Program-made: the position numbers and the translations under genes
Shown here: piece after piece, positions 1 through 64,000 of the stretch
How the letters are laid out: every line of letters starts with the position of its first letter
How positions within the stretch are numbered: position 1 is the first letter of the stretch
Assembly: GCA_025774545.1 (NCBI GenBank)
Contig: JALGVU010000001.1
Location: 28,573-92,572 of the forward strand
Length of the DNA: 64,000 nucleotides
DNA from: a bacterium
Lineage (GTDB): Bacteria > Joyebacterota > Joyebacteria > Joyebacterales > Joyebacteraceae
Direction: 5' to 3'
The notes under the pieces: generated by a model
What the model was told of the DNA's origin: nothing
Seen by the model: only the letters and a program-made list of their open reading frames with translations
The model's database searches: none

Positions 1-932
<932 letters not shown>

Positions 933-1049
933 TCGCGCCCGCGGCCACGGGCACTCAAGGGGGGACGCCCGGTCGCGCGGGGCCAAGGCGCGACGGGGCT
1001 CGTGAGGCTCGCGAGCCCTCGAGGCTTCCGGACGGGAATCTGATCGCGA

Positions 1050-4000
1050 ATGCGACACCGCAGGTGGGTCGTGGTCCTCGCCGTCGTCCTGATCGGGGTC
1101 GTTCCTCTGATCTTCCTCGGACTCCGGGTCGCGTCGCGCCATCCCGCCGTGAAGCGCGCGGTTCTCTCCCGGATCGCACCTGAAATCCGAGGCCAGATGT
1201 CCGTGGGCGAGCTCGATATCGGGCTCGCCTCGCTCTCTTTCGGGGACGTGCTCATCGAGCTCGAGGGCGGCGGGTTCGCCTACGTTCCGTCTGCGGCCGT
1301 GAACCTGAGCTACCGGAAGCTGCTCACGACGGGCCTCAGGGCCGAGCGGTCGCTCGGAAACGTCATCGTGAGCGGACCGCGCGTCACGCTGGTCTACGGC
1401 GCCGAGCCGGACACGACCGCCGCCGCGTTCGATCTCGCCACGCTCGTCTCCGTTCTTCCCGACTACCTCGGTGTCTCGGACGCCACCCTCACGCTCGAGG
1501 ACGCCTCGACGGGACGCCGGATCGACGTCACCGGCGTCGATCTCCGACTGGAACGCCGGGAGGACGGGTCCATCGAGGGCGACGCCGTCGGCGGCTGCCT
1601 CGGGGGCGACGCGAACCTCCGAGCCGACCTTCTGTGGGACACGGCCTCGTCGACCCTTTCTGTTTCGGGCGAGCTCTCGGACGCTTCGCTCGCGCGGGCG
1701 CTTCCGTTCCCGCCGGGGCTGCCCGTCGAGCCCATCGAGGGGCGGGTGTGGGCGACCTTCGCCGGCGCCTACCCTTCAGGACGACCCGGCTCGATCGCCG
1801 TCGACTTCGGTTTCGAGGACGTCGGAGCGGAGTTCCCCGGCGTCGGCGAGCGGCTCGATCGCGTCGCGGGCGAGGGTCGGTTCGACGGCGACGTCGTCGC
1901 CTTCTCGCGGCTCGCGGGCGCGTGGCGCACATCCGAGTGGAGCGCCGCGGGGGCCTTCTGTCTCTCGGCGTGCGACCTCGAGGGCGTCACCGTGCAGGCG
2001 CGCGAAGTCCCGCTCGAGCCGCTCGTCGCGCTCGTCGGCGGCACGCCGTACGAGCTCGCGGGGACCGTCGATCTCGAGATCGGCGTGAGGGGACCGCTCG
2101 AGACCTCGGCCGTCGAGGTGACGGCGAGCCGGGGAGCGGCGAGCGTCGCCGGCGTGCCGGTGACCTCGCTCCGCGTCGACGGCGTTCTCACGGACGAGGC
2201 GATCGAGATCGCGGTCCTTCGCGCCGAGGCGCTCGGGGCATCGATCGCCGCCACGGGGCGCCTCGTGCGTGGTGCCGCGGGCGAGCCGTGGGAACTCGAT
2301 CTCGCGGCTGACGTGACCGGACTCGACCTGGAGGCGGTCTCGTCGCGGCTCGGTCTTGGAGTGGCCGAGGGGCGGCTCGATCTTCGTGGCGTCGAGGTGC
2401 GCGGGACGACGGAGCGCCTCTTCCTCGAGTCGATCATCGCCTGGCAGGAGGCGACCTTCGCGGGGCTCGATCTCGGGACCGGCGCCGGTGGCATGCTCCT
2501 GAGCGACGGGAACCTGAGCGCGACCTTCTCCCGCGCCGACGCCGGCTACGCGATCTCAGGGTTGGTGACCGACCTCTTCGGCGATCCCGCGATCGACGCC
2601 GAGTTCGAGCTCTCGCAGCTCGCGGTCTCCTCGCTCATCGGGGATCCGACGGGGGCGGCAGTCCGGGTCACTCTCGACGGCGCCGTCCACGTGGAGGGCC
2701 GCCCCGAGGATCTCGACGTGGCGGGCTCGCTCACCGCGGAGGCGGACGGAACGCTCGCGACGCTCGCGGTCGGCGGGAAGCTCGTGGGCGACGCGGCCGG
2801 GAGGACGCTCACCCTCTCGATCGACGCTCCGGACGCGACCGTGCGGGGCGTCGACCTTCCGTTCGAGGGTCTTCTCTCGCTCGACGCGAGCGAGGTCGAG
2901 TTCGTCTCTTCGGACGTCGCCGGCGTCGGGGAGCTCGAGATCCACATCGGACTCGACGACGAGCGGCCGCTCAGTGCGGGCCTCGTCGTCTCGGGAGCGA
3001 GGCTTCCGGACATCGCGGGCCTGGTCTCGGGGACTCCTTCTCCGGACGGGCTCGCGGGCCTCGTCTTCGCCTCGGTCTCCGTGCGGGGGACCCTCGCCAG
3101 GCCCGACGCCAGCGTCCAGCTCCACGCCGGGAACGTCGAAATCGCCGGGATCGGCGGGCTCGACGCGACCCTCGTGGCCCACGTCGAGGGGAGAGACGTT
3201 CGGCTCGACGAGTTCGTGGTGAGGCACCACGGCCGGGACGTCCTCTCGGCCGAGGGCTCGGGCAGCATCGACGGCGCGCTCGCGGTGCAGATCGCGGGCC
3301 GCGGCATCCCGGGTCCGCTTCTCGGAGGGGGTCCCGAGTCCCGATTCGACGTCAAGGCCGGCCTCGGTGGACTGACGAGGCGGCCGACGTTCGACTGTCG
3401 CGTCGAGTCGTCCGAGGGCGAGTTCATGGGGATCCCGTTCGATCGGTTCTCGGCGCGGCTGACCGGCGCGGCCGGCGTGCTGGACCTGAACCCGCTCGCC
3501 ATCGAGCGGGTCCAGAGCTACCGGCTCACCGCCACGGGACGCCTGCCGTACGCGCTCATCGCGGGACGCGAGGAACCGGGAGAGGGTTCGCTCACGATCG
3601 AGGTCGACGGAGACCCGCTGGCGCTCCTCGCGGAGCTGACCGGTCTCGTCGACAGCGCGACCGGGCAGGGCCGCATGGTCGCCCATCTCGTCGTCGACGG
3701 CCGCGACGTCTCGGTCGTCCGGGGGCAGCTCGACGCGAGCGCGACGAGCGTGCGGCCCGCGGGGATCTTCGAGGAGATCACCGACCTCACGGCCCGCGCG
3801 AGCGTGACCGACGGCGCCCTGATCACCGGTGAGATCGAAGGGCTCGTCGACGGCCGCCGGGTCTCGATCGCGAGCCGGCGCAACAGGACGGCGGGCGATC
3901 GGGAGCTCGCGCCGCTTCACCTCTACGGGCTGGACCTCGGGGTGCTCGGGCTCTCGACCGATCCGGCGGGCGTCGAGGCGAACGTGCCCGGCCTCATGCT

Positions 4001-5081
4001 CGAGGGCGACGTCGGCAGGGTCGCCGCGCGGGGCCGCGACGGCGCGCCGGAGTTCCTGATCGGCGGCCCGCTCGAGCGCCCGTTCCTCTGGGGCGAGCTC
4101 GAGTACTCGGACCTGTCCTTCACGTACCCGTGGTCGAGTTCGGGCGACGGCGACGGCGGCGGCGACCTGCTCTCGCGCGCCGAGTGGTCGATCTCCATGG
4201 TCGCGGGGAGGAACCTCTGGTACCGGCGCCCCGACGCGAACCTCAAAATCGAGCGGGGAGGCGCGCTCGATTTCGTGGGGACACCGGCCGACGGCGGGCT
4301 CTGCGTCGCCGGGCGCCTGGAGTCGAGCACCGGCACGGTCACCTACGCGAGCAACGACTTCGGCGTCAAGCTCGCGTCCGTCGATTTTCCGCCGTTCTGC
4401 GAGCCCCCGAGGTTCTACGTCGAGGCCGAGACGCGCGTCGACGACGGCACGACCGTCTCGCTCACGATCGACTCGATCGAGGCCGCCCTCACGCTCGACG
4501 CACCGGGCGCGACGCTCGACGAGACGACGCTCGTGCTCGCGTCGGACTCTCCGGACGACAACACGCGCGAGCGCATCCTCTCGAAGCTCCAGTACGGGAT
4601 GAGCTACGAGCTGCTCGAGGAGGAGGAACAGGCCGCGCTCGAGCGGAGGAGGGCCATCGGCGTTCTGGGGAGCGGCCTCTCCGGCTACGTGATGCGCCCG
4701 CTCTTGGCACCTGTCGAGGCACGAATCAGGCGGAGCCTCCGGCTCGACCTCGTCAGGCTCGAGGTCGACTTCCTCCAGCACTTCCTGGCCCAGATCGACC
4801 GGTGGAACGCGCAGGCCAGCACGTCGTCCTACGAGCCGTTCCTCTCGAAGTCGCGCGTGACCTTCGGCAAGTACGTGTCGAGGGACTGGCTCCTGTCGTA
4901 CGTCGGGTTCGCCGAGAGCTTCGAGGAGGACCTCGGCGACCAACGACTGGGCCTCCGAAGTGAGCTCGGGATTGAATACGAGGTGTCACGCAACACGTCT
5001 CTCTCTCTGAGGATGGTCTACGACCCGTCCTTCTCGGGCTGGGACCGGAAGATCGCGATCGAGAACCGGTACGAGTTCTAG
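1050..5081 (+). CDS. tamB: Translocation and assembly module protein TamB (AsmA-like, DUF490 C-terminus)
   Basis: 1343 aa with an N-terminal signal-anchor helix and a long beta-rich body. C-terminal DUF490-like region ends in YEF. Sits directly upstream of bamA. Confidence 0.7.
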   Translation: MRHRRWVVVLAVVLIGVVPLIFLGLRVASRHPAVKRAVLSRIAPEIRGQMSVGELDIGLASLSFGDVLIELEGGGFAYVPSAAVNLSYRKLLTTGLRAERSLGNVIVSGPRVTLVYGAEPDTTAAAFDLATLVSVLPDYLGVSDATLTLEDASTGRRIDVTGVDLRLERREDGSIEGDAVGGCLGGDANLRADLLWDTASSTLSVSGELSDASLARALPFPPGLPVEPIEGRVWATFAGAYPSGRPGSIAVDFGFEDVGAEFPGVGERLDRVAGEGRFDGDVVAFSRLAGAWRTSEWSAAGAFCLSACDLEGVTVQAREVPLEPLVALVGGTPYELAGTVDLEIGVRGPLETSAVEVTASRGAASVAGVPVTSLRVDGVLTDEAIEIAVLRAEALGASIAATGRLVRGAAGEPWELDLAADVTGLDLEAVSSRLGLGVAEGRLDLRGVEVRGTTERLFLESIIAWQEATFAGLDLGTGAGGMLLSDGNLSATFSRADAGYAISGLVTDLFGDPAIDAEFELSQLAVSSLIGDPTGAAVRVTLDGAVHVEGRPEDLDVAGSLTAEADGTLATLAVGGKLVGDAAGRTLTLSIDAPDATVRGVDLPFEGLLSLDASEVEFVSSDVAGVGELEIHIGLDDERPLSAGLVVSGARLPDIAGLVSGTPSPDGLAGLVFASVSVRGTLARPDASVQLHAGNVEIAGIGGLDATLVAHVEGRDVRLDEFVVRHHGRDVLSAEGSGSIDGALAVQIAGRGIPGPLLGGGPESRFDVKAGLGGLTRRPTFDCRVESSEGEFMGIPFDRFSARLTGAAGVLDLNPLAIERVQSYRLTATGRLPYALIAGREEPGEGSLTIEVDGDPLALLAELTGLVDSATGQGRMVAHLVVDGRDVSVVRGQLDASATSVRPAGIFEEITDLTARASVTDGALITGEIEGLVDGRRVSIASRRNRTAGDRELAPLHLYGLDLGVLGLSTDPAGVEANVPGLMLEGDVGRVAARGRDGAPEFLIGGPLERPFLWGELEYSDLSFTYPWSSSGDGDGGGDLLSRAEWSISMVAGRNLWYRRPDANLKIERGGALDFVGTPADGGLCVAGRLESSTGTVTYASNDFGVKLASVDFPPFCEPPRFYVEAETRVDDGTTVSLTIDSIEAALTLDAPGATLDETTLVLASDSPDDNTRERILSKLQYGMSYELLEEEEQAALERRRAIGVLGSGLSGYVMRPLLAPVEARIRRSLRLDLVRLEVDFLQHFLAQIDRWNAQASTSSYEPFLSKSRVTFGKYVSRDWLLSYVGFAESFEEDLGDQRLGLRSELGIEYEVSRNTSLSLRMVYDPSFSGWDRKIAIENRYEF

Positions 5082-5137
5082 GTCGTCGCGTACGGTAACT
5101 CGTTCGTCCAGCACGTCTTCCGAGGCCAAACTTTTCG

Positions 5138-5166
5138 TTTACACGGTCCGAGCACCATGCTACGAT
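5138..5166 (+). promoter_or_regulatory. Putative sigma70-like promoter for bamA (TTTACA-17-TACGAT)
   Basis: Hexamers seen in the 120-nt tamB-bamA gap, about 35 nt upstream of the bamA ATG. Confidence 0.25.
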
Positions 5167-5200
5167 GCCGCTTTGACGTACGGTATGGAGGTGTCTACCG

Positions 5201-7591
5201 ATGCGGAAGCGCGTTGCGTTCATGTCGTTTCTGGTAACGCTCGTCGTCCTCTGCCACGCTGCGGCGTTTGCGGAGGTCGTCGGGGAGATTTCGGTCGAGG
5301 GCAATCGCCACGTGAGCAGGGATCGCGTGCTCCTGACGTTCGGCGTCGTCATCGGCGAGGAACTCGAGCCGGAGGCCGTCCGTGAGGGCATACGGAGGCT
5401 CTACGGGCTCGGGAACTTCTCCGACGTGGGAGTCGAGGCGGAGCACCGCGACGACGGGAAGGTCCGTCTGATCGTGATCGTCGAGGAGCGGATGCGGGTT
5501 TCCGGCATCACGATCGTGGGCAGCGACAAGATCGGAGATGACGACATCCGGGATGTTCTCCGAATCGAGGAGAACTCCCCGTTCGACGAGAGCAAGCTCG
5601 ACGACTCGCGGGTTGCGGTCCTCGCGCTGTACGAGAGCAAGGGCTTCCCATATGCGACCATGGAGATCGGCGCCGAGGACGCGTCGGCCACCACGACCAA
5701 GATCACCGTCTCGATCAACGAAGGGATCCGCGTGACGGTCGAGGACATCGCGTTCGTGGGGAACGAGGCTCTCGACGAGGCCGATCTCAAGCGCGTCATG
5801 GAGACCAGGGAAGATCGCTGGTGGCGGACGGACGCGTTTCTCGACACCGGCGTTCTCGAGGATGATCTCGTGCAAATCGCGGAACGCTACCGCGAGGACG
5901 GGTACATCGACGCCAGGACGACCGGCTACGAGACCGAGTACGATGAGACCGGCGAGAAGGTCACGGTGACGATCACGGTGGAGGAGGGGCCGCTCTATCA
6001 CATTTCGGGGATCGAGTGGGTGGGAGCCTCGGAGTTCGCGGCCGAGCCTCTGAAGGACATCACGACGATCGCGATCGGAGACGTCTATCGTCCGGGCGAG
6101 GCCGAGGAGACGATCCGAGAGGCCTACGGCTGGTATGGTGAGCGCGGCTACATCCACTCGAGGATCTTCAGGGTGGAGGACGTTGAGTCGGGGAACGAGA
6201 TCGCGGTCAAGTTCCACGTCGACGAGGGAGAGCCCGCGAGGATCGGGCAGATCCACATCGCGGGCAACGAGCGCACGAGGGAGAAGGTGATCCGTCGCGA
6301 GCTCACCGTGAGGCCGGGCGACCTCTACCAGACCTCCGAGATCATCGCGAGCCAGCGCAAGGTCGCGAACCTCGGCTTCTTCAACGGCCCGTCCGTCGAG
6401 TTCTCGGAGAGCCGGGTCCCCTCGGACATCGACCTGACCTTCACGGTCGAGGAGCGTCAGACGGGCCGCGCCGGCGTCGGCATCTCGCACACGAGCGAGA
6501 AGGGCATCACCGGCTTCCTCGAGCTGACCGAGGGGAACCTGTTCGGCAGCGGCCGATTCCTCGATCTCAAGTGGGAGTTCGGCAAGAACAACACCGAGGT
6601 GGTTCTCGGCTTCACCGAACCGTGGTTCCTCGACAAGCGCCTCTCGGTTGGCTTCGACATCTACGACACCGACGACAAGCGAACCTACTCGTCGCTTCCG
6701 GACGAATTCTACGAGGACGCCTTCCCCGACACGATCCTGACGGACTGCGACGGGTGTTCGCGCCGATTCGTGGTCCGGCGGGAGCGGCGCGGCGCCGACG
6801 TCCGTATCGGCTGGCCGTTCATGGGCTCCAGGAACACGATGCTCTACACGAAGTACACGCTCGAGCAATACAAGCTGACCGAGTCGGCCGATCTCGTCGT
6901 CAGCATCACGGACACGAACGACGTCGTCGTCGACACCGAGAAGCGGACGTTCATGCGCCAGGACCCCGAGTGGGAGTGGCGGAGCGGCCTCACCGCGACG
7001 CTCGTGCGCAGAACGACCGACCGGCGCTTCCATCCTCATCTGGGAAGCTACACGCGGTTCACCGGCGACCTGTTCGGCTGGGCGTTCGGGGGCGACGTGG
7101 AATACCAGCGGTACGTTCTCGACACGCGGAAGTACGTGCCGGCCTTCTGGACGACGACCCTCATGCTCAGGGGACGGGTCGGCGTCGTCACGGGATACGG
7201 CGATCCGAGCAGCGTCCCGGACGACGCGCGCTTCGAGCTGGGCGGCGTGGGGCTGAACGGGATCCGCGGCTACTCCAATCGCGCGATCCTGCCCGCGGGG
7301 GCGGACCTCTACGGCGGACGCACGATGCTCCTCGGGAGCGCCGAGCTGAAGCTCCCGCTCACGAACGAGCGCGAGCAGATCCCCGTCTACGCGGTGGCGT
7401 TCATCGACGCCGGCAACACCTGGGAATCGGTTGAGGACAGCGAGCCGACCGACCTCTACTGGGGGACGGGCGCCGGTGTCCGCATCGAGGTCCCGGTTCT
7501 CGGCAACCTCGGCATCGACATGGGCTACGGCTTCGACGAGGAAGAGGGAGGCGAGTGGAGAGTACACTATCAGTTCGGCATGGATTTCTAA
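5201..7591 (+). CDS. bamA: Outer membrane protein assembly factor BamA
   Basis: Signal peptide, POTRA repeats and a C-terminal surface-antigen beta-barrel ending in F. SD GGAGGTG upstream. Confidence 0.9.
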   Translation: MRKRVAFMSFLVTLVVLCHAAAFAEVVGEISVEGNRHVSRDRVLLTFGVVIGEELEPEAVREGIRRLYGLGNFSDVGVEAEHRDDGKVRLIVIVEERMRVSGITIVGSDKIGDDDIRDVLRIEENSPFDESKLDDSRVAVLALYESKGFPYATMEIGAEDASATTTKITVSINEGIRVTVEDIAFVGNEALDEADLKRVMETREDRWWRTDAFLDTGVLEDDLVQIAERYREDGYIDARTTGYETEYDETGEKVTVTITVEEGPLYHISGIEWVGASEFAAEPLKDITTIAIGDVYRPGEAEETIREAYGWYGERGYIHSRIFRVEDVESGNEIAVKFHVDEGEPARIGQIHIAGNERTREKVIRRELTVRPGDLYQTSEIIASQRKVANLGFFNGPSVEFSESRVPSDIDLTFTVEERQTGRAGVGISHTSEKGITGFLELTEGNLFGSGRFLDLKWEFGKNNTEVVLGFTEPWFLDKRLSVGFDIYDTDDKRTYSSLPDEFYEDAFPDTILTDCDGCSRRFVVRRERRGADVRIGWPFMGSRNTMLYTKYTLEQYKLTESADLVVSITDTNDVVVDTEKRTFMRQDPEWEWRSGLTATLVRRTTDRRFHPHLGSYTRFTGDLFGWAFGGDVEYQRYVLDTRKYVPAFWTTTLMLRGRVGVVTGYGDPSSVPDDARFELGGVGLNGIRGYSNRAILPAGADLYGGRTMLLGSAELKLPLTNEREQIPVYAVAFIDAGNTWESVEDSEPTDLYWGTGAGVRIEVPVLGNLGIDMGYGFDEEEGGEWRVHYQFGMDF

Positions 7592-7639
7592 TCCTGCGCC
7601 TGTCCCTCGCGGGAGCGGGCGGTACCACGGAGGTTTGAC

Positions 7640-8170
7640 TTGAGAAGACATGTGACGATCGCGGCGGCGGCCCTGGCGCTCGTGCTCCTGGCTGCCTCGC
7701 TCGCGTTCGGGGCGGAGAAGTTCGGGTACATCAACTCGGATCGGGTTCTCTCCGAGCACAGCGGCGCGCGCGACATCGAGACCCAGCTCGAGGCGGCGGA
7801 GGCCGATTGGAGATCGCAGGCTCGCGAGAAGGAGGGCGAGATCGAGGGCCTCATCAACGAGCTTCAGAGCCAGCGCCTCCTCCTGTCCGACGACGCCGCC
7901 CGGGAGAAGGAGATGGCGATTCAGGAGAGACAGATCGCCTTCGACGGATTCCTGAACGAGGTGTGGGGTGTGGGAGGACTCGCCGTCCAGAAGAAGGCCG
8001 AGCTCCTTCAGCCCGTGTTCGACCGCGTCAACACCATCCTGAAGGAGATCGGGACCGAGGGCGACTACACGATGATCCTCGACTCCGCCCAGGGGGTCGT
8101 CGTCTACGCGGCTCCCGGCACCGAGCTCACCCAGGAGGTCATCGATCGACTGAACGGTCAGACGGAGTAG
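7640..8170 (+). CDS. skp: Periplasmic chaperone Skp/OmpH
   Basis: 176 aa with signal peptide and a coiled-coil rich body. Conserved position between bamA and lpxD. TTG start. Confidence 0.8.
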   Translation: MRRHVTIAAAALALVLLAASLAFGAEKFGYINSDRVLSEHSGARDIETQLEAAEADWRSQAREKEGEIEGLINELQSQRLLLSDDAAREKEMAIQERQIAFDGFLNEVWGVGGLAVQKKAELLQPVFDRVNTILKEIGTEGDYTMILDSAQGVVVYAAPGTELTQEVIDRLNGQTE

Positions 8171-8207
8171 GCGTGCCAACGGCGCCACGGGCCAAGAGGA
8201 TCCGCGG

Positions 8208-9248
8208 ATGAACCTGACCCTGAGAGAGGTCGCGAAGAACGTTGGCGGCACCGTCGTGGGCGACGGCTCCGTGGTCCTCTCCGGTGTGGCCGGCATCCGG
8301 GAGGCCGGCCCCGGCGAGCTGACCTTCCTCGCGAACCCCAAGTACGAGCGCTACCTCGCCGACACGGCGGCGGCCGCCGTCGTCGTCTCCGCGCAGTACC
8401 GCGCGGCGGCCGAGATGAACGGCAGGCCGCTCCTGGTGGCCGACGACGCCTACCGGACGTTCGCTCGAGTGATGGAGCTCTTTTCGAGCGCCGACACGTC
8501 GGTCGCGGTCGGCGTTCACGGGACGGCCGTCGTCGCCGAATCGGCGTCGATCGGGGAGGGCGCGGCCATCGGCGCCAACGCCGTCGTTCTGGAGGACGCC
8601 GTCGTGGGGGACCGTACGGTGATTCACCCAGGCGTCTACATCGGACGCGGCGCGCGCGTGGGCGCAGACACGATCGTCCACCCGAACGTCACGGTGAAGT
8701 GGGGCTGCGTCATCGGCGACCGCGTCATCGTGCATTCGGGGACCGTGATCGGCAGCGACGGTTTCGGGTTCGCCCCCGAGGGGGACGTCCAGAAGAAGGT
8801 GCCCCAGGTGGGGAACGTCGTGGTCGAGGACGACGTCGAGATCGGCGCCAACGTCTGCGTCGACCGGGCGACGGTCGGGACGACCCGCATGGGTCGAGGA
8901 ACGAAGATCGACAACCTCGTGCAGATCGGACACAACGTCGTCGTGGGCGAGGGGAGCATCATCGTCGCCCAGGTCGGGATCTCGGGGAGCACGCGCGTGG
9001 GCGATCGCGTCGTGCTCGCCGGTCAGTCCGGCATCGCCGGCCACATCGAGGTCGGCGACCGGGCGATGGTCGGCGCCCAGTCGGGCGTGACGAAGTCGGT
9101 GCCGCCGGGCGAGCGCGTCTCCGGCTACCCGGCCCAGAAACACTCACTTTCGAAGAGGTTGCACGCATGCCTGATGCAGCTACCGTCGCTCTTCAACAGG
9201 GTCAAGGATCTCGAGGCGAAGCTCCGCGATCTCGAGAGGAAAGACTGA
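8208..9248 (+). CDS. lpxD: UDP-3-O-acylglucosamine N-acyltransferase LpxD
   Basis: Left-handed beta-helix hexapeptide repeats plus an LpxD N-terminal domain. 346 aa. Confidence 0.9.
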
Positions 9249-10564
9249 TGTCGAGGAGCCACCAGCGGACGCTCGGGAGCAAGTGCTCCTACAAGGGGAT
9301 CGGTATCCACACCGGGAGACAGGCGACCGTCTCGTTCGGGCCGGCGCCCGTCGATTCGGGGATCGTCTTCGTCCGCGTCGACCTTCCCGGGTCGCCCTCG
9401 ATTCCGGCCTCGATCACGCACGTCAAGCAGGTCGCGTCCGGGGGAGACTACCCGCGGAGGACGACGCTCGCGCTGAACGACGTCGAGATCAACACGGTCG
9501 AGCACGTCCTCGCCGCGCTCGTGGGGCTGGGCATCGACAACGCCGTGGTCGAGGTCGATTCCGACGAGCCGGCGGAGCCGACCGACGGCAGCTGCAAGCC
9601 CTTCGTCGACATCCTCACCGAGGCCGGCGTCGTCGAGCAGGACGCGCCCGTGCAGCATCTCGAGATCGTCGAGCCGGTGACGTTCGACGAGGGCGAGGTC
9701 CACCTCTCGGCGTCCCCGCACGACGGGTTTCGTGTGAGCTTCACGATCGACTACGAGAACCCAACGATCGGTGCGCAGTTCGCGAGCTTCGAGCTGACGG
9801 AGAAGACCTTCCTCGAGGAGATCGCCCCCGCGAGGACGTTCGCGCTCAAGCGGGACGTCGAGGGCCTGAAGAAGAAGGGGCTGATCAAGGGCGGCAGCCT
9901 CGAGAACGCGATCCTGGTGGGGGAGGACGGCATCGTCAACAAGGGCGATCTCAGATTCCCGGACGAGTTCGTGCGCCACAAGATCCTCGATCTCCTGGGG
10001 GATCTGGCGCTCCTGGGCAAGCCGATCAGGGGACACGTCTACGCGTCGAAGTCGGGACACGCCTCGAACGTGAAGTTCGTCGAGCGCCTGCGCGATTCGA
10101 TCCGGGAGGGGAAGGTCAAGTTCGGGGAGACGACCAGCTGGGACATCAGTGCGATCGAACAGATCCTCCCGCACCGCTACCCGTTCCTTCTCGTGGATCG
10201 GATTCTCGAGCTGGACGACAGGCGGGTGGTCGGCATCAAGAACTTCACGGTGAACGAGTGGTTCTTCGTCGGTCACTTCCCGGGGCATCCGATCGTGCCG
10301 GCCGTGCTGATCATCGAGGCCATGGCCCAGGTCGGCGGGTTCCTCCTTCTCTCTCGCGTCGACGAGCGCGAGAAGAAGCTGGTCTACTTCATGGGCATCG
10401 ACGATGCGAGGTTCAGGAAGCCCGTCCGGCCCGGCGATTCGGTCCGGTTTGAGCTCGAGCTCCTCAAGCTGCGCCGCGGAACCTGCAAGATGCGCGGATC
10501 GGCCTACGTGCGCGGCGAGCTGGTCGCGGACGGCGAGCTCTGGTCCCAGGTCGTGGAGAAGTAA
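9248..10564 (+). CDS. lpxC/fabZ: Bifunctional UDP-3-O-acyl-GlcNAc deacetylase / 3-hydroxyacyl-ACP dehydratase (LpxC-FabZ fusion)
   Basis: ATG overlaps the lpxD stop (TGATG). The N-terminal ~300 aa is LpxC-like ([23 protein letters not shown]...). The C-terminal ~145 aa is a FabZ hot-dog fold ([19 protein letters not shown]). The N-terminal Arg-rich extension of track ORF 8699..10564 is in the lpxD region and was rejected. Confidence 0.88.
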
Positions 10565-10576
10565 CAGGAGGACCGG

Positions 10577-11350
10577 ATGTCGCAGATCGACCCGAGAGCT
10601 CTCGTCCATGAGACCGCGCGCCTGACCGACGGCGTTGTCGTGGAACCCTTCGCAATTATCGGACCCGGCGTCACGATCGGGCGAGGATCGCGCGTCTCCT
10701 CGATGGCGCTCATCGAGAAGGACACCGAGATCGGTGAGGAGTGCGTCATCGGGCACGCCGCCGTGCTGGGCACCGATCCGCAGGATCTCAAGTACGCGGG
10801 CGAGCCGACCTACCTCAAGGTCGGGAGCAGGACGACGATCCGCGAGTTCGCGACGATCAACAGGGCCACGGGCTCGGGTGAGGCGACCGTCGTCGGCGAC
10901 GACACGATGATCATGGCGTACGCCCACGTCGCCCACAACTGCGTGATCGGGGACCGCGTCGTGATCGTGAACGCCGTGAACCTCGCCGGTCACGTCGAGA
11001 TCGAGGACTACGCCATCATCGGCGGAATGACGGCGGTGCAGCAGTTCGTCAAGATCGGCGCGCACAGCTACGTCGGCGGCGCGTGCCGCGTCTCGAAGGA
11101 CGTGCCGCCGTACTTCAAGATCGGCGGCGTTCCGACGCGGCCGATCGAGGTGAACACGGTCGGCCTTCTTCGACGGGGCTTCTCTGAGGAGTCGCTCAAC
11201 CAGCTCAGGAAGGCGTACCGGCTTCTCTACCTCACCGATCTCAACACGACGCAGGCGATCGCGCGGATCCGCGAGGAGCTGCCGATGACCGACGAGGTCG
11301 TTTGCCTCGTGGCGTTCGTCGAAGCGTCGCAGCGCGGCATCATCAAGTAG
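10577..11350 (+). CDS. lpxA: Acyl-ACP--UDP-GlcNAc O-acyltransferase LpxA
   Basis: 257 aa of hexapeptide repeats plus the LpxA C-terminal helical domain. SD AGGAGG. Confidence 0.9.
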   Translation: MSQIDPRALVHETARLTDGVVVEPFAIIGPGVTIGRGSRVSSMALIEKDTEIGEECVIGHAAVLGTDPQDLKYAGEPTYLKVGSRTTIREFATINRATGSGEATVVGDDTMIMAYAHVAHNCVIGDRVVIVNAVNLAGHVEIEDYAIIGGMTAVQQFVKIGAHSYVGGACRVSKDVPPYFKIGGVPTRPIEVNTVGLLRRGFSEESLNQLRKAYRLLYLTDLNTTQAIARIREELPMTDEVVCLVAFVEASQRGIIK

Positions 11351-11415
11351 ACGGGGCGGAGGGTGAGCGGCGCGCGGCGGCTCCAGGGCCGAAGGCGCCC
11401 GCCGGACCCGGATCA

Positions 11416-11440
11416 GGAGGGCGCGCCCTCCTTTTTCGTG
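11416..11440 (+). terminator. Intrinsic terminator after lpxA
   Basis: Perfect 16-nt palindrome GGAGGGCGCGCCCTCC followed by TTTTTCGTGG. Confidence 0.6.
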
Positions 11441-11496
11441 GGGCCGCGGGACGGCCGGCCGGAGGGGCCGAGGCGTCAAGCGAGAAGGGAGGACGG

Positions 11497-12474
11497 GTGA
11501 TCAAGGTCGGGGTGATCGGCGTGGGACACCTCGGGCGGCTCCATGCCCGCGTGTACTCCGAGATAGAATCGTGCCTCCTTGTGGGCGTCCACGACATCGA
11601 TGGTGCGAGGGCCGCGCATGTGGCCGCGGAGTTCGGCACCGACCCTGTCGACGATCTGGCCGGCCTCATCGACCGCGTCGATGCGGTCAGCATCGCCGTC
11701 CCGACGAGCGTCCATCACGCCGTCGGGAGCGAGTGCCTCGCCCGAGGCGTCCACGCCCTCATCGAGAAGCCGATCGCGACGACGGTCGAGGAGGCGCGCG
11801 ACCTGGTGACCCGAGCGGCCGCGGCCGATCTCAGGCTCCAGATCGGTCACATCGAGCGTTTCAATCCCGCCATCCGGGCGGCGCTCACGGTGCTCCGCGA
11901 GCCGAAGTTCGTCGAGGCGCACAGGCTCGGCGTCTTCGTGCCGAGAGGGACCGACGTCGCCGTCGTTCTCGATCTCATGATTCACGACATCGACATGATC
12001 CTGTCGATCGTCGACTCCGAGGTCACGGCGATCGACGCCGTCGGCGTCTCGGTGCTCTCGCCGTCGATCGACATCGCGAACGCGAGGCTCCGCTTCGCGG
12101 ACGGCTGCGTCGCCAACGTGACGGCGAGCCGCGTCTCGCGGGAGAAGGTCAGGAAGATCAGGTTCTTCCAGCCCGACGCCTACGTCTCGGTCGACTGCCT
12201 CGCGCCGATCGCTCAGGTGTTTCGTAAGAAGGACGTCCCGGAGGAGACCCTGCTCAGGATCGCGTCGGGCGAGATCGAGGGCGGGCTGTCGGACATCGTC
12301 GAGTACGAACAGCTTCCGCTCGACACGTCGGAGCCTCTGAGGCTCGAGCTCGAGGCGTTCGTCGACTCCGTCGTGGGTGGCGGCACGCCCGTCGTCGACG
12401 GCGAGGACGGACTCAGGGCCCTCGATGTGGCGCTCGAGATCCTGAAGCAGATCGAGCCTCCGCGGTCCGCGTGA
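11497..12474 (+). CDS. Gfo/Idh/MocA-family NAD(P)-dependent oxidoreductase (candidate UDP-GlcNAc 3-dehydrogenase GnnA-like)
   Basis: GTG start preceded by GAAGGGAGGA. N-terminal Rossmann motif VIKVGVIGVGHLGRLHA. Lies between lpxA and lpxB. Confidence 0.6.
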   Translation: MIKVGVIGVGHLGRLHARVYSEIESCLLVGVHDIDGARAAHVAAEFGTDPVDDLAGLIDRVDAVSIAVPTSVHHAVGSECLARGVHALIEKPIATTVEEARDLVTRAAAADLRLQIGHIERFNPAIRAALTVLREPKFVEAHRLGVFVPRGTDVAVVLDLMIHDIDMILSIVDSEVTAIDAVGVSVLSPSIDIANARLRFADGCVANVTASRVSREKVRKIRFFQPDAYVSVDCLAPIAQVFRKKDVPEETLLRIASGEIEGGLSDIVEYEQLPLDTSEPLRLELEAFVDSVVGGGTPVVDGEDGLRALDVALEILKQIEPPRSA

Positions 12475-12536
12475 CGGGGGTGCTTGAGCACCGCTCCGGA
12501 ACGGCGAGCCCTCGCCGTCCGTGGGGGAACGCCAGC

Positions 12537-13676
12537 ATGTCCGATCGGAACGCCACCCTGCTCGTGGTCGCCGGGGAAGCATCCGGCGACCTCCACGGAT
12601 CGAAGCTCGTGGCGCGCTTCAGGAGCCTCGCGCCGAACGTCGCCGTCTACGGAGTGGGCGGCGAGCGTATGCGCGCAGCCGGCGTGGAGACCGTCTACGC
12701 GAGCGAGGATTTCGCGGTGGTCGGGTTCGTCGAGGTGCTGAGACACGTCCCTCGACTCAAGCGCGCGATGGACCACCTGACGCGACTCGTCCGCGAGCGC
12801 GGCACGCGCGTCGCCGTCCTGATCGACTACCCCGGATTCAATCTCGCGCTCGCGCGGCGTCTCAAGGCGCTGGGCGTGCGCGTGCTCTACTACGTGAGCC
12901 CCCAGGTCTGGGCGTGGGGCGAGGGGCGCGTCGCGAAGATTGCGCGCCGTGTCGATCGCATGGTCGTCGTGTTCGCGTTCGAGAAGGACTTCTACGAGGA
13001 ACGTGGCGTCGACTCCGTGTTCGTCGGCCACCCGCTCCTCGAGGAGCCCGGGCTCGTCGTCGCGCCGCCGCCCAAGGACGACATCGGTGACCCGCCGCGA
13101 CTCACGCTCCTCCCGGGCAGCAGGAGGCAGGAGGTCGCGCGCCATCTGCCGCCGATGCTCGGGGCCGTCGATCTGCTCCGCCGTGGCATCGACCGTCTCG
13201 ATGTCTCGCTCGTCTGCGCCGAGGGCATCGACCTGTCGGAGCTGGTCGGGATGGACGCGCTCGAAGCCGCGGGCGTCTCGGTCCGCGCGCCGGAGCTGCG
13301 TCACGACCTCATGCGCGACTCGAGCGCGCTTCTGGTGTCTTCCGGGACGGCGACGCTCGAGGCCGCGTGCCTCGGGACGCCCATGGTCGTTCTCTACCGG
13401 ATGTCGCCCCTGTCCTATCTCATCGCGAGGACGGTCGTGCGGATCCCGGACATCGCGCTCGTGAACGTGGTGGCCGGGAGGCGCATCGTCCCGGAGCTGG
13501 TGCAACGCGAGGTCACGCCCGAGAGGCTGGCGCGCGAGACGCTGCCGTACCTCACGGACCGCGAGCTCGTCCGGAACCTGTCTCGGCAGCTCCTCGAGGT
13601 TCGTGAGAGTCTCGGAGCCGCCGGCGCGAGCGAGCGCGTCGCGAGGATCGCGCTCGACATGATGGGCGGCGATTGA
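12537..13676 (+). CDS. lpxB: Lipid-A-disaccharide synthase LpxB
   Basis: N-terminus LLVVAGEASGDLHG and GT19 family fold, about 380 aa. The in-frame upstream extension from 12471 was rejected. Confidence 0.88.
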   Translation: MSDRNATLLVVAGEASGDLHGSKLVARFRSLAPNVAVYGVGGERMRAAGVETVYASEDFAVVGFVEVLRHVPRLKRAMDHLTRLVRERGTRVAVLIDYPGFNLALARRLKALGVRVLYYVSPQVWAWGEGRVAKIARRVDRMVVVFAFEKDFYEERGVDSVFVGHPLLEEPGLVVAPPPKDDIGDPPRLTLLPGSRRQEVARHLPPMLGAVDLLRRGIDRLDVSLVCAEGIDLSELVGMDALEAAGVSVRAPELRHDLMRDSSALLVSSGTATLEAACLGTPMVVLYRMSPLSYLIARTVVRIPDIALVNVVAGRRIVPELVQREVTPERLARETLPYLTDRELVRNLSRQLLEVRESLGAAGASERVARIALDMMGGD

Positions 13677-14428
13677 TGGACGCGGCGGAACAACGCCTTC
13701 CACTCCGCGACAGGCTGCTCGTGGGTCTCGCGGGCCACCTGGGGCCGATCGTGCTCCGCGCCCTCGGCGGCACGTGGCGCGTCGAGGTTCTGGGCGAAGA
13801 CAACGTCGGCCGCGCGAGGGGGACCGGCGGCCGCGCACTGATCTACGCGTTCTGGCACGGGCAGCTCCTCCCGCTCGAGTACATCCGCCGCGGATCGAAC
13901 ATCCACGTTCTCTCGTCGTGGCACCGCGACGGCGAGATCAGCGCGCGCCTGATGCGAGGGCTCGGGTACGGCGTGGTGAGAGGCTCGACCAGCCGCGGAT
14001 CGACGCGCGGACTTGTTCTCATGATCAGGAAATCGATCGAGGGACACGATCTGGCCGTCACGCCTGACGGGCCGAGGGGACCGGCGAGGACCGTCGAGCG
14101 CGGCATCTTCTACCTCGCGGAGAAGTCGGGAGCGACGATCGTTCCCGTGGCGGTCGCCGCGTCCCGGGCGAAGAGGCTCTCGAGCTGGGACCGCTTCATG
14201 ATCCCGCTCCCGTTCGCGCGCGTGGTGCTCGCGTACGGCGAGGCGTTCGCCACGCCGCCGCGGACGGAGTTCGACGAGGCGGCCGAGGCGCTCCGGGACG
14301 TGCTCGACCGGCTCACCGAGGTGGCCCAGGACCGGGCCTCGCGAGGGGCGCGGCCGCCGTCCGAGGCCGCCCGCGACCGAGCCCACGGCGGCGCCGAGAG
14401 AGGCGCCGCGTCCGAGTCCGATCGGTAG
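13676..14428 (+). CDS. DUF374 lysophospholipid-acyltransferase-like protein (waaA-associated)
   Basis: About 250 aa. DUF374 genes typically precede waaA/kdtA. Confidence 0.6.
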   Translation: MDAAEQRLPLRDRLLVGLAGHLGPIVLRALGGTWRVEVLGEDNVGRARGTGGRALIYAFWHGQLLPLEYIRRGSNIHVLSSWHRDGEISARLMRGLGYGVVRGSTSRGSTRGLVLMIRKSIEGHDLAVTPDGPRGPARTVERGIFYLAEKSGATIVPVAVAASRAKRLSSWDRFMIPLPFARVVLAYGEAFATPPRTEFDEAAEALRDVLDRLTEVAQDRASRGARPPSEAARDRAHGGAERGAASESDR

Positions 14429-14444
14429 ACGGGAGGTCGACCGA

Positions 14445-15710
14445 TTGTCGTACGCGCTCTACAGAACCGCGACCTGGGCCGTCTACGGGTTGGCGGCCCC
14501 CTGGTTCGCCTTCAAGCGGGCGTCGGGTGAGCCCGGCTGGGCCGAGCGCCTCGGACGAGCTCCCGAGATTCCCGCGGGGAGCTTCTGGATTCACGCCGCG
14601 TCGGTGGGGGAAGTGGCGGCGGCGGCGCCCCTCGTATCGGCGCTCGCATCGGCGGGGGAGCGGGTCTTCGTCACGACGGTCACGCCGACCGGAAAGGACG
14701 CGGCCCGAGGACGATTGGCCGGCGCCGAGGCGGTCTCCTTCGCGCCGCTCGATTTCGTGCCGTGCGTCTCGCGCTTCGTCGCGGGCATCGCGCCCAGGGC
14801 GCTCCTCCTCGTCGAGACGGAGCTCTGGCCGACCCTCGTCGTGGAGACGGCGCGGACCGGGGCGACGGTCGGTGTCGTGAACGGCAGGCTCTCGGCGGGG
14901 AGCGCGAGGTCGTACCGGTTGCCGGGATCGCCCATTCGCGAGATGGCGGATTCGGTCGCCTTCGTGGCGTGCCAGTCCGATGACGATCGCCGGCTCTTCG
15001 AGGGGCTGGGCTTCGCGGAATCGTCTGTCACGACCGTCGGCAGCACGAAGTTCGACGTGCTCGGCGAGCCGCCCTCCGGCGACGCGCGGGCGGCCGTCAG
15101 GCGCTCGCTCGGGCTGCCGGAGACGGCCGAGGTCGTCGTGTTCGGAAGCGTGCGGCCGCGCGAGGAGGAGGCCGTGATCGGGGCGATCGCGAGTGTCCTC
15201 CTCGCGCGGCCGGGTGCGGCGGCCGTCGTGGCTCCGCGCCACCTCGCGCGCGTCGGTCCGATCGAGGCGCGGCTCAGGGCGGCGGGCGTGTCCCCGACAC
15301 GGCGTTCGGCGATCGGTGCCCTCGGGGCCGTCCCCGGGCGGGCGATCGTCCTCGATTCGACGGGCGAGCTTCTCCGCGTCTACGGCGCGGCGGCGGTCGC
15401 CTTCGTCGGGGGGAGCCTCGAGCCCTACGGGGGACACAACGTGCTGGAGCCTGCGTCCCAGGGCGTCGCGACCGTCTTCGGTCCGCACACGGCGAGCTGC
15501 CGCGATTCGGCCGAGAGGCTGTCGGCGTCGGGCGGCGGCTTCATCGTGAGGAACGAAGGCGAGCTCCTCGCTCGCATCGTCGCTCTCTTGAGCGACCCGG
15601 ACGCGGCGGGCGCCGCGGGGAGACGCGCGCTCGCCGCCGTGAACGAGGGAAGGGGAGCGACCGACCGGACGATCGAGATTCTGAGATCGAGGGGGCTCAT
15701 CGGAGCGTGA
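14445..15710 (+). CDS. waaA: 3-deoxy-D-manno-octulosonic acid transferase WaaA/KdtA
   Basis: 421 aa with N-terminal membrane helix and GT30 fold (HAASVGE motif). TTG start with GGGAGG SD. Confidence 0.88.
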   Translation: MSYALYRTATWAVYGLAAPWFAFKRASGEPGWAERLGRAPEIPAGSFWIHAASVGEVAAAAPLVSALASAGERVFVTTVTPTGKDAARGRLAGAEAVSFAPLDFVPCVSRFVAGIAPRALLLVETELWPTLVVETARTGATVGVVNGRLSAGSARSYRLPGSPIREMADSVAFVACQSDDDRRLFEGLGFAESSVTTVGSTKFDVLGEPPSGDARAAVRRSLGLPETAEVVVFGSVRPREEEAVIGAIASVLLARPGAAAVVAPRHLARVGPIEARLRAAGVSPTRRSAIGALGAVPGRAIVLDSTGELLRVYGAAAVAFVGGSLEPYGGHNVLEPASQGVATVFGPHTASCRDSAERLSASGGGFIVRNEGELLARIVALLSDPDAAGAAGRRALAAVNEGRGATDRTIEILRSRGLIGA

Positions 15711-16852
15711 GCGAGCGGACGAACGAGAGGCGGGCCGGTGTGAAACGGCCGTGGACCGACCGGTGGAGGCGCATCGCGGGGGGCCGCGAGGCGCCGCGCG
15801 GCGCGGGCGTCGTGCTGCAGGCGGTGCTCGTGTTTCTCTCCCTCATCTACGGGATTCCGGCGATGCTGCTTCTCTGGCTGCGGGCCGCGAGGCGGGTCCG
15901 TCTTCCGGTCCCGGTCATCTCGGTCGGGAACCTCGTCGTCGGCGGCACTGGAAAGACCCCCTTCGTGATCTACCTGGCCCGGCGGCTCGCGAGGGAGGGG
16001 CGGCGGGTCGCGGTCGTGAGCAGGGGCTACGGCAGGAGAAGCCGAGGGATCGTCGTCGTCTCGCGGGGCGAGCGCCCCGTCGTCCGCTGGGAGGAGGCCG
16101 GCGACGAGCCCTATCTCGTCGCGCTCCTCACGAAGGGCGTGATCGTCGTCGTCGCGGAGCGTCGGGCCGACGGGGTCCGTTACGCCGTGGACCACCTCGG
16201 CGCAGATGCTATACTCTTGGATGACGCGTTCCAGCACGTCCAGCTCCGACGGGATCTCGACATCGTCGTGGCGGACGCGGAGTTCCCGGTCGGGAACGGA
16301 CATCTCCTTCCCGGCGGAATCCTGAGGGAGCATCCGCTCGGCATCGGGAGGGCGGACCTGATCGTCGCGACGCGCGCAGACGGACCCGCCGGCGCGCGCC
16401 GGGTCTCGAGAACGATCGGCGCGCTCGCGCCCGCGGCCGCCGTGATAGAGACGCGGATGAAGCCGGTCGAGCTCTGGGACGTGGGGAGTGGGAAGACAGT
16501 CAAGGCGTCCGAACTCCGGGAGGGGCGGATCCTGGCGGTCTCGAGCATCGCGAACCCGGAGTTCTTCGAGACGATGCTCGAGGAGCTGGGTTTCGACGTG
16601 GCGGTCCGTTCGTCGTTCCCCGACCACCACCGGTACGGCGCGCGCGACCTCGCCAGGCTCGAGGATGCGATCGAGGCGTCGGGCGCTGCCGCCGTCGTGA
16701 CGACGGAGAAGGACGCCGTGAGACTGGCGGAGTGGTGTCCGTCGGTCCCGCTCGTGGCGCTCGGGATCGAGCTCGAGGTCACGCGAGGAGAGGACTCTCT
16801 GGCGAGGGCGCTCGAGAGAACGATCATGGGGGACAAGGCGCATGGAGCTTGA
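15707..16852 (+). CDS. lpxK: Tetraacyldisaccharide 4'-kinase LpxK
   Basis: P-loop VGNLVVGGTGKTP and N-terminal membrane helix. GTG start overlaps the waaA stop. Confidence 0.88.
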   Translation: MSERTNERRAGVKRPWTDRWRRIAGGREAPRGAGVVLQAVLVFLSLIYGIPAMLLLWLRAARRVRLPVPVISVGNLVVGGTGKTPFVIYLARRLAREGRRVAVVSRGYGRRSRGIVVVSRGERPVVRWEEAGDEPYLVALLTKGVIVVVAERRADGVRYAVDHLGADAILLDDAFQHVQLRRDLDIVVADAEFPVGNGHLLPGGILREHPLGIGRADLIVATRADGPAGARRVSRTIGALAPAAAVIETRMKPVELWDVGSGKTVKASELREGRILAVSSIANPEFFETMLEELGFDVAVRSSFPDHHRYGARDLARLEDAIEASGAAAVVTTEKDAVRLAEWCPSVPLVALGIELEVTRGEDSLARALERTIMGDKAHGA

Positions 16853-17771
16853 GGAGTACGGGAGGCTCTCGACGGACGATCTGGTCGCCAGGCTCGATCG
16901 GCTCAAGTGCGAGAAGGACGCCGTCGTTCTGGGACACAACTACCAGGTCGAGGCCGTTCAGCTGGTCTCGGACCACCTCGGCGATTCACTCAGGCTCGCG
17001 CAGCTCGCGACCTCGACCGAGGCGAACGTCATCGTTCTCTGCGGCGTCGACTTCATGGCCGAGAGCGCGAAGATCCTGAACCCCGAAAAGACGGTCCTCC
17101 TTCCGCACGAGGCGGCGACGTGCCCGATGGCGGCGATGGTCACCGCCCCCGCGCTCGAGGCCTTCAAGGCGGAGCATCCGCGCGCCGCCGTCGTCTGTTA
17201 CGTGAACACGACGGCCGAGGTGAAGGCCGTGAGCGACGTCTGCTGCACGTCGTCGAACGCCGTCGACATAGTCCGGGCTCTCGACACCGACGAGATCATC
17301 TTCGTGCCGGACAGGAATCTCGCCGCGTACGTGGCGACGAAGACCGACAAAACGATCATCCCGTGGGAGGGACACTGCTACGTGCACGACAACTTCGTCG
17401 CGGAGGACATCGCCTTAGCTAAGGGCGAGCATCCCGGCGTGCCGGTCGTCGTGCACCCGGAGTGCCCGCCTGAGGTGATCGCCGAGGCCGACCACGTCGC
17501 GTCGACCGGCGGGATGGTCGGTCTCGCCGCCGAGCACGAGGAGCTGATCGTCGGGACGGAGATCGGTCTCATCCAGAGGATGAACCGCGAGTTCCCGGAA
17601 CGACGCTTCTACCCGCTCTCGTCGTTCGCGGTCTGCCGCACGATGAAGCTGACGGATCTCCCTCGTCTCGTGTGGGCGCTCGATAACGGCGTCCACGAGA
17701 TCGTGATTCCGGAGCCTGTTCGGGCTCGGGCCGAGGGATCGCTCACCAGGATGCTCGAGCTCTCGAAGTAG
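16842..17771 (+). CDS. nadA: Quinolinate synthase NadA
   Basis: 309 aa, full-length NadA fold with conserved Cys positions. Overlaps the lpxK 3' end by 11 nt. Confidence 0.88.
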   Translation: MELEEYGRLSTDDLVARLDRLKCEKDAVVLGHNYQVEAVQLVSDHLGDSLRLAQLATSTEANVIVLCGVDFMAESAKILNPEKTVLLPHEAATCPMAAMVTAPALEAFKAEHPRAAVVCYVNTTAEVKAVSDVCCTSSNAVDIVRALDTDEIIFVPDRNLAAYVATKTDKTIIPWEGHCYVHDNFVAEDIALAKGEHPGVPVVVHPECPPEVIAEADHVASTGGMVGLAAEHEELIVGTEIGLIQRMNREFPERRFYPLSSFAVCRTMKLTDLPRLVWALDNGVHEIVIPEPVRARAEGSLTRMLELSK

Positions 17772-17885
17772 CCGCGGACGTGGCCGGCGCACATGCCGCG
17801 GGCTCCGTGACGATCGTCTTCGCCGGCGTGGCCGGGCGCGGCCGGCGTTCGGGGGCATCGTCATCATCTGACGCAGGGAGGGTCC

Positions 17886-19484
17886 ATGGAATCGGCCGAC
17901 TTCGTGGTGGTGGGCAGCGGGATCGCGGGTCTCACGTTCGCGCTCACGGTGGCGGGACGGGGGCGCGTGATCGTCATCACGAAGAAGGACGACGCGGAGT
18001 CCGCGACGAACATGGCCCAGGGCGGCATCGCAGCCGTGACGCGGGACCCCGACTCGTTCGAGAAGCACATCGAGGACACCCTCACGGCGGGCGTCGGGCT
18101 CTGCAATCGAGAGGCGGTCGGGATCGCCGTCCGGAGCGGACCTGCGGCCGTCGAGCGTCTGATGGAGTGGGGCACGCGATTCTCGAGAACCGAGAGTTCC
18201 GACGGATCGATCGCGTTCGACCTCGGGCGCGAGGGCGGCCACTCGGACCGGCGGATCGTGCACGCCTCCGACATGACCGGAAGGGAGATCGAGACCGCCC
18301 TCCTCAGAGCGCTGGGGCGCCACCCGAACGTCGAGATGTGGGAGGACCACGTCGCGATCGACCTGGTCGTTCGAGACACGCCTGCCGGCCGGGCGTGCGG
18401 TGGGGTCCGCGTTCTCGATGTCGAGCGGGATCGCGTCGTGACCGTGGCCGCGTCCGTGACGGTCCTGGCGACCGGAGGCGCCGGGAAGGTCTACCTCTAC
18501 ACGACGAACCCCGACATCGCGAGCGGCGACGGGGTCGCCATGGCCTACCGGGCGGGCGTGCCGATCAGGAACATGGAGTTCATCCAGTTCCATCCGACGT
18601 GCCTCTACCATCCGACCGTCAAGTCGTTCCTCATCTCAGAGGCCGTGCGCGGCGAGGGCGCCGTGCTCCGGGGCCTGTCGGGCCGGCGCATCATGGAGGG
18701 CCAGCACCCGCGCGAGGACCTGGCGCCTCGCGACGTCGTCGCCCGGGCGATCGACAAGACGATGAAGACGACGGGCGACAAGCACGCGTACCTCGACATC
18801 TCGCACGTCGACGCCGCCCGCGTCCGCGAGCGGTTCCCGAACATCGTAACGCGCCTCGCCGAGCTCGGCATCGACATGACGTCGGAGCCGATTCCGGTCG
18901 TGCCGGCCGCGCACTACCTGTGCGGCGGCATCGAGGTCGACCTCGAGTGCAGGACGACCCTGCCGGGGCTCTACGCGGTGGGGGAGACGGCCCACACGGG
19001 CATGCACGGGGCCAACCGCCTCGCGTCGAACTCGCTCCTCGAGGCCGTGGTCTTCAGCCGGCGGGCGGCCGGTTCGGCGATCGCGGAGCTCGACGATCGC
19101 CGTGCCGCGCTCGGGCCGGCGCCCGATCCCGCGTGGCACGGGAACGAGGCGGGTTCCGTTCCCGAGGGCGTGCTGCTCGACTACAACTGGGACGTTGTCC
19201 GCAGGCTGATGTGGGACTATGTTGGTATCGTGAGAAACGAACGGAGGCTCGTGCTCGCTGGGGCCCGCATGGCCGGGATAGCTGAGGAGGTCGACGACCT
19301 GTTCTCGCGCTACCCCGTGAGCGGCGACCTCCTCGAGCTCAGGAACATCTGCCTCGTCGGGGATCTCATCATTAGAAGCGCCCTCGAGAGGAAGGAGTCG
19401 AGAGGGCTCCACTTCATGGAGGACTTCCCCGAGCGCGACGATGAGCATTTCCTCAGCGACACCGTCGTCGTCAGGAACGCGTGA
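17886..19484 (+). CDS. nadB: L-aspartate oxidase NadB
   Basis: FAD-binding GSGIAGL N-terminus. Succinate-dehydrogenase/fumarate-reductase flavoprotein family, 532 aa. Confidence 0.88.
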   Translation: MESADFVVVGSGIAGLTFALTVAGRGRVIVITKKDDAESATNMAQGGIAAVTRDPDSFEKHIEDTLTAGVGLCNREAVGIAVRSGPAAVERLMEWGTRFSRTESSDGSIAFDLGREGGHSDRRIVHASDMTGREIETALLRALGRHPNVEMWEDHVAIDLVVRDTPAGRACGGVRVLDVERDRVVTVAASVTVLATGGAGKVYLYTTNPDIASGDGVAMAYRAGVPIRNMEFIQFHPTCLYHPTVKSFLISEAVRGEGAVLRGLSGRRIMEGQHPREDLAPRDVVARAIDKTMKTTGDKHAYLDISHVDAARVRERFPNIVTRLAELGIDMTSEPIPVVPAAHYLCGGIEVDLECRTTLPGLYAVGETAHTGMHGANRLASNSLLEAVVFSRRAAGSAIAELDDRRAALGPAPDPAWHGNEAGSVPEGVLLDYNWDVVRRLMWDYVGIVRNERRLVLAGARMAGIAEEVDDLFSRYPVSGDLLELRNICLVGDLIIRSALERKESRGLHFMEDFPERDDEHFLSDTVVVRNA

Positions 19485-19486
19485 CC

Positions 19487-21073
19487 ATGAAATCGATCAG
19501 GACATTCAGTCTCTTGGCCCTCGTGGCTCTCCTGGCGAGCCTCGTGCCGGGGTGTGCCGAAGGAGGCGATGAGCAGGTGATGAACGATGCGAAAGGTACG
19601 GGCGACGTTCGCCGCCCGGTCGTGGCCGGGGCCTTCTATCCCGGCGATGCCGCCACGCTCGCCCGCGACGTCGACGGGTATTTGGCTTCCGCCGGCGCCT
19701 CCACGGTCACGGGCGACGTCGTGGCGATCGTCTCGCCCCACGCGGGGTACGTCTACTCGGGACCCGTGGCGGCACACTCGTACGCCGCGCTCGCGGGCCG
19801 GCGATTCGACACGGTGATCGTCGTCGCGCCGTCCCACCGCGTGGCCTTCCCCGGAGCCTCGGTCTTCGGGGGCCACGGGTACGCCACGCCGCTCGGCGTC
19901 GTTCCGGTCGACCGCGAGCTCGCGGACGCGATCCGGGACGCCGACGGTTCCTTCGTCTACGAGCCGCGGGCGCACGAGGCCGAGCACTCGCTCGAGGTGC
20001 AGGTGCCGTTTCTCCAGCGGACCCTCGGGGAGTTCGAGATCGTGCCGATCGTCATGGGCGATCAGGCGGCCCCCGCGGCCCGCGCCCTCGCGGCCGGGAT
20101 CGCGGCGGCCGTCGAGCGGGCGGGCGCCACGAAGCGCGTGCTCCTCGTGGCGAGCACCGACCTTTCACACTTCCACGACGACGAGACGGCGCGCCGCATC
20201 GACGCGCGCGTGCTCGAGGCGGTCGGCGACTTGGATCCCGAGGGGCTTCTGCGCTCGCTCGCGAGCGGCGAGTGCGAGGCGTGCGGCGGGGGGCCGACCG
20301 CGACCGTGATGATGGCGGCGCGCGAGCTCGGCGCGGACTCGGCGGAGGTCGTGAGCTACGGCACGTCGGGCGACACGTCCGGCGACAAGAGCCGAGTGGT
20401 CGGGTACATGGCCGCCGTGCTGACGCGGACGACGCTGGATGGAGACGCGGGCGGAGGCGCCCGCGCGGAGGGAGAGCGCGGCGCTGGCACCGAGGCTCCT
20501 GTGCCGTACGAGGGGCTCTCGCACGACGAGAAAGTGGAGCTCCTCAGGCTCGCGCGACTGGCGATCGAGCGGGCCATCGCCGGGGAACCGCCCCCGACGT
20601 CCGAGCTTCCGTCGTCGGCGCTCGACACGCCGTGCGGGGCCTTCGTGACGCTCAACAAGCAGGGGCGGCTCCGCGGCTGCATCGGACACATCGTGGGTGA
20701 CGTCCCGCTCCGCCGAACCGTCGGGGGGATGGCGGTCGAGGCCGCGCTGCGCGACCCGCGTTTCCCGCCGGTCTCGGCCGAGGAGATCGGGGAGATCGAA
20801 CTCGAGATCTCCGTCCTCTCGCCGCTCATCGAGGTGACCGACGTCTCCGAGATCGAGGTGGGGCGCGACGGCCTGATCATCCAGGAGGGCGCGAGGCGCG
20901 GCCTGCTCCTACCCCAGGTCGCGACCGAATACGGTTGGGATCGTGAGTCCTTTCTCGACCACACGTGCAGGAAGGCCGGTCTCCCCGCTGGGCGCTGGCG
21001 GGAGCCGGGAGTTCACATCGCCAGGTTCACGGCGGAGGTGTTCGGCGAGCGCGACGTCGGGGTCGGAGGCTAG
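19487..21073 (+). CDS. AmmeMemoRadiSam system fusion: Memo-like protein B (N-terminal) plus AMMECR1-like protein A (C-terminal), with lipoprotein-type signal peptide
   Basis: N-terminus MKSIRTFSLLALVALLASLVPGC. Memo domain (VVAGAFYPGD ... SHFH). G/A/E-rich linker. AMMECR1 domain (CGAFVTLNKQGRLRGCIG). Confidence 0.75.
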   Translation: MKSIRTFSLLALVALLASLVPGCAEGGDEQVMNDAKGTGDVRRPVVAGAFYPGDAATLARDVDGYLASAGASTVTGDVVAIVSPHAGYVYSGPVAAHSYAALAGRRFDTVIVVAPSHRVAFPGASVFGGHGYATPLGVVPVDRELADAIRDADGSFVYEPRAHEAEHSLEVQVPFLQRTLGEFEIVPIVMGDQAAPAARALAAGIAAAVERAGATKRVLLVASTDLSHFHDDETARRIDARVLEAVGDLDPEGLLRSLASGECEACGGGPTATVMMAARELGADSAEVVSYGTSGDTSGDKSRVVGYMAAVLTRTTLDGDAGGGARAEGERGAGTEAPVPYEGLSHDEKVELLRLARLAIERAIAGEPPPTSELPSSALDTPCGAFVTLNKQGRLRGCIGHIVGDVPLRRTVGGMAVEAALRDPRFPPVSAEEIGEIELEISVLSPLIEVTDVSEIEVGRDGLIIQEGARRGLLLPQVATEYGWDRESFLDHTCRKAGLPAGRWREPGVHIARFTAEVFGERDVGVGG

Positions 21074-21161
21074 CGCGTCGCGGTGCCGCGGCGATGCCGC
21101 CGACGGGACCGCCCGCGACTCGGCGCCGCGGAGCCAGAGCGGGCATCGGGGAGCAGCGACG

Positions 21162-22295
21162 ATGGGGTACGGAAGGAGCAGGGCGGCAGGCGTGGTTCTC
21201 GTGGCCGCGGGGCTCGTTGTCCTCGCGCTCGGGATCGTCGGGATCGCCTCGGGTCGAAGGGCCGGAGGGGGATTCGGCTTCGTCGAGCCGAGGGAGGCGA
21301 GCCACTGGGAGAGTCTCGAGGACGACTGGGTGAAGTGCGGGCTCTGTCCGAGGCGCTGCGTGGTGCCCCCCGGCGGCCGGGGGTACTGCGAGGTTCGCGA
21401 GAATCGGGACGGGATCTACTACACCCTGACCTACGGGAACCCGTGCGCGGTTCACGTCGACCCGATCGAGAAGAAGCCGTTCTACCACTTCCTGCCGACG
21501 ACACGCTCGTTCTCGATCGCGACGGCCGGCTGCAATCTCGAGTGCAAGTTCTGCCAGAACTGGCAGATCTCGCAGGCGAGGCCCGAGGAGCTCTCCAACG
21601 AGTACCTTCCGCCTTCGGCGGTCGTCGAGTCGGCGATCGCGAACGGTTGCGCGACGATCGCGTACACCTACTCGGAACCGACCATCTTCTTCGAGTACAT
21701 GCTCGACACGGCGAAGCTCGCCCACGAGCGTGGCGTCCGGAACGTCTACCACTCGAACGGGTTCATCAACCCTGGACCGCTTCGCGAGCTGACGCAGTAC
21801 CTCGACGCGGCCAACATCGATCTGAAGGGTTTCAGCGAGGAGTACTACGCCGACATGAGCGACGCGTCGCTCGCGCCCGTGCTTCGCTCGCTCAAGATCC
21901 TGGTCGAAGACGGTGTGCACCTCGAGCTCACGACGCTCCTCGTGCCGGGCGGGAACGACGATCCCGAGATGATCGCCGAGATGTGCGAGTGGATTCGCGA
22001 GAACCTCGGGGCCTCGGTGCCGCTCCACTTCTCCCGTTTTCACCCGCAGTATCGTCTCAGAGACCTACCCCCCACGCCGGTCGAGCGTCTGGAGACGGCC
22101 CGGCGGATCGCGCTCGACGCCGGTCTCAAGCACGTCTACATCGGGAACGTCCCGGGGCACGACGCCAACAGCACGTACTGCCCGCAGTGCGGCCGGAGGC
22201 TGATCTACCGGATCGGCTACGACGTCGACCCCTCAGGGCTCGATTCGGGCGCGTGCCCGGTCTGCGGCACGGCGATCGAGGGCGTCTGGGAGTAA
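21162..22295 (+). CDS. AmmeMemoRadiSam system radical SAM enzyme, with N-terminal membrane anchor
   Basis: N-terminal hydrophobic helix AAGVVLVAAGLVVLALGIVGIA. CxxC pair then radical SAM CNLECKFC motif. C-terminal CPQCG...CPVCG zinc-ribbon-like pairs. Immediately downstream of the Memo-AMMECR1 gene. Confidence 0.75.
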   Translation: MGYGRSRAAGVVLVAAGLVVLALGIVGIASGRRAGGGFGFVEPREASHWESLEDDWVKCGLCPRRCVVPPGGRGYCEVRENRDGIYYTLTYGNPCAVHVDPIEKKPFYHFLPTTRSFSIATAGCNLECKFCQNWQISQARPEELSNEYLPPSAVVESAIANGCATIAYTYSEPTIFFEYMLDTAKLAHERGVRNVYHSNGFINPGPLRELTQYLDAANIDLKGFSEEYYADMSDASLAPVLRSLKILVEDGVHLELTTLLVPGGNDDPEMIAEMCEWIRENLGASVPLHFSRFHPQYRLRDLPPTPVERLETARRIALDAGLKHVYIGNVPGHDANSTYCPQCGRRLIYRIGYDVDPSGLDSGACPVCGTAIEGVWE

Positions 22296-22306
22296 CAATG
22301 ACGGTG

Positions 22307-22336
22307 TTGACAGCCGGCGCCCCCATCGTCTAGAGT
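22307..22336 (+). promoter_or_regulatory. Putative sigma70-like promoter (TTGACA-18-TAGAGT) for the beta-helix gene
   Basis: Consensus -35 and a 4/6 -10 in the 115-nt gap. SD GAAGGAGG follows. Confidence 0.35.
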
Positions 22337-22409
22337 CTTACCAAGCAGGCGGTTCCGGCGGAACGGCCGGCGACTTCACCCCTTTGCGAGACTCACGAAG
22401 GAGGCACAG

Positions 22410-23423
22410 ATGCGTCTTTCTTTGGTGGCCATCTTGATCGGCCTCACGGCGGCCACCGCAGGTGCGGAGGTCATCAACGTCCCCGATCCCGACGAGAGCA
22501 TCCGGAGCATTCAGCAGGGACTGCTCCGGGCCGACCCGGGTGACACCGTGCTCCTGTCGTCGGGCGTCTTCGACAGCGTCAGCACCTTCCTGACGCCCTG
22601 GGGCCTGAAGACGGCGATCGCGAGCATTCCGGACGGCGTTATCCTCATGGGCGTCGACCGCAGGGACTCGAGGATCGACTACACGAACGCCGAGTACGGC
22701 ATTCTCTGCATGGACGTCGGGGAGGAGACCCGGATCGAGAACCTCAGCATCGGGGGCGGCATCGGCCGGGACCAGGGGCGTGCGGACGACGCCGACGTGA
22801 GGACCCTCGTGGCTGGCATCACCTGCCTGAAGAACGCGAGTCCCACGATCAGGGATCTCTCGATCCAGGAAGGCGCGACCGGGATCATCGTCAATGAGAA
22901 CTCGGCGCCGATCATCGAGACCTCCGTCATCGCGCGAGGCAGCCACCACGGCGTGTACGTCTACATGAACGGCGCCACGCCGGCCGTCATCGATCACGTT
23001 TCGCTCGTGCAGAATTTCGACATGGGCGTCTACGTCTTCAACGGCTCGGTGAGCGTGAGGAACTGCTCGATCACTCACAACGGCAAGCACGGCGTGAAGT
23101 CGTACCTCTCGGACCCGATCCTCGAGTACAACAACGTCTACTGGAACGATCGAATCGACCCCGACTCGCAGACCGGCCCTCTCAACTACGGCGGGCTCGA
23201 CGATCTCACCGGCGTCGACGGGAACATCTCCGTTGAGCCGTTCTACTGCGACTTCTTCGGATCCGCAGGCTACGACTACCACGTCTGCTTCGAGGAGTCG
23301 CCGAACTTGGAGGCCGACGAGTTCGGCGCGTTCGTGGGCGTCTACGGAGGTGGCTGCGACAACTGCGTGTCGTCGCCCGTCGAGCCGACGACGTGGGGAG
23401 CGATCAAGGCCCTCTACCGCTAG
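22410..23423 (+). CDS. Secreted right-handed parallel beta-helix repeat protein (pectin-lyase-fold, NosD-like), Cys-rich C-terminus
   Basis: Signal peptide MRLSLVAILIGLTAATAGA. Repeated N/G/V-rich beta-helix turns. Five Cys in the last 60 aa. Confidence 0.6.
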   Translation: MRLSLVAILIGLTAATAGAEVINVPDPDESIRSIQQGLLRADPGDTVLLSSGVFDSVSTFLTPWGLKTAIASIPDGVILMGVDRRDSRIDYTNAEYGILCMDVGEETRIENLSIGGGIGRDQGRADDADVRTLVAGITCLKNASPTIRDLSIQEGATGIIVNENSAPIIETSVIARGSHHGVYVYMNGATPAVIDHVSLVQNFDMGVYVFNGSVSVRNCSITHNGKHGVKSYLSDPILEYNNVYWNDRIDPDSQTGPLNYGGLDDLTGVDGNISVEPFYCDFFGSAGYDYHVCFEESPNLEADEFGAFVGVYGGGCDNCVSSPVEPTTWGAIKALYR

Positions 23424-23479
23424 ACGAGGGAAGACGGCCGCGCCGGGGCGCAATCGGACGGCCGACACGACGCGACAAT

Positions 23480-23511
23480 GCGGCGCCCCGCCTCTCGAGG
23501 CGGGGCGCCGC
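23480..23511. terminator. Bidirectional palindromic terminator between convergent genes
   Basis: GCGGCGCCCCGCC-TCTCGA-GGCGGGGCGCCGC, a perfect 13-bp stem, in the 123-nt convergent gap. Confidence 0.5.
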
Positions 23512-23546
23512 TCTGTCGGTGCGCCGCCACCGTCGTTCTCGGACCT

Positions 23547-25916
23547 CTACGCGGCGCGCCCGAGCCGCACGATCGGGACGACGAGCCCGACGAGCACGGC
23601 GGCGTTCAGGAGGGAGAGGGCGCCCATCGTCCCGGGGATTCCCATGACGGGAAGGAGGATGACGCCCGCGAAGACCGCGCCGACGGCGGATCCGGCGAGA
23701 TCGGTGCCGTAGAGCCTGCCGCCCGCCGTCGACGGGACCGCCGCGTCGGTCGCGAAGAGGCGCGCGGCGAGCGGGAACTGCGCGCCCGCGAGCACGGCAG
23801 ACCCGACGACGATCAGCGGGAAGAGCCCCGCCCAGACGGCCAACGCGTCGGGGGGGAGCCCCGCGAGGCCTGTGAGCGTCGCGGCGAGCCCGAGCGGAAC
23901 GCAGGCGATCGCGAGCTCGAGGAGCGCGAACGCACGCGGTCCGGCGCCCCTCGCCGCCGCGCGCGCCCCGAGCCAGCCGCCCGCCGCGAGTCCGGCCATG
24001 AAGGCCGCGACGATGAGCGCAAGGCGATGGTACACGTAGCCGTAGAGGCTCTGGAAGGCGATGAGCGCCGCGATCTCGAGGCTGATCTCGGTCAGTCCGA
24101 CGACGAAGACGGCCACCAGGACATTGCGTCTGAGCGTCGAGCGGGCGGCCTTCCGGACGAGCGCCGGGGCACAGAGCGCGACCGCGAGCACCACGGCCAC
24201 GATGAGCGCGTTCCCGAGCGTGAGGAACCGCGGCGCCGCGCGCACGAAGGCAGGCGAGCGCGAGAACTGGCGGTTCCACAGCACGGTCGAAAGGTAGACT
24301 CCGGCAGGTGACAGGTCGGTGTTGAGCGGCGAGTCCACGTCCTCGATCGCCCGGTCGAGAGCGGCGACCCTCTCGCTCGAGAACCGGTCCGCGAGGTAGT
24401 AGCCCCGCGTGTGGATGACGTCGAGCCGTCTCTCGGCCACCCTCTCGATGAGGAGATCGACGTCGCGCGCGGACGTGGCGCCGGGCCCGGCGATGAAGTG
24501 GCACGGGTCGCCGGGGAAGATCGCGACCTCCTCGAACGCGGAGGCGAGCGTCGTCCGGACGCACGCGAGGAAGCGGGCGAGGTCGGGACCGATGTAGTTC
24601 TCGGCCGACGAGACCGCCAGACCCAGGAGGCCTCCGGACGCGAGAACTCGCTCGGCCTCGCTGAAGAAGCCGGCCGTGTAGAACCGGTTGAGCTGGGCGG
24701 TGGTGGGATCCGGGACGTTGACGATCACGACGTCGTACGTTGCGTGGGCACGCTTGACGAAGAAGCGGGCGTCGACGTAGTGCACCGTGACGCGCCCGTC
24801 GGCGTGCCCGCCGACCATCGCGTCACCGAACTCGCTCGCCGCCGTGCGAACGAGTGCGGGATCGAGCTCCACGAAATCGACCGACGTCACGGTCGGGTGC
24901 TTGAGGATCTCGTCGATCGTCCCGGCGAGCCCGCCTCCCAGGAGCAGCACGCGCGAGGGGCCGGGGTGGGAGAGGAGCGGGAGGTGGACGGCCTCCTCGG
25001 CCGCCAGACGGTCGGGCGCCGACGCGACGAGGACGCCGCTCTCGTAGATGCTCTTCTGGGTGCCGGCCTGTGTCGCGACGATCCGCCCGTAGACGGAGTT
25101 GGTCTGGGATCGGAACCCGAGGTCCTTCCACGCGATCCCGACGGTCGCGTCGTCGACCGCGGGGGAGAGGGCAAGGAGCACGATCGAGCCTAGGGCGACC
25201 GCCACCGCGGCGGCTCGGACGCGCGCCGGGGACGTGCCGGGGACGGCCGAAGGGGGATGAGCGATCGCGAACGCCGCGGCGGCCGTGAGGAAGGCCATGA
25301 ACGAGGCGATCCTCACGGGATCCCAGTGAGGGAGGAGGACGAAGCTGACGAGGATTCCCCCGACCGCCGCGCCCGCGGCCTCGAGGATGTAGACCGTCCC
25401 GATCGCCGACGGTGCCCGTTCTCGGGACAGCGCCGCGACGCCCACGGCGAACAGGAAGCCGGCGACGAGGGTGAAGGGTGCCAAGGCGATGATCGAGGCG
25501 AGGAAGAGCGTCCCGGGGCCGGCCAGCTCTCCGGCGCCGACGCCCACGGTGTCTCGCGCGAGGCGGGCGACCACGAGGGCGACGGGCGCCAGTACCGAGA
25601 GCGCGAGAAGGCCGCGGGCGAAGGCGAGTCGAGGTGAGCCGATCCGACCCGCGAGTGGCCCGACCAGCGCGCTCCCGGCGCCCGTGAAGGTCAGCCAGAC
25701 GGCGAGCGCGAGCCCGAACGACAGCTCGTTGCCCCTCCAGGCGACCATCAGCTCCCTGAGGAGCAGGACCTGAACGGTGAGGGATGTCGTGCCGGCGAGC
25801 GCGAAGGCGGTCCGGAGGGCGGCACGCGGCGCGCCCGCGGGCGTCCCTATGTCGGTTCTCGGTGTGGGCATCCTCACCGTCAGTCTAGCAGACGCCGCGC
25901 GGCGCGGTCGAACCAT
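23547..25916 (-). CDS. Fused MFS-like membrane domain / spermidine synthase (polyamine aminopropyltransferase family)
   Basis: 789 aa with multiple TM helices at both ends flanking a central SpeE-like domain (VLLLGGGLAGT ... VDLDP ... VIVNVPDP). The only convincing minus-strand gene. Start codon uncertain. Confidence 0.7.
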   Translation of the reverse strand: MVRPRRAASARLTVRMPTPRTDIGTPAGAPRAALRTAFALAGTTSLTVQVLLLRELMVAWRGNELSFGLALAVWLTFTGAGSALVGPLAGRIGSPRLAFARGLLALSVLAPVALVVARLARDTVGVGAGELAGPGTLFLASIIALAPFTLVAGFLFAVGVAALSRERAPSAIGTVYILEAAGAAVGGILVSFVLLPHWDPVRIASFMAFLTAAAAFAIAHPPSAVPGTSPARVRAAAVAVALGSIVLLALSPAVDDATVGIAWKDLGFRSQTNSVYGRIVATQAGTQKSIYESGVLVASAPDRLAAEEAVHLPLLSHPGPSRVLLLGGGLAGTIDEILKHPTVTSVDFVELDPALVRTAASEFGDAMVGGHADGRVTVHYVDARFFVKRAHATYDVVIVNVPDPTTAQLNRFYTAGFFSEAERVLASGGLLGLAVSSAENYIGPDLARFLACVRTTLASAFEEVAIFPGDPCHFIAGPGATSARDVDLLIERVAERRLDVIHTRGYYLADRFSSERVAALDRAIEDVDSPLNTDLSPAGVYLSTVLWNRQFSRSPAFVRAAPRFLTLGNALIVAVVLAVALCAPALVRKAARSTLRRNVLVAVFVVGLTEISLEIAALIAFQSLYGYVYHRLALIVAAFMAGLAAGGWLGARAAARGAGPRAFALLELAIACVPLGLAATLTGLAGLPPDALAVWAGLFPLIVVGSAVLAGAQFPLAARLFATDAAVPSTAGGRLYGTDLAGSAVGAVFAGVILLPVMGIPGTMGALSLLNAAVLVGLVVPIVRLGRAA

Positions 25917-26123
25917 TCCTCACGGGAACTTCCGACGCGGTCTGCGGTTAGCCAAACAGAAAACGGTTGACACTCCCGAGAATCGTCTGCTAGCCTTCGT
26001 CGCGGAAGGAGTCCCGCCGCCGCGGCTCCTGGCATTGCACAGAGCGCCGCCAGTGGGGAACTACGCCCCGCCGACGCACCCGTGTCTCTGCCGCCGTCCG
26101 GGCCGCCGAACGCGCGGGAGTGA

Positions 26124-27260
26124 GTGATGGCAGGTAACGTCAGCCGAGAGGCCAGCCGGCAGACGCCCCGCGGCGCGAACTGCGCCCCGGGGCCGCCGTC
26201 GGCGCTCGCGCGGATGATCGGTTGGTACCTCGAGCGCTTCAAGCGGCCGGAACCCATCTCTTTCGGGGACGCCTTCAGGAGCGTCGAGAAAGTCCTCGTC
26301 ATCCCCGAGCCGGGGGTCGCGGGGGCTCTCTTCGCGATGCCCACGCTGCGGGCGATGCGGCGCGGGTGTCCGAAGGGGAAGATCGCGGTCCTCGCCCGCG
26401 ATGAGGACCGAGAGCTCCTGGAGGGCTGCCGCGAGATCGACCGCGTGATCGCCTACTCGCTACCGAGCGGCGTCCGCCGCTACTCCGCCTATCTCTGGCT
26501 CGGCCGCAAGATCCGCGGCTACGGGTTCGACATCGCCATCATCCTCGATCGCCAGTTCGACGTCGAGCGCATGTTCCTGTGCTACCTCTCCGGCGCGACC
26601 GTCCGCGCGGGTCTCCAGAGCCCAGAGAGCCACTCGTTCCTAAACCTCGAGGTCAGCACGAACGTGCCGGGGAAGGCGCGGACGCAGCCAGGACTCGAGA
26701 TCGCGCGCGTAATGGGGATCGACGTGTCGGGACTCGATCTCACTTGGGACGTGCCCGAGCGGGAGCGGCGGCTGGCCGAGCAGCTCGTCCACTTCCGCAA
26801 GCCCCGCGAGGACGAGCTCCTCGTCGGGTTCGATCCAGGGCCCGGACGCGGCGGGACCTCGATCACGGTCGCGCAGCAGGCGCGGCTCCTCGACAAGCTC
26901 TGCTCCGACTACCGCGCGAGGGCCATCCTCCTCACGGCTCCCGAGCACCACGGGCTCGTCAAGACGCTCGAGTCGATGCTGTCGCGCGAGCCGATCGTCG
27001 TGCAGCAGCGGAAGATGCGCGATGTCGTCGGCCTCCTGGGCCAGTGTGACCTGTTCGTCGCGGGCAACACGGACCTCGTCTACTTCGCGGTGGCGATGGG
27101 TATCCCGACCGTGTCGCTCATGACGCCTCTCGAGATGGCCGAGGCCGCGCTCCTCGACTCGACCTTCCTGCAGGTGGTCGAGCTGACCCCCGGCGAGCGA
27201 TTCCCGATCGCGGAGTTCATCGAGAGGACGCAGGCCGTGCTCCTGGCCAGCAGCACCTGA
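26124..27260 (+). CDS. Glycosyltransferase family 9 (heptosyltransferase-like), divergent
   Basis: 378 aa with GT9-like C-terminal half. The N-terminus may start at the internal M (MIGWYLERF). Confidence 0.6.
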   Translation: MMAGNVSREASRQTPRGANCAPGPPSALARMIGWYLERFKRPEPISFGDAFRSVEKVLVIPEPGVAGALFAMPTLRAMRRGCPKGKIAVLARDEDRELLEGCREIDRVIAYSLPSGVRRYSAYLWLGRKIRGYGFDIAIILDRQFDVERMFLCYLSGATVRAGLQSPESHSFLNLEVSTNVPGKARTQPGLEIARVMGIDVSGLDLTWDVPERERRLAEQLVHFRKPREDELLVGFDPGPGRGGTSITVAQQARLLDKLCSDYRARAILLTAPEHHGLVKTLESMLSREPIVVQQRKMRDVVGLLGQCDLFVAGNTDLVYFAVAMGIPTVSLMTPLEMAEAALLDSTFLQVVELTPGERFPIAEFIERTQAVLLASST

Positions 27261-27274
27261 CAGCGCGAGGTACG

Positions 27275-29281
27275 ATGAGGCTCTTCCTGAGGCTCCTGGG
27301 CTACGTGAGACCGTACTGGCGCCGCCTTCTGGCGGCGTTGGCTTGCATGGCCGTCTTTGCGGTCGTCTCGACGGTCTCGCTCGGCATGATCCTGCCGTTC
27401 GTCAACATGCTCTTCGAGCCCGACGCGCTCATGGAGGAGACGGGAGGAGGGAGCGCCGGCGGCCTCGCGGCGGCCGACGGGGAGGGCGGTCTCGCGGCGG
27501 CCGATGCGGAGGGGGGGCCTGCGACGACCGATGCGGGCGGCGCTCGCAGCGCGGTCGTCGGGAACGCGGGACCTTCCGATCCGCTCTCGGCGGTGACGGG
27601 GGGGGGCGCGGCGCCGATCGAGGGGTTCAAGGAGACCGTGCGGGTCCGCGTTCTCGCGTTCTTCGCGAGCGACTCGCCGGACAAGGCGATCGGGAAGATC
27701 TGCCTCGTGCTTCTCGTCGTGTTCCTCATCAAGAACCTCTTCGGGTATCTGCAGACGTTCCTCATGATCACCGTCGAGCAGGGCGTGATCCGCGACATCA
27801 GGAACGTGCTCTTCTCGCACCTGTCCGTGCTCTCGCTCTCGTTCTTCCACGGCAAGCGCACCGGGCAACTCATCTCGCGGATCACGAACGACGTCGGGCT
27901 GGTGAAGCGGGCTCTCGTCGCCACGTTCGCGAATCTCTTCCGGGAGTCTCTCCTCGTTGTGTTCTACCTGGGCATCTCCTTCTGGATCAGCTGGCGGCTT
28001 GCGCTCATCACCTTCGTCGTGATGCCGCCGTTCTTCCTTCTGGTCGCCAGGATCGGCCGGAGGCTGCGCAAGCGGAGCGCGAGGATCCAGGAGCGAATGG
28101 CCGACATCACGTCGACCCTGCAGGAGTCGATCTCCGGGATCAGGGTCGTGAAGGCGTTCGGGATGGAGGAGTACGAGCAGAAGCGGTTCTTCAAGAACAC
28201 GTGGGACTTCTTCCGCGCGACGATCCGCATGGAGCTTCTGGGAGCCCTCGCGGCGCCGCTGGTCGAGTACCTAGGTGTGATCGGCATCGTGCTCGTGCTG
28301 TGGTACGGCGCGAGGCAGGTCCTCCTCGAAGGCGGCATCGGTCCCGACTGGTTCCTCATCTTCCTCGCTTCGACGCTCTCCACGATGCAGCCGCTCCGGA
28401 AGATCTCACGCGCGAACAACGAGCTCCAGGTCGGTCTGGCGGCGGCCAAACGGATCTTCGACGTCGTCGACACACCTTCGTCGATCGTCTCGAGGCCCGG
28501 GGCGCAGGTGGTCGCGGGATTCGACGATCGTGTCCGCTACGAGGATGTCTCGTTTCGGTACGACACTGGCGACGACGTCCTCCGATCGATCGACCTCGAG
28601 ATCAAGCGGGGCGAGATCGTCGCCATCGTCGGGCCGAGCGGCGCCGGTAAGTCGACGCTCCTCGATCTCCTGCCGCGGTTCTACGATCCGACGGCGGGGC
28701 GGATCACGATCGACGGGCGGGATCTCAAGGACGTCGACCTCGCGTCGCTGAGGCGGCTCATGGGGATCGTGACGCAGGAGACGATCCTCTTCAACGACAC
28801 GGTCAGGAACAACATCGCGTACGGCCTCGAGGGCGCCGGGATCGAGGAGATCGTCGCCGCGGCCCACGCGGCCAACGCCCACCGTTTCATCGAGGGCATG
28901 CCGAACGGGTACGACACCGTGATCGGCGAGCGGGGCGCCATGGTCTCCGGCGGCGAGCGGCAGCGCATTGCCATCGCCCGCGCGATCCTCAAGAACCCGC
29001 CCGTGCTCATCTTCGACGAGGCGACGTCGTCCCTCGACACGGAGTCGGAGCGGCTCGTGCAGGAGGCCATCGAACATCTGCTCTCGGGCAGGACGGTGCT
29101 CCTGATCGCGCACAGGCTCTCGACCATCAGGAACGCCGACCGGATCGTCGTGATGGACGGCGGGAGGGTCAGGGAGACCGGCACGCACCAGGAGCTCATG
29201 GACTCGGGGGGGCTCTATCGGCACCTCTACGACATGCAATTCAGGGACGAGCCGATCGGTCCGCGCTCGAGAGCCGGATAG
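27275..29281 (+). CDS. msbA: Lipid A export ABC transporter permease/ATPase MsbA, with ~75-aa low-complexity insertion in the first extracytoplasmic loop
   Basis: Six-helix TMD. Walker A GPSGAGKST, signature LSGGERQRIAIARA, Walker B ILIFDEATS. The G/A/D/E-rich insert (GGLAAADGEGGLAAADAEGG) lies between TM1 and TM2. Confidence 0.88.
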   Translation: MRLFLRLLGYVRPYWRRLLAALACMAVFAVVSTVSLGMILPFVNMLFEPDALMEETGGGSAGGLAAADGEGGLAAADAEGGPATTDAGGARSAVVGNAGPSDPLSAVTGGGAAPIEGFKETVRVRVLAFFASDSPDKAIGKICLVLLVVFLIKNLFGYLQTFLMITVEQGVIRDIRNVLFSHLSVLSLSFFHGKRTGQLISRITNDVGLVKRALVATFANLFRESLLVVFYLGISFWISWRLALITFVVMPPFFLLVARIGRRLRKRSARIQERMADITSTLQESISGIRVVKAFGMEEYEQKRFFKNTWDFFRATIRMELLGALAAPLVEYLGVIGIVLVLWYGARQVLLEGGIGPDWFLIFLASTLSTMQPLRKISRANNELQVGLAAAKRIFDVVDTPSSIVSRPGAQVVAGFDDRVRYEDVSFRYDTGDDVLRSIDLEIKRGEIVAIVGPSGAGKSTLLDLLPRFYDPTAGRITIDGRDLKDVDLASLRRLMGIVTQETILFNDTVRNNIAYGLEGAGIEEIVAAAHAANAHRFIEGMPNGYDTVIGERGAMVSGGERQRIAIARAILKNPPVLIFDEATSSLDTESERLVQEAIEHLLSGRTVLLIAHRLSTIRNADRIVVMDGGRVRETGTHQELMDSGGLYRHLYDMQFRDEPIGPRSRAG

Positions 29282-29306
29282 GACCGCGGGCCGGGCCGCG
29301 CTCGAA

Positions 29307-30320
29307 CGGATTCTCATCGTTCGAACGAGCTCGATCGGTGACGTCGTACTGACCGAGCCCGTGATCGCGCTCCTCCGTGAGGCGTACCCGGCCGCCGAGA
29401 TCGGTTTCGTCGTCAAGAAAGCGTACGGGGATCTCGTCGCGCACAACCGTGACCTGACGCGCGTCCACCTCCTCGAGGGGAGCTCGCTCGGTGACCTCCT
29501 CTCGCTCGCTCGCTCGATCCGTGCGCAGCGGTACGACGCCGTCATCGATCTTCACAGGAACGTGCGGAGCGCGGCGATCGCGCGACGCTCGGGAGCGGGG
29601 ATCGTCTCTGCGTACGAGAAACGCGAGCGCGCGGTCGCCGTTCGGGTCCGATTCGCCCGGGGCAGCTTCCGGGCGTCGCGTCGGCTCGTCGACCGCTACC
29701 TCGGAGCCCTGGCACCCCTCGGCGTGGTTCCCGAGTACCGAAGACCTCGCTTCCACCTGGGCGCGGACGACCGAGCCGCCGCGGGTGATCTCCTCGCGGG
29801 CGCCGGACTCGCCGGCGCCCCGTACGCGGCCGTCGTCCCCGGCTCGGTCTGGGCCACGAAGCGCTGGCCCGCCGAACGGTACGCCGTGCTGACGCGCCGT
29901 CTCGCTGAGGAGACGGGTTTGAGTGTGCTCCTCCTGGGTTCCGCCGGCGAACGGACGCTCTGCGAGGCCGTCCGCGCCGGGTTCCCGGACGCCGTCGTCG
30001 CTGCCGGAACGACCTCGCTCGGGGTCATGGCAGCGCTCATCTCTCTCTCTCGCCTCTACGTCGGAAACGACAGCGGCCCGACTCACGTGGCTATGGCGCT
30101 CGACGTTCCCACGGTGGCGATCTTCGGGCCGACCGATCCCGGGCAGTTCGACTTCCGCGACCACGCTCTCGTGTACGCAGATCTCCCGTGCAGCGCGTGC
30201 TCGTTCTACGGGGGCGAGCGATGCCGGCTTCGCCACTGGGACTGCATGGAGACGATCGCCGCCGACGACGTGCTCACCGCGGCCGTCGGTCTTCTCGAGT
30301 CGAGAGGGGGGAGTCCTTGA
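29307..30320 (+). CDS. ADP-heptose--LPS heptosyltransferase (GT9); start codon non-canonical or unresolved
   Basis: Conserved GT9 N-terminus RILIVRTSSIGDVVLTEP is in-frame upstream of the first canonical start (GTG 29361). No ATG/GTG/TTG/CTG in frame between stop TGA 29151-53 and 29361. Possible ATT at 29307. Confidence 0.7.
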   Translation, partial: RILIVRTSSIGDVVLTEPVIALLREAYPAAEIGFVVKKAYGDLVAHNRDLTRVHLLEGSSLGDLLSLARSIRAQRYDAVIDLHRNVRSAAIARRSGAGIVSAYEKRERAVAVRVRFARGSFRASRRLVDRYLGALAPLGVVPEYRRPRFHLGADDRAAAGDLLAGAGLAGAPYAAVVPGSVWATKRWPAERYAVLTRRLAEETGLSVLLLGSAGERTLCEAVRAGFPDAVVAAGTTSLGVMAALISLSRLYVGNDSGPTHVAMALDVPTVAIFGPTDPGQFDFRDHALVYADLPCSACSFYGGERCRLRHWDCMETIAADDVLTAAVGLLESRGGSP

Positions 30321-31345
30321 GGTGTCTCGTCGTCCAGACCGCGTTCCTCGGAGACGCCATCCTGACGCTCCCGCTCGCGCGGCTCGTCCGCGGCCTCGAG
30401 GGCGTCACGTGGGTGGGCGTCGTCGCGGCACCGGCGGGGGCCGAGTTCCTGAGGACCCAGCGCGGTCTCGACGAGGTCCTCGTCTACGACAAGCACGGGG
30501 CGGACGGCGGAGCGCGCGGCGTGCGCAGGATCACCGGGACGCTCCGCTCGCGCGGGGTCGACGTGGCGTTCGTCCCGCACCGGTCGTTCCGGAGCGCGCT
30601 CGTGACGGCGCTCGCACGGATCCCGCGCCGCGTCGGCTTCGACGAGAGCGGAGGGCGCCTTCTTCTGACCGACCGCGTGTCGTACCGCGCGTACCCGCAC
30701 GAGATCGAACGGACTTCGAGCCTGATTCGGATCGTCGGAGGGACGCTGCCCCGCGGTCGGGTTCCGTTCGAGATCGACGTGCCGGCGAACGGTGCCGAGG
30801 TCGTCGACGAGGCGCTCGGCGGGCTCGGGGTGCCGCGCGACGCGGCGGTCGTCGGAATCGCTCCCGGCAGCCGGTGGCCGACCAAACGCTGGGATCCCGT
30901 GAGGTTCGCGAGCGTCGCCGACGCGCTCGTCGATGAGACGGGCGCCGCGGTCGTGCTCGTCGGAGGCGCGGGCGACGAGGAGGCGGGGGAGGCCGTCGCC
31001 GAGAGCATGCGGGTCGCGCCCGTGAACCTGATCGGGCGGACGTCGATCGCGGCGTGGCTCGGGCTGATCGCCCGGGTCCAGGTCCTGGTCTCGAACGACT
31101 CCGCCGCGGCGCACGCCGCCGCCGGCCTCAGGACACCGGTCGTCGCCGTCTTCGGCCCGACGGTGCCCGAGCAGGGCTACGCGCCCTACTCCGACGTGGC
31201 CCGGGTCGTCGGCGGTGACGTCGACTGCAGGCCGTGCGGTCGGCACGGGGGCGAGCGCTGTCGGCTGGGGACGATGGTTTGCATGGCGGAGATCGGCGTC
31301 GACGATGTTCTCGCTCCCGCGAGGGAGCTCTTGGGGAGGGCGTGA
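30317..31345 (+). CDS. ADP-heptose--LPS heptosyltransferase (GT9)
   Basis: TTG start overlaps the upstream stop (TTGA). N-terminus LRCLVVQTAFLGDAILTLP, GT9 fold. The 30188 extension of the track ORF was rejected. Confidence 0.75.
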   Translation: MRCLVVQTAFLGDAILTLPLARLVRGLEGVTWVGVVAAPAGAEFLRTQRGLDEVLVYDKHGADGGARGVRRITGTLRSRGVDVAFVPHRSFRSALVTALARIPRRVGFDESGGRLLLTDRVSYRAYPHEIERTSSLIRIVGGTLPRGRVPFEIDVPANGAEVVDEALGGLGVPRDAAVVGIAPGSRWPTKRWDPVRFASVADALVDETGAAVVLVGGAGDEEAGEAVAESMRVAPVNLIGRTSIAAWLGLIARVQVLVSNDSAAAHAAAGLRTPVVAVFGPTVPEQGYAPYSDVARVVGGDVDCRPCGRHGGERCRLGTMVCMAEIGVDDVLAPARELLGRA

Positions 31346-31348
31346 CGC

Positions 31349-32464
31349 ATGCGCCGCTCGCTCGTGATCACCGACTCGCGCGTGTGGAACGCGGAGACGG
31401 AATACGCCCTCTCCGTCGCCCGCGCGGAGGCCGAGATCGGGGTCACGGTCGAGGTCGCGGCTGCGCCGGGGAGTCCCGCCGCCGTCCGGATCGCGGACCC
31501 CATCGGGCTCGTCGAGCTCCCGGGCCCCGCCCCGTCGCGGTCGCCGGCGGACTTCCTTGCGAACGTCCGGACCATCTCGGAGGCGGTCGGCAGGCTCGCC
31601 GTCGACGTCGTGCACTCGTCGAGCTCGACGGCGCATCTCGTGGCCGCGCTTGCCGCAGGCTCGCGCGCGCGGGTCGTGCATCTGAGAGGGAGCGCGGCGG
31701 AACCCTCTGGGCGCGCTCTGAACCGGTACCTCTACCGCAGAATGACCGACGCCGTCGTCGTCTCCTCGTCGCGCGTCGAGGACTGGGTGGTCGAGCGCCT
31801 GGGCGTTCGGCCGGATCGCGTGAGACGCATTCTCGCGCCCGTGCCGGACGTATTCTTCAAGGTCGGCGAGGGAGACGACGCGCTCCGCGCTGAACTCGGG
31901 CTCGGCGCCGGCGTTCCCATCGTGCTGAACGTCGCGAGGCTCGCCCCCGTCAAGGGGCACGACGTGCTCCTCGAGGCCATGCGCGGTGTCCTCGAGGAGG
32001 TTCCCGACGCGGTCCTCATGCTCGTCGGCGAGCCCTGGTCGGGGCAGCCTGCCGCGCTTGAGGCCCGGGCGCGCGAACTCGGCATGGAACGCTCGGTCGT
32101 CTTCGCTGGTCGCCGCGAGGACGTTCCGAGGTTGCTCGCCGCGTCGACGGTCTGCGTTTCGTCCTCGATCGGAAGCGAGGAGAACTCCCGCGCGGTCGGG
32201 GAGTACATGGCCTCGGGCCGTCCTGTCGTCGCGACACGCGTCGGGGTGATCCCGGAGCTCGTCATCGACGGCCTGACCGGGGTTCTCGTTCCGCCGTCCG
32301 ATCCCGAGGCGATGGCGCGAGGTATCAGGACGGTCCTCACGGACCGGGCGATCGCGCGACGGATGGGCGTCGAGGGGAAACGCGTGGCCGAGGAGCGGTT
32401 CTCGCTCTCGGCGTTTCGGCGCGGCCTCCTCTCCGTGATCGAAGGAGTGGAGGGAGACCGATGA
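31349..32464 (+). CDS. Glycosyltransferase family 4
   Basis: GT-B fold with EX7E-type C-terminal motif region. 371 aa. Confidence 0.75.
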   Translation: MRRSLVITDSRVWNAETEYALSVARAEAEIGVTVEVAAAPGSPAAVRIADPIGLVELPGPAPSRSPADFLANVRTISEAVGRLAVDVVHSSSSTAHLVAALAAGSRARVVHLRGSAAEPSGRALNRYLYRRMTDAVVVSSSRVEDWVVERLGVRPDRVRRILAPVPDVFFKVGEGDDALRAELGLGAGVPIVLNVARLAPVKGHDVLLEAMRGVLEEVPDAVLMLVGEPWSGQPAALEARARELGMERSVVFAGRREDVPRLLAASTVCVSSSIGSEENSRAVGEYMASGRPVVATRVGVIPELVIDGLTGVLVPPSDPEAMARGIRTVLTDRAIARRMGVEGKRVAEERFSLSAFRRGLLSVIEGVEGDR

Positions 32465-32510
32465 GGACCGCGCGCGACGGATCGGAGCACGCGGGACTTG
32501 AGGGAGACCG

Positions 32511-33620
32511 ATGAGGATCGCGTTCGTCAATTCGATGCGCTCGCTCGGCGGTGGCGAACGATGGATCGTCGAGGCCGCCCGGGGACTCGCCGACCGCGGC
32601 CACGAGATCGCTGTCGCGGCGCGATCGGGGAGCGAGCTCGCGCGTCGGAGCAGGGCCTCGGGCCACGCGACGATCGAGCTGCCGATGAGTGGCGACGGCG
32701 ATCTCGGTTCCGTCGTCCGGCTCTCGAGCTGGTTCGCGCGGAGGCGATCCCAGATTGTGTGCGCGAGCGTCCAACGGGCCGTCCGCATCGGTTCCCTCGC
32801 CGCGAGGCTCGCCAGGGTCGCCGCCGTGGTCGAACGGCGCGGCCTCTCGTTTCCTCCGAAGATCTCCGCTCTGAACCGTTTCACCTACGGGCGCCTCGTG
32901 AGCCGGGTCATCGCGAACTGCGCCGCGATCAGCGACGGCCTCCTCGAGACCGGTCTCCTGCCCGCCTCGCGCATCGTCGTGATTCCGAACGGGATCGATC
33001 CGGACCGGGTCCCGACGGGCGGGGGCGAGGCGGTGCGCGAGGAGCTCGGCGTCGCTCCCGACGCGCCGCTCGTGGCGATCGTCGGGCGCCTGGTGCGGGA
33101 CAAGGGGCACGCGGACGCCTTCGCCGCCTTCGCGTCGGTCGTTCGGGAGCTGCCGCGGGCGAGGCTCCTCGTCGTGGGCGACGGGAAGCTGCGGGACGAG
33201 CTCCGCCACCTCGCTTCCGGCATCGAGCCCGCCGGCTCGATCATCTTCGCCGGGCACAGGCCCGACGTCCCGGCGATCCTCGACGCTGCCGACGTCGTGG
33301 CGGTGACGAGCCTGCGCGAGGGCATGCCCCACGTGATCCTCGAGGCCATGACCGCCGGCACGCCCGTCGCGGCGACTACCGTCGCGGGCATCCCGGAGAT
33401 GATCGAGGGCGGGCGCGACGGGATCCTCGTTCTGCCGGACTCACCCGAGGAGATGGCGCGGGCCCTTCTCACGATCCTCACGGACGGGGAGCGTGCCGCA
33501 CGGTTCGCCGAGGCGGCGAGGCGCCGCGTCGAGACGGAGTTCTCGCTCACGGGGATGATCGACCGAGTCGAGCGCTGCTTCGCCGAGGAGATAGAAGCGG
33601 TGGCGCGGGGGGAGCGATAG
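32511..33620 (+). CDS. Glycosyltransferase family 4
   Basis: GT4 fold (MRIAFVNS..., GMPHVILEAMTAGTPVAAT). 369 aa. Confidence 0.8.
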   Translation: MRIAFVNSMRSLGGGERWIVEAARGLADRGHEIAVAARSGSELARRSRASGHATIELPMSGDGDLGSVVRLSSWFARRRSQIVCASVQRAVRIGSLAARLARVAAVVERRGLSFPPKISALNRFTYGRLVSRVIANCAAISDGLLETGLLPASRIVVIPNGIDPDRVPTGGGEAVREELGVAPDAPLVAIVGRLVRDKGHADAFAAFASVVRELPRARLLVVGDGKLRDELRHLASGIEPAGSIIFAGHRPDVPAILDAADVVAVTSLREGMPHVILEAMTAGTPVAATTVAGIPEMIEGGRDGILVLPDSPEEMARALLTILTDGERAARFAEAARRRVETEFSLTGMIDRVERCFAEEIEAVARGER

Positions 33621-33624
33621 GCGC

Positions 33625-34722
33625 ATGGGGAAGAGGGCGTTCCATCCGGCCGACGTTCGCGCGATCCTCGTCGTCAGGCTCTACTTCGTGGGCGACGTTC
33701 TGCTCGCGACGCCGGTCCTGGAGGCCCTCAGGGCGACGTTTCCCGATGCTGGCATCACGACGCTCATCAAGCGGAGGGCGCGCGACGTGCTTCTGGAGAA
33801 CCCTCACGTGGACGAGGTCCTCGAGTACGACGCCGTGCCGCACTACCACAGCCCGCGGTGGCTCTGGCGGCTCGCCCAGACCTTGAGGCGCCGGCGGTTC
33901 GACCTCGCCGTCGATCTCACAGGCGACATGAGAAGCTCCTGGCTCCTGTTCGCCGCCGACCCGGCCTTCCGCGTGGGGGTGAACCACGCCGGGGCCGGTT
34001 TCCTCCTGGACAGGAGGAGGCCCTACCGCTCGCCGGGACACGTCGTCGACCACCTCGTCTCGGTGGTCGAGACGGTCGGCGCGGGCGTCACGGGGGAACC
34101 GTCCCCCAGGATCTACCTCACGCTCGACGAGATTTCGAGGGCGGGCGCGCTCCTGGCTGAGGGCGGTCTCGGCGACGGCTCACCGTTCGTCCTGATGTCG
34201 CCGGGCGCCAATTGGGCGTACCGCCGGTGGCCGGCCGATCGGTTCGGGCGGCTGGCGGCGCGTGTCCTCGAGCGGACGGGCCTCCGGAGCGTCGTCGCGG
34301 GGACGGCGGAGGACGCCCCGCTCGCTGAGAGCGTGGTCGCGGCGTCCTCGGGCGCGGCGGTCAGCGTCGCGGGCCGGACGGGGCTCCGAGAGCTCGCGGG
34401 CCTCGCGGGCCTCGCGCGCGCGTTCGTCGGGAACGACAGCGGCCCGATGCACGTCGCGGCGTCCCAGGGCACGCCGGTCGTGGCGCTCTTCGGTCCGAAC
34501 ACGCCCACGCGGTTCGCCCCGCGGGGCGCGCCGTCTCGCGTCATCTGGCCGGACTACCCATGCAGTCCGTGCAGCCAGAAGCGGTGCGTGCGCCGCGAGG
34601 ACCCGTGCATGGAGTCGATCGAGGTCGGAGCGGTGCTCGAGGCGCTCGAGGAGCTCCTCGACGGACGGCGAGGCCGTCCGCGGGCGCCGGTCGGCGACGA
34701 GCGGAGGAGCGAACCTCGGTGA
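33625..34722 (+). CDS. ADP-heptose--LPS heptosyltransferase (GT9)
   Basis: N-terminus ILVVRLYFVGDVLLATP and C-terminal GNDSGPMHVAAS motif. Confidence 0.8.
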   Translation: MGKRAFHPADVRAILVVRLYFVGDVLLATPVLEALRATFPDAGITTLIKRRARDVLLENPHVDEVLEYDAVPHYHSPRWLWRLAQTLRRRRFDLAVDLTGDMRSSWLLFAADPAFRVGVNHAGAGFLLDRRRPYRSPGHVVDHLVSVVETVGAGVTGEPSPRIYLTLDEISRAGALLAEGGLGDGSPFVLMSPGANWAYRRWPADRFGRLAARVLERTGLRSVVAGTAEDAPLAESVVAASSGAAVSVAGRTGLRELAGLAGLARAFVGNDSGPMHVAASQGTPVVALFGPNTPTRFAPRGAPSRVIWPDYPCSPCSQKRCVRREDPCMESIEVGAVLEALEELLDGRRGRPRAPVGDERRSEPR

Positions 34723-35930
34723 ACGTGCGCGCGCGCGACGTCGTCTTTCTCTCGACGAATCACTGGACGGGACTCCCGACCAGCAAGCAGCATCTCGCGG
34801 CGGTCCTCGCGCGATCGCGGCGCGTCCTGTACGTCGACCCGCCGATCGACGTCTTCTCGACCCTCGGGCGTCCCAGACGCTGGAGGAAGCTCAGGGGGCT
34901 CGCGCGGGTCGACGAACGGCTCTGGGTCCTTTCGCCGGTCGCGCTCGCGACGAGCCGGGACCCCGAATCGAGACTCGCCTTCCACCGGCGCTATGCCCCG
35001 CGCGTGCGGCGGGCCGCTCGCGCGCTCGGCTTCGTCGCGCCGATCGCGTGGTCGTTCGCCCCGGAGCATCTGGGATACGCCGGGGCAATCGACGAGTCGC
35101 TCCTGATCTACCACGCGGCCGACGAACCCGCGGCGACGAGCCCCGATCCTACCGCGACCGGCGCCATCGAGCGCGATCACATGGAGGCCGCCGACGTCGT
35201 TCTCGTGGCTTCCCGGGCGCTCCTCGATGCCAGGGCCTGGACCGGGAAGGCGCACCGTCTTCCGAACGCGGCCGACGTGAGGCACTTCGCGCGCGTGCTG
35301 GCGGGCGACCCGGAGGCGCCGGCCGAGCGGCTCGCGGCAGCCATCCTGCGCCTGCGGCAGCGGGCGGCGCGGGTGGGTCGCGTGACCGGGAGGCCCTCGA
35401 TCCTCTTCGGCGGCGCCGCGTACGAGTGGTTCGACGAGACGCTCTTTCTGGGGGCCGCCCGCGCCCGTCCCGATTGGGACTTCACCGCGGCCGGCCCGGT
35501 CGGCCGGGCGCTCGCGCGGGCGAGGCTCCCGCCGAACGTGACGCTCCTCGGGCGGCGGCCGTACAACGAGTTCCCGGAGCACGTCGCGCTCTGCGACGTC
35601 GCCGTGATCCCTCTGAGGGAGGGTGAGCAGGCGCGGAATTGCGACCCGATCGTGATGTACGAGTACCTTCTCTGTGGAAAACCGGTGGTGGCAACGCCGT
35701 TCCCGGCAGCGCTCGAGCGCCGGCCGCTCGTGAGGACGGCTCGCGGACTCGACGGGTTCGTGCGCGAGATCGAGGAGGCTCTCGAGGAGATCGACGACGC
35801 GCCTGCTGCCCGGGAGCGCATGGCGTTCGGCTACGCGAACACGTGGGAGGACCGAGCCGAGACCGCTCTCGGGCTCATCGCCGAGGCGGCAGGGGCGTCC
35901 GAGGATGCGACGGGCGGGGGTGCGGCATGA
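34719..35930 (+). CDS. Glycosyltransferase (GT1/GT4-like GT-B fold)
   Basis: GTG start overlaps the upstream stop. Begins VNVRARDVVFLSTNHW. C-terminal half has GT-B nucleotide-binding features. The 34560 extension was rejected. Confidence 0.55.
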   Translation: MNVRARDVVFLSTNHWTGLPTSKQHLAAVLARSRRVLYVDPPIDVFSTLGRPRRWRKLRGLARVDERLWVLSPVALATSRDPESRLAFHRRYAPRVRRAARALGFVAPIAWSFAPEHLGYAGAIDESLLIYHAADEPAATSPDPTATGAIERDHMEAADVVLVASRALLDARAWTGKAHRLPNAADVRHFARVLAGDPEAPAERLAAAILRLRQRAARVGRVTGRPSILFGGAAYEWFDETLFLGAARARPDWDFTAAGPVGRALARARLPPNVTLLGRRPYNEFPEHVALCDVAVIPLREGEQARNCDPIVMYEYLLCGKPVVATPFPAALERRPLVRTARGLDGFVREIEEALEEIDDAPAARERMAFGYANTWEDRAETALGLIAEAAGASEDATGGGAA

Positions 35931-36080
35931 CACGCGGGGAGACGCCATGACGCGCGGGTGCGGCATGACACGGGGGTGCGGCATGACACGCGGGGAGACG
36001 CCATGACACGGGGGTGCGGCATGACGCCCGGCTGCGGCGTGACACGCGGGTGCGGCGTGACGCCCGGGGAGGCGGCATGA
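35923..36080 (+). repeat. Tandem array of nine 18/20-nt units (consensus GGGTGCGGCATGACACGC / GGGGAGACGCCATGACACGC), each an SD-like tract plus ATG/GTG; encodes ATGA-overlapping micro-ORFs
   Basis: ATG/GTG at 35927, 35947, 35965, 35983, 36003, 36021, 36039, 36057, 36077. Spacing follows 20,18,18,20,18,18,18,20 (56-nt super-period). Micro-ORFs are MTRGETP*, MTRGCGMTRGCGMTRGETP* and MTRGCGMTPGCGVTRGCGVTPGEAA*. Each stop overlaps the next start as ATGA. Confidence 0.85.
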
Positions 36081-37237
36081 GGAGGGCCGCGGGCTTCTTC
36101 GACGGCGTGCAGGCGTTCGGGTTCGGGGCCGTGCTCCTCGCGCTCCCGATCTCCGAGGCCGCGAAGTCGATCGGTCTCGGTCTCGCCGTCGTCGGCTTCG
36201 TGGGGAAGCTCCTCGCCGGTCACCGGCCGAAGCTCGGGAGCCGGTCGGCCCACGCGGTGCTCGCTCTCTACCTCGCGCTGGCGGCGCTCTCGGTCGCGTT
36301 CGCGGACGGCCAGTTCCGGAGACCCGAGGAGCTGGTCACGCTTGCGTCGACGCTCGTTCTTTTTCCGCTCGCGCTCGACGCGTGCCGCGCTCGTCCGAGC
36401 CGCCGCGTGCTGTTCGTCGGGCTCATCATCGCTGGCGCGACCGTGGCGGCTCTTCTGGGATACGCGCAGGCCATGATCGAGGGGAGGCTCAGGCTCAATC
36501 TCCCGTCGGTCGAGAACCCGATCCCCGCTGCGGAGTACCTGGGCGCCGCCCTCGCCGCCGGCGTGGGGCTCGGGTTCTTCGAGCTTCGCGCGGCGATCGT
36601 GGGGCCGCTCATCGGGTTCTCGTGCGGAACGTACGTCCTGGCGCTCCTCATGACGAAGTCGCGAGGACCGCTCGTCGGCGCCGTCGTCGGAACGGCCGCC
36701 GCGGTGGCCGCAAACATGAGACGCCGGTACGCGCTTCTCCTGGTTGCCCTCGCCATCGTCGCGCTCGCGTGCTTCGCGCGCCTGAACCCGGAGTCGCGCT
36801 TCGTCGGATACCGCGTCACGGGCGACATCCGGGTCTGGACGTGGAGCCAGACGATCGACCGCATCCGGGAGCGACCGTTGCTGGGGCACGGGCTCGGGAG
36901 CTTCTCGCGTCTCGGGATTGTCTACCGGGACGAGGCCATCGTGGAGCCTCAGGTCAACGCGCACAACGTCTGGCTGAACGCCGCCGCGGAGACGGGCATT
37001 CTCGGATGTGGCGCGCTCTCGCTGTTTCTGGTAATAGGTATACGTGACGTCGTTCGCGCGATCCGGCGCGCACGCGGGGGGCGGCTCGCCCGGGCGGTGG
37101 GCGTCGCCGCGCTCGCGGCGTCGCTCGCGCTCGTCGCGTCCGGGCTCTTCTCGGTATCGACCGACGCTGAGCCGGGGATGCTGCTCTTCGCGCTTCTCGC
37201 CATCGGAGCGGCAGGAGGCTCCGGGAGACAGACCTGA
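36077..37237 (+). CDS. O-antigen ligase family membrane protein (WaaL/Wzy_C-like)
   Basis: About 10 TM helices. Wzy_C region (TKSRGPLVGAVVG ... GHGLGSF). ATG preceded by GGGAGG. The track ORF from 36014 begins inside the repeat array. Confidence 0.75.
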   Translation: MRRAAGFFDGVQAFGFGAVLLALPISEAAKSIGLGLAVVGFVGKLLAGHRPKLGSRSAHAVLALYLALAALSVAFADGQFRRPEELVTLASTLVLFPLALDACRARPSRRVLFVGLIIAGATVAALLGYAQAMIEGRLRLNLPSVENPIPAAEYLGAALAAGVGLGFFELRAAIVGPLIGFSCGTYVLALLMTKSRGPLVGAVVGTAAAVAANMRRRYALLLVALAIVALACFARLNPESRFVGYRVTGDIRVWTWSQTIDRIRERPLLGHGLGSFSRLGIVYRDEAIVEPQVNAHNVWLNAAAETGILGCGALSLFLVIGIRDVVRAIRRARGGRLARAVGVAALAASLALVASGLFSVSTDAEPGMLLFALLAIGAAGGSGRQT

Positions 37238-37836
37238 TGGGCACAAGACGACTGGCCGTCTTCCTTGACAGGGACGGGACGATCAACGTCGAGCGCGGCT
37301 ACGTGACTCGGCCCGAGGACCTCGGGTTGATCGATGGCGCCGGGGGCGCGATCCGTGCGCTGAACGACGCGGGTCTCCTCGCCGTCGTGGTCAGCAACCA
37401 GTCGGGCGTCGCGCGCGGGCTCATGAGCGAGGATGACCTTGCTCGAGTGCACGAGGCGCTCGAGCGGCTCCTCGAACGGGAGGGCGCGCGGCTCGACGGC
37501 GCCTACTACTGTCCGAATTACCCCGAGGGCGTCGACGTCCGATTCACGCGGGACTTGTCGTGCCGCAAGCCGAACACCGGGATGCTCGAACTCGCGGAGC
37601 GCGAGCTCGACGTCGACCTCGCCCGGAGCGTCATGGTCGGCGACTTCGCGACCGACATCGAGCTGGCCAACCGCGCCGGGATGCCGGGCGTCCTCGTGCT
37701 GACGGGGAAGGGAACCGAAACGCTCGAGCGAGCGGCCGAGCTGGGGCTCGAGATCGCCGCCGCGGTTCCGGACATCGGCGCGGCGGTTGCGTGGATCCTC
37801 GAACGGGGGCGCGCGGACGAAGGAGACGGACGATGA
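37237..37836 (+). CDS. gmhB: D-glycero-D-manno-heptose 1,7-bisphosphate phosphatase GmhB (HAD-IIIA)
   Basis: FLDRDGTIN motif I, CxC/zinc region CPNYPEGVD...CRKP, motif GDFATD. ATG overlaps the upstream stop. Confidence 0.88.
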   Translation: MGTRRLAVFLDRDGTINVERGYVTRPEDLGLIDGAGGAIRALNDAGLLAVVVSNQSGVARGLMSEDDLARVHEALERLLEREGARLDGAYYCPNYPEGVDVRFTRDLSCRKPNTGMLELAERELDVDLARSVMVGDFATDIELANRAGMPGVLVLTGKGTETLERAAELGLEIAAAVPDIGAAVAWILERGRADEGDGR

Positions 37837-37867
37837 CCGCACGTGACCCATTGTGCCTGAAGCGGGG

Positions 37868-37932
37868 GTCGCCCGACATCGGTCCGGGCGCCCCGGGACC
37901 GCCCGAGGGCGCCCGGACCGATGTCGGACGAC
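37868..37932 (+). repeat. 25-bp inverted repeat (one mismatch) with 15-nt loop
   Basis: Left arm GTCGCCCGACATCGGTCCGGGCGCC; right arm GGCGCCCGGACCGATGTCGGACGAC. Located just after the gmhB stop. Confidence 0.8.
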
Positions 37933-37952
37933 CCGGTGTCGGTCGGCACCGG

Positions 37953-38786
37953 GTGCGGCGCGCGGGCCTCGGGCGGTCCCGGGCCCGACGCGCCGCGCTC
38001 GGGCCGACGAGCGTCCGTCGGCTCGCGCTCGTCGTCTGCGCTGCCGTCCTCGTCCTCGCGTCGGCGACGCCTGCGGGCATCCCGGCGCTCGGGCCCGCGG
38101 GGGACTCGGTCGTCCCGCCGTTCGGCGTCGGCGAACGTCTCGAGTTCGACATCAAGTACGGCTTCGTCGGCGCCGGGACGGCCATCATGAGCATCCCCGA
38201 GCTCGTCCGCGAGCGCGGCTACCTCTGCTACCGCATCGTCTCGTCGGCGGAGTCGAACGCGTTCTTCTCGGTCTTCTTCACCGTGCGGGACGTCGCCGAG
38301 TCGTACCTCGACGTGCGGGACCTCGTCTCCCGCCGCTTCGAGAAACGGCTCCGCGAGGGCGATTTCCGATCGCACGACGTCGTGCTCCTCGATCACGATC
38401 GGAACGTCGCGATCTACCCCAAGAAGAAGGACCGCGTGATTCCGCTCGCTCTCGACGCGCAGGACATCCTGTCGTCGCTCTACTACGTACGGATGATGGA
38501 CCTCGAGGTCGGGAAGTCGATCTACATCGAAAACCACGCCGACAGGAAGAACTACCCGCTCGAAATCAGGGTCATCAAGAAGGAACGCATCAAGGTCCCT
38601 GCGGGGACGTTCGACTGCCTGGTCATCGAGCCGATCATGCGCGCGTCGGGGCTCTTCCGGCACGAGGGGAAACTCACGGTCTGGCTCTCGGACGACGCGC
38701 GCAAGATCCCGGTTCTCATGAAGAGCAAGGTCGTGATCGGATCCGTCTCGGCCGTCCTCACGGACGTGAAGTACGCGCGCGACTGA
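37953..38786 (+). CDS. DUF3108-domain secreted protein
   Basis: Proposed GTG start gives a signal peptide (RRAGLGRSRARRAALGPTSVRRLALVVCAAVLVLASA). The body matches DUF3108 (beta-rich, FDIKYGFVGAGTAIM...). The alternative ATG 37833 would add 40 aa spanning the inverted repeat. Confidence 0.55.
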   Translation: MRRAGLGRSRARRAALGPTSVRRLALVVCAAVLVLASATPAGIPALGPAGDSVVPPFGVGERLEFDIKYGFVGAGTAIMSIPELVRERGYLCYRIVSSAESNAFFSVFFTVRDVAESYLDVRDLVSRRFEKRLREGDFRSHDVVLLDHDRNVAIYPKKKDRVIPLALDAQDILSSLYYVRMMDLEVGKSIYIENHADRKNYPLEIRVIKKERIKVPAGTFDCLVIEPIMRASGLFRHEGKLTVWLSDDARKIPVLMKSKVVIGSVSAVLTDVKYARD

Positions 38787-38811
38787 TCGGATTCGCGACC
38801 GAGGAGGTCAC

Positions 38812-39780
38812 ATGCCGTCACAGTTTCCGGAGGCCGATCTCAAGAGGCTGTCTAGGGTGTCGATCCACGAGCGGGGAGGGAAGGTCCGCGTCGAGGACCT
38901 GGTCGACCCGTACGATCCCGGACCCGAGTTCGACCGGTTCCTTGCGACCGTGCCGCGCCTCTTCGCGGGCGCCGACCTCGCGTCGGCCGTCGACGCCGTC
39001 GCGCGCGCCGCGAGGGGCGGCAGGGCGGTCGTGGTGATGTACGGTGCGCACTTCGTGAAGTGCGGTCTGTCGCGTCTACTGATCGATCTCATGGAGAGGC
39101 GCGTCGTCACGGCGCTGGCCACGAACGGCGCGGGGGCCATCCACGACTTCGAGCTAGCGGCGTGGGGAACGACTTCCGAAGACGTCGCTGCCGGGCTCGA
39201 GGACGGGAGCTTCGGCATGTGCAGCGACACGGCGGACGCGATGAACGCGGCGGCGGCGGCGGGGCGACGGGACGGCCAGGGACTCGGCGAGGCCCTCGGA
39301 AGGAAACTCGAGGAGATGGAGGCACCGCATCGCTCATCGAGCATCGTGGCGCGCGCGCACGCCCTCGGCGTCCCGCACACGATCCACGTGGCGTTGGGGA
39401 CCGACATCATCCATCAGCACGCGACGGCGAGCGGAACCGATCTCGGCGAGACCAGCCTCAGGGACTTCCGAATCCTGGCGGCTGTCATCGGTGATCTCGA
39501 GGGAGGGGCCGTTCTCAACATCGGGTCGGCCGTGATCCTGCCGGAGGTTTTCCTGAAGGCGCTCACCGTGGCGAGGAACCTGGGCGGAAGCGCGGCGGGC
39601 TTCGCGGCGATCGGCATGGACATGAACGAGCCCTACCGCGCCGCTGTCAACGTTGTCGGCAGGCCGACCGCGCAATCCGGCATGGGGGTTGCACTTAGGG
39701 GGCGGCACGAGTTCCTCTTCCCGCTCTTCTGGGCGGCCGTTCGCCGGGCGCTCGACGCGGGCCGCGTCCCGGAAAGATAG
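38812..39780 (+). CDS. Deoxyhypusine-synthase-like (DHS-like NAD-binding fold) protein
   Basis: ATNGAGAIHDFE resembles the DHS TTAGGVEEDL motif. 322 aa. Strong SD GAGGAGG. Confidence 0.45.
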   Translation: MPSQFPEADLKRLSRVSIHERGGKVRVEDLVDPYDPGPEFDRFLATVPRLFAGADLASAVDAVARAARGGRAVVVMYGAHFVKCGLSRLLIDLMERRVVTALATNGAGAIHDFELAAWGTTSEDVAAGLEDGSFGMCSDTADAMNAAAAAGRRDGQGLGEALGRKLEEMEAPHRSSSIVARAHALGVPHTIHVALGTDIIHQHATASGTDLGETSLRDFRILAAVIGDLEGGAVLNIGSAVILPEVFLKALTVARNLGGSAAGFAAIGMDMNEPYRAAVNVVGRPTAQSGMGVALRGRHEFLFPLFWAAVRRALDAGRVPER

Positions 39781-39809
39781 TTGACACAATCGGAAGTCTG
39801 TGATACACT
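39781..39809 (+). promoter_or_regulatory. Sigma70-like promoter TTGACA-17-TACACT
   Basis: Perfect -35 and a 4/6 -10 at the start of an AT-richer non-coding region. Confidence 0.45.
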
Positions 39810-39816
39810 TCAATTA

Positions 39817-40046
39817 ACCCTGCGAGCGACCAGACGACGAGATCTGGCATAGAAAGGACTCGTATCGCCCCACTGCTAAGGGTATGCCTCGAATCCTAGA
39901 AGTGCCTTGAAACGGCATGCGAGGGACGCGCCGGGAGTGCCCGGAGAGCGTCTCAATGCATTCGAGTCAGGCCACCCTTGGCAGAAGTCGTGAGCGAAGA
40001 AGCAATGCCGGGTGCGACCTGAAGTCGACGCCCGGCTTTTTCTTTG
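39817..40046 (+). ncRNA. Putative structured 5' leader / small RNA (~230 nt) upstream of the polysaccharide priming transferase
   Basis: About 300 nt with no plausible ORF and GC visibly lower than flanks. Nested hairpin GACGCgCCGGGagugCCCGGagaGCGUC. Ends in a terminator hairpin. Confidence 0.4.
40007..40045 (+). terminator. Intrinsic terminator / attenuator hairpin
   Basis: GCCGGGTGCGAC-CTGAA-GTCGACGCCCGGC followed by TTTTTCTTTGG. Lies 40 nt before the next start codon. Confidence 0.55.
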
Positions 40047-40085
40047 GCATCACGACCGGACAGCGAAGAGAGGGGCACCTGAGCC

Positions 40086-40778
40086 GTGTATTTCGTCGAC
40101 GAGAGATTCGGGTACGGTGTGGTCGAGGAGTACGCTCGGGGATCCGAGGAGCGGGAAGGGCTACTGAGGGGAGCGTTCTATCGCAGGTACGTCAAGCGAC
40201 CGTTCGACGTCGCTGCAAGTGCGCTCGGCGTGGCAGTGCTCTCACCCTTCTTTCTCGTACTCTCGATCCTGATCAAGCTGGACTCACCGGGTCCAGTGCT
40301 TTTCAAGCAGCTCAGGGTGGGGAAGGACGGGAGGCAGTTCTGGTTCTACAAGTTCAGGTCGATGGTAGTGAACGCGGAGGAGATGAAGAACAAGCTCATG
40401 CACCTGAACGAGCTCGAGGGCCCCGTGTTCAAGATCAGCGACGACCCCCGCATCACGAAGGTCGGCCGCTTCCTCAGAAGGACGAGCCTCGACGAGTTGC
40501 CGCAGCTTCTTAACGTGCTCCGCGGCGACATGAGCCTCGTCGGACCGAGGCCGCCGCTTCCCGGGGAGGTGGAGAACTACGAGAGCTGGCAGAAGGAACG
40601 GCTCTCCGTCTGTCCAGGGCTGACGTGCCTGTGGCAGGTGAGTGGACGCAATCACATCGGGTTTACGGAGTGGGTCCGGCTCGACCTCGAGTACATCCGT
40701 CGCCAGTCGTTCGGACTCGACGCGAAGATCCTCGCCAGGACACTTCCTGCCGTGATCTCGCGAAAGGGGGCGTACTAG
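40086..40778 (+). CDS. Undecaprenyl-phosphate sugar phosphotransferase (small PglC/WbaP-C type bacterial sugar transferase)
   Basis: Single TM helix then the Bac_transf domain ([16 protein letters not shown]). GTG start. Confidence 0.85.
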
Positions 40779-41012
40779 GCCCAGTGCTCACGAGGACCGC
40801 GGCCGTCGCTCGCGGCGCACATGAAGCAGAACCGGATCCGGCAGCGGGTGCGCGGTACTGGACCCTCACTCACACCGCAGCGCTGCCGGATTTTCATGAG
40901 CCCGAAGCCCCCTTTCGTTTGACAGCCTGCCGGGCTTTCTCTAGGCTGACGGGACGTTCCGCGGTCGAGAGGGTCAGCCCCGGCTGGAAGGAGATCGAGC
41001 AGGCCTCGCACG

Positions 41013-42644
41013 GTGAGTCAACCAGACGCCAGAGCAGACGCCCCTGACGGATCCCCGAGCGAAGAAGCGGCCCGCGCCCGCTCCCGGACGCGATGGCTCC
41101 TCCTTCTGATCGTGGCGCTCGCCGCCGTTCTGAGGTTCTACCGCCTCGGGTTCCAGAGCTTCTGGATCGATGAGCTCCTGACCATCCAGGCCGCAAACAT
41201 CGGTGAGCGGCTCGGCTTCCTCGAGATCTTCTGGAACATCCAGGGTCCGATCCACGCGCTTCTCGTGCACGCGATCGGCGGCCTCACGCTCGCCGAGGCC
41301 CCGCTCAGGAGCGTCTCCGCCGTCTTCGGTGTGGCGACGGTGCCCGTCGTCTATCTCCTCGGGACGGCGCTCGCCGACCGCCGCGCGGGGCTCGCGGCGG
41401 CTCTCCTGCTCGCCGTCTCGCCGTTCGCGGTGTGGTACTCCCAGGAGCTCCGGAACTACTCGATGCTGATCTTCTTCGCGAGCGTTTCAACGCTCGCGGC
41501 CTGGAGGATCCTGGAGGAGAGGGCCGGCGGATGGGTGCTCTACGTCGCGGGCACCGTCCTCGGGGTCCTCTCGAACCTGGCCGCGGCGTTCCTCGCGATC
41601 GCGCACAACGTGTTCGCGGCGCGGAGGCTCCTCGGGAGCCGCCGCCTGCTCGGACGCTGGGCGCTCGCACACCTGGTGATCCTGCTGCTCTTCGTTCCCA
41701 CGGGGCTCGGGCTTCTGCGCTGGGTGCGCGTCGACCGGGTGGGAGAGCGGGTGACGCTCGCTTCCACGGCGGAAGACGCGGAGCTCCTGCGGGGGGCGAC
41801 GACCTTCACACCCGCGGCGCTCCCGTACGCGTTCTTTGCGATGAGCTACGGGTACTCCCTCGGCCCCAGCATGCGCGAGCTTCACGTGGAGTCCCCGGCC
41901 CGGGCGTTCGCGCGGAACGCGCCGCTCGTGGTTCCAGCGGGCCTCGCGATGGCGGCCGCGTGCCTCCTCGGCCTCCGTAGGCTCTGGCGGACGCGGCGAG
42001 GGCTCGAGCTGGCGCTCGCCGTCGCCGTCGTGCCCCTCGCCGGGGCGGTGGCGCTTGCGCTCGCGAACGTCAAGCCCTTCAATCCGCGCTACGCCTCGGT
42101 GGCCCTGCCGGTCCTCGTCGTCGTGGCCGGATGCGGGATCACCTCGCTCAGGAGGCGCTGGGCGAGCTTGCTTTGCGTGGTCATCGTACTATTCTGTATG
42201 GTGTCGCTTGGGAACTACTTCTTCCGAGGCGACTATCGGAGGGAGGACGTGCGCTCCGCCGCCGCGTTCATCGAGGAGGCCGAGCGCCCCGGCGACATCG
42301 TCCTCGCGCCCGTCGTGGGGGAGCTGTTCCAGCTCTACTTCGAGGGGGACGCCGAGGTCTTCCTCATCTACCCGGGGCAGGCCGCGTCGGACGCCCTCGT
42401 CGCGGAGCGGATCGAGGATCGAATCCCGGGCCACGATCGGCTGTGGTTCGTCGAGTCGCGGCTCTGGGCGACGGATCCCGAGAGGCGCATCCCCTCGTAC
42501 TTGACGGAGCGGTTCTCGGTCATCGAGGAGCGACGGTTCGACGGGGTCCGCCTGTCGTTGCACGACCTCGGCCGACGAGGCCGGCAGCTCGATCGAGGCG
42601 ACGGGCAGGAGGAAGGGGCGCCTGCCGATTCAGCCGGCGAATGA
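41013..42644 (+). CDS. ArnT/PMT-family membrane glycosyltransferase (GT39/GT83-like)
   Basis: About 12 TM helices with N-terminal FYRLGFQSFWIDE motif region and a C-terminal soluble domain. Confidence 0.65.
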   Translation: MSQPDARADAPDGSPSEEAARARSRTRWLLLLIVALAAVLRFYRLGFQSFWIDELLTIQAANIGERLGFLEIFWNIQGPIHALLVHAIGGLTLAEAPLRSVSAVFGVATVPVVYLLGTALADRRAGLAAALLLAVSPFAVWYSQELRNYSMLIFFASVSTLAAWRILEERAGGWVLYVAGTVLGVLSNLAAAFLAIAHNVFAARRLLGSRRLLGRWALAHLVILLLFVPTGLGLLRWVRVDRVGERVTLASTAEDAELLRGATTFTPAALPYAFFAMSYGYSLGPSMRELHVESPARAFARNAPLVVPAGLAMAAACLLGLRRLWRTRRGLELALAVAVVPLAGAVALALANVKPFNPRYASVALPVLVVVAGCGITSLRRRWASLLCVVIVLFCMVSLGNYFFRGDYRREDVRSAAAFIEEAERPGDIVLAPVVGELFQLYFEGDAEVFLIYPGQAASDALVAERIEDRIPGHDRLWFVESRLWATDPERRIPSYLTERFSVIEERRFDGVRLSLHDLGRRGRQLDRGDGQEEGAPADSAGE

Positions 42645-42821
42645 GCGTCGGTTCAGCCGAGGAGATCCGCGGGAGCCCGGCGAGGAGCCTCCCGTCGGAC
42701 GACGGATCACGCGAGAGGGCCGAGGCCCCATAACGGTGGCACGAGTTATGCTTTAGATCCTCTCGTCGAGCGCGCCCGCAGTGAGCGGGATGCGCCCTCT
42801 TGGTGGATGGGGGACACGGAC

Positions 42822-43565
42822 ATGACACGGAGAACGACGAGGCTGGGCTTCGCCCTCGCCGGTTTGGCCCTCTGTCTCGTTGGGACGGGGTGCGGCTCGA
42901 GAGGCATCCCGAGTGGGCAGGAGGTCGTCGCCGCGGCGGAGAGGCCGGCGGGAGTGCCCACGTACCGGCTTCGCTTCGGCGACGAGATCAACATCTACTT
43001 CCTCACGGCCACTGACATGAACTACGGCACGCCGATCACGCCGAACGGCACGGTCGTGCTTCCCATGGGAGGCGAGGTCCTCGCCGCGGGCAGGACCGTC
43101 AAGGAACTGTCGACGTCGATCGAGGAACACATGGCCGCGTATCTTCTCGACCCGTCGACGTCGGTCTCGCTCCGTGAGATCGCAGACGTCTACGTCTACG
43201 TCATCGGCGAGGTCGAGAAGCCGGGCCGGTACGCGAGCCAGGGCGGGCTGACGGTGACGGCGGCGCTCGCGCAGGCGGGCGGAGTCGAGGCGTCCGGGAG
43301 GCAGAGCAGCGTGATGGTCGTCCGGACGAGCGGCGTCGACGAGCCGATCGCGTTCCGGGTCGACGTCACGAAGGTGCTGTCGGGACGAGACCTCCTGGAG
43401 GACGTGGCGCTCATGCCCGAGGACGTCGTCTACGTGCCGAAGTCGGTGATCGGCCACGTCGGTCAGTTCGTCGATCTCTTCTTCACGAAGATAGCGCCGG
43501 CGCAGCTGTTCTACCTCCGTCAGTGGGAGATCAACCGGCGCGCCGGCATCAAGTGGGTGGAGTAG
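42822..43565 (+). CDS. wza: Polysaccharide export outer-membrane lipoprotein Wza (Poly_export + SLBB)
   Basis: Lipobox LVGTGC. PES motif region (GDEINIY) and SLBB domain (VYVIGEVEKPGRY). Confidence 0.8.
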   Translation: MTRRTTRLGFALAGLALCLVGTGCGSRGIPSGQEVVAAAERPAGVPTYRLRFGDEINIYFLTATDMNYGTPITPNGTVVLPMGGEVLAAGRTVKELSTSIEEHMAAYLLDPSTSVSLREIADVYVYVIGEVEKPGRYASQGGLTVTAALAQAGGVEASGRQSSVMVVRTSGVDEPIAFRVDVTKVLSGRDLLEDVALMPEDVVYVPKSVIGHVGQFVDLFFTKIAPAQLFYLRQWEINRRAGIKWVE

Positions 43566-43600
43566 GGACGGCCACCCGGGGTCACCCGAGGGGACGAAGC

Positions 43601-44962
43601 TTGGACGGAAGACCGGAATACGCCAGCGAGACCACTCTGCTCCGCGACATCGTCTACGTCGTGTGCAAGCGGTGGCTCGTTCTGCTGGTGCTCGCGATCG
43701 TCGGCGTCACGATCGTCATGCACGGAACGATGACGTCGGTGGCGTCGTACCAGGCCAAGGCGAGAGTGCTCGTGAAGCGGGTGCCGCAGGCCTACACGAT
43801 GCCCACGGAGTCGCGCGCGATCCTGAGGCGGTCGGAGGTCGTGAACTCCGAGCTTCAGATCATCATGAGCTCGGCGGTGGCCGAGGCGGTCGTCGACCGA
43901 CTGGGCCTCGCCACCGGGGACGACCGGGCGATCGCGATCTACCGGCTCGAGCGACGGATCCGCGCCAAGGCGCTGCCCGAGTCTGACATCATCGACATCA
44001 GCTACCGACACCGTGATCCGGAGATGGCGGCGCTCATCGCGAACACGGCGCTCGACGCCTATCTCGACATTCGGAAGAACGTGGCCATCAACTACGACGC
44101 GGTCATCTACCTCGACGTGCAGTCCAATCGCCTGCGGGCCGCGAGGGACTCGATCGCCATGCAGATCGCCGACTTCGGCGGGAACCGGGGCCAGCTCTCG
44201 AAGGGCATCCTCTCTCAGCAGCAAATGGGGCTCACCAATCGATTCCTGAACGATCTTCTCTCGGTCGAGCAGAGGATCGAAACGAGGGAGGTGCAGCTCG
44301 AGCTCCTGGACGAGTGGCTCGAGTCTGAGTCCGACGCGTCGCAGGTGCCGACGCCCGAGCTCTACGCGATCGCCACCGTGCGCGAGGGGAAGATGCGACT
44401 CGTCGGTCTGGGTACGCAGCTCGCCGACGCGCGGGCCCGCTACGCGCCCGACCACCCGGAGGTGCTGGCGCTCGAGCGCGAGATGGACGAGACCGCGCAC
44501 TTCCTCCGGGCAGAGGTCGAACAGGCGGTGATGCGCCAGCGCGTCGAGCTTGACGCCTGGCGGGCCGAGAAGAGCACCATCGAGGGTGTGCTCGCGAAGC
44601 TGCACGCCGACGACGAGGCCGTCTTCGAGGACCAGATCGTCATCCGGATGCTCGAGCACGAACTCTCGATCCGGGCCGATCTCTATGCGATCGTGATGGA
44701 CCGCCGCGAGCAGTTCAAGATCACCGCCGCGACCGATCCTAATCTCCTGAACATCGGCATCGTGTCGCGCGCTCAGGTCCCCGCGCGTCCCACGGAACAG
44801 CCGATCAACATGAAGGTCGTCGTCGGGGTGTTCACGCTGCTCTTCGGCGTCATGCTGGTCTTCGGTCTCGAGAAGACCGACCACTCGCTGGAGCGCCGCG
44901 AGGACGTCCAGCGCTTCCTGGGACTCAAGGTGCTCGCGTCGATCCCCGACCGCAGATCATAG
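43601..44962 (+). CDS. wzz: Polysaccharide chain-length determinant (Wzz/GumC-type PCP lacking kinase domain)
   Basis: TTG start. N-terminal TM, long coiled-coil periplasmic domain, C-terminal TM (VVVGVFTLLFGVMLVFGL). Confidence 0.75.
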   Translation: MDGRPEYASETTLLRDIVYVVCKRWLVLLVLAIVGVTIVMHGTMTSVASYQAKARVLVKRVPQAYTMPTESRAILRRSEVVNSELQIIMSSAVAEAVVDRLGLATGDDRAIAIYRLERRIRAKALPESDIIDISYRHRDPEMAALIANTALDAYLDIRKNVAINYDAVIYLDVQSNRLRAARDSIAMQIADFGGNRGQLSKGILSQQQMGLTNRFLNDLLSVEQRIETREVQLELLDEWLESESDASQVPTPELYAIATVREGKMRLVGLGTQLADARARYAPDHPEVLALEREMDETAHFLRAEVEQAVMRQRVELDAWRAEKSTIEGVLAKLHADDEAVFEDQIVIRMLEHELSIRADLYAIVMDRREQFKITAATDPNLLNIGIVSRAQVPARPTEQPINMKVVVGVFTLLFGVMLVFGLEKTDHSLERREDVQRFLGLKVLASIPDRRS

Positions 44963-44978
44963 AGCGGAGGGCCGTTCG

Positions 44979-46901
44979 TTGTACGTCGATTTCTATCACC
45001 TCGTCGAGAAGCCGTTCGAGCTGGGTCCGGATCTCCGGTACCTCTACCTCTCCGCCCATCACCGCGAGGCGCTGGCGCACCTGACCTACGGCGTGAAGGA
45101 GCGGAAGAACTTCGTTCAGCTCACCGGCGAGGTCGGCATGGGCAAGACGACGATGCTCGACGCGCTCGTCGACGGGCTCGACGTGACGACGAAGGTGGCC
45201 AGGCTCTCGTACACGACCATCGGGGAGAGGGACCTCCTGCTCGAGCTCTCGCGGGAACTCGGGGTCGAACCGCCGGGGGACTCGAAGATCGAGATCCGCC
45301 GCGGGATCGAGGAGTTCCTCGACGGCTGGACGAGGGAGGGCAGGAACACTGTCTTCATCATCGACGAGTCGCAGAATCTCAAACTCGAGGTCCTCGAGGA
45401 GGTGCGGCTCCTCTCGAACCTGCGCTCAATGGGGCTCGCGGGCCTCCAGATCGTCCTGGCGGGACAGCCGGAGCTTCGGGACAAGCTCGAACTCAGGGAG
45501 CTCCGGCAGCTCCGCCAGCGGATCGGCATCCGATACCACCTCGTGCCGCTCTCCCGCGCGGAGACTGCCGAGTACATCGCACACCGCCTGACGGTCGCGG
45601 GCGCCTCGGACGTCCGTCTCTTCGACGGGGCGGCGCTGGACGCGATCTTCCGCTACTCTGAGGGCGTCCCGCGCGTCATCAACATCGTCTGCGACGCGGC
45701 GCTCCTGGCCGGCTATGCCGAGAACAGGAGGCGCGTCGGCAAGAAGCTCATCCTCGAGTCGATCGAATCGATCGAGGGGCGGCGGATTCCCGAGCGGCCG
45801 ACCCAGGACGACGAGCGGGCCGACGAGCACCGGGCCGTCGCGCGGATGGTGTCTCGCGTCAACGGCGGAGGCCGGAAGGAGCGAGCGCGATTCGCCGACG
45901 CGAGGGCCGAGAGGCCGCCCGATCCCGGTGGTCCCGTCGTGGACGCGATCGCGGCCCCGCCGGCAGGAGCGGACGTCGGAACGCCACCCGAGCCGAGCCG
46001 TGCCGCGGAACTCCCGCCGGCCGAGAGGGCGCCCGACGATGTTCTGAGCTGGAGCCGAGCCGAGCCGCGGCGGCGGAGGCTGACGATCCCCGTCGGCGGT
46101 CTCATCGTGGCGGTCTTAGCTGCGGCCGGCTATCTCTACTTCGATCAGGACGTCCGGCCCGCGGCGCTTCTCTCGTCGTGGGCGGAGCGCGACAACGCCC
46201 GCATCGCCGAGCAGCCGTCTGGGCTCGGGCGGGCCCACGCCAACGCGGAGACCGGTGTCCTCGGAGCGATCCAGGAGGCTGGCGTGTCGGCTCACGAGCG
46301 TTCCGCGTCCGGCGACGCCGGCGAGAGGAACGGCGAGGCCGCGCAGGTCCCCGCTGGCGAGGAGCGGCCGACGAACGGAGGCCGCACGGGCGCCGAACCC
46401 GCGAGCCCTTCGGAGGCCGGTTCCGGTCCGGCGAGCGGCGATCCCGATGGCTCCGAGCTGGGAGACCCGGCGCCGGCGAACGTCGGGGCGGGGAGTGCCG
46501 GATCGAGAGTCGCGTCGCCCGAGCGTGCGGGGGCCGCGAGCCCGGCGCCCGAGGGGACCCGGGAGGATCGGCGGCCGGTGCGCCCCCCGGCTCCCGCGCA
46601 GACGGAGCGTTCGGACGACGGAGCCAAGGCCTGGATCGACAGCGGTCCGGTGGTCGGACCCGGAGGCGCCTACGCCGTGATCGCGAGATCGGTGAACACC
46701 GAGGCGGGGGCCCGCGCGGAGGCAGCCCGACTCGAGGAGAAGAGCTTCGGTGTTGAGATCGCGGAGGCCGACCTCGACGAGAAGGGGATCTGGTACCGCG
46801 TGATCATCCGGGGCGGCTTCCCGACGTTCGAGGCGGCCCAGGAAATCCGCGCGATGCTCGGAAGCTCCGGGTACGGTGGGGCTTGGATCATCAAGCGCTA
46901 G
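44979..46901 (+). CDS. ExeA/GspA-like AAA ATPase fused to C-terminal SPOR peptidoglycan-binding domain (polysaccharide-locus secretion ATPase family)
   Basis: Walker A GEVGMGKTT and Walker B IIDESQ. About 250 aa P/A/G/E-rich linker. SPOR-like terminal 80 aa (YAVIARSVNTEAGARAEAARL...WYRVIIRGGF). Confidence 0.7.
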   Translation: MYVDFYHLVEKPFELGPDLRYLYLSAHHREALAHLTYGVKERKNFVQLTGEVGMGKTTMLDALVDGLDVTTKVARLSYTTIGERDLLLELSRELGVEPPGDSKIEIRRGIEEFLDGWTREGRNTVFIIDESQNLKLEVLEEVRLLSNLRSMGLAGLQIVLAGQPELRDKLELRELRQLRQRIGIRYHLVPLSRAETAEYIAHRLTVAGASDVRLFDGAALDAIFRYSEGVPRVINIVCDAALLAGYAENRRRVGKKLILESIESIEGRRIPERPTQDDERADEHRAVARMVSRVNGGGRKERARFADARAERPPDPGGPVVDAIAAPPAGADVGTPPEPSRAAELPPAERAPDDVLSWSRAEPRRRRLTIPVGGLIVAVLAAAGYLYFDQDVRPAALLSSWAERDNARIAEQPSGLGRAHANAETGVLGAIQEAGVSAHERSASGDAGERNGEAAQVPAGEERPTNGGRTGAEPASPSEAGSGPASGDPDGSELGDPAPANVGAGSAGSRVASPERAGAASPAPEGTREDRRPVRPPAPAQTERSDDGAKAWIDSGPVVGPGGAYAVIARSVNTEAGARAEAARLEEKSFGVEIAEADLDEKGIWYRVIIRGGFPTFEAAQEIRAMLGSSGYGGAWIIKR

Positions 46902-46942
46902 GGACGGTAGGATCCGTTCGGCGCGCATCCAGTGAGGGAACG

Positions 46943-47692
46943 ATGAGCAAGATCTCGAAGGCGATGGACAGGTCGCGGCAGGAACACGCCAGGCGCGACG
47001 GGAGCCCGCCGGTGCTTCCGGATGAGCGGGCTCGCGCGCGGCGGCTTGGGTCCGGCCGGCTCGCCCTCTCGTCCTCGGAGGAGTACCAGACGCTCGCGTC
47101 CGAGATCTTCCTCGCGCTCCCTCAGGCGGAATGCAGGACGGTGATGTTCGTTGCCTCGGTCTCGGGCGAGGGTACGAGTCTCGTCGCGCGGGAGTTCGCC
47201 GCGTCGTTGGCCGCTCAGGGCGAGGTGGAGACGCTCCTCGTCGACGCGAATCTCCGGAAGCCGTCGCTGCACGACTTCTTCAGGACGCCCCGTGATCCGG
47301 GGCTCGCCGACCACATTCTCGGGAACGCCCCTCTGTCCGATTGCCTGAAGGGGATCGGTGTGCCGCGCCTGACGCTCCTGACGGCCGGTCGGCCCGTGGT
47401 GTCGCCGCCGCGCGTTCTCGGCCATCCGCGGATGGAGGGGATGCTGACGGAGCTCCGTAGGCGGTTCTCCTGCGTCGTGTTCGACGTTCCATCGGTCCTC
47501 TCGTATTCCGAGGGCGTCTCGCTCTCGCGGGGCGTCGACGGCGTGGTGGTCGTGATACGCTCCGGCAGGACCAAGCGCGAGCTGATCCAGCACGCGCTCC
47601 ACCTTCTCGACGGTGCGGGGGCGAAGGTGCTCGGGACGGTGCTCAATCGCAGGCGGTTCTACATCCCACGGTTTCTCTACGAGCGAATCTAG
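46943..47692 (+). CDS. BY-kinase (CpsD/CapB, MinD-like) homolog with degenerate Walker A and no Tyr cluster
   Basis: Walker A position reads SGEGTS (Lys replaced by Thr). Walker A' is VDANLRKP and Walker B is VVFDVPS. C-terminus has only two Tyr. Confidence 0.65.
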   Translation: MSKISKAMDRSRQEHARRDGSPPVLPDERARARRLGSGRLALSSSEEYQTLASEIFLALPQAECRTVMFVASVSGEGTSLVAREFAASLAAQGEVETLLVDANLRKPSLHDFFRTPRDPGLADHILGNAPLSDCLKGIGVPRLTLLTAGRPVVSPPRVLGHPRMEGMLTELRRRFSCVVFDVPSVLSYSEGVSLSRGVDGVVVVIRSGRTKRELIQHALHLLDGAGAKVLGTVLNRRRFYIPRFLYERI

Positions 47693-47803
47693 CCTCCCGA
47701 GACGCCGTGTCGGCCGTCCTGCCGCAGCGGGAGGCGTGTTCGCGAGGCGTGGATGCGCGGCGGCCGTGCTCTAGCCGCCGCGACCTGTTTTCGGGAGATC
47801 CGG

Positions 47804-49393
47804 ATGAACGGGATCGGTGAAACGCTGCACCGGCTCTACGAGCGGTCGGAGGACTACCTCGGACGCTCGTGGCCCGCCTGGTTGGTCGCCATCCTGTTCT
47901 ACGCCGCGGCCTCCAACGTCCTCATGACGCGCGCGAGCTTCAAGACGCCGCTCCACTTCGTCGTCTTCGTGATGGCATTCACGATCCTCGTTCTCACGCT
48001 CATCAAGGTCGAGTGGGCGATTCTCGGGCTCGTTGCCATGATCGCCTTCACCCGTCCTGGCTTCAGTATCGGTCCCATGAGGACCTTCCACGTGAGCGGC
48101 TTCAACGTCGCGCTGGTCGGCGTGTGGATCGTCTACCTGGCTCGCTACTCGATCGACCGCGAGATGGCCTCGCTGGGACCGATCGTCAGGAAGACCGCCG
48201 TCGACAAGATCGCCATCGCCTACGTCTGCCTCGTCACGATCTCGGCGCTTCTCGGAATCAACAAGAACGTCGATCCCGTTCGATTCGGCGACGTCATTTC
48301 GAACGCCGATCCACAGATGAGGGTGCTCCTCTACTACAAAGAGCAGATCCTCTACTTCGCGTGGTTCTATCTGGTCATAACGCTGACGCGCAAGCCAAGA
48401 GATCTGAGACGCCTGGCGGTCGTCTTCGCGATCGGGGGGCTTCTGGTGGCCTTGGTCGGCCTCTACAACCGGTTCACGGGGAGCATGCAGTTGGCGGGGG
48501 CCGACGCGCAGGCCGAGGCCGGAATCGTCGGCGGCCGCTTGAAGTCGGTCGGCTTCCTCGGCGTCGGGCATCCCAACTTCTTCGGCGCGCTGCTCCTCAT
48601 GACGTTGCCCATGTGGTTCTTCATCGTCGACCACGTCAAGGGTTTCTTCCGGAGGCTCTTCTGTAACCTGGCGATCCTCTCGGGTTTCTTGGCGCTCCTC
48701 TTCACGTTCTCGAGGAGCGCCTGGATCGGGATGCTCGCGGGGCTCGCGATGCTCGGTATCACCGACAGGCGCGCTCTCGTGAGGATCGTGTTCTTCCTGA
48801 TGCTCTTCATGGTCGTCGCGCAGGGGCTCTCGCTGACGATCGCCGACATGGGTGTCATCGATCTCATCGGCGGCCGTTTCAGCCAGCTCAGCCGGAGCGG
48901 CTACTCCGAGCGTCCCGAGATCTTCAAGAGCGCCTTCACGCTCATCAGGAGGAACCCCATGACGGGCGTCGGGCCGGGGGCCTATCCGTGGCACGCCGAC
49001 ACGGACTGGCGAGGCGGGGGCCGGCCCGTCCTCCAGGCGCACAACGTCTTCCTGACGATCGCCGCCGAGATCGGTCTTCCGGCGCTCATCGCCTGGGCGG
49101 CGCTCCTGATCGCGATCTTCGTCATGGCGATCAAGAACCTGAGGGTCCTCTCGCGCGTTCCCGGATACGGGTTCATCGCGCAGGGCGCCTACGCGGCGCT
49201 CTTCGCTACGACCGCGCAGAGCTTCTTCGTGCACCTCTTCACGGACAGAAACGTCGGGTACGCCTACTTCACGATGATCGCCATCATCGTCGTCCTCAAT
49301 CGGTTCGTGCGGGAGGGACGATTGACGGCGTCGGGTGAGGTGCTTCCCGAGGGCACTCCTCCGCAGCCGCGTTCGACGGTCTGGGTCGAGTGA
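47804..49393 (+). CDS. wzy: O-antigen polymerase / ligase-like membrane protein (Wzy)
   Basis: About 12 TM helices. Wzy_C motif region (FTFSRSAWIGMLAGL ... GVGPGAY). Visibly lower GC than neighbours. Confidence 0.7.
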   Translation: MNGIGETLHRLYERSEDYLGRSWPAWLVAILFYAAASNVLMTRASFKTPLHFVVFVMAFTILVLTLIKVEWAILGLVAMIAFTRPGFSIGPMRTFHVSGFNVALVGVWIVYLARYSIDREMASLGPIVRKTAVDKIAIAYVCLVTISALLGINKNVDPVRFGDVISNADPQMRVLLYYKEQILYFAWFYLVITLTRKPRDLRRLAVVFAIGGLLVALVGLYNRFTGSMQLAGADAQAEAGIVGGRLKSVGFLGVGHPNFFGALLLMTLPMWFFIVDHVKGFFRRLFCNLAILSGFLALLFTFSRSAWIGMLAGLAMLGITDRRALVRIVFFLMLFMVVAQGLSLTIADMGVIDLIGGRFSQLSRSGYSERPEIFKSAFTLIRRNPMTGVGPGAYPWHADTDWRGGGRPVLQAHNVFLTIAAEIGLPALIAWAALLIAIFVMAIKNLRVLSRVPGYGFIAQGAYAALFATTAQSFFVHLFTDRNVGYAYFTMIAIIVVLNRFVREGRLTASGEVLPEGTPPQPRSTVWVE

Positions 49394-50568
49394 TGGGAGC
49401 CAAACCGCGCGTCCCTGAGGCGCTTCCGAGCGAGATAGCGTTTGTGACCGACGCGCGCGCGTGGGGCGGCGCCGAGGTCTACCTGACGCAGCTCCTCGTC
49501 GGGTTCCGGCGGCTCGGCATCCGCACCAAACTCTACTGCGCCGATCGTCGGGTCATCGACGATTGGGCCGACGATCTCAAGAGCCAGGGCATCGAGGTCG
49601 CCTTCTTCCGGCCGACGAAGGAGTTCAACCCCCTCGGCGTCTTCGTTGCCTGGCGGTGCCTGCGAGGCTACGAGTTCGTTCACGTCAACAAGACGCAGAC
49701 CAGGAACTCCCTCCCGGCGATCATCGGCGCGCGCCTCGCGGGTGCTGCGACCGTCGTCACGACGGAACACCTCGCCATCCCGATCGAGTCCCACTACCCG
49801 TTCGGCAGGGCGATCATCACGACGCTCGCCCGAATCACGAACCGGCTCGTCGATCGCGTGATCGCGGTCTCGGAGCTCTCCCGCACGATGCTGATCGAGA
49901 ACTACTCCCTCGATCCGTCGACGATCGTCACCGTCAGGAACGGAATCGACCTGGCGCGGTTCCGGGGGGAGTTCGACTCGGCTCCTTTGCGCCGCGAGCT
50001 CGGCCTCGCTGAGGACGATCTCGTGGCGATCTTCGTCGGGAGGCTGACGCCCCGGAAGGGGCACGCCTACGCTCTCGAAGCGGCGCCCTCGGTTCTCGCC
50101 GCGATTCCGGGCTTCAAGCTCCTCTTCGTGGGGGACGGGGAGCTCGAGACGGAGCTGCGCCGGCGGGCGCGGACACTCGGGATCGAGGGCTCCGTCGTCT
50201 TCGCCGGCTTCCGCCGCGACATCGCGGAGCTTCTCGCCGCGTCGGATCTCCTGATCCTCCCGTCCGAGAGCGAGTGCCTTCCGCTCACGATCCTGGAGGC
50301 GATGGCCTCGGGACTCCCGGTCGTCGCGGGCGACGTCGGCGGCGTGAGCGAGGAGGTCGAGGACGCCGTGACGGGCCTGCTCGTTCAGCCGCGGGACGCC
50401 GACGGGCTCGCCGAGGCGATCGTCGCGATTCTCGGCGCGCCGGATCACGGCGCAGGTCTGGGCGCCGCCGGCAGGGAGAAGGTGGAGGCCGAATTCAGCC
50501 TCGACGCCTGCATCAGCGGCGTCCTTCGCGTCTACGACGAGCTTCTGAATGAGGTGGCGCGACGATGA
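49390..50568 (+). CDS. Glycosyltransferase family 4
   Basis: GT4 fold (GGAEVY ..., LEAMASGLPVVAGDVGG). Confidence 0.8.
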   Translation: MMGAKPRVPEALPSEIAFVTDARAWGGAEVYLTQLLVGFRRLGIRTKLYCADRRVIDDWADDLKSQGIEVAFFRPTKEFNPLGVFVAWRCLRGYEFVHVNKTQTRNSLPAIIGARLAGAATVVTTEHLAIPIESHYPFGRAIITTLARITNRLVDRVIAVSELSRTMLIENYSLDPSTIVTVRNGIDLARFRGEFDSAPLRRELGLAEDDLVAIFVGRLTPRKGHAYALEAAPSVLAAIPGFKLLFVGDGELETELRRRARTLGIEGSVVFAGFRRDIAELLAASDLLILPSESECLPLTILEAMASGLPVVAGDVGGVSEEVEDAVTGLLVQPRDADGLAEAIVAILGAPDHGAGLGAAGREKVEAEFSLDACISGVLRVYDELLNEVARR

Positions 50569-51809
50569 GCGACACACGGACGCTCAGGATCCTCAGCGTC
50601 AATCAGTGGTTCTACCCGGACAGCTTCGGGGGCATCGAGCGCGTCTCATACGAGACCGCGAGGCGGCTGGCCGCCCGCGGCCACGTGATCGACCTCGTGG
50701 GGGAGAGGCGGAGGGCGGACACGCCCGACGTCGAGGAGCTGTACGGCGTGACGGTGCATCGCTACGGCAGCTGCGAGCAGAGCCGCCGATTCGGCGGCCG
50801 GACGATCGGGGCGCTCTACCGCTCGCGCCCGGTCATCGCGGGCCTCCTCGCCGAGAACCGGTACGACCTCGTGCTGGGGCAGCATCAGCTGCCGATGTAC
50901 GCCTACCTGAGAACTGCCCGCCGCAAGACCGTCCCGGAGGTTCAGATCTTCCATGCTTCGTACTGGCGCGAGCTTCGCCTCGAGGGAGCGGAGCGGAACA
51001 TCGGCAAGCCGCTCGAGACGCTCCTCTACGGGACGCTCGTCAAGCGGGCGGAGGCGGCGGGACTCAGGCGCGCCGACCGCGTCGTCATTCTGTCGGACTT
51101 CTCCAGAGAACAGCTCCTCGCGTATCACCCGTTCGTCGACGGCAAGATCGTCAAGATCGCGGGCGGTGTCGATCTCGAACGCTTCCGCCCCGCCGCCGAT
51201 CGCGCGGCTCTCAGACGCGAGTTGGGTCTCCCGGCGGATCGGCAGATCCTCTTCACCGCCCGCCGACTCGTGCCCCGGATGGGGCTCGAGAACCTGATCG
51301 TGGGGTTCGCGGAGGCGCGCGGCGGCTTCCCGAGCGCTCTTCTCGTCATCGCCGGGCGCGGTCGCCTCGAGGACGACCTCCGAAGGCTCGTGGCCGCTCA
51401 CGGGCTCACGGATGCGGTCTCGTTTGTCGGGTTCGTCCACGACGACGAGCTCGTGAAGCACTACCAGGTGGCCGATCTCTTTGTGCTGCCCTCCCTCGCG
51501 TTCGAGGGGTTCGGCATGGTGACCCTCGAGGCCCTCTCCTGCGGCACGCCGGTGATCGGAACGCCGATCGGGGCGACCCCGGAGCTTCTCCGACCACTCT
51601 CCCCGCAGCTCCTCCTCTCCGGCACGGAACCGCCGGCGATCCGTCGAGGCATCCACATCCTGCTCGAGTGGCTCTCCGACGCGAAGGCGGCGGAAGAGCT
51701 GAGAGCGCGGTGCCGCGCCTACGTCGAGGAGCGGTACGGCTGGGATCGGGCGGTCGACGCGCTCGAGGAGCTGTTCCTCGCGCTCGTCGCGGGCGGAGCA
51801 GGATCGTGA
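50565..51809 (+). CDS. Glycosyltransferase family 4
   Basis: GT4 fold (FGGIERV..., LEALSCGTPVIGT). Confidence 0.8.
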   Translation: MSDTRTLRILSVNQWFYPDSFGGIERVSYETARRLAARGHVIDLVGERRRADTPDVEELYGVTVHRYGSCEQSRRFGGRTIGALYRSRPVIAGLLAENRYDLVLGQHQLPMYAYLRTARRKTVPEVQIFHASYWRELRLEGAERNIGKPLETLLYGTLVKRAEAAGLRRADRVVILSDFSREQLLAYHPFVDGKIVKIAGGVDLERFRPAADRAALRRELGLPADRQILFTARRLVPRMGLENLIVGFAEARGGFPSALLVIAGRGRLEDDLRRLVAAHGLTDAVSFVGFVHDDELVKHYQVADLFVLPSLAFEGFGMVTLEALSCGTPVIGTPIGATPELLRPLSPQLLLSGTEPPAIRRGIHILLEWLSDAKAAEELRARCRAYVEERYGWDRAVDALEELFLALVAGGAGS

Positions 51810-51823
51810 GCCGGAACTCACGC

Positions 51824-54109
51824 ATGCGCTGGTTGATCGCGAGGGCGCGGGCGATGACGCCCGCGGAGCTCACGCTCCGCGGGTCGCGCGCGGCCAGGGA
51901 GGCGGTGCGCCGCCGCTCCCGTGGGCGACGCGGCGAGGCGCTGCCGTCCCTCCGCGATCTCCTCGACCCTCGAACCGTCGACCTCGATGCCGCGACGGCC
52001 GAGACGCTCGTGTCGTCGATCCGTGGCCGCGCGCTCGCGGTCGGGGATCCGGTCGAGACGGAGCGCGCTCTCGGCGCGATCGGCGGTTCTCGGGACGCTG
52101 TCGTCCGGGCGGCGGACGAGGTGCTCGCTGGGGCGATCGCGGCGTTCGGCCACGGGACCCTCGACATCGGGACGTCGCCGGATTGGCTGCGCGACCCGGT
52201 CAGCGGCCGGAGCTGGCCGCTCGTCTTCTGGCCGGACGTCGACTACCGGTTCGACGACTCGGTGGGCGACCCGCGATACGTCTGGGAGGTCAACCGCCAC
52301 CACCACCTCGCCACGCTCGGCAGGGCGTTCCATCTGTCGGGGGAGCCGCGATTTGCGACGGCGGTCTGGTCCCACATCCTGTCATGGATCGACCGGAACC
52401 CGCCGTATCGTGGAATCAACTGGTCAAGCGCACTCGAGATGGCCATCCGCCTGATTTCATGGGGGATGGCGCTCGACCTCGTCGGGTGCGAGGGAGCGCC
52501 CGAGGGTGCGGCCGAGAGGGTGCTCACGAGCGTGTCATTGCAGGCTCACCACCTGTGTGATAATCTTTCCGTTTATGCCTCGTCGAAGAACAACCACCTG
52601 ATTGGCGAAGCAGTGGGGCTTCTGGCCGCCGGGACCCTCTTTCCGGAGCTCCTCAAGGCCGGCGCCTGGGCGAGGAAGGGGCGGACGCTCCTGGAACGCG
52701 AGATCCGGGCACAGGTGAGCCCGGACGGCGTCAGTCGGGAACAGACGTTGCACTACCAGGTCTTCGTGCTCGAGTTCTGCCTGGTTGCGGCGGCGCTCGC
52801 TCGCACATCGGGGCGGCCTCTCTCTCCGGCCTTCTTGACGACTGTCGAAGAGATGGGGGTCTTCCTCGAGCGGACGGCAGGCCTCGCCGGCTCGCCGCCC
52901 TCCGTGGGCGACGAGGACGGCGGCCGCGTCTACGAGCTCGCCGACGAGACCGAACGGCAGGCGGCACGGGCCGCGGCTTGCGCCGCGTTTGCGGCCGGGC
53001 GGCCCCCGCGCGCGCCACTGAGGGAGCGCGATCTCGAGCCGGCCGTGTGGCTCTTCGGGCCTTCCGACGTGGGGGCGTGGCTCTCGTCTCGGACGGGCGA
53101 GCCGCGTGGCAGCGCGACCGAGTCGGCCGCCTACACGCTCGGCGGCTACTTCGTCCCCTCATCGGGAAGTCAGCACGGCGTGATCGACTGCGGTCCCCTC
53201 GGACTCGGGTCGATCGCGGCGCACGGACACGCGGACTGCCTGTCGCTCTCGATCGCGGATCGCGGCAGGTGGCTCGTGGTCGATCCCGGGACCTACTGCT
53301 ACCACCGCGAGCGGGTTCTGCGCGATCACTTCCGTGGCACGGCGGCGCACAACACCGTGTGCGTCGACGGGCGCGATCAGTCGGAGATCCTGGGTCCCTT
53401 TCTGTGGGGACGTCGCGCGCGCCACGAGCAGCTTGCGTGGGCGTCGGGTGACGGCTTCGACTTCTTCGACGGCGCGCACGACGGGTACGAGAGAACGTCC
53501 GGCGTGCGACACCGCCGGAGAGTCGTGTTCGGGAAGAGAGGGTACTGGATCGTCGTCGACAGCCTCGAGGGCACCGGCCGACACACGATCGGGGCGACGT
53601 TTCAGCTCGCGCCGGGCCTCGAACCCACCGCGGACGGCGGGCTCGAGTTCCGGCACGCCGACGGGTTCGGCGTCGCGTTTCGCGCGTGGCTGCCGGCGGG
53701 GCTTCGCATCGACGTTCTCGAAGGGCGGGAAGACCCGCCGGCGGGATGGGTCTCTCCCGCGTTCGGCGTCAAGCTTGCCGCTCCGGCCGTGAGGGCCACG
53801 GGGGAGATCGATCTTCCGGCGACGCTCGTCTTTGCGGTCGTCCCCTTCGAGGGGGAGCCCGAGATCGACGTCGAGTGCCTGACGGGGGCCTGGAGGGACG
53901 GCGCGGTGTTCGAGGCGACCTTCCCGGAGGGGCGAGACCGGTGCTTCCTCGGCCGTCCGCCGGCGTCGCCCGGGACCGGCACCTTCGACGGGGCGTTCGG
54001 GTTCACCGCCCACCGCGGGGCGGAGCGACGGGCGTACGGGTTTGAGATCAGAGACTGGAAGGACGGCGACGCGGCCGTCCCCCACGAGGAGATCCGCTGC
54101 GCGCTCTAG
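51824..54109 (+). CDS. Heparinase II/III-family protein (polysaccharide lyase/epimerase-like fold)
   Basis: N-terminal alpha/alpha toroid region (WEVNRHHHL, NHL) and C-terminal Hepar_II_III beta-sandwich (HGHADCLS). Start codon uncertain: the in-frame GTG at 51806 overlaps the upstream stop, the ATG at 51824 was chosen. The 50549 N-terminal extension of the track ORF was rejected. Confidence 0.65.
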   Translation: MRWLIARARAMTPAELTLRGSRAAREAVRRRSRGRRGEALPSLRDLLDPRTVDLDAATAETLVSSIRGRALAVGDPVETERALGAIGGSRDAVVRAADEVLAGAIAAFGHGTLDIGTSPDWLRDPVSGRSWPLVFWPDVDYRFDDSVGDPRYVWEVNRHHHLATLGRAFHLSGEPRFATAVWSHILSWIDRNPPYRGINWSSALEMAIRLISWGMALDLVGCEGAPEGAAERVLTSVSLQAHHLCDNLSVYASSKNNHLIGEAVGLLAAGTLFPELLKAGAWARKGRTLLEREIRAQVSPDGVSREQTLHYQVFVLEFCLVAAALARTSGRPLSPAFLTTVEEMGVFLERTAGLAGSPPSVGDEDGGRVYELADETERQAARAAACAAFAAGRPPRAPLRERDLEPAVWLFGPSDVGAWLSSRTGEPRGSATESAAYTLGGYFVPSSGSQHGVIDCGPLGLGSIAAHGHADCLSLSIADRGRWLVVDPGTYCYHRERVLRDHFRGTAAHNTVCVDGRDQSEILGPFLWGRRARHEQLAWASGDGFDFFDGAHDGYERTSGVRHRRRVVFGKRGYWIVVDSLEGTGRHTIGATFQLAPGLEPTADGGLEFRHADGFGVAFRAWLPAGLRIDVLEGREDPPAGWVSPAFGVKLAAPAVRATGEIDLPATLVFAVVPFEGEPEIDVECLTGAWRDGAVFEATFPEGRDRCFLGRPPASPGTGTFDGAFGFTAHRGAERRAYGFEIRDWKDGDAAVPHEEIRCAL

Positions 54110-54143
54110 CGGACCCACGCGAGAGAGGAGCACGAGAAGTCAC

Positions 54144-55469
54144 ATGCGAGTCAGCGTTCTCGGCCTAGGCTACGTGGGGTGCGTATCGGCGGCGTGTCTG
54201 TCCAATCTCGGCCACACCGTCGTGGGCCTCGACGTCAACCCGAAGAAGCTCGAGCCGATCAACGACGGCAAGAGCCCGATCGTGGAGCCCGGCCTTCAGG
54301 AGCTGGTGGGGAGGGGCGTGGCGGAGGGGAGGCTCTCGGCGACCGACGACTACGAGACCGCCGTGACGGACACGGAGATCTCGCTGGTCTGCGTCGGCAC
54401 GCCGTCGATGGAGGACGGGCGCCCGAATCTGAAGTACACGAAGCGCGTGTGTCAGCAGCTCGCCGACGTGTTCGCGAAGAAGGACGAGTTCCACACGGTC
54501 ATCTTCCGCAGCACGATCCCCCCCGGCACGGTGGAGAACGAGCTGATCCCGGTTCTCGAGCAGGGATCGGGCAAGAAGGAGGGGGAGGGGTTCGGCGTCT
54601 GCTTCAACCCGGAGTTCCTGCGCGAGGCGTCCGCCGTTCAGGACTTCCATCACCCGCCGAAGATCGTGATCGGGGAGACGAGTCCCGGGAGCCGCGCGGG
54701 CGACGCGCTCGTGGAGCTGTACGCCTCGATCGAGGCTCCGCTCGTCAGAACCAACCTCAAGGTCGCGGAGATGGTCAAGTACGCCGACAACTGCTTCCAC
54801 GCGATCAAGGTCTGTTTCGCGAACGAGATCGGGAACCTCTGCAAGGGGCTCGGCGTCGACGACAGCCACAAGGTCATGGAGATCTTCTGCCTCGACACGC
54901 AGCTCAATCTTTCGCCCTACTATCTGAAGCCGGGGTTCGCGTTCGGCGGCTCGTGTCTTCCGAAGGACCTCAGGGCCATCGTGGGGATGAGCCGCGATCT
55001 CGGGATCGAGTGCCCCGTGCTCAGGGCGGTGACTCCGTCCAACAGGCTCCAGATCGAGCGGGCGATCGACTCGGTCCGCAACACGGGGAAGAGGAGGGTC
55101 GGCGTGCTCGGCATGAGTTTCAAGGCGGGGACGGACGATCTGAGGGAGAGCCCGATCGTCGAGGTCGTCGGGACACTCATCGGCAAGGGCTACGAGCTGT
55201 CGATCTACGACAGGAACATCTCGTGGGAGGCGCTCCTGGGATCCAACCTCGGGTTCCTCGAGCACGAGCTCCCGTACGCTCAGCGGCTCAAGGCACAGAC
55301 GGTCGACGAGGTCATCGAGCGGTCGGACGTGCTGGTCGTGGCGAACTCCTCCGATGAGTTCAAGCACGTCCCGGAGAAGATGCGCGACGACCAGATCCTG
55401 ATCGACCTCGTCCGGATCGTCGACGATCCCTCGAAGGTGAACGGGAAGTACGTCGGGATCGCCTGGTAA
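54144..55469 (+). CDS. algD: GDP-mannose 6-dehydrogenase (AlgD-like nucleotide-sugar dehydrogenase)
   Basis: N-terminus MRVSVLGLGYVGCVSAACLSNLGHTVVGLDV...GKSPIVEPGL is collinear with AlgD. Catalytic Cys region GFAFGGSCLPKD. SD GAGAGGAG. Confidence 0.75.
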   Translation: MRVSVLGLGYVGCVSAACLSNLGHTVVGLDVNPKKLEPINDGKSPIVEPGLQELVGRGVAEGRLSATDDYETAVTDTEISLVCVGTPSMEDGRPNLKYTKRVCQQLADVFAKKDEFHTVIFRSTIPPGTVENELIPVLEQGSGKKEGEGFGVCFNPEFLREASAVQDFHHPPKIVIGETSPGSRAGDALVELYASIEAPLVRTNLKVAEMVKYADNCFHAIKVCFANEIGNLCKGLGVDDSHKVMEIFCLDTQLNLSPYYLKPGFAFGGSCLPKDLRAIVGMSRDLGIECPVLRAVTPSNRLQIERAIDSVRNTGKRRVGVLGMSFKAGTDDLRESPIVEVVGTLIGKGYELSIYDRNISWEALLGSNLGFLEHELPYAQRLKAQTVDEVIERSDVLVVANSSDEFKHVPEKMRDDQILIDLVRIVDDPSKVNGKYVGIAW

Positions 55470-55515
55470 CGCGCGAGAGCCCCTGACGTTCAGGGGCGCG
55501 CATCGGAGAGTCCCT

Positions 55516-56742
55516 TTGAAGGGCAAGAGGCACATCGTCATCATCGTCGAGAACCTGCCGGTCCCGTTCGATCGACGCGTCTGGCTCGAGTCGACGACGC
55601 TCAAGGCCGCCGGATACGACGTCAGCGTGATCTGTCCGCAGGGCAGCGGCGGGGCCTACAGCGAGCCGCACGAGGAGATCGACGGGATACACATCTATCG
55701 GTACAAGCACCCTCCGCCCACGACGACGAAGATCTCCTACGCGTGGGAGTTCCCGTACTGCTGGTTCAACAGCCTCAGGCTGGCGCTCGGGATTGCGAGG
55801 AGGGAGGGCTTTGACGCGATTCACGCGTGCAACCCGCCGGACACGTTCTTCCTGATCGGTGTCATCTTCAAGCTCCTCAGACGCTCGAAGTTCGTCTACG
55901 ACCAGCACGATCTCTGCCCCGAGCTCTACCTGTCCCGGTTCGGCGGGAGGAGGGCGCTCTACTTCTGGCTCCTGCGGTTGCTCGAGTGGGTCACCTACCG
56001 CTCGGCCGACATGGTGCTCGCGACGAACGAGTCGTACAAGGGACACGCCGTCGAGACGGGGAAGGTCCCGGCCGACGACGTCTACGTCGTCAGGAGCGGT
56101 CCACGCCTCACGCACTTCAACCCGGTGCCTCCCGAGCCCGAGCTCAAGAGGGGACGGAAGAACCTCGTGTGCTACCTCGGCGTGATGGCGCCGCAGGACG
56201 GCCTCGACTACCTGCTCCGCGCGGCGAGGCACGTCATCGACGTCGTCAACCGCCGCGACGTGCACTTCGTCCTGATCGGGAGCGGGGACTCGTTCGAAGC
56301 GGTCAAGAGCCTGAGGGACGACCTCGGCCTGGCCGACTACGTTGAGATGACCGGCCGCATCCCCGACGCGGACGTGCAGCGCTACCTCTCCACGGCGGAC
56401 CTCTGTGTCTGCCCGGATCCGAGGAACCCCCTGAACGACGTCTCGACCATGAACAAGGTCCTCGAGTACATGACCTTCTCCAAGGCCATGGTCTCGTTCG
56501 ATCTGATCGAGAGCCGGTTCTCGGCGCGGGACGGAGCGCTCTACGCGAGCCCGAACGACGAGATCGAGTTCGGCGAACGGATCATCCAGCTCCTGGACGA
56601 CGACGAGCTTCGGGAGGAGATGGGGGCGCGGAACCGGAAGCGGATCGAGGACGAGCTCTCGTGGGAGCACACGAGCAAGGAGCTCCTCAGGGCCTACGGC
56701 GTGCTGTTCGGAGGGAGCGAGGGAGCGGAAGGGAAGGGATGA
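55516..56742 (+). CDS. Glycosyltransferase family 4
   Basis: TTG start. GT4 fold (HACNPPDTF ... E-rich C-terminal motif). Confidence 0.75.
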   Translation: MKGKRHIVIIVENLPVPFDRRVWLESTTLKAAGYDVSVICPQGSGGAYSEPHEEIDGIHIYRYKHPPPTTTKISYAWEFPYCWFNSLRLALGIARREGFDAIHACNPPDTFFLIGVIFKLLRRSKFVYDQHDLCPELYLSRFGGRRALYFWLLRLLEWVTYRSADMVLATNESYKGHAVETGKVPADDVYVVRSGPRLTHFNPVPPEPELKRGRKNLVCYLGVMAPQDGLDYLLRAARHVIDVVNRRDVHFVLIGSGDSFEAVKSLRDDLGLADYVEMTGRIPDADVQRYLSTADLCVCPDPRNPLNDVSTMNKVLEYMTFSKAMVSFDLIESRFSARDGALYASPNDEIEFGERIIQLLDDDELREEMGARNRKRIEDELSWEHTSKELLRAYGVLFGGSEGAEGKG

Positions 56743-57722
56743 TGGGTCCCCTGGGGTGCGTCGTCGCGGTCACGTACCGGTGCGACGCCAGATGCACGAT
56801 GTGCGACATCTGGAAGCAGGAGGTCGACCGGGAGACGGAGCTTGCGGCTTCCGACTACGCCTGGCTTCCCGCGTCGCTCCGATCGATCAACGTCAGCGGG
56901 GGCGAGCCGTTTCTCCGAGACGATCTCGTCGAGATCGTCTCGGTGATGCGGCGGGCGTGCCCGAAGGCGAGGATCGTCATCTCGACGAACGGGCTGGCGC
57001 CCTCGCGGATCGAGCGCATGGTCGGCGAGATGGGGGACGTCGCGGTCAGGGTGTCGGTCGACGCTGCGGGGTCCCTGCACGATGAGATCCGGGGCGTCGA
57101 CGGCGCGTACGAGCGCGCGATCGAGACCGCTCTCAGGCTCCGGGCCGCGGGCGTCAGCGACCTCGGGCTCGCCGCGACCTCAACGGAGGGGAACCCCGGC
57201 GAGCTCAGGGGAGTGAAGGAGGTCGCCGACGGTTTCGGCATGGAGTTCGCCGCGAGCGCTGCCCACAGCTCGCCGATCTTCTTCGGCGAGCACGAGAGCG
57301 AGCGGCCCCACTCGGACCGTGCGGTCGCGGAGATCGCCGGGATCATGAGGGAGTGGCTCAGGTCGCCGAGGCCGCGTGACTGGGCGAAGGCATACTACAT
57401 GCGCGGCCTCATCGACTACGTGCAGGGCAAGCCCAGGCGCCTCGCGTGCCGGGCCGGTCTGGACCTCTTCTTCCTCGATCCGAAGGGTCTCGTCTACCCC
57501 TGCAACATCTCGGGGACCCTCATGGGGAACGTGAGGGACGGGAGCTTCGAGGACTTGAGGCGGGCGACCCGAACGGAAGTGCGCCGCAAGGTGGCGGAGT
57601 GCCCGCACCAGTGCTGGATGATCTGCACGGTCTCGCCTCCCATGTGGAGGAGGCCCTTGGGTCCTCTCGCGTGGATGGCCGGAGCCAAGCTTCTGAAGCT
57701 TGACAGCCGCGCGGGTCAATGA
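56739..57722 (+). CDS. Radical SAM domain protein (CxxxCxxC; SPASM/twitch-like C-terminal Cys)
   Basis: YRCDARCTMCD motif 10 aa from the start and C-terminal CPHQCWMIC. ATG overlaps the upstream stop. Confidence 0.7.
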   Translation: MMGPLGCVVAVTYRCDARCTMCDIWKQEVDRETELAASDYAWLPASLRSINVSGGEPFLRDDLVEIVSVMRRACPKARIVISTNGLAPSRIERMVGEMGDVAVRVSVDAAGSLHDEIRGVDGAYERAIETALRLRAAGVSDLGLAATSTEGNPGELRGVKEVADGFGMEFAASAAHSSPIFFGEHESERPHSDRAVAEIAGIMREWLRSPRPRDWAKAYYMRGLIDYVQGKPRRLACRAGLDLFFLDPKGLVYPCNISGTLMGNVRDGSFEDLRRATRTEVRRKVAECPHQCWMICTVSPPMWRRPLGPLAWMAGAKLLKLDSRAGQ

Positions 57723-57756
57723 GAGTCTCATGATCTCAAGGCGAACGGACGGACCG

Positions 57757-58977
57757 ATGAAGGTGCTCGCCGCGAACAAGTATTACTTCGTCAAGGGCGG
57801 GGCCGAGCGCTACTTCTTCGAGCTCGCGCGCATTCTCGAGGAGCGCGGGCACAGCGTTGTTCCGTTCGCGATGCGGCACGAGCAGAACGAGGAGTCGCCG
57901 CACGCCGATCTCTTCGTCTCGCACGAGTCGTTCGACGGCGGTGCGGGGCCACTCGACCGGGTGAGGGCGGCGGCACGCGTCATCTACTCGCTCGAGGCGC
58001 GCAGGAAGATCGCCGCGCTCGTCGACCGGACGAGGCCGGACGTCGCGCACCTGCACAACATCGCGCATCAGCTCTCGCCGTCGATCCTGGTCGTGCTCCG
58101 GGCGAAGGGCGTCCCGGTCGTTCAGACGTTGCACGATTACAAGCTCGTGTGCCCGAACTACCAGATGTTCGTTCACGGGAAGACGTGCGAGCGCTGCCGC
58201 CGCTGGCGCTACTATCGGGCGTGCGTCCACCGCTGCATGCGCGGCTCGCTCGCGCAGAGCGCGCTCGTCTGTGCCGAGGCGTACATCCACAAGCTCCTCG
58301 GCACCTACTCGAAGAACGTCGACCTCTTCATCGCGCCGAGCCAGCAGCTCAGGGAACGCATGGTGAGGCACGGGGTCGACCCCGACCAGATCGTGCACCT
58401 GCCGTACTCGATCGCGCTCGACGGGTACGAGCCGCGGTACGATTCCGACGGGTACGCGATCTACGTCGGCCGCCTGTCGATCGGGAAGGGGCTCGAGACG
58501 CTCCTCTCGGCGCTCGGGAGGGCGCGAGACGTCCGCTTCAAGGTCATCGGGAGCGGGCCCTTGGCGGACGACCTCGAGGCGCGCGCCGCGCGCGAGGGGC
58601 TCACGAACGTCGAGTTCGTCGGGTACCGGACCGGGGCCGATCTGAAATCGATCGTCGCCGGTGCGCGATTCGTCGTCGTTCCGTCGGAGTGCTTCGAGAA
58701 CTCGCCGCTGACGGTCTACGAGGCGTTCGCGATGGGGAAACCCGTCGTCGGGTCTACGATCGGCGGCATACCCGAGCTCGTCCCGGAAGGAGAGGCGGGT
58801 CTCCTCTTCGAGCCCGGCGACGACGAGGCGTTGGCAGCGAGGCTCGTCGAACTCTGGAACGATCCGGACCGCTCGCGGGAGATGGGCCGGGCGGGACGGA
58901 AGAGGGTCGAGAGCGAATACGGACCGGAGCGGCACTACGAGAGGATCCGGTCCATCTACGAGAGGGTCACTCGGTGA
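57757..58977 (+). CDS. Glycosyltransferase family 4
   Basis: MKVLAANKYYF ... GGIPELV motifs. Start chosen at the ATG nearest the conserved N-terminus. Confidence 0.75.
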   Translation: MKVLAANKYYFVKGGAERYFFELARILEERGHSVVPFAMRHEQNEESPHADLFVSHESFDGGAGPLDRVRAAARVIYSLEARRKIAALVDRTRPDVAHLHNIAHQLSPSILVVLRAKGVPVVQTLHDYKLVCPNYQMFVHGKTCERCRRWRYYRACVHRCMRGSLAQSALVCAEAYIHKLLGTYSKNVDLFIAPSQQLRERMVRHGVDPDQIVHLPYSIALDGYEPRYDSDGYAIYVGRLSIGKGLETLLSALGRARDVRFKVIGSGPLADDLEARAAREGLTNVEFVGYRTGADLKSIVAGARFVVVPSECFENSPLTVYEAFAMGKPVVGSTIGGIPELVPEGEAGLLFEPGDDEALAARLVELWNDPDRSREMGRAGRKRVESEYGPERHYERIRSIYERVTR

Positions 58978-60071
58978 AGATCGCGATGCTCGGACAGAAG
59001 GGAATCCCCGCCACGTACGGTGGCATCGAGCGCCACGTGGAGGAGCTGGCGACGCGGCTGGTCGAGCGCGGGCACGAGGTCACCGTCTACTGCCGGCCGT
59101 ACTACACGAAGCAGACGGGCGAGTATCGCGGTGTGAAGCTGGCTCACGTCCCGAGCGTGCGCACGAAGCACCTCGACACGGCCACGCACTGCGCGTTCGC
59201 GATCCCGCACATCATGTTGCAGGACTTCGACGTCGTTCACTTCCACGCGCTCGGTCCCTCGCTCTTCGCGAGCCTCCCGCGCTTCAGAGGGATGAAGACC
59301 GTCGTCACGGTCCACGGGCTCGATTGGCAGAGGGAGAAGTGGGGCGTGGTGGCGACGTGGATCCTCAAGCGGTGCGAGTACACGGCGATCGTCTATCCGA
59401 GCAGGACCATCGTCGTCTCGAAAGCGCTCCGCGAGTACTTCCACGAGCAGCGCGAGGTGACCGTCACGTACATTCCGAACGGGACCGTCCTGCCGAACGT
59501 GCGGGAGGCGTCGAAGATTCGGGAGATGGGTATCGAGCCCGGGAGCTACATCCTTTTCGTCGGACGGCTCGTTCCCGAGAAGGGGTGTCACTACTTGCTC
59601 GACGCCTACCGGAAGGTCGACACGGACGCGGAGCTGATCATCGCCGGCGGCACGAGCTTCTCGAGCGACTACGTCGACAGGCTGCACCGGGCGGGCGGTG
59701 AGCGCACGCGCTTCCTGGGATACGTCTACGGCGACGTGCTCGACGAGCTGTACTCGAACGCGAGGATCTTCGTGCTTCCGTCCGACATCGAGGGGCTGCC
59801 GATAGCGCTTCTCGAGGCGATGAGCTTCGGAAACTGCTGTCTGACGAGCGACATCCCGGAGAACCTCGAGGTCATCGGTGACTGCGGCGTCACGTTCAAG
59901 AAGAGCGACCCCGACGACATGGCGGCGAAGCTCCAGCAGCTCCTCGCCGTGCCCGAGAGATGCCGCGCCATGGGCGACCGCGCCAGGCGTCACGTCCTCG
60001 AGACGTACGACTGGGACGGCGTGACCCTTCACACCGAGGCGATCTACTACACCATGTTGAGGGGCTTCTAG
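58974..60071 (+). CDS. Glycosyltransferase family 4
   Basis: GTG overlapping the upstream stop. GT4 fold (GGIERHV ..., LEAMSFGNCCL). Confidence 0.75.
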   Translation: MKIAMLGQKGIPATYGGIERHVEELATRLVERGHEVTVYCRPYYTKQTGEYRGVKLAHVPSVRTKHLDTATHCAFAIPHIMLQDFDVVHFHALGPSLFASLPRFRGMKTVVTVHGLDWQREKWGVVATWILKRCEYTAIVYPSRTIVVSKALREYFHEQREVTVTYIPNGTVLPNVREASKIREMGIEPGSYILFVGRLVPEKGCHYLLDAYRKVDTDAELIIAGGTSFSSDYVDRLHRAGGERTRFLGYVYGDVLDELYSNARIFVLPSDIEGLPIALLEAMSFGNCCLTSDIPENLEVIGDCGVTFKKSDPDDMAAKLQQLLAVPERCRAMGDRARRHVLETYDWDGVTLHTEAIYYTMLRGF

Positions 60072-60149
60072 GGGGCGTGGCGCTCGAGGATCGAGAGCCC
60101 CGGGGTGCCCGGAGGCGTCGCGCGATCCGCCCGAGTCGAGGGAGGAGGT

Positions 60150-61046
60150 TTGAGACCCTTGGACATCGCGTGCCTGCTCGAGGAGGAACGCGCGACGGTC
60201 GAGGAGGCGCTCGATCGCTTCCTCCCCGCCGAGGGGGAGTATCCCGCGCGCATCCACGAGGCCATCCGCTACTCGACGCTCGCCGGTGGAAAGAGGCTCC
60301 GGCCGATCATCGCGCTCGTGGCGACGCGGGCCCTGGGCCACGACGCCGGCAGGATCATCAAGTCGGCGTGCGCTCTCGAGTACGTCCACTCGTGCTCCCT
60401 CGTGCTCGACGATCTTCCCTCGATGGACGACGCGGAGTACCGGCGTGGCCGCCCCACGACGCACCGCGTCTTCGGCGTTGCGACCGGCATCCTCGCGGCC
60501 GACGCCCTTCTGATGCACGCCTTCAAGCTCGTGGCGGACAACGGAGTGGAATCGGACGCGGACGGTCCCCGGATCGCGGGAGCGATTCGGGAGCTCGCGA
60601 CGGCCGTGGGATCGTTCGGCATGGTCGGCGGGCAGCACGTCGACCTCGAGGTCGCGGGCCGGGGAACGATCGACCCCGAGACGCTCGAGTACATCCTGAG
60701 CAGGAAGACCGGCGCCCTCTTCGTGGTCTCCGCTCGTATCGGGGGCGTGCTTCTGGGCGCGTCGGAGGAGGACCTCGGGTCCCTCTCGATCTACGCACGC
60801 AATCTGGGCCTCGCGTACCAGATCGTCGACGACCTGCTCGACGTCGAGGGAGATCCCGACGTGATCGGCAAGGACGTCGGGAAGGACGCGGGCAAGAACA
60901 CGTTTGTGACCGTGCACGGTGTCGAGGCGGCGAGGGAGACGGCGAGGGCGCTCGTTCACGAGGCCAAGAGCGCGCTCGATCGCCTCGACGCCACGACCGC
61001 GCAGCTCCGCGAAATCGCGGACTACTGCCTGACGAGATCGCTCTGA
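60150..61046 (+). CDS. Polyprenyl diphosphate synthase (IspA/GGPPS family)
   Basis: First DDxxD-type motif LVLDDLPSMDD and second motif QIVDDLLD. TTG start preceded by GAGGGAGGAGG. Confidence 0.8.
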   Translation: MRPLDIACLLEEERATVEEALDRFLPAEGEYPARIHEAIRYSTLAGGKRLRPIIALVATRALGHDAGRIIKSACALEYVHSCSLVLDDLPSMDDAEYRRGRPTTHRVFGVATGILAADALLMHAFKLVADNGVESDADGPRIAGAIRELATAVGSFGMVGGQHVDLEVAGRGTIDPETLEYILSRKTGALFVVSARIGGVLLGASEEDLGSLSIYARNLGLAYQIVDDLLDVEGDPDVIGKDVGKDAGKNTFVTVHGVEAARETARALVHEAKSALDRLDATTAQLREIADYCLTRSL

Positions 61047-61065
61047 GAGAAGGCCCGGAGGTGTC

Positions 61066-62124
61066 GTGCGGCACGCCGTGATACTCGCGGGAGGATGGGG
61101 CGAACGGCTCTGGCCGATGAGCACGAGGGCGCGCCCGAAGCAGCTCCTCGCGCTCGCGGGGGAGGAGTCGCTCATCCGAGCGACCCTCGCGCGGGTGGCG
61201 CCGCTGGTCGACGGCGAGAGCACCCTCGTGATGACGGGGGAGAGGCTCGCCGGCCGCGTGGCGGAGGAGCTTCCGGACGTGCCCCGCGAGCGGGTGATCG
61301 GCGAGCCCGTGGGCAGGAACACGGCGCCGGCCATCGCGCTCGCGGCGCGCCTGCTCGTGCGGCGCGATCCCGAGGCCGTCATGGTCGTGCTTCCCGCCGA
61401 CCACGTCATCGCCGACGGCGCGGCCTTCAGGGACGTGCTGTCGCTCGCGTTCGAGGCCGCCCTGGCCGAGGGCGCGCTCGTGACGCTCGGGATCCGTCCC
61501 GGGCGGCCCGAGACCGAGTACGGGTACATCAAGGCAGGTTCGCCCGCCCGAACGGCGGGCGTGCTCGCAGTCGAGCGGTTCGTGGAGAAGCCCGACCGGG
61601 AGACGGCCGCGCGCTACCTCGCGGACGGGACGTACCTCTGGAACAGCGGCATCTTCATCTGGCGCGCCGACCGTTTCCTCGAGGAGGTCGGTAGGCTTCT
61701 CCCTGCGGTCGCTCGCGCCCTCGTCGGGGTCGAGGCCGGGCTCTCGTCGGCGAGCTTCGAGGGCGAGATGGCGAGGTACTACGAGGCGGTCCCGAGCATC
61801 TCGGTCGACTACGGGATCATGGAGAAGTCGGACGACGTCGTGGTCGTTCCGTGCGACGTCGGGTGGGACGACGTGGGCGCCTGGTCGGCGCTCGAGCGCG
61901 TGTGGACCGTCGATGCCGACGGAAACGCCGTGCGCGGCGAGTCCGTTGTTGTCGACTCGACCGGCTGCGTCGTCTACTCCGAGGCGGGCGTCACGGCCGT
62001 CGTCGGACTCAGGGACATCGTCGTTGCGAGGACGTCCGAGGGGACGCTCGTCGTACCGAAGGAGCGGGCCCGCGACGTTCGGAAGATCGTGGAGGAGTTG
62101 AAGCGCAGGGGGACGATCGGGTGA
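61066..62124 (+). CDS. manC: Mannose-1-phosphate guanylyltransferase (ManC/GMPP)
   Basis: N-terminus AVILAGGWGERLWP and a nucleotidyltransferase fold. 352 aa. Confidence 0.8.
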   Translation: MRHAVILAGGWGERLWPMSTRARPKQLLALAGEESLIRATLARVAPLVDGESTLVMTGERLAGRVAEELPDVPRERVIGEPVGRNTAPAIALAARLLVRRDPEAVMVVLPADHVIADGAAFRDVLSLAFEAALAEGALVTLGIRPGRPETEYGYIKAGSPARTAGVLAVERFVEKPDRETAARYLADGTYLWNSGIFIWRADRFLEEVGRLLPAVARALVGVEAGLSSASFEGEMARYYEAVPSISVDYGIMEKSDDVVVVPCDVGWDDVGAWSALERVWTVDADGNAVRGESVVVDSTGCVVYSEAGVTAVVGLRDIVVARTSEGTLVVPKERARDVRKIVEELKRRGTIG

Positions 62125-62339
62125 GGCGCCCAAGCTGCTGTCCGGGAGCGCGCGGCCGAAGACACCGCGCCCCCTCGGCCCCGCCGACCGTCCTGCGCCC
62201 AAGATGAGACGTGTCAAGATGGTCTCGCGGATCGACCGCCTGCGCCGTCTTGACTCCGATGGTCGATTCTGCTAGTCATTGGGACTCCGCGAGCGTGCGA
62301 GTCGGACGCTTGGTCTCAAGGGACTCACCAGGAGAAGGC

Positions 62340-63359
62340 ATGCCGCAGCTCAGGAAGGATCCGGTTCTCGGTCGCTGGGTCATCATCTCGACGGAGCGAG
62401 GGAAGCGACCGACGGACTTCGCGCACGCCCCGGAGGAGAAGAAGGGCGGCTTCTGCCCGTTCGACTACGGCAACGAGGACAAGACGCCGCCTGAGGTCAT
62501 GGCCTACCGCGAGAACGGGAGCAGCCCGGACAGCCCGGGATGGCAGGTCAGGGTCGTGCCCAACAAGTTCCCCGCGCTCGCGATCGAGGGCGAGGTCGAC
62601 CGCGCGGGCGAGGGAATGTACGACAAGATGAACGGGATCGGGGCGCACGAGGTGATCATCGAGACACCGGATCACGACGTCAGCTTCGCGGATCTGCCGC
62701 TTCCGCACATCGCTCTCGTGATCAAGGCCGCGCAGCAGCGGATGATCGATCTCCAGGGAGACACGCGCTTCAGGTACATCCAGCTGTTCCGGAATCGGGG
62801 ACAGGCCGCGGGCGCCTCACTCGAGCATCCGCACTCGCAGCTCATCGCGCTCCCCATTCTCCCGAAGCGGCTGACGGAGGAGCTCGGCGGCAGCAAGAAG
62901 TACTACGGCTACAAGGAGCGCTGCGTCTTCTGCGACATCATCGCGCAGGAGACGTGGACGAGGACGAGGGTCGTGTGCGAGAACGAGCAGTTCCTGACGA
63001 TCGTCCCGTTCGCGGCGCGGTTCCCCTTCGAGACCTGGATCCTGCCGAAGAAGCACTTCTCGTCGTTCGAGGTGATGGGTGACGACATGCGGCTCGCCTT
63101 CGCGCAGATCCTCAAGGAATCGCTCACGAGGATCAACATCGCGCTCGACGACGCGCCGTACAACTTCATCCTCCACACGTCACCGACCGGCGAGCGCGAC
63201 CTCAAGTACTACCACTGGCACATGGAGATCATGCCGAAGCTCACGAAGGTCGCGGGATTCGAGTGGGGATCCGGTTTCTACATCAACCCGACGCCGCCCG
63301 AGGAGGCGGCGAAGTACCTGCGGGACGTCGAGATCCCGCGAGAGGAGACGTGCGCTTGA
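62340..63359 (+). CDS. GalT-like HIT-family hexose-1-phosphate nucleotidyltransferase (galactose-1-P uridylyltransferase / ADP-glucose phosphorylase-like)
   Basis: CPFDYG Zn motif and HPHSQLIALP (HxHxQ) active site. SD AGGAGAAGG. Confidence 0.7.
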   Translation: MPQLRKDPVLGRWVIISTERGKRPTDFAHAPEEKKGGFCPFDYGNEDKTPPEVMAYRENGSSPDSPGWQVRVVPNKFPALAIEGEVDRAGEGMYDKMNGIGAHEVIIETPDHDVSFADLPLPHIALVIKAAQQRMIDLQGDTRFRYIQLFRNRGQAAGASLEHPHSQLIALPILPKRLTEELGGSKKYYGYKERCVFCDIIAQETWTRTRVVCENEQFLTIVPFAARFPFETWILPKKHFSSFEVMGDDMRLAFAQILKESLTRINIALDDAPYNFILHTSPTGERDLKYYHWHMEIMPKLTKVAGFEWGSGFYINPTPPEEAAKYLRDVEIPREETCA

Positions 63360-64000
63360 GAATCCTGCTTGCATCAGCCGAGGTGGCGCCGTTCGCGAGG
63401 GTCGGAGGACTCTCCGACGTCGTCGGCGCGCTCGCGAAGGACATGGCGGCGGCCGGACACGAGGTCTCGGTCTTCCTTCCCAGATACGCAGCGATCGACG
63501 GGGAGAAGTTCGGGATCGAGAGGGTCGCCGAGATCGGGTCGCTGGCCGTCCGCATGGGCGATCGCGACGAGACGGTCGAGATCCATCGTTCGGAGATGCC
63601 CGGGGGGGCCGGCGTCTCCGTCTACTACGTGTGGCACGAGGGCTACTTCGGCCGCGACGGAATCTACGTCGACCCGGAGACGGGGGAGGGTTACCCCGAT
63701 GAGGTCTCTCGCTACGCCCTCTTCTCTCGCGCCCTCATACTCGCGGCGCGTGAGCTCAAGCTCAGGCCCGACGTGATCCACCTGAACGATCACCACACGG
63801 CGCTCGCCGCCGCCTATCTCCGCGAGTACCACAGGGACGACCCCGATCTCGGGACGCCCGGGATCGTCTTCAGCATCCACAACCTCGGTTATCAGGGCAT
63901 CTTCGACAAGGGTCTGCTTCCCGAACTCGGCATCCCCGCTGAGCTCGCCGCTCCCGGAGGCCCGCTCGAGTTCCACGGGCAGGCAAGCGCCATGAAGCTC
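63356..64000 (+). CDS. glgA: Glycogen synthase GlgA, N-terminal part; continues past window end
   Basis: TTG start overlaps the upstream stop. N-terminus LRILLASAEVAPFARVGGLSDVVGAL (KxGGL-type motif) and HLNDHHTAL. Confidence 0.8.
   Translation, partial: MRILLASAEVAPFARVGGLSDVVGALAKDMAAAGHEVSVFLPRYAAIDGEKFGIERVAEIGSLAVRMGDRDETVEIHRSEMPGGAGVSVYYVWHEGYFGRDGIYVDPETGEGYPDEVSRYALFSRALILAARELKLRPDVIHLNDHHTALAAAYLREYHRDDPDLGTPGIVFSIHNLGYQGIFDKGLLPELGIPAELAAPGGPLEFHGQASAMKL

Follow-up and report, generated by a model that had tools for sequence, protein, structure and literature searches.

The analysed window, a stretch of 64,000 nt from a bacterial contig, carries two neighbouring genes on the same strand that together encode all three families of the widespread AmmeMemoRadiSam trio (Table 1). 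One specifies a fusion of Memo-like protein B and AMMECR1-like protein A (B-A), and the other, beginning 88 nt 3' of the B-A stop codon, a radical SAM (rSAM) enzyme. The first-pass annotation had described a complete and adjacent triad here, and the three NCBIfam models, whose scores lie far above their cutoffs, bear this out: 291 bits for protein B (TIGR04336, AmmeMemoSam_B; cutoff 26), 178.7 bits for protein A (TIGR04335, AmmeMemoSam_A; cutoff 99) and 385.9 bits for the rSAM (TIGR04337, AmmeMemoSam_rS; cutoff 220). The ATG of the fusion lies 2 nt past the nadB stop codon (19482-19484), with an in-frame GTG upstream at 19481, and the rSAM gene has a plausible ATG with GGGGAG standing 8 nt 5' of it. 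Public annotation agrees with both of the starts chosen.

Table 1. Features of the B-A/rSAM locus and its downstream neighbours (positions in the window)
Feature	Position	Strand	Remarks and basis
CDS of Memo-AMMECR1 (protein B - protein A) fusion	19487..21073	+	528 aa
Putative B-A signal peptide, MKSIRTFSLLALVALLASLVPG-C23	19487..19555	+	Sequence and homologue conservation
Internal Shine-Dalgarno GAAGGAGG (19560-19567), then in-frame GTG 19577 and ATG 19580	19560..19582	+	
Memo (protein B) domain	19610..20419	+	Residues 42-311; profile matches
Interdomain linker, G/A/E-rich	20420..20539	+	Residues 312-351; translation and gap between HMM matches
AMMECR1 (protein A) domain	20540..21043	+	Residues 352-519; profile matches
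CDS of AmmeMemoRadiSam rSAM enzyme	21162..22295	+	377 aa; TIGR04337, start-codon survey, public annotation
rSAM N-terminal hydrophobic segment, AAGVVLVAAGLVVLALGIVGIASG	21183..21254	+	Residues 8-31, after MGYGRSR n-region
Catalytic rSAM core	21300..22292	+	Residues 47-377; profile match and invariant columns
Secreted right-handed beta-helix protein	22410..23423	+	Pfam Beta_helix, signal peptide, synteny
SpeE-like polytopic membrane protein	23547..25916	-	789 aa; Pfam Spermine_synth 82.7 bits; conserved neighbour

Both domains of the fusion are also recognised by Pfam (Memo 204 bits, AMMECR1 186 bits). The Memo domain keeps the invariant His, Asp and Cys residues (H85, H117, H163, H167, D225, H228, C263 and C266) and matches the MEMO1 structures 3bcz and 7kq8, and the AMMECR1 domain keeps the invariant LRGCIG motif (C398) and matches the PH0010 structure 1vaj (E=7e-35). 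The B-A order and the linker between the two HMM matches had been read correctly from the outset. The fusion itself is a common and ordinary architecture, with homologues numbering over 7,900, and the name 'protein B/protein A' is already in use for such proteins at JGI.

The rSAM contains an N-terminal four-Cys motif (C59, C62, C66, C76), the SAM-cluster motif C124-x3-C128-x2-C131 and C-terminal CxxC pairs (C340, C343, C365, C368), all of which are intact, invariant and identical to those in cytosolic members. These three motifs, the Memo and AMMECR1 residues listed above and the adjacency of the three families liken the window to the canonical cytosolic system (TIGR04335/TIGR04336/TIGR04337), from which it differs in the N-terminal targeting or anchor segments, in the B-A fusion and in a linked SpeE-like membrane protein. 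The closest characterised relatives of the rSAM are the glycyl-radical activating enzymes (PFL-AE, NrdG and YjjW-type), which share the CX3CX2C core and include, in PFL-AE, the sole solved structure that matches it. The window rSAM, however, falls far under the cutoffs of these families (NrdG2, 54.7 against 131; PFLA, 45.7 against 232; PFLE_PFLC, 43.2 against 174), adds the N- and C-terminal four-Cys motifs and has no glycyl-radical enzyme partner, and the activating enzymes are themselves cytosolic.

The putative signal peptide of B-A consists of a positive n-region (K2, R5), a 14-residue h-region and a lipobox-like L-V-P-G-C23. Signals were called in 63 of 76 close homologues, and the lipobox-like xxGC Cys is present in 60 of these 63, most often as A[SAT]GC; the 'short-called' homologue P0003 also has a signal and a lipobox in frame upstream of its called start. 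A Sec/lipoprotein signal, as proposed in the first-pass annotation, would be in keeping with this conservation, but the lipobox of the window is off-consensus (consensus [LVI][ASTVI][GAS]C) in having Pro at -2, and xPGC of this kind was seen in 9 of the 60 homologues.

Downstream of this signal peptide lies the internal Shine-Dalgarno (SD) site with its GTG and ATG. Eisenbacteria-type loci uniformly encode its EGG residues as GAR-GGA-GGN; among 63 B-A homologues, 51 have EGG, each with V, M or L three residues on, and the combination of internal SD and start was found in 28 of 79 genes against 6% of control windows. Gene callers picked the internal site as the start in 13 of 76 homologues. It could serve as a second initiation site yielding a signal-less cytosolic isoform, and it may also be a relic of an ancestral cytosolic gene start; in Acidobacterial B-A orthologues, which have SPI-type signals, the internal start codon is absent altogether.

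The N-terminus of the rSAM carries a very hydrophobic core of 24 uncharged residues, which we read as a probable signal-anchor or degenerate Tat-type signal and which lies where orthologues have their Tat signals. The N-terminal extension is kept throughout the clade, and 65 of 77 clade members carry more positive charge on its N flank than on its C flank, so that the rSAM is predicted to be N-in/C-out with its catalytic domain outside, all topology calls here following simple hydrophobicity and charge rules. Relatives at 65-72% identity (P0155, P0195-P0199) have short, cleavable AxA-type signals. The Tat HMMs PF10518 and TIGR01409 gave no match at E<=10 on the N-terminus of the window rSAM, whose n-region has R-S-R and not RR, and we have therefore not called it a Tat substrate; RR occurs in only 24 of 76 members of its clade. 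The initial description of this protein as membrane-anchored was sound as to the conserved helix and understated the case in view of the orthologue Tat signals and the N-in/C-out charge bias.

That the true starts might lie downstream of the hydrophobic segments had been named as a point to check. In B-A the internal site described above is a candidate for such a start. In the rSAM gene, the interval from the helix to the conserved domain offers no ATG, GTG or TTG save GTG 21330, which has an SD-like GAGG upstream and is situated inside the domain; a start there would remove about 10 conserved residues matched by TIGR04337, and none of the homologues starts there. On these two sites one could build the view that both proteins are ordinary cytosolic ones and that the hydrophobic stretches at the 5' ends of the ORFs are never translated, but this is very improbable, because the segments keep their frame, their hydrophobic pattern and, in B-A, the lipobox Cys to about 45% identity, the start at GTG 21330 carries the aforementioned cost, and GC3 is 0.87-0.89 across the full B-A and rSAM ORFs, extensions included. 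From this comparison we take the hydrophobic N-termini of both proteins to be conserved and translated, and a start-codon artefact not to be their cause.

Signal-bearing B-A proteins are present in Eisenbacteria, Acidobacteriota, Desulfobacterota, Zixibacteria, Marinimicrobia, Nitrospirota, Omnitrophota and other phyla, and the question raised in the first-pass annotation, whether they are phylum-specific, is answered in the negative. Among 51 loci having adjacent B-A and rSAM genes, B-A has a signal in 48, and the rSAM partner has a strict RR.F[LIVF] motif in 33, a loose RR in nine, a hydrophobic segment only in three and none of these in six; these last six (L040, L069, L074, L077, L109 and L116) combine a signal-bearing B-A with an rSAM lacking any extension. 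Orthologous rSAMs that pass Tat HMMs come from L027, L031, L005 and L030, with 25.3 and 24.3 bits for PF10518 (GA 22.7) and 17.0-18.5 bits for TIGR01409 (cutoff 16.7), and they still pass TIGR04337 with 368-386 bits. When the best 150 representatives of 50%-identity clusters of the rSAM were classified, 22 were Tat-like, seven hydrophobic and 13 long fusions, and 87 had no extension; these 87 are the canonical rSAMs, signal-less proteins in which 2-14 residues precede the first Cys motif.

In bona fide TIGR04337 fusions, an N-terminal TM segment or signal is followed by no TM segment up to the rSAM domain, and the topology argument uses only fusions without an intervening TM segment. The rSAM is fused to FMN_bind with the flavinylation motif D..SGAT in P0246 and P0263, to a beta-propeller in P0243 and to a CBM_11 domain in P0265, and in further family members the fusion partner is a NapH-like Fer4_5 module or DsbD_2. 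NosR/NapH-like-rSAM fusions (P0244, P0248 and P0249) were dropped as topology evidence, their crude TM count being ambiguous. Acidobacterial and Marinimicrobial clusters also encode a NapH plus NapG-like polyferredoxin and Tat-signal DUF362 proteins. In these fusions, and in the NapH/NapG-like proteins of the Acidobacterial clusters, the family resembles the ApbE-flavinylated electron-transfer systems (NapH-like, DsbD-like; PMC8238504), whose FMN_bind and NapH-like modules are extracytosolic electron-transfer devices and in whose description radical SAM, Memo and AMMECR1 are unmentioned (Meheust et al., 2021; PMC8238504). The window differs in encoding none of the FMN_bind, NapH-like and DsbD modules; NapGH-like and DUF362 genes are likewise absent from it (tblastn with the partners of the Acidobacterial clusters was negative), and thus no electron donor was identified in the window. 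Taken by their sequences, the orthologues in other phyla suggest that the rSAM works outside the cytoplasm.

The three Fe-S/metal-site Cys motifs of the rSAM would be compatible with folded export by Tat and are not diagnostic of it. Orthologous rSAMs whose S/T-R-R-x-F-L-K signals score above the PF10518 and TIGR01409 cutoffs resemble Tat-exported Fe-S proteins, from which the window rSAM differs by its R-S-R and the lack of an HMM match. NapG and the Rieske proteins are Tat substrates with uncleaved signal-anchors, and the Rieske proteins offer a likeness in that a hydrophobic N-terminal anchor is left uncleaved on an Fe-S protein. A radical SAM enzyme as a documented Tat substrate was not found in the literature searched, nor was any description of an exported AmmeMemoRadiSam system or a periplasmic radical SAM enzyme.

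Among the neighbouring genes, the SpeE-like membrane protein, in which a spermidine-synthase-like domain is set between two blocks of about seven TM segments each, is 37% identical to its Acidobacterial counterpart over 752 aa (E=3e-117) and was found in 53 loci. Its gene adjoins 39 of 60 signal-bearing B-A/rSAM loci vs. one of 13 cytosolic loci, and for 28 of 30 homologues the prediction puts the spermidine-synthase-like domain on the outside; the protein is conserved across phyla as a neighbour and is a probable fourth component of the signal-bearing system. It lacks two marks of a polyamine aminopropyltransferase: the protein is below the equivalog cutoffs (PRK03612, 160.8 against 472; speE, 82.8 against 250), and the acidic residue of GGG[DE]G that selects decarboxylated SAM is absent (GGGLAG in the window, GGGVNG in L027). 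The beta-helix protein has a conserved C-terminal tag, and its gene has a promoter-like site of its own (22307-22336); on account of this site and of its being found next to the system in no group but Eisenbacteria, we rejected it as a general member, and its membership of the system is doubtful. The setting between lipid A/NAD genes and a beta-helix gene, to which the first-pass annotation drew attention, is syntenic within Eisenbacteria only, including syntenic MAG contigs, and beyond them the cross-phylum neighbour is the SpeE-like protein; a link of the system to lipid A is kept solely as lineage-specific synteny.

An envelope-associated system, as the first-pass annotation had it, is favoured by these comparative data (orthologue signals, Tat motifs and fusions), and with moderate confidence we infer that the locus encodes an extracytoplasmic AmmeMemoRadiSam variant in which B-A is a lipoprotein and the rSAM is anchored N-in/C-out. 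B-A would be made with a Sec-type lipoprotein signal (Cys23) and tethered on the periplasmic side, and the rSAM would be held in the inner membrane by its uncleaved N-terminal signal-anchor, so that its Fe-S/SAM domain would face the periplasm beside B-A. Both would probably act with the 14-TM SpeE-like protein, whose AdoMet-fold domain likewise has a predicted outward orientation. The rSAM would cleave SAM reductively to a 5'-deoxyadenosyl radical targeting a membrane- or envelope-associated substrate or, in a PFL-activase-like manner, B-A itself, and Memo (a metal-dependent LigB-like fold) and AMMECR1 (with its conserved Cys) might finish the conversion. Against this stand the missing Tat motif in the window rSAM, the failure to find an electron donor in the window, the Pro at -2, the internal B-A start and the six of 51 loci with unextended rSAMs; moreover, we know of no precedent for Sec export of an Fe-S enzyme, nor of a periplasmic SAM pool or a SAM exporter.

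An alternative, which we consider unlikely, is that the system is divided between compartments. The rSAM helix would be N-out/C-in and place the enzyme on the cytoplasmic face, and B-A would be made from two starts, ATG 19487 giving the lipoprotein and the internal GTG 19577/ATG 19580 giving a cytosolic form that partners the rSAM, while the exported isoform would act separately or downstream. Such a division would accommodate the cytosolic location of SAM and of low-potential reductants, the strong and conserved internal SD and start, which gene callers take in some homologues, and the lack of a Tat motif in the window rSAM. The charge bias of the rSAMs, the cleavable signals of close relatives and the canonical Tat signals and extracytosolic fusions of orthologues speak against it, as does the lack of an internal start in Acidobacterial B-A genes, the SD possibly being the relic mentioned above.

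Still less probable is that a cytoplasmic-face rSAM modifies unfolded or nascent B-A, or another exported protein, before Sec export, after which B-A works alone in the periplasm. This would require no periplasmic SAM, and the nearest characterised relatives, including the sole PDB match, are protein-directed activases. Its parallel would be the anaerobic sulfatase-maturating enzymes, cytosolic SPASM-domain radical SAM enzymes acting before export, which likewise are functionally tied to exported proteins; in the window, by contrast, the rSAM itself bears the targeting signal. The rSAM charge bias, the signals of relatives and orthologues and the extracytosolic fusions weigh against this scheme too; under it there would be no sense in a modifying enzyme that bears a Tat signal, and Memo and AMMECR1 have no known modification site.

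Returning to the extracytoplasmic variant, a bolder form of it, which we advance only tentatively, is that the whole AmmeMemoRadiSam reaction, reductive SAM cleavage included, takes place outside the cytoplasm and represents the first periplasmic radical SAM class. The rSAMs would be moved folded by Tat or, as in the window, held by a Tat-derived signal-anchor; reduction might proceed via transmembrane electron relays of the NapGH-like, flavinylated FMN-domain or DsbD type; the outward AdoMet-fold domain of the 14-TM protein might deliver or handle an adenosylmethionine-type cofactor; and the substrate might be an envelope or membrane compound, e.g., an isoprenoid or lipid. From Memo/AMMECR1 contexts, Burroughs and colleagues (JBC, 2019) are said to have proposed nucleotide-base or isoprenoid modification. 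In a sub-variant, the rSAM could be a single-shot activase with SAM bound before export.

The requirement for SAM, Fe-S assembly and low-potential electrons is the reason why radical SAM enzymes have been taken to be confined strictly to the cytoplasm. This view is challenged by one large branch of a single family, spread over many phyla, with Tat signals, signal-anchors and extracytosolic redox fusions, and concrete questions arise as to the routes by which SAM and electrons would get to the periplasm. According to the literature searched, the proposed extracytoplasmic location would be previously undescribed for the radical SAM class, the fusion itself being already known. Conservation of Memo and AMMECR1 extends from archaea to humans, where MEMO1 is involved in cancer cell motility and AMMECR1 in an X-linked syndrome, and AMMECR1 was still termed uncharacterised in papers of 2019 and 2026. 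An envelope-confined version with defined partners, namely the SpeE-like membrane protein, NapGH-like proteins, DUF362 proteins and FMN domains, would greatly narrow the search for the substrate and make the question experimentally approachable.

The region 19487-22295 comprises two ORFs in the same direction, and the starts at 19487 for the Memo-AMMECR1 fusion (B-A) and at 21162 for the AmmeMemoRadiSam radical SAM enzyme (rSAM) are exactly those in the public annotation. In profile searches, the protein B model TIGR04336 matched B-A residues 42-311 (291 bits against a cutoff of 26) and the protein A model TIGR04335 residues 352-519 (178.7 bits against 99), with concurring Pfam Memo and AMMECR1 matches, and the rSAM model TIGR04337 matched the ORF ending at 22295 from its residue 120 onwards (385.9 bits against 220). 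The Memo domain keeps the invariant His/Asp/Cys residues and the AMMECR1 domain LRGCIG; in the rSAM, the SAM-cluster motif C124-x3-C128-x2-C131 stands between an N-terminal C59-x2-C62-x3-C66...C76 and CxxC pairs at the C-terminal end, and cytosolic family members have all of these too. Because the three scores exceed their cutoffs, the genes are adjacent and the catalytic residues are intact, the complete triad proposed in the first-pass annotation is confirmed, including the B-A order with a G/A/E-rich linker (residues 312-351). The fusion itself, noted there, is widespread, with more than 7,900 homologue matches, and is already named protein B/protein A in JGI annotation. A sequence search found no solved structure of this rSAM.

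Features of the AmmeMemoRadiSam locus and its downstream neighbours
Feature	Position	Strand	Remarks
B-A fusion	19487-21073	+	528 aa; in-frame GTG at 19481
Internal Shine-Dalgarno GAAGGAGG with in-frame GTG 19577 and ATG 19580	19560-19582 (Shine-Dalgarno 19560-19567)	+	just 3' of the lipobox
rSAM enzyme	21162-22295 (ATG at 21162)	+	377 aa; GGGGAG 8 nt upstream of ATG
Sigma-70-like promoter site TTGACA-18-TAGAGT	22307-22336		between rSAM gene and beta-helix gene
Secreted beta-helix protein	22410-23423		own promoter-like site at 22307-22336
SpeE-like protein	23547-25916	-	789 aa; about 7 TM, spermidine-synthase-like domain, about 7 TM

Both proteins begin with a hydrophobic segment. Ahead of the conserved domain, the rSAM gene offers no canonical starts other than ATG 21162 and a pair of GTGs within the helix; the next start codon, GTG 21330, already falls within the conserved N-terminal strand, where no homologue starts, and a usable downstream start, raised as a possibility in the first-pass annotation, is thus absent between helix and domain. 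All close homologues keep the extension of about 45 residues, in which a positive n-region is followed by an uncharged core some 24 residues long. The question of translation is sharper for B-A, because a strong Shine-Dalgarno sequence precedes in-frame GTG 19577 and ATG 19580. Gene calls include the B-A signal in 63 of 76 close homologues, a lipobox-like xxGC ends it in 60 of these 63, and a homologue called 'short' has the same signal and lipobox in frame upstream of its called start. Acidobacterial orthologues have SPI-type signals (…HVRA/A…) and no internal start codon whatever. Such conservation shows the signal to be genuinely coding. The lipoprotein type suggested for it earlier would fit the lipobox-like Cys, with the reservation that Pro at -2 in the lipobox of the window, LVPGC, departs from the consensus, a departure shared by 9 of the 60 homologues.

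Genomes and metagenomes yielded 160 loci for comparison, and in 51 of them the B-A and rSAM genes were adjacent and complete. B-A was signal-like in 48 of the 51, and across the 51 loci the rSAM N-termini had a strict RR.F[LIVF] in 33, a loose RR with a hydrophobic stretch in 9 (the window included), just a hydrophobic segment in 3 and no such feature in 6. Typical rSAM N-termini are LDRRSFLKCALASGAALG in Acidobacteriota, SRRDFLKQCG and SRRHFLK…ARA/Q in Desulfobacterota and SRRDFIKLIGG in Marinimicrobia. Orthologue N-termini matched Pfam TAT_signal (25.3 and 24.3 bits against a GA of 22.7) and TIGR01409 (17.0-18.5 bits against 16.7), and the Tat-bearing orthologues are bona fide TIGR04337 members (368-386 bits). 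In loci L069, L074, L077, L109, L116 and L040, a B-A with a lipoprotein or secretory signal adjoins an rSAM lacking an N-terminal extension, which reflects either split compartments in those lineages or assembly or start-site problems. An exhaustive rSAM homology search covered 1.84 billion cluster representatives; of the 150 best, classified by N-terminus, 87 had no extension, 22 were Tat-like, 7 were hydrophobic without RR, 13 were long N-terminal fusions, 9 had other extensions and 12 were unclear.

The long fusions place a TIGR04337 domain (362-416 bits) C-terminal to several kinds of module: FMN_bind with the ApbE flavinylation motif D..SGAT (homologous proteins P0246 and P0263), a PorZ/Reg_prop-type beta-propeller (P0243), CBM_11 (P0265), NosR/NapH-like FMN_bind and Fer4_5 modules (P0244, P0248 and P0249) and DsbD_2 (P0247, P0249 and P0255). 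An extracytosolic location is typical of FMN_bind-type domains (Meheust et al., 2021, PMC8238504, a paper in which neither rSAM nor Memo nor AMMECR1 comes up). Since P0246, P0263, P0243 and P0265 have a single N-terminal TM or signal and no other TM ahead of the rSAM domain, this domain should share the compartment of such characteristically extracytosolic domains. The NapH-like fusions were set aside as topology evidence, their topology being ambiguous with a crude TM counter. Judged by domain composition, the rSAM family is one with diverse extracytosolic-type architectures (P0243-P0249, P0255, P0263 and P0265). In P0259, P0262 and P0293, an AMMECR1-like C-terminus (…HCARDKAGIG…) continues straight into the rSAM domain in a single chain, which points to fusions of the A-rSAM or triple B-A-rSAM kind. 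Another set of proteins, about 1,000-1,150 aa long, has an N-terminal rSAM domain of the AmmeMemoRadiSam type and about 700 more residues behind it (P0279, P0295, P0297, P0318, P0325, P0327, P0335, P0341, P0342, P0345, P0347 and P0348).

The rSAM of the window was not filed as a Tat substrate, because its n-region is R-S-R, no Tat HMM matched its N-terminus and RR occurs in only 24 of 76 clade members. We favour an N-in/C-out orientation with the catalytic domain outside, because in 65 of 77 clade members the helix carries more positive charge on its N flank than on its C flank, and because the signals of relatives at 65-72% identity are short and cleavable (e.g., …PAPVRA/QAP and …VAGAA/QEQ). 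This predicted orientation agrees with the Tat-bearing orthologues.

All-against-all clustering of ORFs in the fetched loci revealed recurrent neighbours. A polytopic protein of about 800 aa with a central Spermine_synth domain occurs in 53 loci and is kept in different phyla, accompanying 39 of 60 signal-bearing B-A genes against 1 of 13 cytosolic ones, and the window and Acidobacterial copies of this SpeE-like protein share 37% identity over 752 aa (E=3e-117). Its aminopropyltransferase scores lie below the cutoffs, and its GGG[DE]G motif lacks the acidic residue by which decarboxylated SAM is selected (GGGLAG in the window); by a crude positive-inside analysis, 28 of 30 full-length homologues, with the 7TM-domain-7TM plan, would have the soluble domain on the outer side. 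The SpeE-like protein could be an AdoMet-handling or substrate-handling partner. Two different Tat-signal DUF362 proteins recur in 30 and 19 loci (e.g., L027 1198-2217 and L055 7419-8405), and 12 loci encode a NapH+NapG-like polyferredoxin that, in Acidobacterial and Marinimicrobial clusters, contains an internal Tat motif (e.g., L076 358-1887). NapGH-like/DUF362 genes lie upstream of the rSAM gene in L019, L027, L032, L044, L050, L054-L056, L064, L065, L076, L080 and L107, and are absent within the 64-kb window. A periplasmic electron-supply chain for the rSAM formed by the polyferredoxin and DUF362 proteins is plausible. The rSAM fusions and recurrent neighbours point outside the cytoplasm.

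The window at 1050-38800 is one long, almost entirely co-directional island of outer-membrane and LPS biogenesis, which encloses nadA/nadB together with the AmmeMemoRadiSam pair: TamB, BamA, Skp, LpxD, LpxA, LpxB, DUF374, WaaA, LpxK, NadA and NadB are encoded upstream of B-A on the + strand, and B-A is followed by the rSAM, beta-helix, SpeE-like (- strand) and GT9 genes, an MsbA-like ABC transporter and further glycosyltransferases. Four other Eisenbacteria-type contigs keep the order lpxB…nadB-BA-rSAM-beta_helix-SpeE-like-GT9, which is not conserved in other phyla among the fetched loci; the lipid A/NAD and beta-helix surroundings noted earlier are present, and the lipid A link is thus lineage-specific synteny rather than a general property of the system. 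The C-terminal tag of the beta-helix protein, C..C.SPVE..(S/T)WGAIKALYR before the stop codon, is conserved in five Eisenbacteria-type loci and looks like a sorting signal.

We lean towards reading the locus as an extracytoplasmic AmmeMemoRadiSam variant, in which B-A would be a lipoprotein outside the cytoplasm, the rSAM would be anchored N-in/C-out and the SpeE-like partner would face outward. Rather improbable in our judgment is an rSAM tethered at the cytoplasmic face and partnered by a cytosolic B-A initiated internally. After the lipobox Cys, Eisenbacteria-type B-A reads x-x-E-G-G-x-x-x-V/M/L; EGG occurs in 51 of 63 close homologues, the residue three positions on being V (45), M (4) or L (2), and in every such Eisenbacteria-type locus its codons are, despite a GC of about 69%, GAR-GGA-GGN, hence GGAGG. 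Of 79 signal-bearing genes of all phyla, 28 have a strong Shine-Dalgarno sequence and start in the stretch from the h-region to the Memo domain, compared with 6% of control windows of matched size; the 28 include no Acidobacterial gene, the element being absent from those orthologues. In cytosolic homologues the corresponding element is the gene's own Shine-Dalgarno sequence and start, and the internal one may either have been left behind when an ancestral cytosolic gene was extended at its 5' end or serve as a working second start, so that dual initiation may yield exported and cytosolic isoforms. Maturation of B-A before export, which would also leave the rSAM acting inside, is less probable still. 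An annotation artefact is very improbable, considering the conserved extensions of both proteins.

The components and the three-gene system are already known, and AMMECR1 was still termed uncharacterised in papers of 2019 and 2026; the searchable literature, whose coverage of comparative work is incomplete, gave no description of signal-bearing or Tat-exported versions. The extracytoplasmic variant would act on an envelope or membrane substrate, or on B-A itself should the rSAM be an activase like PFL-AE; the nearest characterised rSAM relatives are activases, with scores all below the family cutoffs. The variant would call for SAM outside the cell, an electron donor in Eisenbacteria and an export route for an Fe-S enzyme that lacks RR. 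On this reading radical SAM chemistry would take place beyond the cytoplasm, which makes the locus highly interesting, and it would offer a constrained setting for finding the Memo/AMMECR1 substrate.

Follow-up and report, generated by a model that had tools for sequence, protein, structure and literature searches.

We find that the junction between a glycosyltransferase (GT) gene and the waaL-like gene that follows it is occupied by an array of short tandem units, which is probably a lineage-specific amplification of the junction that couples the two genes, and most likely a near-neutral by-product resembling the mycobacterial MIRUs rather than a dedicated switch. The array is a real curiosity, not a new regulatory device. 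It covers positions 35905-36080 of the window, by which we mean the whole 64-kb stretch of DNA analysed, and is the top-scoring tandem repeat that TRF reports there. A sequence-only reading of this region had described nine tandem units; inspection of the sequence confirms the array, with eight clear units and one degenerate unit in place of nine equal ones.

The eight clear units occupy 35927..36076 on the plus strand (TRF and sequence) and measure, in order, 20/18/18/20/18/18/18/20 nt, with ATGAC or GTGAC starts at 35927, 35947, 35965, 35983, 36003, 36021, 36039 and 36057. Units 1, 4 and 8 are of a 20-nt type (ATGACRCSCGGGGAGRCGSC) and units 2, 3, 5, 6 and 7 of an 18-nt type (RTGACRCSSGGSTGCGGC), unit 1 being identical to unit 4 and unit 3 to unit 5. 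The degenerate unit 0 (ATGCGACGGGCGGGGGTGCGGC; 35905..35926, plus strand) lies inside the 3' end of the GT gene, where it codes for the C-terminal residues ..DATGGGAA before the stop, and carries a GGGGG tract (35916-35920) ahead of ATG 35927; the TRF arrays begin at 35914-35921. TRF resolves the array either as 7.8 copies of period 18 or as 2.4 copies of period 56 with 91% matches, the 56-nt higher-order repeat being a composite of three units. Within the 64-kb window, a 14-mer core of the units occurs six times (0.81 expected) and is confined to the array locus. The region is G-rich and C-poor, with 84 G vs 48 C.

Pfam bears out the identities that had been proposed for the flanking genes, a GT4-type GT upstream and a Wzy_C protein downstream. 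The upstream GT (34719..35930, plus strand; 403 aa; PF13692/PF00534) ends with TGA 35928-35930, within the first ATGA of the array, and its GTG start is overlapped, as GTGA at 34719-34722, by the stop of a GT9 heptosyltransferase-family gene (33625..34722, plus strand; PF01075, E 6.8e-44); both genes are also called in a second contig, L001. The downstream gene (36077..37237, plus strand; 386 aa) belongs to the O-antigen-ligase family, with a Wzy_C match (PF04932) at E 3.8e-15 and 56.4 bits vs a cut-off of 31.7. The protein reached no NCBIfam equivalog, and ‘WaaL’ is a name given from its LPS-core context of two GT9 heptosyltransferases, GT4s, a GmhB-like phosphatase and an MsbA-like ABC transporter. 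It overlaps by 1 nt (TGATG) the gene for this phosphatase (37237..37836, plus strand), a HAD protein of the D,D-heptose 1,7-bisphosphate phosphatase family by Pfam that scores 162.5 bits against NCBIfam NF006506 (cut-off 178). In the operons of the window, genes as a rule overlap by NTGA or TGATG. Two minus-strand ORFs, 34554-35984 and 35831-37246, were rejected as shadows: only the plus-strand frames have coding GC1>GC2 with high GC3, and the Pfam domains fall on them.

Three plus-strand micro-ORFs bridge the 146-nt gap between the GT stop and the waaL-like start. The first, MTRGETP followed by a stop (7 codons; 35927..35950), begins at an ATG overlapping the GT stop and ends in a TGA overlapping ATG 35947; the second, MTRGCGMTRGCGMTRGETP (19 codons; 35947..36006), ends over ATG 36003; and the third, MTRGCGMTPGCGVTRGCGVTPGEAA (25 codons; 36003..36080), ends in a TGA that overlaps the waaL-like ATG. 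There are thus four ATGA overlaps in series, at 35927-30, 35947-50, 36003-06 and 36077-80, all of the -4 (NTGA) type characteristic of co-directional termination-reinitiation pairs, and the micro-ORFs, both flanking codons and all four junctions are exactly where they had been placed by the earlier reading. The C-terminus of the third micro-ORF, ..GEAA, resembles the GT C-termini of relatives, such as ..EEAA in L012.

An SD-like tract had been claimed for each unit. All four relay junctions do have one; counted over the whole array, such tracts (GGAG, GAGG or GGGGG) precede 6/9 starts only; internal starts 35965, 36039 and 36057 lack one. The restart codons of the relay follow, at ~4-6 nt, GGGGG, GGGGAG (35936-35941, for micro-ORF 2), GGGGAG (35992-35997, for micro-ORF 3) and GGGGAGG (36066..36072, plus strand). 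The last of these, 4 nt before ATG 36077, is stronger than any other SD-like tract in the array and, together with the ATGA at 36077-36080, is presumably the ancestral junction.

We compared the junction with 21 Candidatus Eisenbacteria loci. A GT orthologue (48-65% identity) lies immediately upstream of waaL in 20 of the 21; its stop and the waaL start share an NTGA in 15 of these and 1 nt in two others; the tandem array is present in none of the 21. Ahead of the waaL start, 18/19 relatives have an SD-like tract, which is found in 18.6% of background windows. The last unit and waaL start closely match the junction of L019 (GGGGGAGGCGGACGATGAGG), and the 16 nt ahead of the window ATGAs average 7.2/16 matches to orthologous junctions vs 5.2/16 for other NTGA sites, a modest likeness that is mostly owed to the shared SD. 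Because the relatives have a direct GT–waaL overlap and no array, we regard the array as an amplification of this ancestral coupling junction that is specific to the lineage. Other tandem duplications, namely 24-nt in-frame repeats, are seen in this junction region of relatives L013 and L014. In a metagenome scan for the motif CATGACRC-N10-12 x3, at least 120 loci were matched; among the matches listed, nearly all were unrelated low-GC repeats and there was no additional strain variant. High-GC arrays sharing GGCATGACRCGGGGG (L067, L107, L129 and L140, among the matches listed) were judged not homologous; they are intergenic, not at gene junctions, and come after a GCCCGG..CCGGGC hairpin.

The array is base-for-base identical in L001, an independent contig that is 99.64% identical to the window across 6978 bp; the two differ there by 25 SNPs and by no indel. 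Neither exact-protein look-ups nor listings of clusters yielded any strain variant beyond the source contig and L001, and the next relatives have ~54% protein identity or less; with two strains only and so wide a step to the next relatives, conservation cannot tell selection from tolerance. The unit-number polymorphism that had been suggested as a check in related genomes did not appear between the two strains, and the 21 relatives have no array in which to seek it. Equal copy number in two strains (n = 2) that are 0.36% apart argues weakly against a VNTR of MIRU type.

The geometry of the relay follows from the lengths of the units. An 18-nt unit preserves the frame, and a 20-nt unit shifts it so that the next TGA falls in frame over the next ATG; since ATGA is present in every unit and no unit has a length other than 18 or 20 nt, the chain of micro-ORFs arises automatically. 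We enumerated the possible losses of contiguous units (36) and the possible duplications (36), and drew 5000 arrays of native units at random; in every case the relay stayed unbroken or gave way to an in-frame fusion with waaL. The relay geometry is therefore no evidence of selection or design. This qualifies the re-initiation ladder that had been offered as a first explanation: it is mechanistically plausible and fits with NTGA overlaps and with MIRUs, but its four junctions are an arithmetic by-product and do not point to design, and the metering of ligase expression proposed with it is conjectural. Some 7-10 substitutions among the units have spared every TGA, an outcome whose chance expectation we estimate at ~1/4, from (15/18)^8. 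With units 1 and 4 identical, and units 3 and 5 likewise, independent substitutions are too few to give power to test purifying selection on the unit ATG and TGA codons.

We propose that the junction was amplified in situ, with replication slippage or unequal recombination as the probable cause. A unit would then reproduce the final 14-16 nt of the GT gene, including its SD tract, together with the ATGA shared by the GT stop and waaL start, and after amplification the GT would still end in the first ATGA and waaL would still start in the last. A ribosome finishing the GT would re-initiate at the overlapping ATG and go on to translate 7, 19 and 25 codons, re-initiation at each ATGA delivering it to the waaL start; ribosomes loading de novo at the SD of any unit would join the same chain. 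Such an insertion would be ‘self-healing’, having widened the gap to 146 nt and left the -4 coupling unbroken. Termination-reinitiation coupling collapses at gaps of ~20 nt (PMC10666635), so that only a relay could maintain it over 146 nt, and we believe that the array is likely to preserve the coupling in this way.

The RNA itself offered nothing to oppose an open, translatable, operon-internal message. No stable structure was found in the array region, which folds more weakly than shuffled sequences (z = +1.43), and its MFE structure computed with the G4 option contains no G-quadruplex. Rfam gave no match at E <= 1 in the region and none at gathering score across the 64-kb window; no tRNA was found, and neither a terminator nor, in a scan covering sigma-70 types, a promoter was detected in the array.

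That a feature of this kind was not known, as the sequence-only reading had it, overlooks a precedent in the mycobacterial MIRUs (PMC12548453, PMC3184786), the closest known analogue. MIRUs (Supply et al., 1997) are described as intra-operon tandem direct repeats, oriented as the flanking genes, whose short ORFs overlap the neighbouring stop and start at -4, with little effect on downstream expression and a proposed role in differential translation within the operon (PMC12548453, PMC3184786, PMC2734929). The array likewise lies between co-directional operon genes, with no promoter or terminator between them, and its ORFs overlap the flanking stop and start. It differs in having units of 18/20 nt, outside the MIRU range of 40-100 bp, and in occupying one locus in the 64-kb window and none in 175 kb of relatives' loci, whereas MIRUs are found at ~41 loci per genome. 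MIRUs also look mobile, showing target duplications, and their copy number varies from strain to strain, while the array units derive from the local junction and are equal in number in the two strains; and the MIRU host is mycobacterial, whereas the array belongs to a different phylum (Candidatus Eisenbacteria-like).

Two further comparisons concern the coupling. In the synthetic bicistronic design (BCD; PMC12548453), reportedly that of Mutalik et al. 2013, a short leader cistron is joined to a gene of interest. There, as here, the SD of the downstream gene lies within a short ORF that terminates in that gene's start codon, an arrangement expected to deliver ribosomes to it, although BCD is engineered, with a single leader at the transcript 5' end, and the array is natural and operon-internal, with three leaders in series. 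The four junctions are also canonical -4 overlaps with an SD just upstream, as in known NTGA/TGATG coupled pairs (PMC6728339, PMC10666635, PMC12548453); such pairs join two real genes directly, whereas three non-genic micro-ORFs intervene here and the coupling is putative.

The array might share this origin and yet be an inert spacer, with GT–waaL coupling lost, waaL translated only de novo from its own SD, and the micro-ORFs either untranslated or of no consequence for waaL. No other SD in the array is as good as the GGGGAGG ahead of ATG 36077, no inhibitory structure would have to be unfolded, and many genes of the window start without overlaps. Against this, all four relay starts combine SD-like tracts with stop overlaps, as at native junctions of the genome, and in the bacteria tested, re-initiation by ribosomes that terminate at -4 overlaps is efficient (PMC6728339, PMC10666635), with no reason found why it should not be so here. 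We consider loss of coupling unlikely. It is rather improbable, in our estimation, that an array arisen in situ has been kept by selection, MIRU-like, as a ribosome relay and landing pad whose many SD-start sites would pass ribosomes over -4 overlaps to the ligase start, setting the GT:ligase translation ratio.

Phase variation, or strong modulation, of O-antigen ligation through slipped-strand gain or loss of units had also been suggested. Classic examples of simple-repeat switching come from LOS/LPS genes of Haemophilus and Neisseria, and Campylobacter also has simple-sequence contingency loci in such genes; the array is indeed a tandem repeat in a surface-polysaccharide locus. The repeats of such contingency loci lie inside ORFs or promoter spacers, with units of 1-7 nt, and a change in unit number shifts the frame. 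In the array, which is outside both ORFs, no change of units inactivates either gene: deletion, duplication or reshuffling always leaves a relay or an in-frame fusion, so that there is no OFF state and an ON/OFF switch is excluded, and no promoter was found on which a switch could act. The divergence of the units, together with a longest exact internal repeat of 37 nt, lowers slippage. The variability of MIRU loci, with published estimates of ~1e-5 to 1e-2 per locus per year (PMC3635867), lends the suggestion some plausibility, but the two strains have identical arrays and no other variant was found in the collection searched. We therefore think a contingency locus very unlikely.

Instead of a junction duplicated in situ, the repeat could be a small mobile, MIRU-like element that entered at the start codon of waaL and expanded there. 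Insertion of MIRUs at start codons, with resulting -4 coupling, has been reported (PMC12548453), and would be expected to look the same. The unit is just 18-20 nt, however, and no copies occur in the rest of the 64-kb window or in 175 kb of relatives' loci; moreover, the 3' end of the GT itself resembles a unit, and orthologous junctions match the last unit of the array. A mobile origin is highly improbable on these grounds.

We hold it equally doubtful that waaL begins upstream, at GTG 36014 or GTG 36050, with an Arg-rich extension ..RHDARLRRDTRVRRDARGGG-MRRAAG... No stop interrupts the waaL frame as far upstream as 35987, the N-terminal tails of homologues are non-conserved, basic and 8-12 residues longer, and those of L013 and L014 contain in-frame repeats. 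Neither GTG has a properly spaced SD, however, and both source records (P0049 and P0001; 386 aa each) use ATG 36077, from which the N-terminus MRRAAGFFDG resembles MKRAASFFD of P0024, starting at the equivalent Met. The ATGA with GGGGAGG also fits the ancestral junction pattern of 15 relatives.

The micro-ORFs do have open frames with starts and SDs, and had been proposed to encode a functional Cys-Gly repeat or leader peptide. This is scarcely credible: each peptide is pieced together from the start of waaL and the end of the GT, none occurs in the 21 relatives, and for a signal-sensing leader acting by attenuation we found no terminator, alternative structure or Rfam match. Finally, short reads can mis-assemble or collapse short tandem repeats, an artefact that had been raised as a concern and that is practically dismissed by the identity of the array in two contigs with 25 SNPs between them and by diverged units whose longest exact repeat, at 37 nt, can be resolved by short reads.

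We return to the amplified coupling junction as the preferred reading. A working relay would mean that 146 nt of inserted junction copies leave the two genes coupled, which would explain how the insertion is tolerated inside the operon, and a MIRU-like architecture could originate in situ, with no need for a mobile element. Serial -4 overlaps of this kind are a simple natural test object in which the efficiency of re-initiation could be measured per step. For annotation, the array is a caution that neat chains of ATGA-linked micro-ORFs can follow from the length of a repeat unit, without design. Should a selected relay prove true after all, the array would be a natural serial counterpart of the synthetic bicistronic design, and coupling junctions could be amplified into tunable elements.

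The sequence-only reading described region 35905–36080 correctly: its units, three micro-ORFs and ATGA overlaps match the sequence and its translations. Eight units, each opening with ATGAC or GTGAC, start on the plus strand at 35927, 35947, 35965, 35983, 36003, 36021, 36039 and 36057, with lengths of 20, 18, 18, 20, 18, 18, 18 and 20 nt; the ninth that had been counted is degenerate and forms the final codons of the upstream glycosyltransferase gene, GT (35905–35926, plus strand). The first array ATG (35927) overlaps the GT stop (TGA 35928–30), and the micro-ORFs starting at ATG 35927 (MTRGETP), ATG 35947 (MTRGCGMTRGCGMTRGETP) and ATG 36003 (MTRGCGMTPGCGVTRGCGVTPGEAA), all on the plus strand, each end in a TGA overlapping the following ATG, the last being the ligase start at ATG 36077. 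Tandem Repeats Finder reports 7.8 copies of an 18-nt period and, at a higher order, 2.4 copies of a 56-nt period (91% matches), the strongest tandem repeat of the 64-kb window. A 14-nt core occurs six times in the window, against 0.81 expected, always at the array.

Pfam supports a GT4-type glycosyltransferase 5' of the array and a Wzy_C O-antigen-ligase family protein 3' of it; 'waaL' is a name by context, because the ligase reaches no NCBIfam equivalog. The remaining cluster encodes two GT9 heptosyltransferases, two further GT4 enzymes, an MsbA-like ABC transporter and a GmhB-like phosphatase. Nearly all confident window genes lie on the plus strand, and operon genes are usually joined by NTGA or TGATG overlaps preceded by purine tracts, as at GT9/GT (34719–22) and ligase/GmhB (1 nt, TGATG, 37237). 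A 27-nt in-frame tandem repeat (27458–27536, 2.9 copies, GGLAAADGE-like) sits near the N-terminal region of the transporter gene (27275–29281). An ATGA overlap at 37833–37836 opens one frame 3' of the GmhB-like gene; a 394-aa ORF (37853–39037), without Pfam or NCBIfam match, lies in a different frame. In a relative, P0007 (600 aa; 94,497-bp contig) fuses an O-antigen-ligase-like protein to a GmhB-type heptose bisphosphate phosphatase. The whole window contains no tRNA genes and no Rfam families at gathering score.

The closest other ligase homologues share ∼54% identity or less, and the named ones are all from Candidatus Eisenbacteria. We located the ligase gene in 21 species-level genomes, in 20 of which a GT orthologue (48–65% identity) lies immediately upstream. 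GT stop and ligase start overlap as ATGA, GTGA or TTGA in 15 loci and by one base in two more; the others have short overlaps or gaps. An array is absent from this junction in all 21 genomes, as are the micro-ORF peptides. Of 19 loci, 18 carry an SD-like tract 4–18 nt ahead of the ligase start, against a rate of 18.6% among 15-nt background windows. Several junctions nearly read as window units or as the window's last junction, GGGGAGGCGGC-ATGA-GG (ligase N-terminus MRRAAG). Among Candidatus Eisenbacteria, L012 has GAGGAGGCCGC-ATGA-CGCGG (MTRR) and L019 has GGGGGAGGCGGACG-ATGA-GG (MRFLRRAAG). The end of micro-ORF 3, ..GEAA, matches relatives' GT C-termini, such as ..EEAA in L012. The 16 nt 5' of the window ATGAs share a mean of 7.2 identities with orthologous junctions, against 5.2 for other NTGA sites, a modest signal that is for the most part the shared SD.

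On the simplest reading of these junctions, a single SD-ATGA overlap would once have joined GT and ligase. The last 14–16 nt of GT plus ATGA would then have been duplicated in tandem, founding the array. The 18-nt type differs from the 20-nt type in a GGGGAG tract shortened by 2 nt. Unit 1 is identical to unit 4 and unit 3 to unit 5, as explained if a 56-nt block (20+18+18) was duplicated at a later stage. Because these blocks differ at ∼9% of positions and the strains at 0.36%, the array must be far older than the strain split and have persisted since. The first copy has kept the GT stop, and the last the ligase start. We consider this origin well supported. In two Eisenbacteria relatives, 24-nt in-frame tandem repeats (L013:1656–1709 and L014:3905–3975; 2.2–3 copies, e.g. 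TPAVSQSD twice) lie at the ligase 5' end, right after the ATGA junction, and lengthen the N-terminal tail. The boundary therefore seems to be a recurrent, tolerant slippage site. A further amplified gene junction is apparent in an unrelated metagenome contig of 71% GC (L122, minus strand of the locus, ∼4388–4450), in which an 18-nt unit made of a start codon and the first codons of a gene is present three times in frame (MTQRAD MTHRAD MTQRAD MTQTGIDK..), directly past the upstream gene's TGA. Arrays of ∼20-nt units, GGGCATGACACGGGGGG.., in high-GC metagenome contigs (L067:3755–3900, L107, L129 and L140) share a 15-mer with the window unit; we rejected them as the same element, since they are intergenic rather than at gene junctions and, with a GCCCGG..CCGGGC hairpin in front, resemble a distinct repeat of the REP-associated type.

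Termination-reinitiation coupling works well at −4 and −1 overlaps and all but disappears when the gap is ∼20 nt (PMC6728339, PMC10666635; review PMC12548453), so that 146 nt of ordinary sequence would uncouple ligase from GT. A gap built of junction copies would keep them coupled: a ribosome finishing GT would restart first at 35927 and next, in turn, at 35947, 36003 and 36077, and ribosomes loading at the SD of any unit would enter the same path. The array RNA folds more weakly than shuffled controls (z = +1.43), has no G-quadruplex in its MFE structure and no Rfam match, and contains no promoter or terminator that we could find. Its base composition, rich in G and poor in C, is the reverse of that expected at a Rho-utilisation site. 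With no sign of competing functions, and given the coupling that junction copies would maintain, we think it probable that the junction was amplified in a self-healing way that preserved coupling; this is the most likely reading, within which the putative relay step and its translational role are plausible. The main rival, that ligase translation relies simply on the ligase SD, with the micro-ORFs irrelevant, draws on the array's best SD (GGGGAGG, 36066–36072, plus strand) lying in the last copy, ahead of the ligase start; we regard it as rather unlikely.

Every unit carries ATGA. An 18-nt unit leaves the following ATG in frame, to be read as an internal Met; a 20-nt unit shifts the frame by two and brings the next TGA, overlapping the next ATG, into frame. 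Any such array is therefore a chain of −4-coupled micro-ORFs. Enumerating native units in silico, we found no broken chain: each of the 36 contiguous deletions kept either a relay or a fusion in frame with the ligase, each of the 36 contiguous duplications kept the relay unbroken, and all 5000 random arrays gave a relay or in-frame fusion. The unit ahead of a restart codon is always 20 nt long, the type retaining GGGGAG, so an SD at each junction is built in. The four ATGA junctions with their own SDs are present as the sequence-only reading stated, and the relay chain is in itself no evidence of design. Since no unit change breaks the chain, unit gain or loss cannot switch off either gene, and the phase variation suggested earlier loses its structural basis. 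A contingency locus is a minor alternative; in the simple-repeat contingency loci of LOS genes, unlike here, unit changes shift a frame.

Cluster listings from a 15-billion-protein collection place the gene set on just two contigs, the 118,968-bp source and L001, a 6978-bp JGI metagenome contig with 99.64% identity to window 30903–37880 (25 SNPs, no indels). The array is the same in both, base for base. Its lack of SNPs is uninformative, because only ∼0.6 are expected over 176 nt at 0.36% divergence; the absence of unit gain or loss argues against a hypermutable repeat and a contingency locus, albeit in two strains only. In both annotations the ligase begins at the ATG corresponding to 36077 (386 aa), and an upstream start at GTG 36014 or GTG 36050 is a minor alternative, as is a function of the micro-ORF peptides themselves. 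An assembly artefact is highly improbable, given an identical array in a contig 25 SNPs away and a longest exact repeat of 37 nt, which ordinary reads can resolve.

[quoted passage not shown] These 40–100-bp tandem repeats occupy ∼41 intergenic sites inside mycobacterial operons, and their ORFs overlap flanking genes, become coupled at −4 to the gene that follows and have a proposed role in differential translation within operons (PMC12548453, PMC3184786, PMC2734929); their copy number differs between strains (PMC3635867). MIRUs are the closest described system, and the array may work in a similar way, but it is not one of them. It has 18/20-nt units, occupies a single locus in everything examined, derives from a local junction, is invariant in two strains and resides in another phylum. 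A mobile MIRU-like insertion is a minor alternative. Another parallel is the synthetic bicistronic design, of which the array looks like a natural version with several steps in series. The structure is real and tidy, and its kind, intra-operon repeats with stop/start-overlapping mini-ORFs, was known before.

Follow-up and report, generated by a model that had tools for sequence, protein, structure and literature searches.

The 249 aa protein encoded in the 64 kb stretch of DNA analyzed here (hereafter the window) is a BY pseudokinase, a stand-alone form of the PslE type. Because the catalytic lysine has been lost throughout its lineage, the protein most likely serves as a non-phosphorylating scaffold of a polysaccharide export machine. 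An earlier note on this DNA, made from its letters, had proposed a pseudokinase, and this reading is supported by the absence of a canonical GK[ST] from all 81 orthologs, by purifying selection, and by the related PslE domain, for which biochemical work showed no tyrosine-kinase activity. Pseudokinases of this kind are already known, and the protein described here is an added, stand-alone member. The PslE-, EcpK-, and HfsB-type proteins were first characterized in 2025-2026 (PMC12004946, PMC13434223).

The reading frame of the pseudokinase (Table 1) opens with ATG at 46943 and closes with TAG at 47690-47692, and the gene is present in a single copy in the window. The choice of start codon is backed by an N-terminus (MSKISKAM...) that is kept in orthologs, and the residues I4, A7, and E14 are each at least 90% conserved among 113 sequences, lysine-bearing relatives included. 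In the monomer model, this region forms a helix (residues 4-16) that is followed by a linker with low pLDDT. The protein carries the P-loop BY-kinase fold, and its NCBIfam matches are exclusively to BY-kinase models, each below the curated cutoff: TIGR03018 (124.4 versus 230.65 bits), TIGR01007 (107.0 versus 108.05 bits), and TIGR03029 (87.4 versus 313.8). A Pfam search at 1e-3 returned no match. Among PDB sequences, phmmer ranks VpsO (2e-22) and CapB (2e-21) first, followed by Etk, BceF, and Wzc. Membership in the CpsD/CapB/Wzc-C family, as first proposed from the sequence, is borne out by these matches.

Table 1. Features of the pseudokinase and of its neighboring genes, with positions in the window.
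Feature	Position	Strand	Remarks
Initiating polyprenyl glycosylphosphotransferase (Bac_transf)	40086..40778	+	domain matches
Wza-like outer-membrane polysaccharide export (OPX) protein	42807..43565	+	Poly_export + SLBB
Polysaccharide co-polymerase (PCP-2, Wzz-like), no kinase domain	43523..44962	+	EpsF/TIGR03007/Wzz, below cutoffs
ExeA/GspA-like AAA_22 ATPase (TIGR03015-like)	44979..46901	+	between PCP gene and pseudokinase gene
Stand-alone BY-kinase-like protein without Walker A lysine	46943..47692	+	249 aa; BY pseudokinase, PslE type
Conserved N-terminal helix, MSKISKAMDRSRQEHA	46943..46990	+	followed by variable linker, residues 18-42, probably disordered
Remnant of EX2RX2R (O) motif, residues 46-52, EEYQTLA	47078..47098	+	both Arg replaced
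Degenerate Walker A / P-loop, residues 70-80, VASVSGEGTSL	47150..47182	+	Thr78 at catalytic Lys position
Walker A', residues 97-107, TLLVDANLRKP	47231..47263	+	D101, R105, P107 invariant in family
Walker B, residues 177-184, CVVFDVPS	47471..47494	+	D181 invariant in family
Conserved C-terminal tail, residues 235-249, NRRRFYIPRFLYERI-COOH	47645..47689	+	pLDDT <50 in monomer model
Wzy_C / O-antigen-ligase-like membrane protein, candidate Wzy polymerase	47753..49393	+	directly downstream of pseudokinase gene

The defining change lies in the P-loop, where the Walker A motif GxxGxGK[ST] reads SGEGTS. In the HMMER alignments, the query residues 'sgegts' stand opposite 'pgegkt' of VpsO and 'pgagks' of CapB, which bears out the replacement of lysine by threonine that the earlier note had reported. 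The codon for Thr78 is ACG (47174-47176), a single base away from AAG. Conservation of the loss was assessed in 81 full-length orthologs (47-80% identity) from Candidatus Eisenbacteria-type MAGs, where position 78 is T in 66, A in 11, V in four, and K in none. A canonical GK[ST], sought as evidence against a pseudokinase, is thus absent from the orthologs, and it is also missing from 134 of 145 more distant representatives (50%-identity clusters found with the family profile). By comparison, the nearest lysine-bearing relatives have K at this position in 26 of 26 cases. The neighboring residues of the P-loop are retained in the 81 orthologs (G77 in every one; position 79 is S in 77 and T in four), and the monomer model shows a strand (65-71), a loop, and a helix (78-92). 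In six orthologs, the codons equivalent to that of Thr78 are ACG or ACC. Values of dN/dS between 0.15 and 0.41 indicate that the gene is under purifying selection.

The absence of lysine is paired with a signature C-terminal tail in 128 of the 145 representative proteins, so a phosphorylation-independent version of these machines is no curiosity. These proteins form a large clade that spans many phyla, including Eisenbacteria, Desulfobacterota, Nitrospirota, Proteobacteria, Bacteroidota, and others. Across the representatives, the two features are associated (Fisher p = 1e-10). Within the 128 proteins, K78 is never found, G77, S/T79, D181, and P242 occur in all 128, and N235, D101, and Y246 occur in 126, 122, and 119, respectively. 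Some members, such as P0149, P0155, P0168, P0193, and others, are fusions 630-723 aa long that likewise combine a P-loop lacking the lysine with this tail. The nearest TIGR03018-like relatives retain GEGKT and have no tail. A second homolog search, seeded with an alphaproteobacterial lysine-less relative and aimed at cultured species (Sphingomonas PrmG, Acidiphilium), yielded only proteins from uncultured or unnamed sources. Members of the clade are currently annotated as tyrosine autokinases, and the kinase claim in these annotations is probably wrong.

The tail is a conserved functional motif in its own right, beyond the mere absence of a tyrosine cluster, and it offers a simple sequence marker for the lysine-less class. 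It follows the pattern N-R-R-[RK]-F-Y-[IV]-P-x-[FM]-[IV]-Y-[ED]-R-[LI] and begins directly after the conserved LNR motif that closes the kinase core. Canonical Y-clusters sit at the end of the BY-kinase core. In place of such a cluster, the protein has two tyrosines, Y240 and Y246, at fixed positions within the conserved 15-residue motif. The earlier note had described only two scattered tyrosines and no Tyr-rich tail; the count is correct, but the residues are not scattered, with Y240 present in 75 and Y246 in all 81 of the orthologs. P242 and R248 are likewise found in 81 of 81. Of the two tyrosines, Y246 alone is kept across the wider clade, in which roughly half of the proteins have H or V at the position of Y240. 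The hydrophobic moment of the tail, calculated as a test for an amphipathic helix, is 0.15-0.51. The monomer model leaves the tail disordered, a point against the scaffold reading set out below.

Apart from the lysine, the nucleotide site is largely intact, with G77, S79, D101, R105, D181, and N235 retained. Of the two further motifs noted earlier, Walker B is confirmed by its family-wide invariant D181, and Walker A' matches its pattern in part. Walker B (hhhhDxxP) reads VVFDVPS, against a family consensus of D-x-P-P. Walker A' (hhhhDxDxR) reads LLVDANLR; its Arg and its first Asp do not vary in the family, and Asn stands in place of the second Asp. We considered this Asn as a second catalytic loss and found it uninformative, because the nearest lysine-bearing relatives carry the same residue. 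The claim that the protein is defective in ATP binding is not established, given the conservation of the other site residues and the behavior of Wzc K540M, which has lost ATPase activity yet still binds ATP-Mg or ADP-Mg and oligomerizes (PMC9800525). More tentatively, since G77, S/T79, D101, R105, D181, and N235 are near-invariant and the lysine alone has given way to a small residue, the pocket probably still binds nucleotide and Mg2+, which would play a structural or conformational part and not be turned over. Moreover, the catalytic residues beyond the lysine are better conserved than in EcpK or PslE, and therefore some residual activity is possible. The loss of lysine alone from a pocket that is otherwise kept poses the question of whether nucleotide binding without turnover contributes to scaffold function.

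Both arginines of the EX2RX2R motif, which has a role in oligomerization (PMC9800525), have also been replaced family-wide, a feature that had been missed previously. The segment SEKFRGIRS of CapB corresponds to SEEYQTLAS in the 249 aa protein. Among the 81 orthologs, E46 is present in 75, position 49 is Q, H, or L, and position 52 is A in 70. The closest relatives that do carry the lysine show K and R at positions 49 and 52.

The genomic setting is that of a polysaccharide pathway. Orthologous loci share the gene order Wza-like protein, PCP, ExeA-like AAA_22 ATPase, pseudokinase, and Wzy-like protein, and the Wzy_C gene is a conserved downstream neighbor. Thus, a stand-alone kinase-like protein is co-encoded with a kinase-less PCP-2, and this arrangement is conserved. 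The earlier note had paired the protein with a separate Wzz-like gene upstream; a separate PCP gene does lie upstream, but it is not adjacent, as the AAA_22 gene intervenes. The true start of the PCP is probably downstream of 43523, because its orthologs are 441-458 aa long. The protein ends about 30 residues past its second TM segment in a cytoplasmic tail (...LEKTDHSLERREDVQRFLGLKVLASIPDRRS) that is CapA-like and conserved in orthologous loci. In close orthologs, this tail finishes in conserved basic residues ([DE]R[RK]), which are not conserved in remoter lysine-less systems (L005, L006). In the AAA_22 ATPase, Walker A is intact (GEVGMGKTT), one TM segment is predicted, and a SPOR domain lies at the C-terminus; the position of its gene is conserved in orthologous loci, and its C-terminal part is variable (284-640 aa). 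Pfam matches of the likely genes in the 64 kb window include neither a phosphatase nor another kinase, and no LMW-PTP signature was detected in the window.

Homology to PslE in particular, and also to CapA/CapB, EcpK/EpsV, and HfsB/HfsA, leads us to infer that an exopolysaccharide pathway of the Wzx/Wzy type likely uses a PCP-2 complex made of two parts, in which this protein is the catalytically dead, cytoplasmic kinase-like subunit. The pseudokinase would dock on the PCP at its C-terminal tail, forming a cytoplasmic layer beneath the PCP oligomer. Because it would not autophosphorylate, the complex would operate without the phosphorylation/dephosphorylation cycle of Wzc. The basic-aromatic tail (RRRFYIPRFLYERI) may be positioned at the membrane-cytoplasm interface, where it could contact a transmembrane helix of the PCP at its base, the Wzy polymerase encoded by the neighboring gene at its cytoplasmic face, or both. 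Such a contact might couple polymerization to export. In PslE, the tail is located near TMH2 of the neighboring protomer, Y658C cross-links to S2C of PslJ, the tail engages the Wzy polymerase, and deletion of the tail abolishes Psl production (PMC13434223). Furthermore, PslE octamers stay functional when they are cross-linked (PMC13434223).

The neighboring ATPase invites another explanation, in which the pseudokinase is mainly an adaptor for the ExeA-like protein, whose ATPase would drive an energy-dependent or regulatory cycle of the PCP while SPOR provides a link to peptidoglycan. We consider this unlikely. It would fit the placement of the AAA_22 gene, with its intact Walker A and B motifs, between the PCP and pseudokinase genes in all close orthologs, and AAA_22 genes also adjoin many remote relatives. 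Similarly, EPS production in Sphingomonas LM7 requires all four products of prmD-G, a cluster with genes for Wza, for the AAA+ ATPase PrmE, for the Wzz protein PrmF, and for PrmG, which is CapB-like (PMC11340318). However, lysine-bearing relatives have a neighboring AAA_22 ATPase as well, and therefore the ATPase is no specific replacement for the lost kinase activity. In addition, AAA_22 genes are missing from the surrounding 6 kb in several relatives that have the tail but not the lysine, and direct contact with the ATPase is hypothetical. An adaptor function of this kind is compatible with the scaffold model and does not exclude it.

Perhaps the protein is instead an active, non-canonical kinase or ATPase, in which the lysine is replaced by a basic residue of its own (K/R211 or R237/R238/R248 of the tail) or by the [DE]R[RK] end of the PCP, with Y240/Y246 as a minimal phospho-acceptor. 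All other residues of the nucleotide site are conserved, as this would require, and the nearly universal Y246 lies in a tail that begins just past the LNR motif, where Y-clusters are found. A sequence-based search for a lysine substitute identified, as candidates, basic positions specific to lysine-less proteins at 65, 211, 237, 238, and 248. The basic end of the PCP tail in close orthologs is also suggestive, since the end of the CapA tail is known to reach the nucleotide site of CapB. Nevertheless, we find an active enzyme quite improbable. The basic PCP end is not kept in remoter lysine-less systems, roughly half of the proteins in the wider clade have lost Y240, the O-motif on which trans-phosphorylation within a ring depends is gone, and the 64 kb window holds no phosphatase. 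Every BY-kinase Walker A lysine mutant that has been tested, including those of Wzc, VpsO, and ExoP, loses both ATPase and kinase activity (PMC9800525), and PslE, with the same lysine loss and tail start, has no kinase activity (PMC13434223).

A related and more speculative idea is that of a 'split' P-loop that binds nucleotide and Mg2+ and is completed on assembly by a basic residue in trans, drawn from the tail (R237/R238/R248), a neighboring subunit, or the PCP C-terminus. Together with the AAA_22/SPOR ATPase, it would constitute an assembly-gated switch that is independent of phosphorylation. This proposal is a long shot, and if true, such a switch would control polymerization and export across a very large cross-phylum clade.

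There is only a slim chance that a canonical BY-kinase, with its gene at some other site in the genome, phosphorylates the conserved tyrosine or tyrosines of the tail in trans, which would make the 249 aa protein a decoy or a substrate under regulation. Phosphorylation of other proteins by BY-kinases is known, and Y246 is conserved. On the other hand, no kinase or phosphatase is found within the 64 kb window, and EcpK-dependent EPS synthesis is independent of both bona fide BY-kinases of Myxococcus xanthus (PMC12004946). Finally, an artefact, either a sequencing error (AAG to ACG, a single substitution) or a decaying pseudogene, is rejected as having a negligible chance of being correct, given T, A, or V but never Lys in the 81 orthologs, the ACG or ACC codons, the dN/dS values, the intact reading frame, and the conserved synteny.

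The scaffold reading places the protein among several known systems. A phosphorylation cycle is considered necessary for machines of the Wzc type, and the examples of PslE, EcpK, and HfsB have recently shown that some of them do not. The XrtA/PEP-CTERM EPS cassette comprises proteins for export (TIGR03027) and chain length (TIGR03007), a 'tyrosine autokinase' (TIGR03018), and an ATPase (TIGR03015). This set supplies the best NCBIfam matches of all four neighboring window genes, all below curated cutoffs, and the likeness lies in the joint presence of an OPX protein, a PCP, a BY-kinase-like protein, and an ExeA-like ATPase. The 249 aa protein nonetheless falls outside the TIGR03018 class, in score and in context, with no exosortase domain among the Pfam matches of the window's likely genes. 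The Sphingomonas prmD-G genes resemble the locus in gene combination by description, with homology of PrmE and PrmG to the window proteins only presumed. GumC of Xanthomonas, a 'pseudo-BY-kinase', is a PCP with a kinase-like cytoplasmic domain that has no Y-cluster and works independently of phosphorylation (PMC9800525). Its likeness is again by description, and it is a fused protein, unlike the stand-alone protein described here. The canonical split BY-kinase CapB/CapA of Staphylococcus aureus (PCP-2b) shares the split architecture and the modulator tail (...LG.xVL..IP....), whereas K55, EX2RX2R, the C-terminal Y-cluster, and the phosphatase CapC of the CapB system have no counterparts in the window, and the autophosphorylation of CapB is probably absent as well.

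EcpK (M. xanthus) and HfsB (Caulobacter crescentus) are BY pseudokinases that bind the C-terminus of their PCP (PMC12004946, 2025). By description, each is a separate protein of BY-kinase fold without kinase hallmarks whose partner is a kinase-less PCP-2. Both have been proposed to act as scaffolds on the cytoplasmic C-terminus of the PCP, and contact of a C-terminal basic segment with the membrane, or with a TM helix at its base, has been suggested (PMC12004946). The 249 aa protein likewise combines the BY-kinase fold with the absence of a catalytic residue and of a Tyr-rich tail, and its loss is partial. EcpK lacks all three Walker motifs, several secondary-structure elements, and any Tyr in its C-terminal helix (PMC12004946), whereas the losses in the protein studied here are confined to the lysine and the O-motif arginines, and its terminal motif, with Tyr and Pro, is distinct. 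Moreover, ecpK is not adjacent to epsV, whereas the pseudokinase and PCP genes here share one cluster.

The closest counterpart is the kinase-like domain of PslE from the Psl pathway of Pseudomonas aeruginosa (PDB 9v75/9v6l), which has no Walker lysine, Y-cluster, kinase activity, or Wzb (PMC13434223, 2026). Residues 177-245 of the 249 aa protein match PslE 583-651 (E = 2.8e-6), and this match includes the start of the tail, where PslE reads 'iinrrrfevp' and the two share NRRRFx[IV]P. In its N-terminal half, the PslE domain has diverged so far that it aligns with neither the protein nor the family profile. Beyond this segment, the PslE tail is longer and has a single Tyr at a different spacing, so that only its first half aligns. 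In PslE, the kinase-like domain and the PCP form one polypeptide, a PCP-2a-like architecture, whereas the 249 aa protein is a separate ORF beside a PCP with a CapA-like tail. The psl locus is not known to have an ExeA-like ATPase between its genes. Regardless, the two proteins share the same fold family, the missing Walker A lysine and Y-cluster, and a homologous C-terminal half that leads into the common tail start, and both are accompanied by a Wza-like OPX protein and a Wzy polymerase (a candidate one in the window), with no cognate phosphatase in the Psl pathway or within the 64 kb window.

The kinase-like protein matches only BY-kinase family models, each below its curated cutoff: TIGR03018 (124.4 bits; cutoff 230.65), TIGR01007 (107.0 bits; cutoff 108.05), and TIGR03029 (87.4 bits; cutoff 313.8). 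Pfam returned no match at 1e-3. Its best matches among PDB sequences are VpsO (2e-22) and CapB chimeras (2e-21), followed by Etk, BceF, and Wzc. Because the HMMER alignment sets its 'sgegts' against VpsO 'pgegkt' and CapB 'pgagks', Thr78 (ACG, 47174-47176) occupies the position of the catalytic Walker A lysine. As the earlier note describes, the protein keeps a Walker A' motif, LLVDANLRKP, and has VVFDVPS as its Walker B.

The same note read a Lys-to-Thr change and asked for orthologues to confirm it, which they do. Among 81 full-length sequences at 47-80% identity, almost all of them from MAGs of the Candidatus Eisenbacteria type, position 78 is T in 66, A in 11, V in 4, and K in none; K is found in 26/26 of the nearest lysine-bearing relatives. 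Given this column, orthologue codons of ACG or ACC, and dN/dS values of 0.15-0.41 against six orthologues, the substitution is real, old, and kept in a functional gene, which refutes an artefact. Conservation is complete or almost complete at G77, S79 (S in 77, T in 4), D101, R105, P107, D181, and N235. Lysine-bearing relatives also have the Asn at the second Walker A' position, so it is no specific loss. Overlooked in the note, the EX2RX2R oligomerisation motif has lost its two arginines to other residues (E-E-Y-Q-T-L-A), with Ala at position 52 in 70/81. The C-terminal tyrosines are indeed two in number, but they are not scattered as had been proposed. Both sit within a terminal motif, N-R-R-[RK]-F-Y-[IV]-P-x-[FM]-[IV]-Y-[ED]-R-[LI]-COOH (hereafter the tail), in which P242, Y246, and R248 are each conserved in 81/81 and Y240 in 75/81.

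Searching 1.84 billion representative proteins with a family profile gave, among its best 150 matches, 145 new proteins. Lysine is absent and the tail motif present at the end in 128 of these; the other 17 comprise one with lysine and tail, 10 with lysine and no tail, and six with neither (lysine absence versus tail presence, Fisher p = 1e-10). In the 128, position 78 is A (44), T (41), C (15), V (14), S (8), or N (4). All 128 have G77, S/T79, D181, and P242, and most have N235 (126), D101 (122), Y246 (119), and R105 (117); only 55 have Y240. Both stand-alone and fused PCP-type proteins (630-723 aa) occur in the lysine-less clade among these best matches. In species-representative genomes, tail-bearing relatives, often near an AAA_22 gene, are found in Desulfobacterota (Syntrophobacteraceae, Syntrophorhabdus, Desulfobulbaceae), Thermodesulfovibrionales, Nitrospiraceae, Alpha- and Gammaproteobacteria, Bacteroidota, Victivallales, and Glassbacteria. 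Our analysis adds three points: this is a very large class that extends across phylum boundaries; a simple signature marks it, with Y/H-[IV]-P-x-x-h-Y-x-R-h at the C-terminus and a small residue in place of the lysine; and its members are widely annotated as autokinases.

A few tail-bearing relatives (loci L038, L042, L048, L054, L071) keep the Walker A lysine and have a degenerate Walker A' (e.g., DGSID, DGNLH, DFNGN). Which catalytic element is lost seems to vary within the tail-bearing clade. The nearest lysine-bearing relatives (proteins P0090-P0120; locus L007, 4593-5387) read GEGKT and are TIGR03018-like at ~195 bits, also under the cutoff. They have no Tyr in the last 20 residues, so autophosphorylation of a C-terminal cluster is doubtful for them too.

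Features of the window
Feature	Position	Strand	Setting
LpxC + FabA/FabZ-like dehydratase, one frame	~9250-10564	+	inside ORF 8699-10564
Memo + AMMECR1 fusion	19481-21073	+	
Radical SAM enzyme	20943-22295	+	follows fusion
ORF, GC3 0.92	26124-27260	+	
Cluster with three GT9 heptosyltransferases + GT4 enzymes	29361-37836	+	LPS-core-type cluster
Second Wzy_C/O-antigen-ligase-like gene	36014-37237		LPS-core-type cluster
ORF, GC3 0.86	38812-39780	+	
Phosphoglycosyltransferase	40086-40778		polysaccharide locus
PMT_2 membrane protein			polysaccharide locus
Wza-like OPX protein	42807-43565		polysaccharide locus
PCP	43523-44962		polysaccharide locus
ExeA/GspA-like AAA_22 ATPase, C-terminal SPOR domain	44979-46901	+	polysaccharide locus
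Kinase-like ORF, 249 aa	46943-47692	+	polysaccharide locus
Wzy_C protein	47753-49393		after kinase-like gene
GT4 glycosyltransferases, heparinase II/III-like protein, UDP-sugar dehydrogenase, others			polysaccharide locus
Radical SAM protein	56661-57722	+	among locus glycosyltransferases

The window encodes BamA, Skp, LpxD/C/A/B/K, and KdtA and therefore derives from a diderm bacterium. Its large polysaccharide locus starts at ~40 kb. A separate Wzz-like gene (the PCP gene) does lie upstream of the kinase-like gene, as noted earlier, but it is not adjacent because the AAA_22 ATPase gene intervenes. Orthologous loci at 74%, 53%, and 51% identity have exactly the same order (OPX, PCP, AAA_22, kinase-like, Wzy_C), which recurs in every Eisenbacteria-type locus with enough flanking sequence. 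The PCP, ATPase, and kinase-like genes are each present once in the window. The PCP lacks a kinase domain; at its C-terminus is a conserved cytoplasmic tail, ...LEKTDHSLERREDVQRFLGLKVLASIPDRR, which resembles the CapA modulator tail and the Wzc linker.

Several other features deserve mention. The AAA_22 ATPase is TIGR03015-like (273.8 bits, under the 324.5 cutoff), with an intact Walker A (GEVGMGKTT) a predicted TM segment, and a C-terminal SPOR peptidoglycan-binding domain, a layout that parallels ExeA of type II secretion; its orthologues vary in length (284-640 aa), the TM and SPOR part being missing from some. The radical SAM protein of the polysaccharide locus is conserved in orthologous loci, and the L004 orthologue has a SPASM domain. 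A mechanically listed 1186-aa ORF (50549-54109, +) lies in high-GC sequence and is composite, the real genes being one for a GT4 glycosyltransferase (50565-51809) and another for a heparinase II/III-like protein (~51.9-54.1 kb). Upstream lies the separate LPS-core-type cluster, whose HAD-family hydrolase, with generic HAD matches only, may be a GmhB-type phosphatase. The Memo-AMMECR1 fusion and its radical SAM neighbor form an AmmeMemoRadiSam-type gene set with two parts fused, and the LpxC/dehydratase frame lies in a lipid A cluster (LpxD, LpxA, LpxB, LpxK, KdtA). The two GC3-rich ORFs have strong coding signal and no Pfam match. At the position of the 38812-39780 ORF, orthologous loci carry one likened to it by size and place (315-318 aa, no Pfam match), between the DUF3108 and phosphoglycosyltransferase genes.

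The best-supported reading is that the kinase-like protein is a catalytically dead scaffold subunit of the PCP complex. The fold, the motif losses and their conservation, the synteny, and the lack of a phosphatase in the window are shown directly. By homology, the protein would dock on the PCP tail, form the cytoplasmic layer of the complex, and not autophosphorylate, and its own conserved tail would touch the adjacent Wzy polymerase and/or the PCP transmembrane helices at their base. The earlier observation is confirmed and its pseudokinase interpretation supported, with corrections to the tail, gene order, and ATP binding. On this last point, the pocket is intact apart from the lysine, and the K540M mutant of Wzc retains both oligomerisation and binding of ATP-Mg or ADP-Mg (PMC9800525; PDB titles), so nucleotide binding without turnover is plausible for the family. 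Perhaps the protein is primarily an adaptor for the AAA_22 ATPase, which would be compatible with a scaffold. However, this seems unlikely, and since lysine-bearing relatives also have the ATPase next door, such a role is not specific to lysine loss.

The class of BY pseudokinases is already established, and earlier surveys of sequences had named more candidates (PMC12004946). Two members, EcpK (M. xanthus) and HfsB (C. crescentus), stand alone, have the BY-kinase fold, and lack catalytic motifs; each binds the C-terminal end of a PCP-2 that has no kinase domain, and polysaccharide synthesis depends on it (PMC12004946). GumC has been named a 'pseudo-BY-kinase' (PMC9800525). Judged by sequence, PslE is the closest characterised relative found: the last 70 residues of the kinase-like protein match PslE 583-651 (E = 2.8e-6), including 'vlnrrrfyiprfl' versus 'iinrrrfevpskv'. 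A 2026 PslD-PslE study (PMC13434223) reports neither a Walker lysine nor a Y-cluster in the kinase-like domain of PslE, no tyrosine-kinase activity, and octamers that still function when disulfide-locked. The PslE tail lies at the membrane-cytoplasm interface beside TMH2 of the neighboring protomer, with Y658C forming a cross-link to S2C in the polymerase PslJ; once the tail is deleted, PslJ is bound more weakly and no Psl is produced (PMC13434223).

Basic positions specific to lysine-less proteins (65, 211, 237, 238, 248) and the basic residues ending the PCP tails of close orthologues could speak for residual or trans-completed activity, but mutant data on other BY-kinases, the inactivity of PslE, and the lost EX2RX2R motif argue against this, and we regard it as quite improbable. 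Phosphorylation of the tail in trans by a kinase encoded elsewhere in the genome is very improbable indeed. The 64-kb window has no LMW-PTP signature, and none of its likely genes encodes a phosphatase, second kinase, or exosortase domain; PAO1 likewise has no Wzb-like phosphatase (PMC13434223).

The prm cluster of Sphingomonas LM7 has the same kinds of components as our locus: Wza, an AAA+ ATPase (PrmE), Wzz (PrmF), and a CapB-like protein (PrmG), all four required for EPS (PMC11340318). According to its authors, PrmE had no earlier link to polysaccharide assembly (PMC11340318); likened by description, PrmE and our AAA_22 ATPase may be of the same type. Unlike EcpK and PslE, the present family keeps its nucleotide pocket apart from the lysine, as seen across the 128 diverse representatives among the best 150 matches. 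The kinase-like protein is a new stand-alone member of a described kind, a BY pseudokinase of the PslE type.
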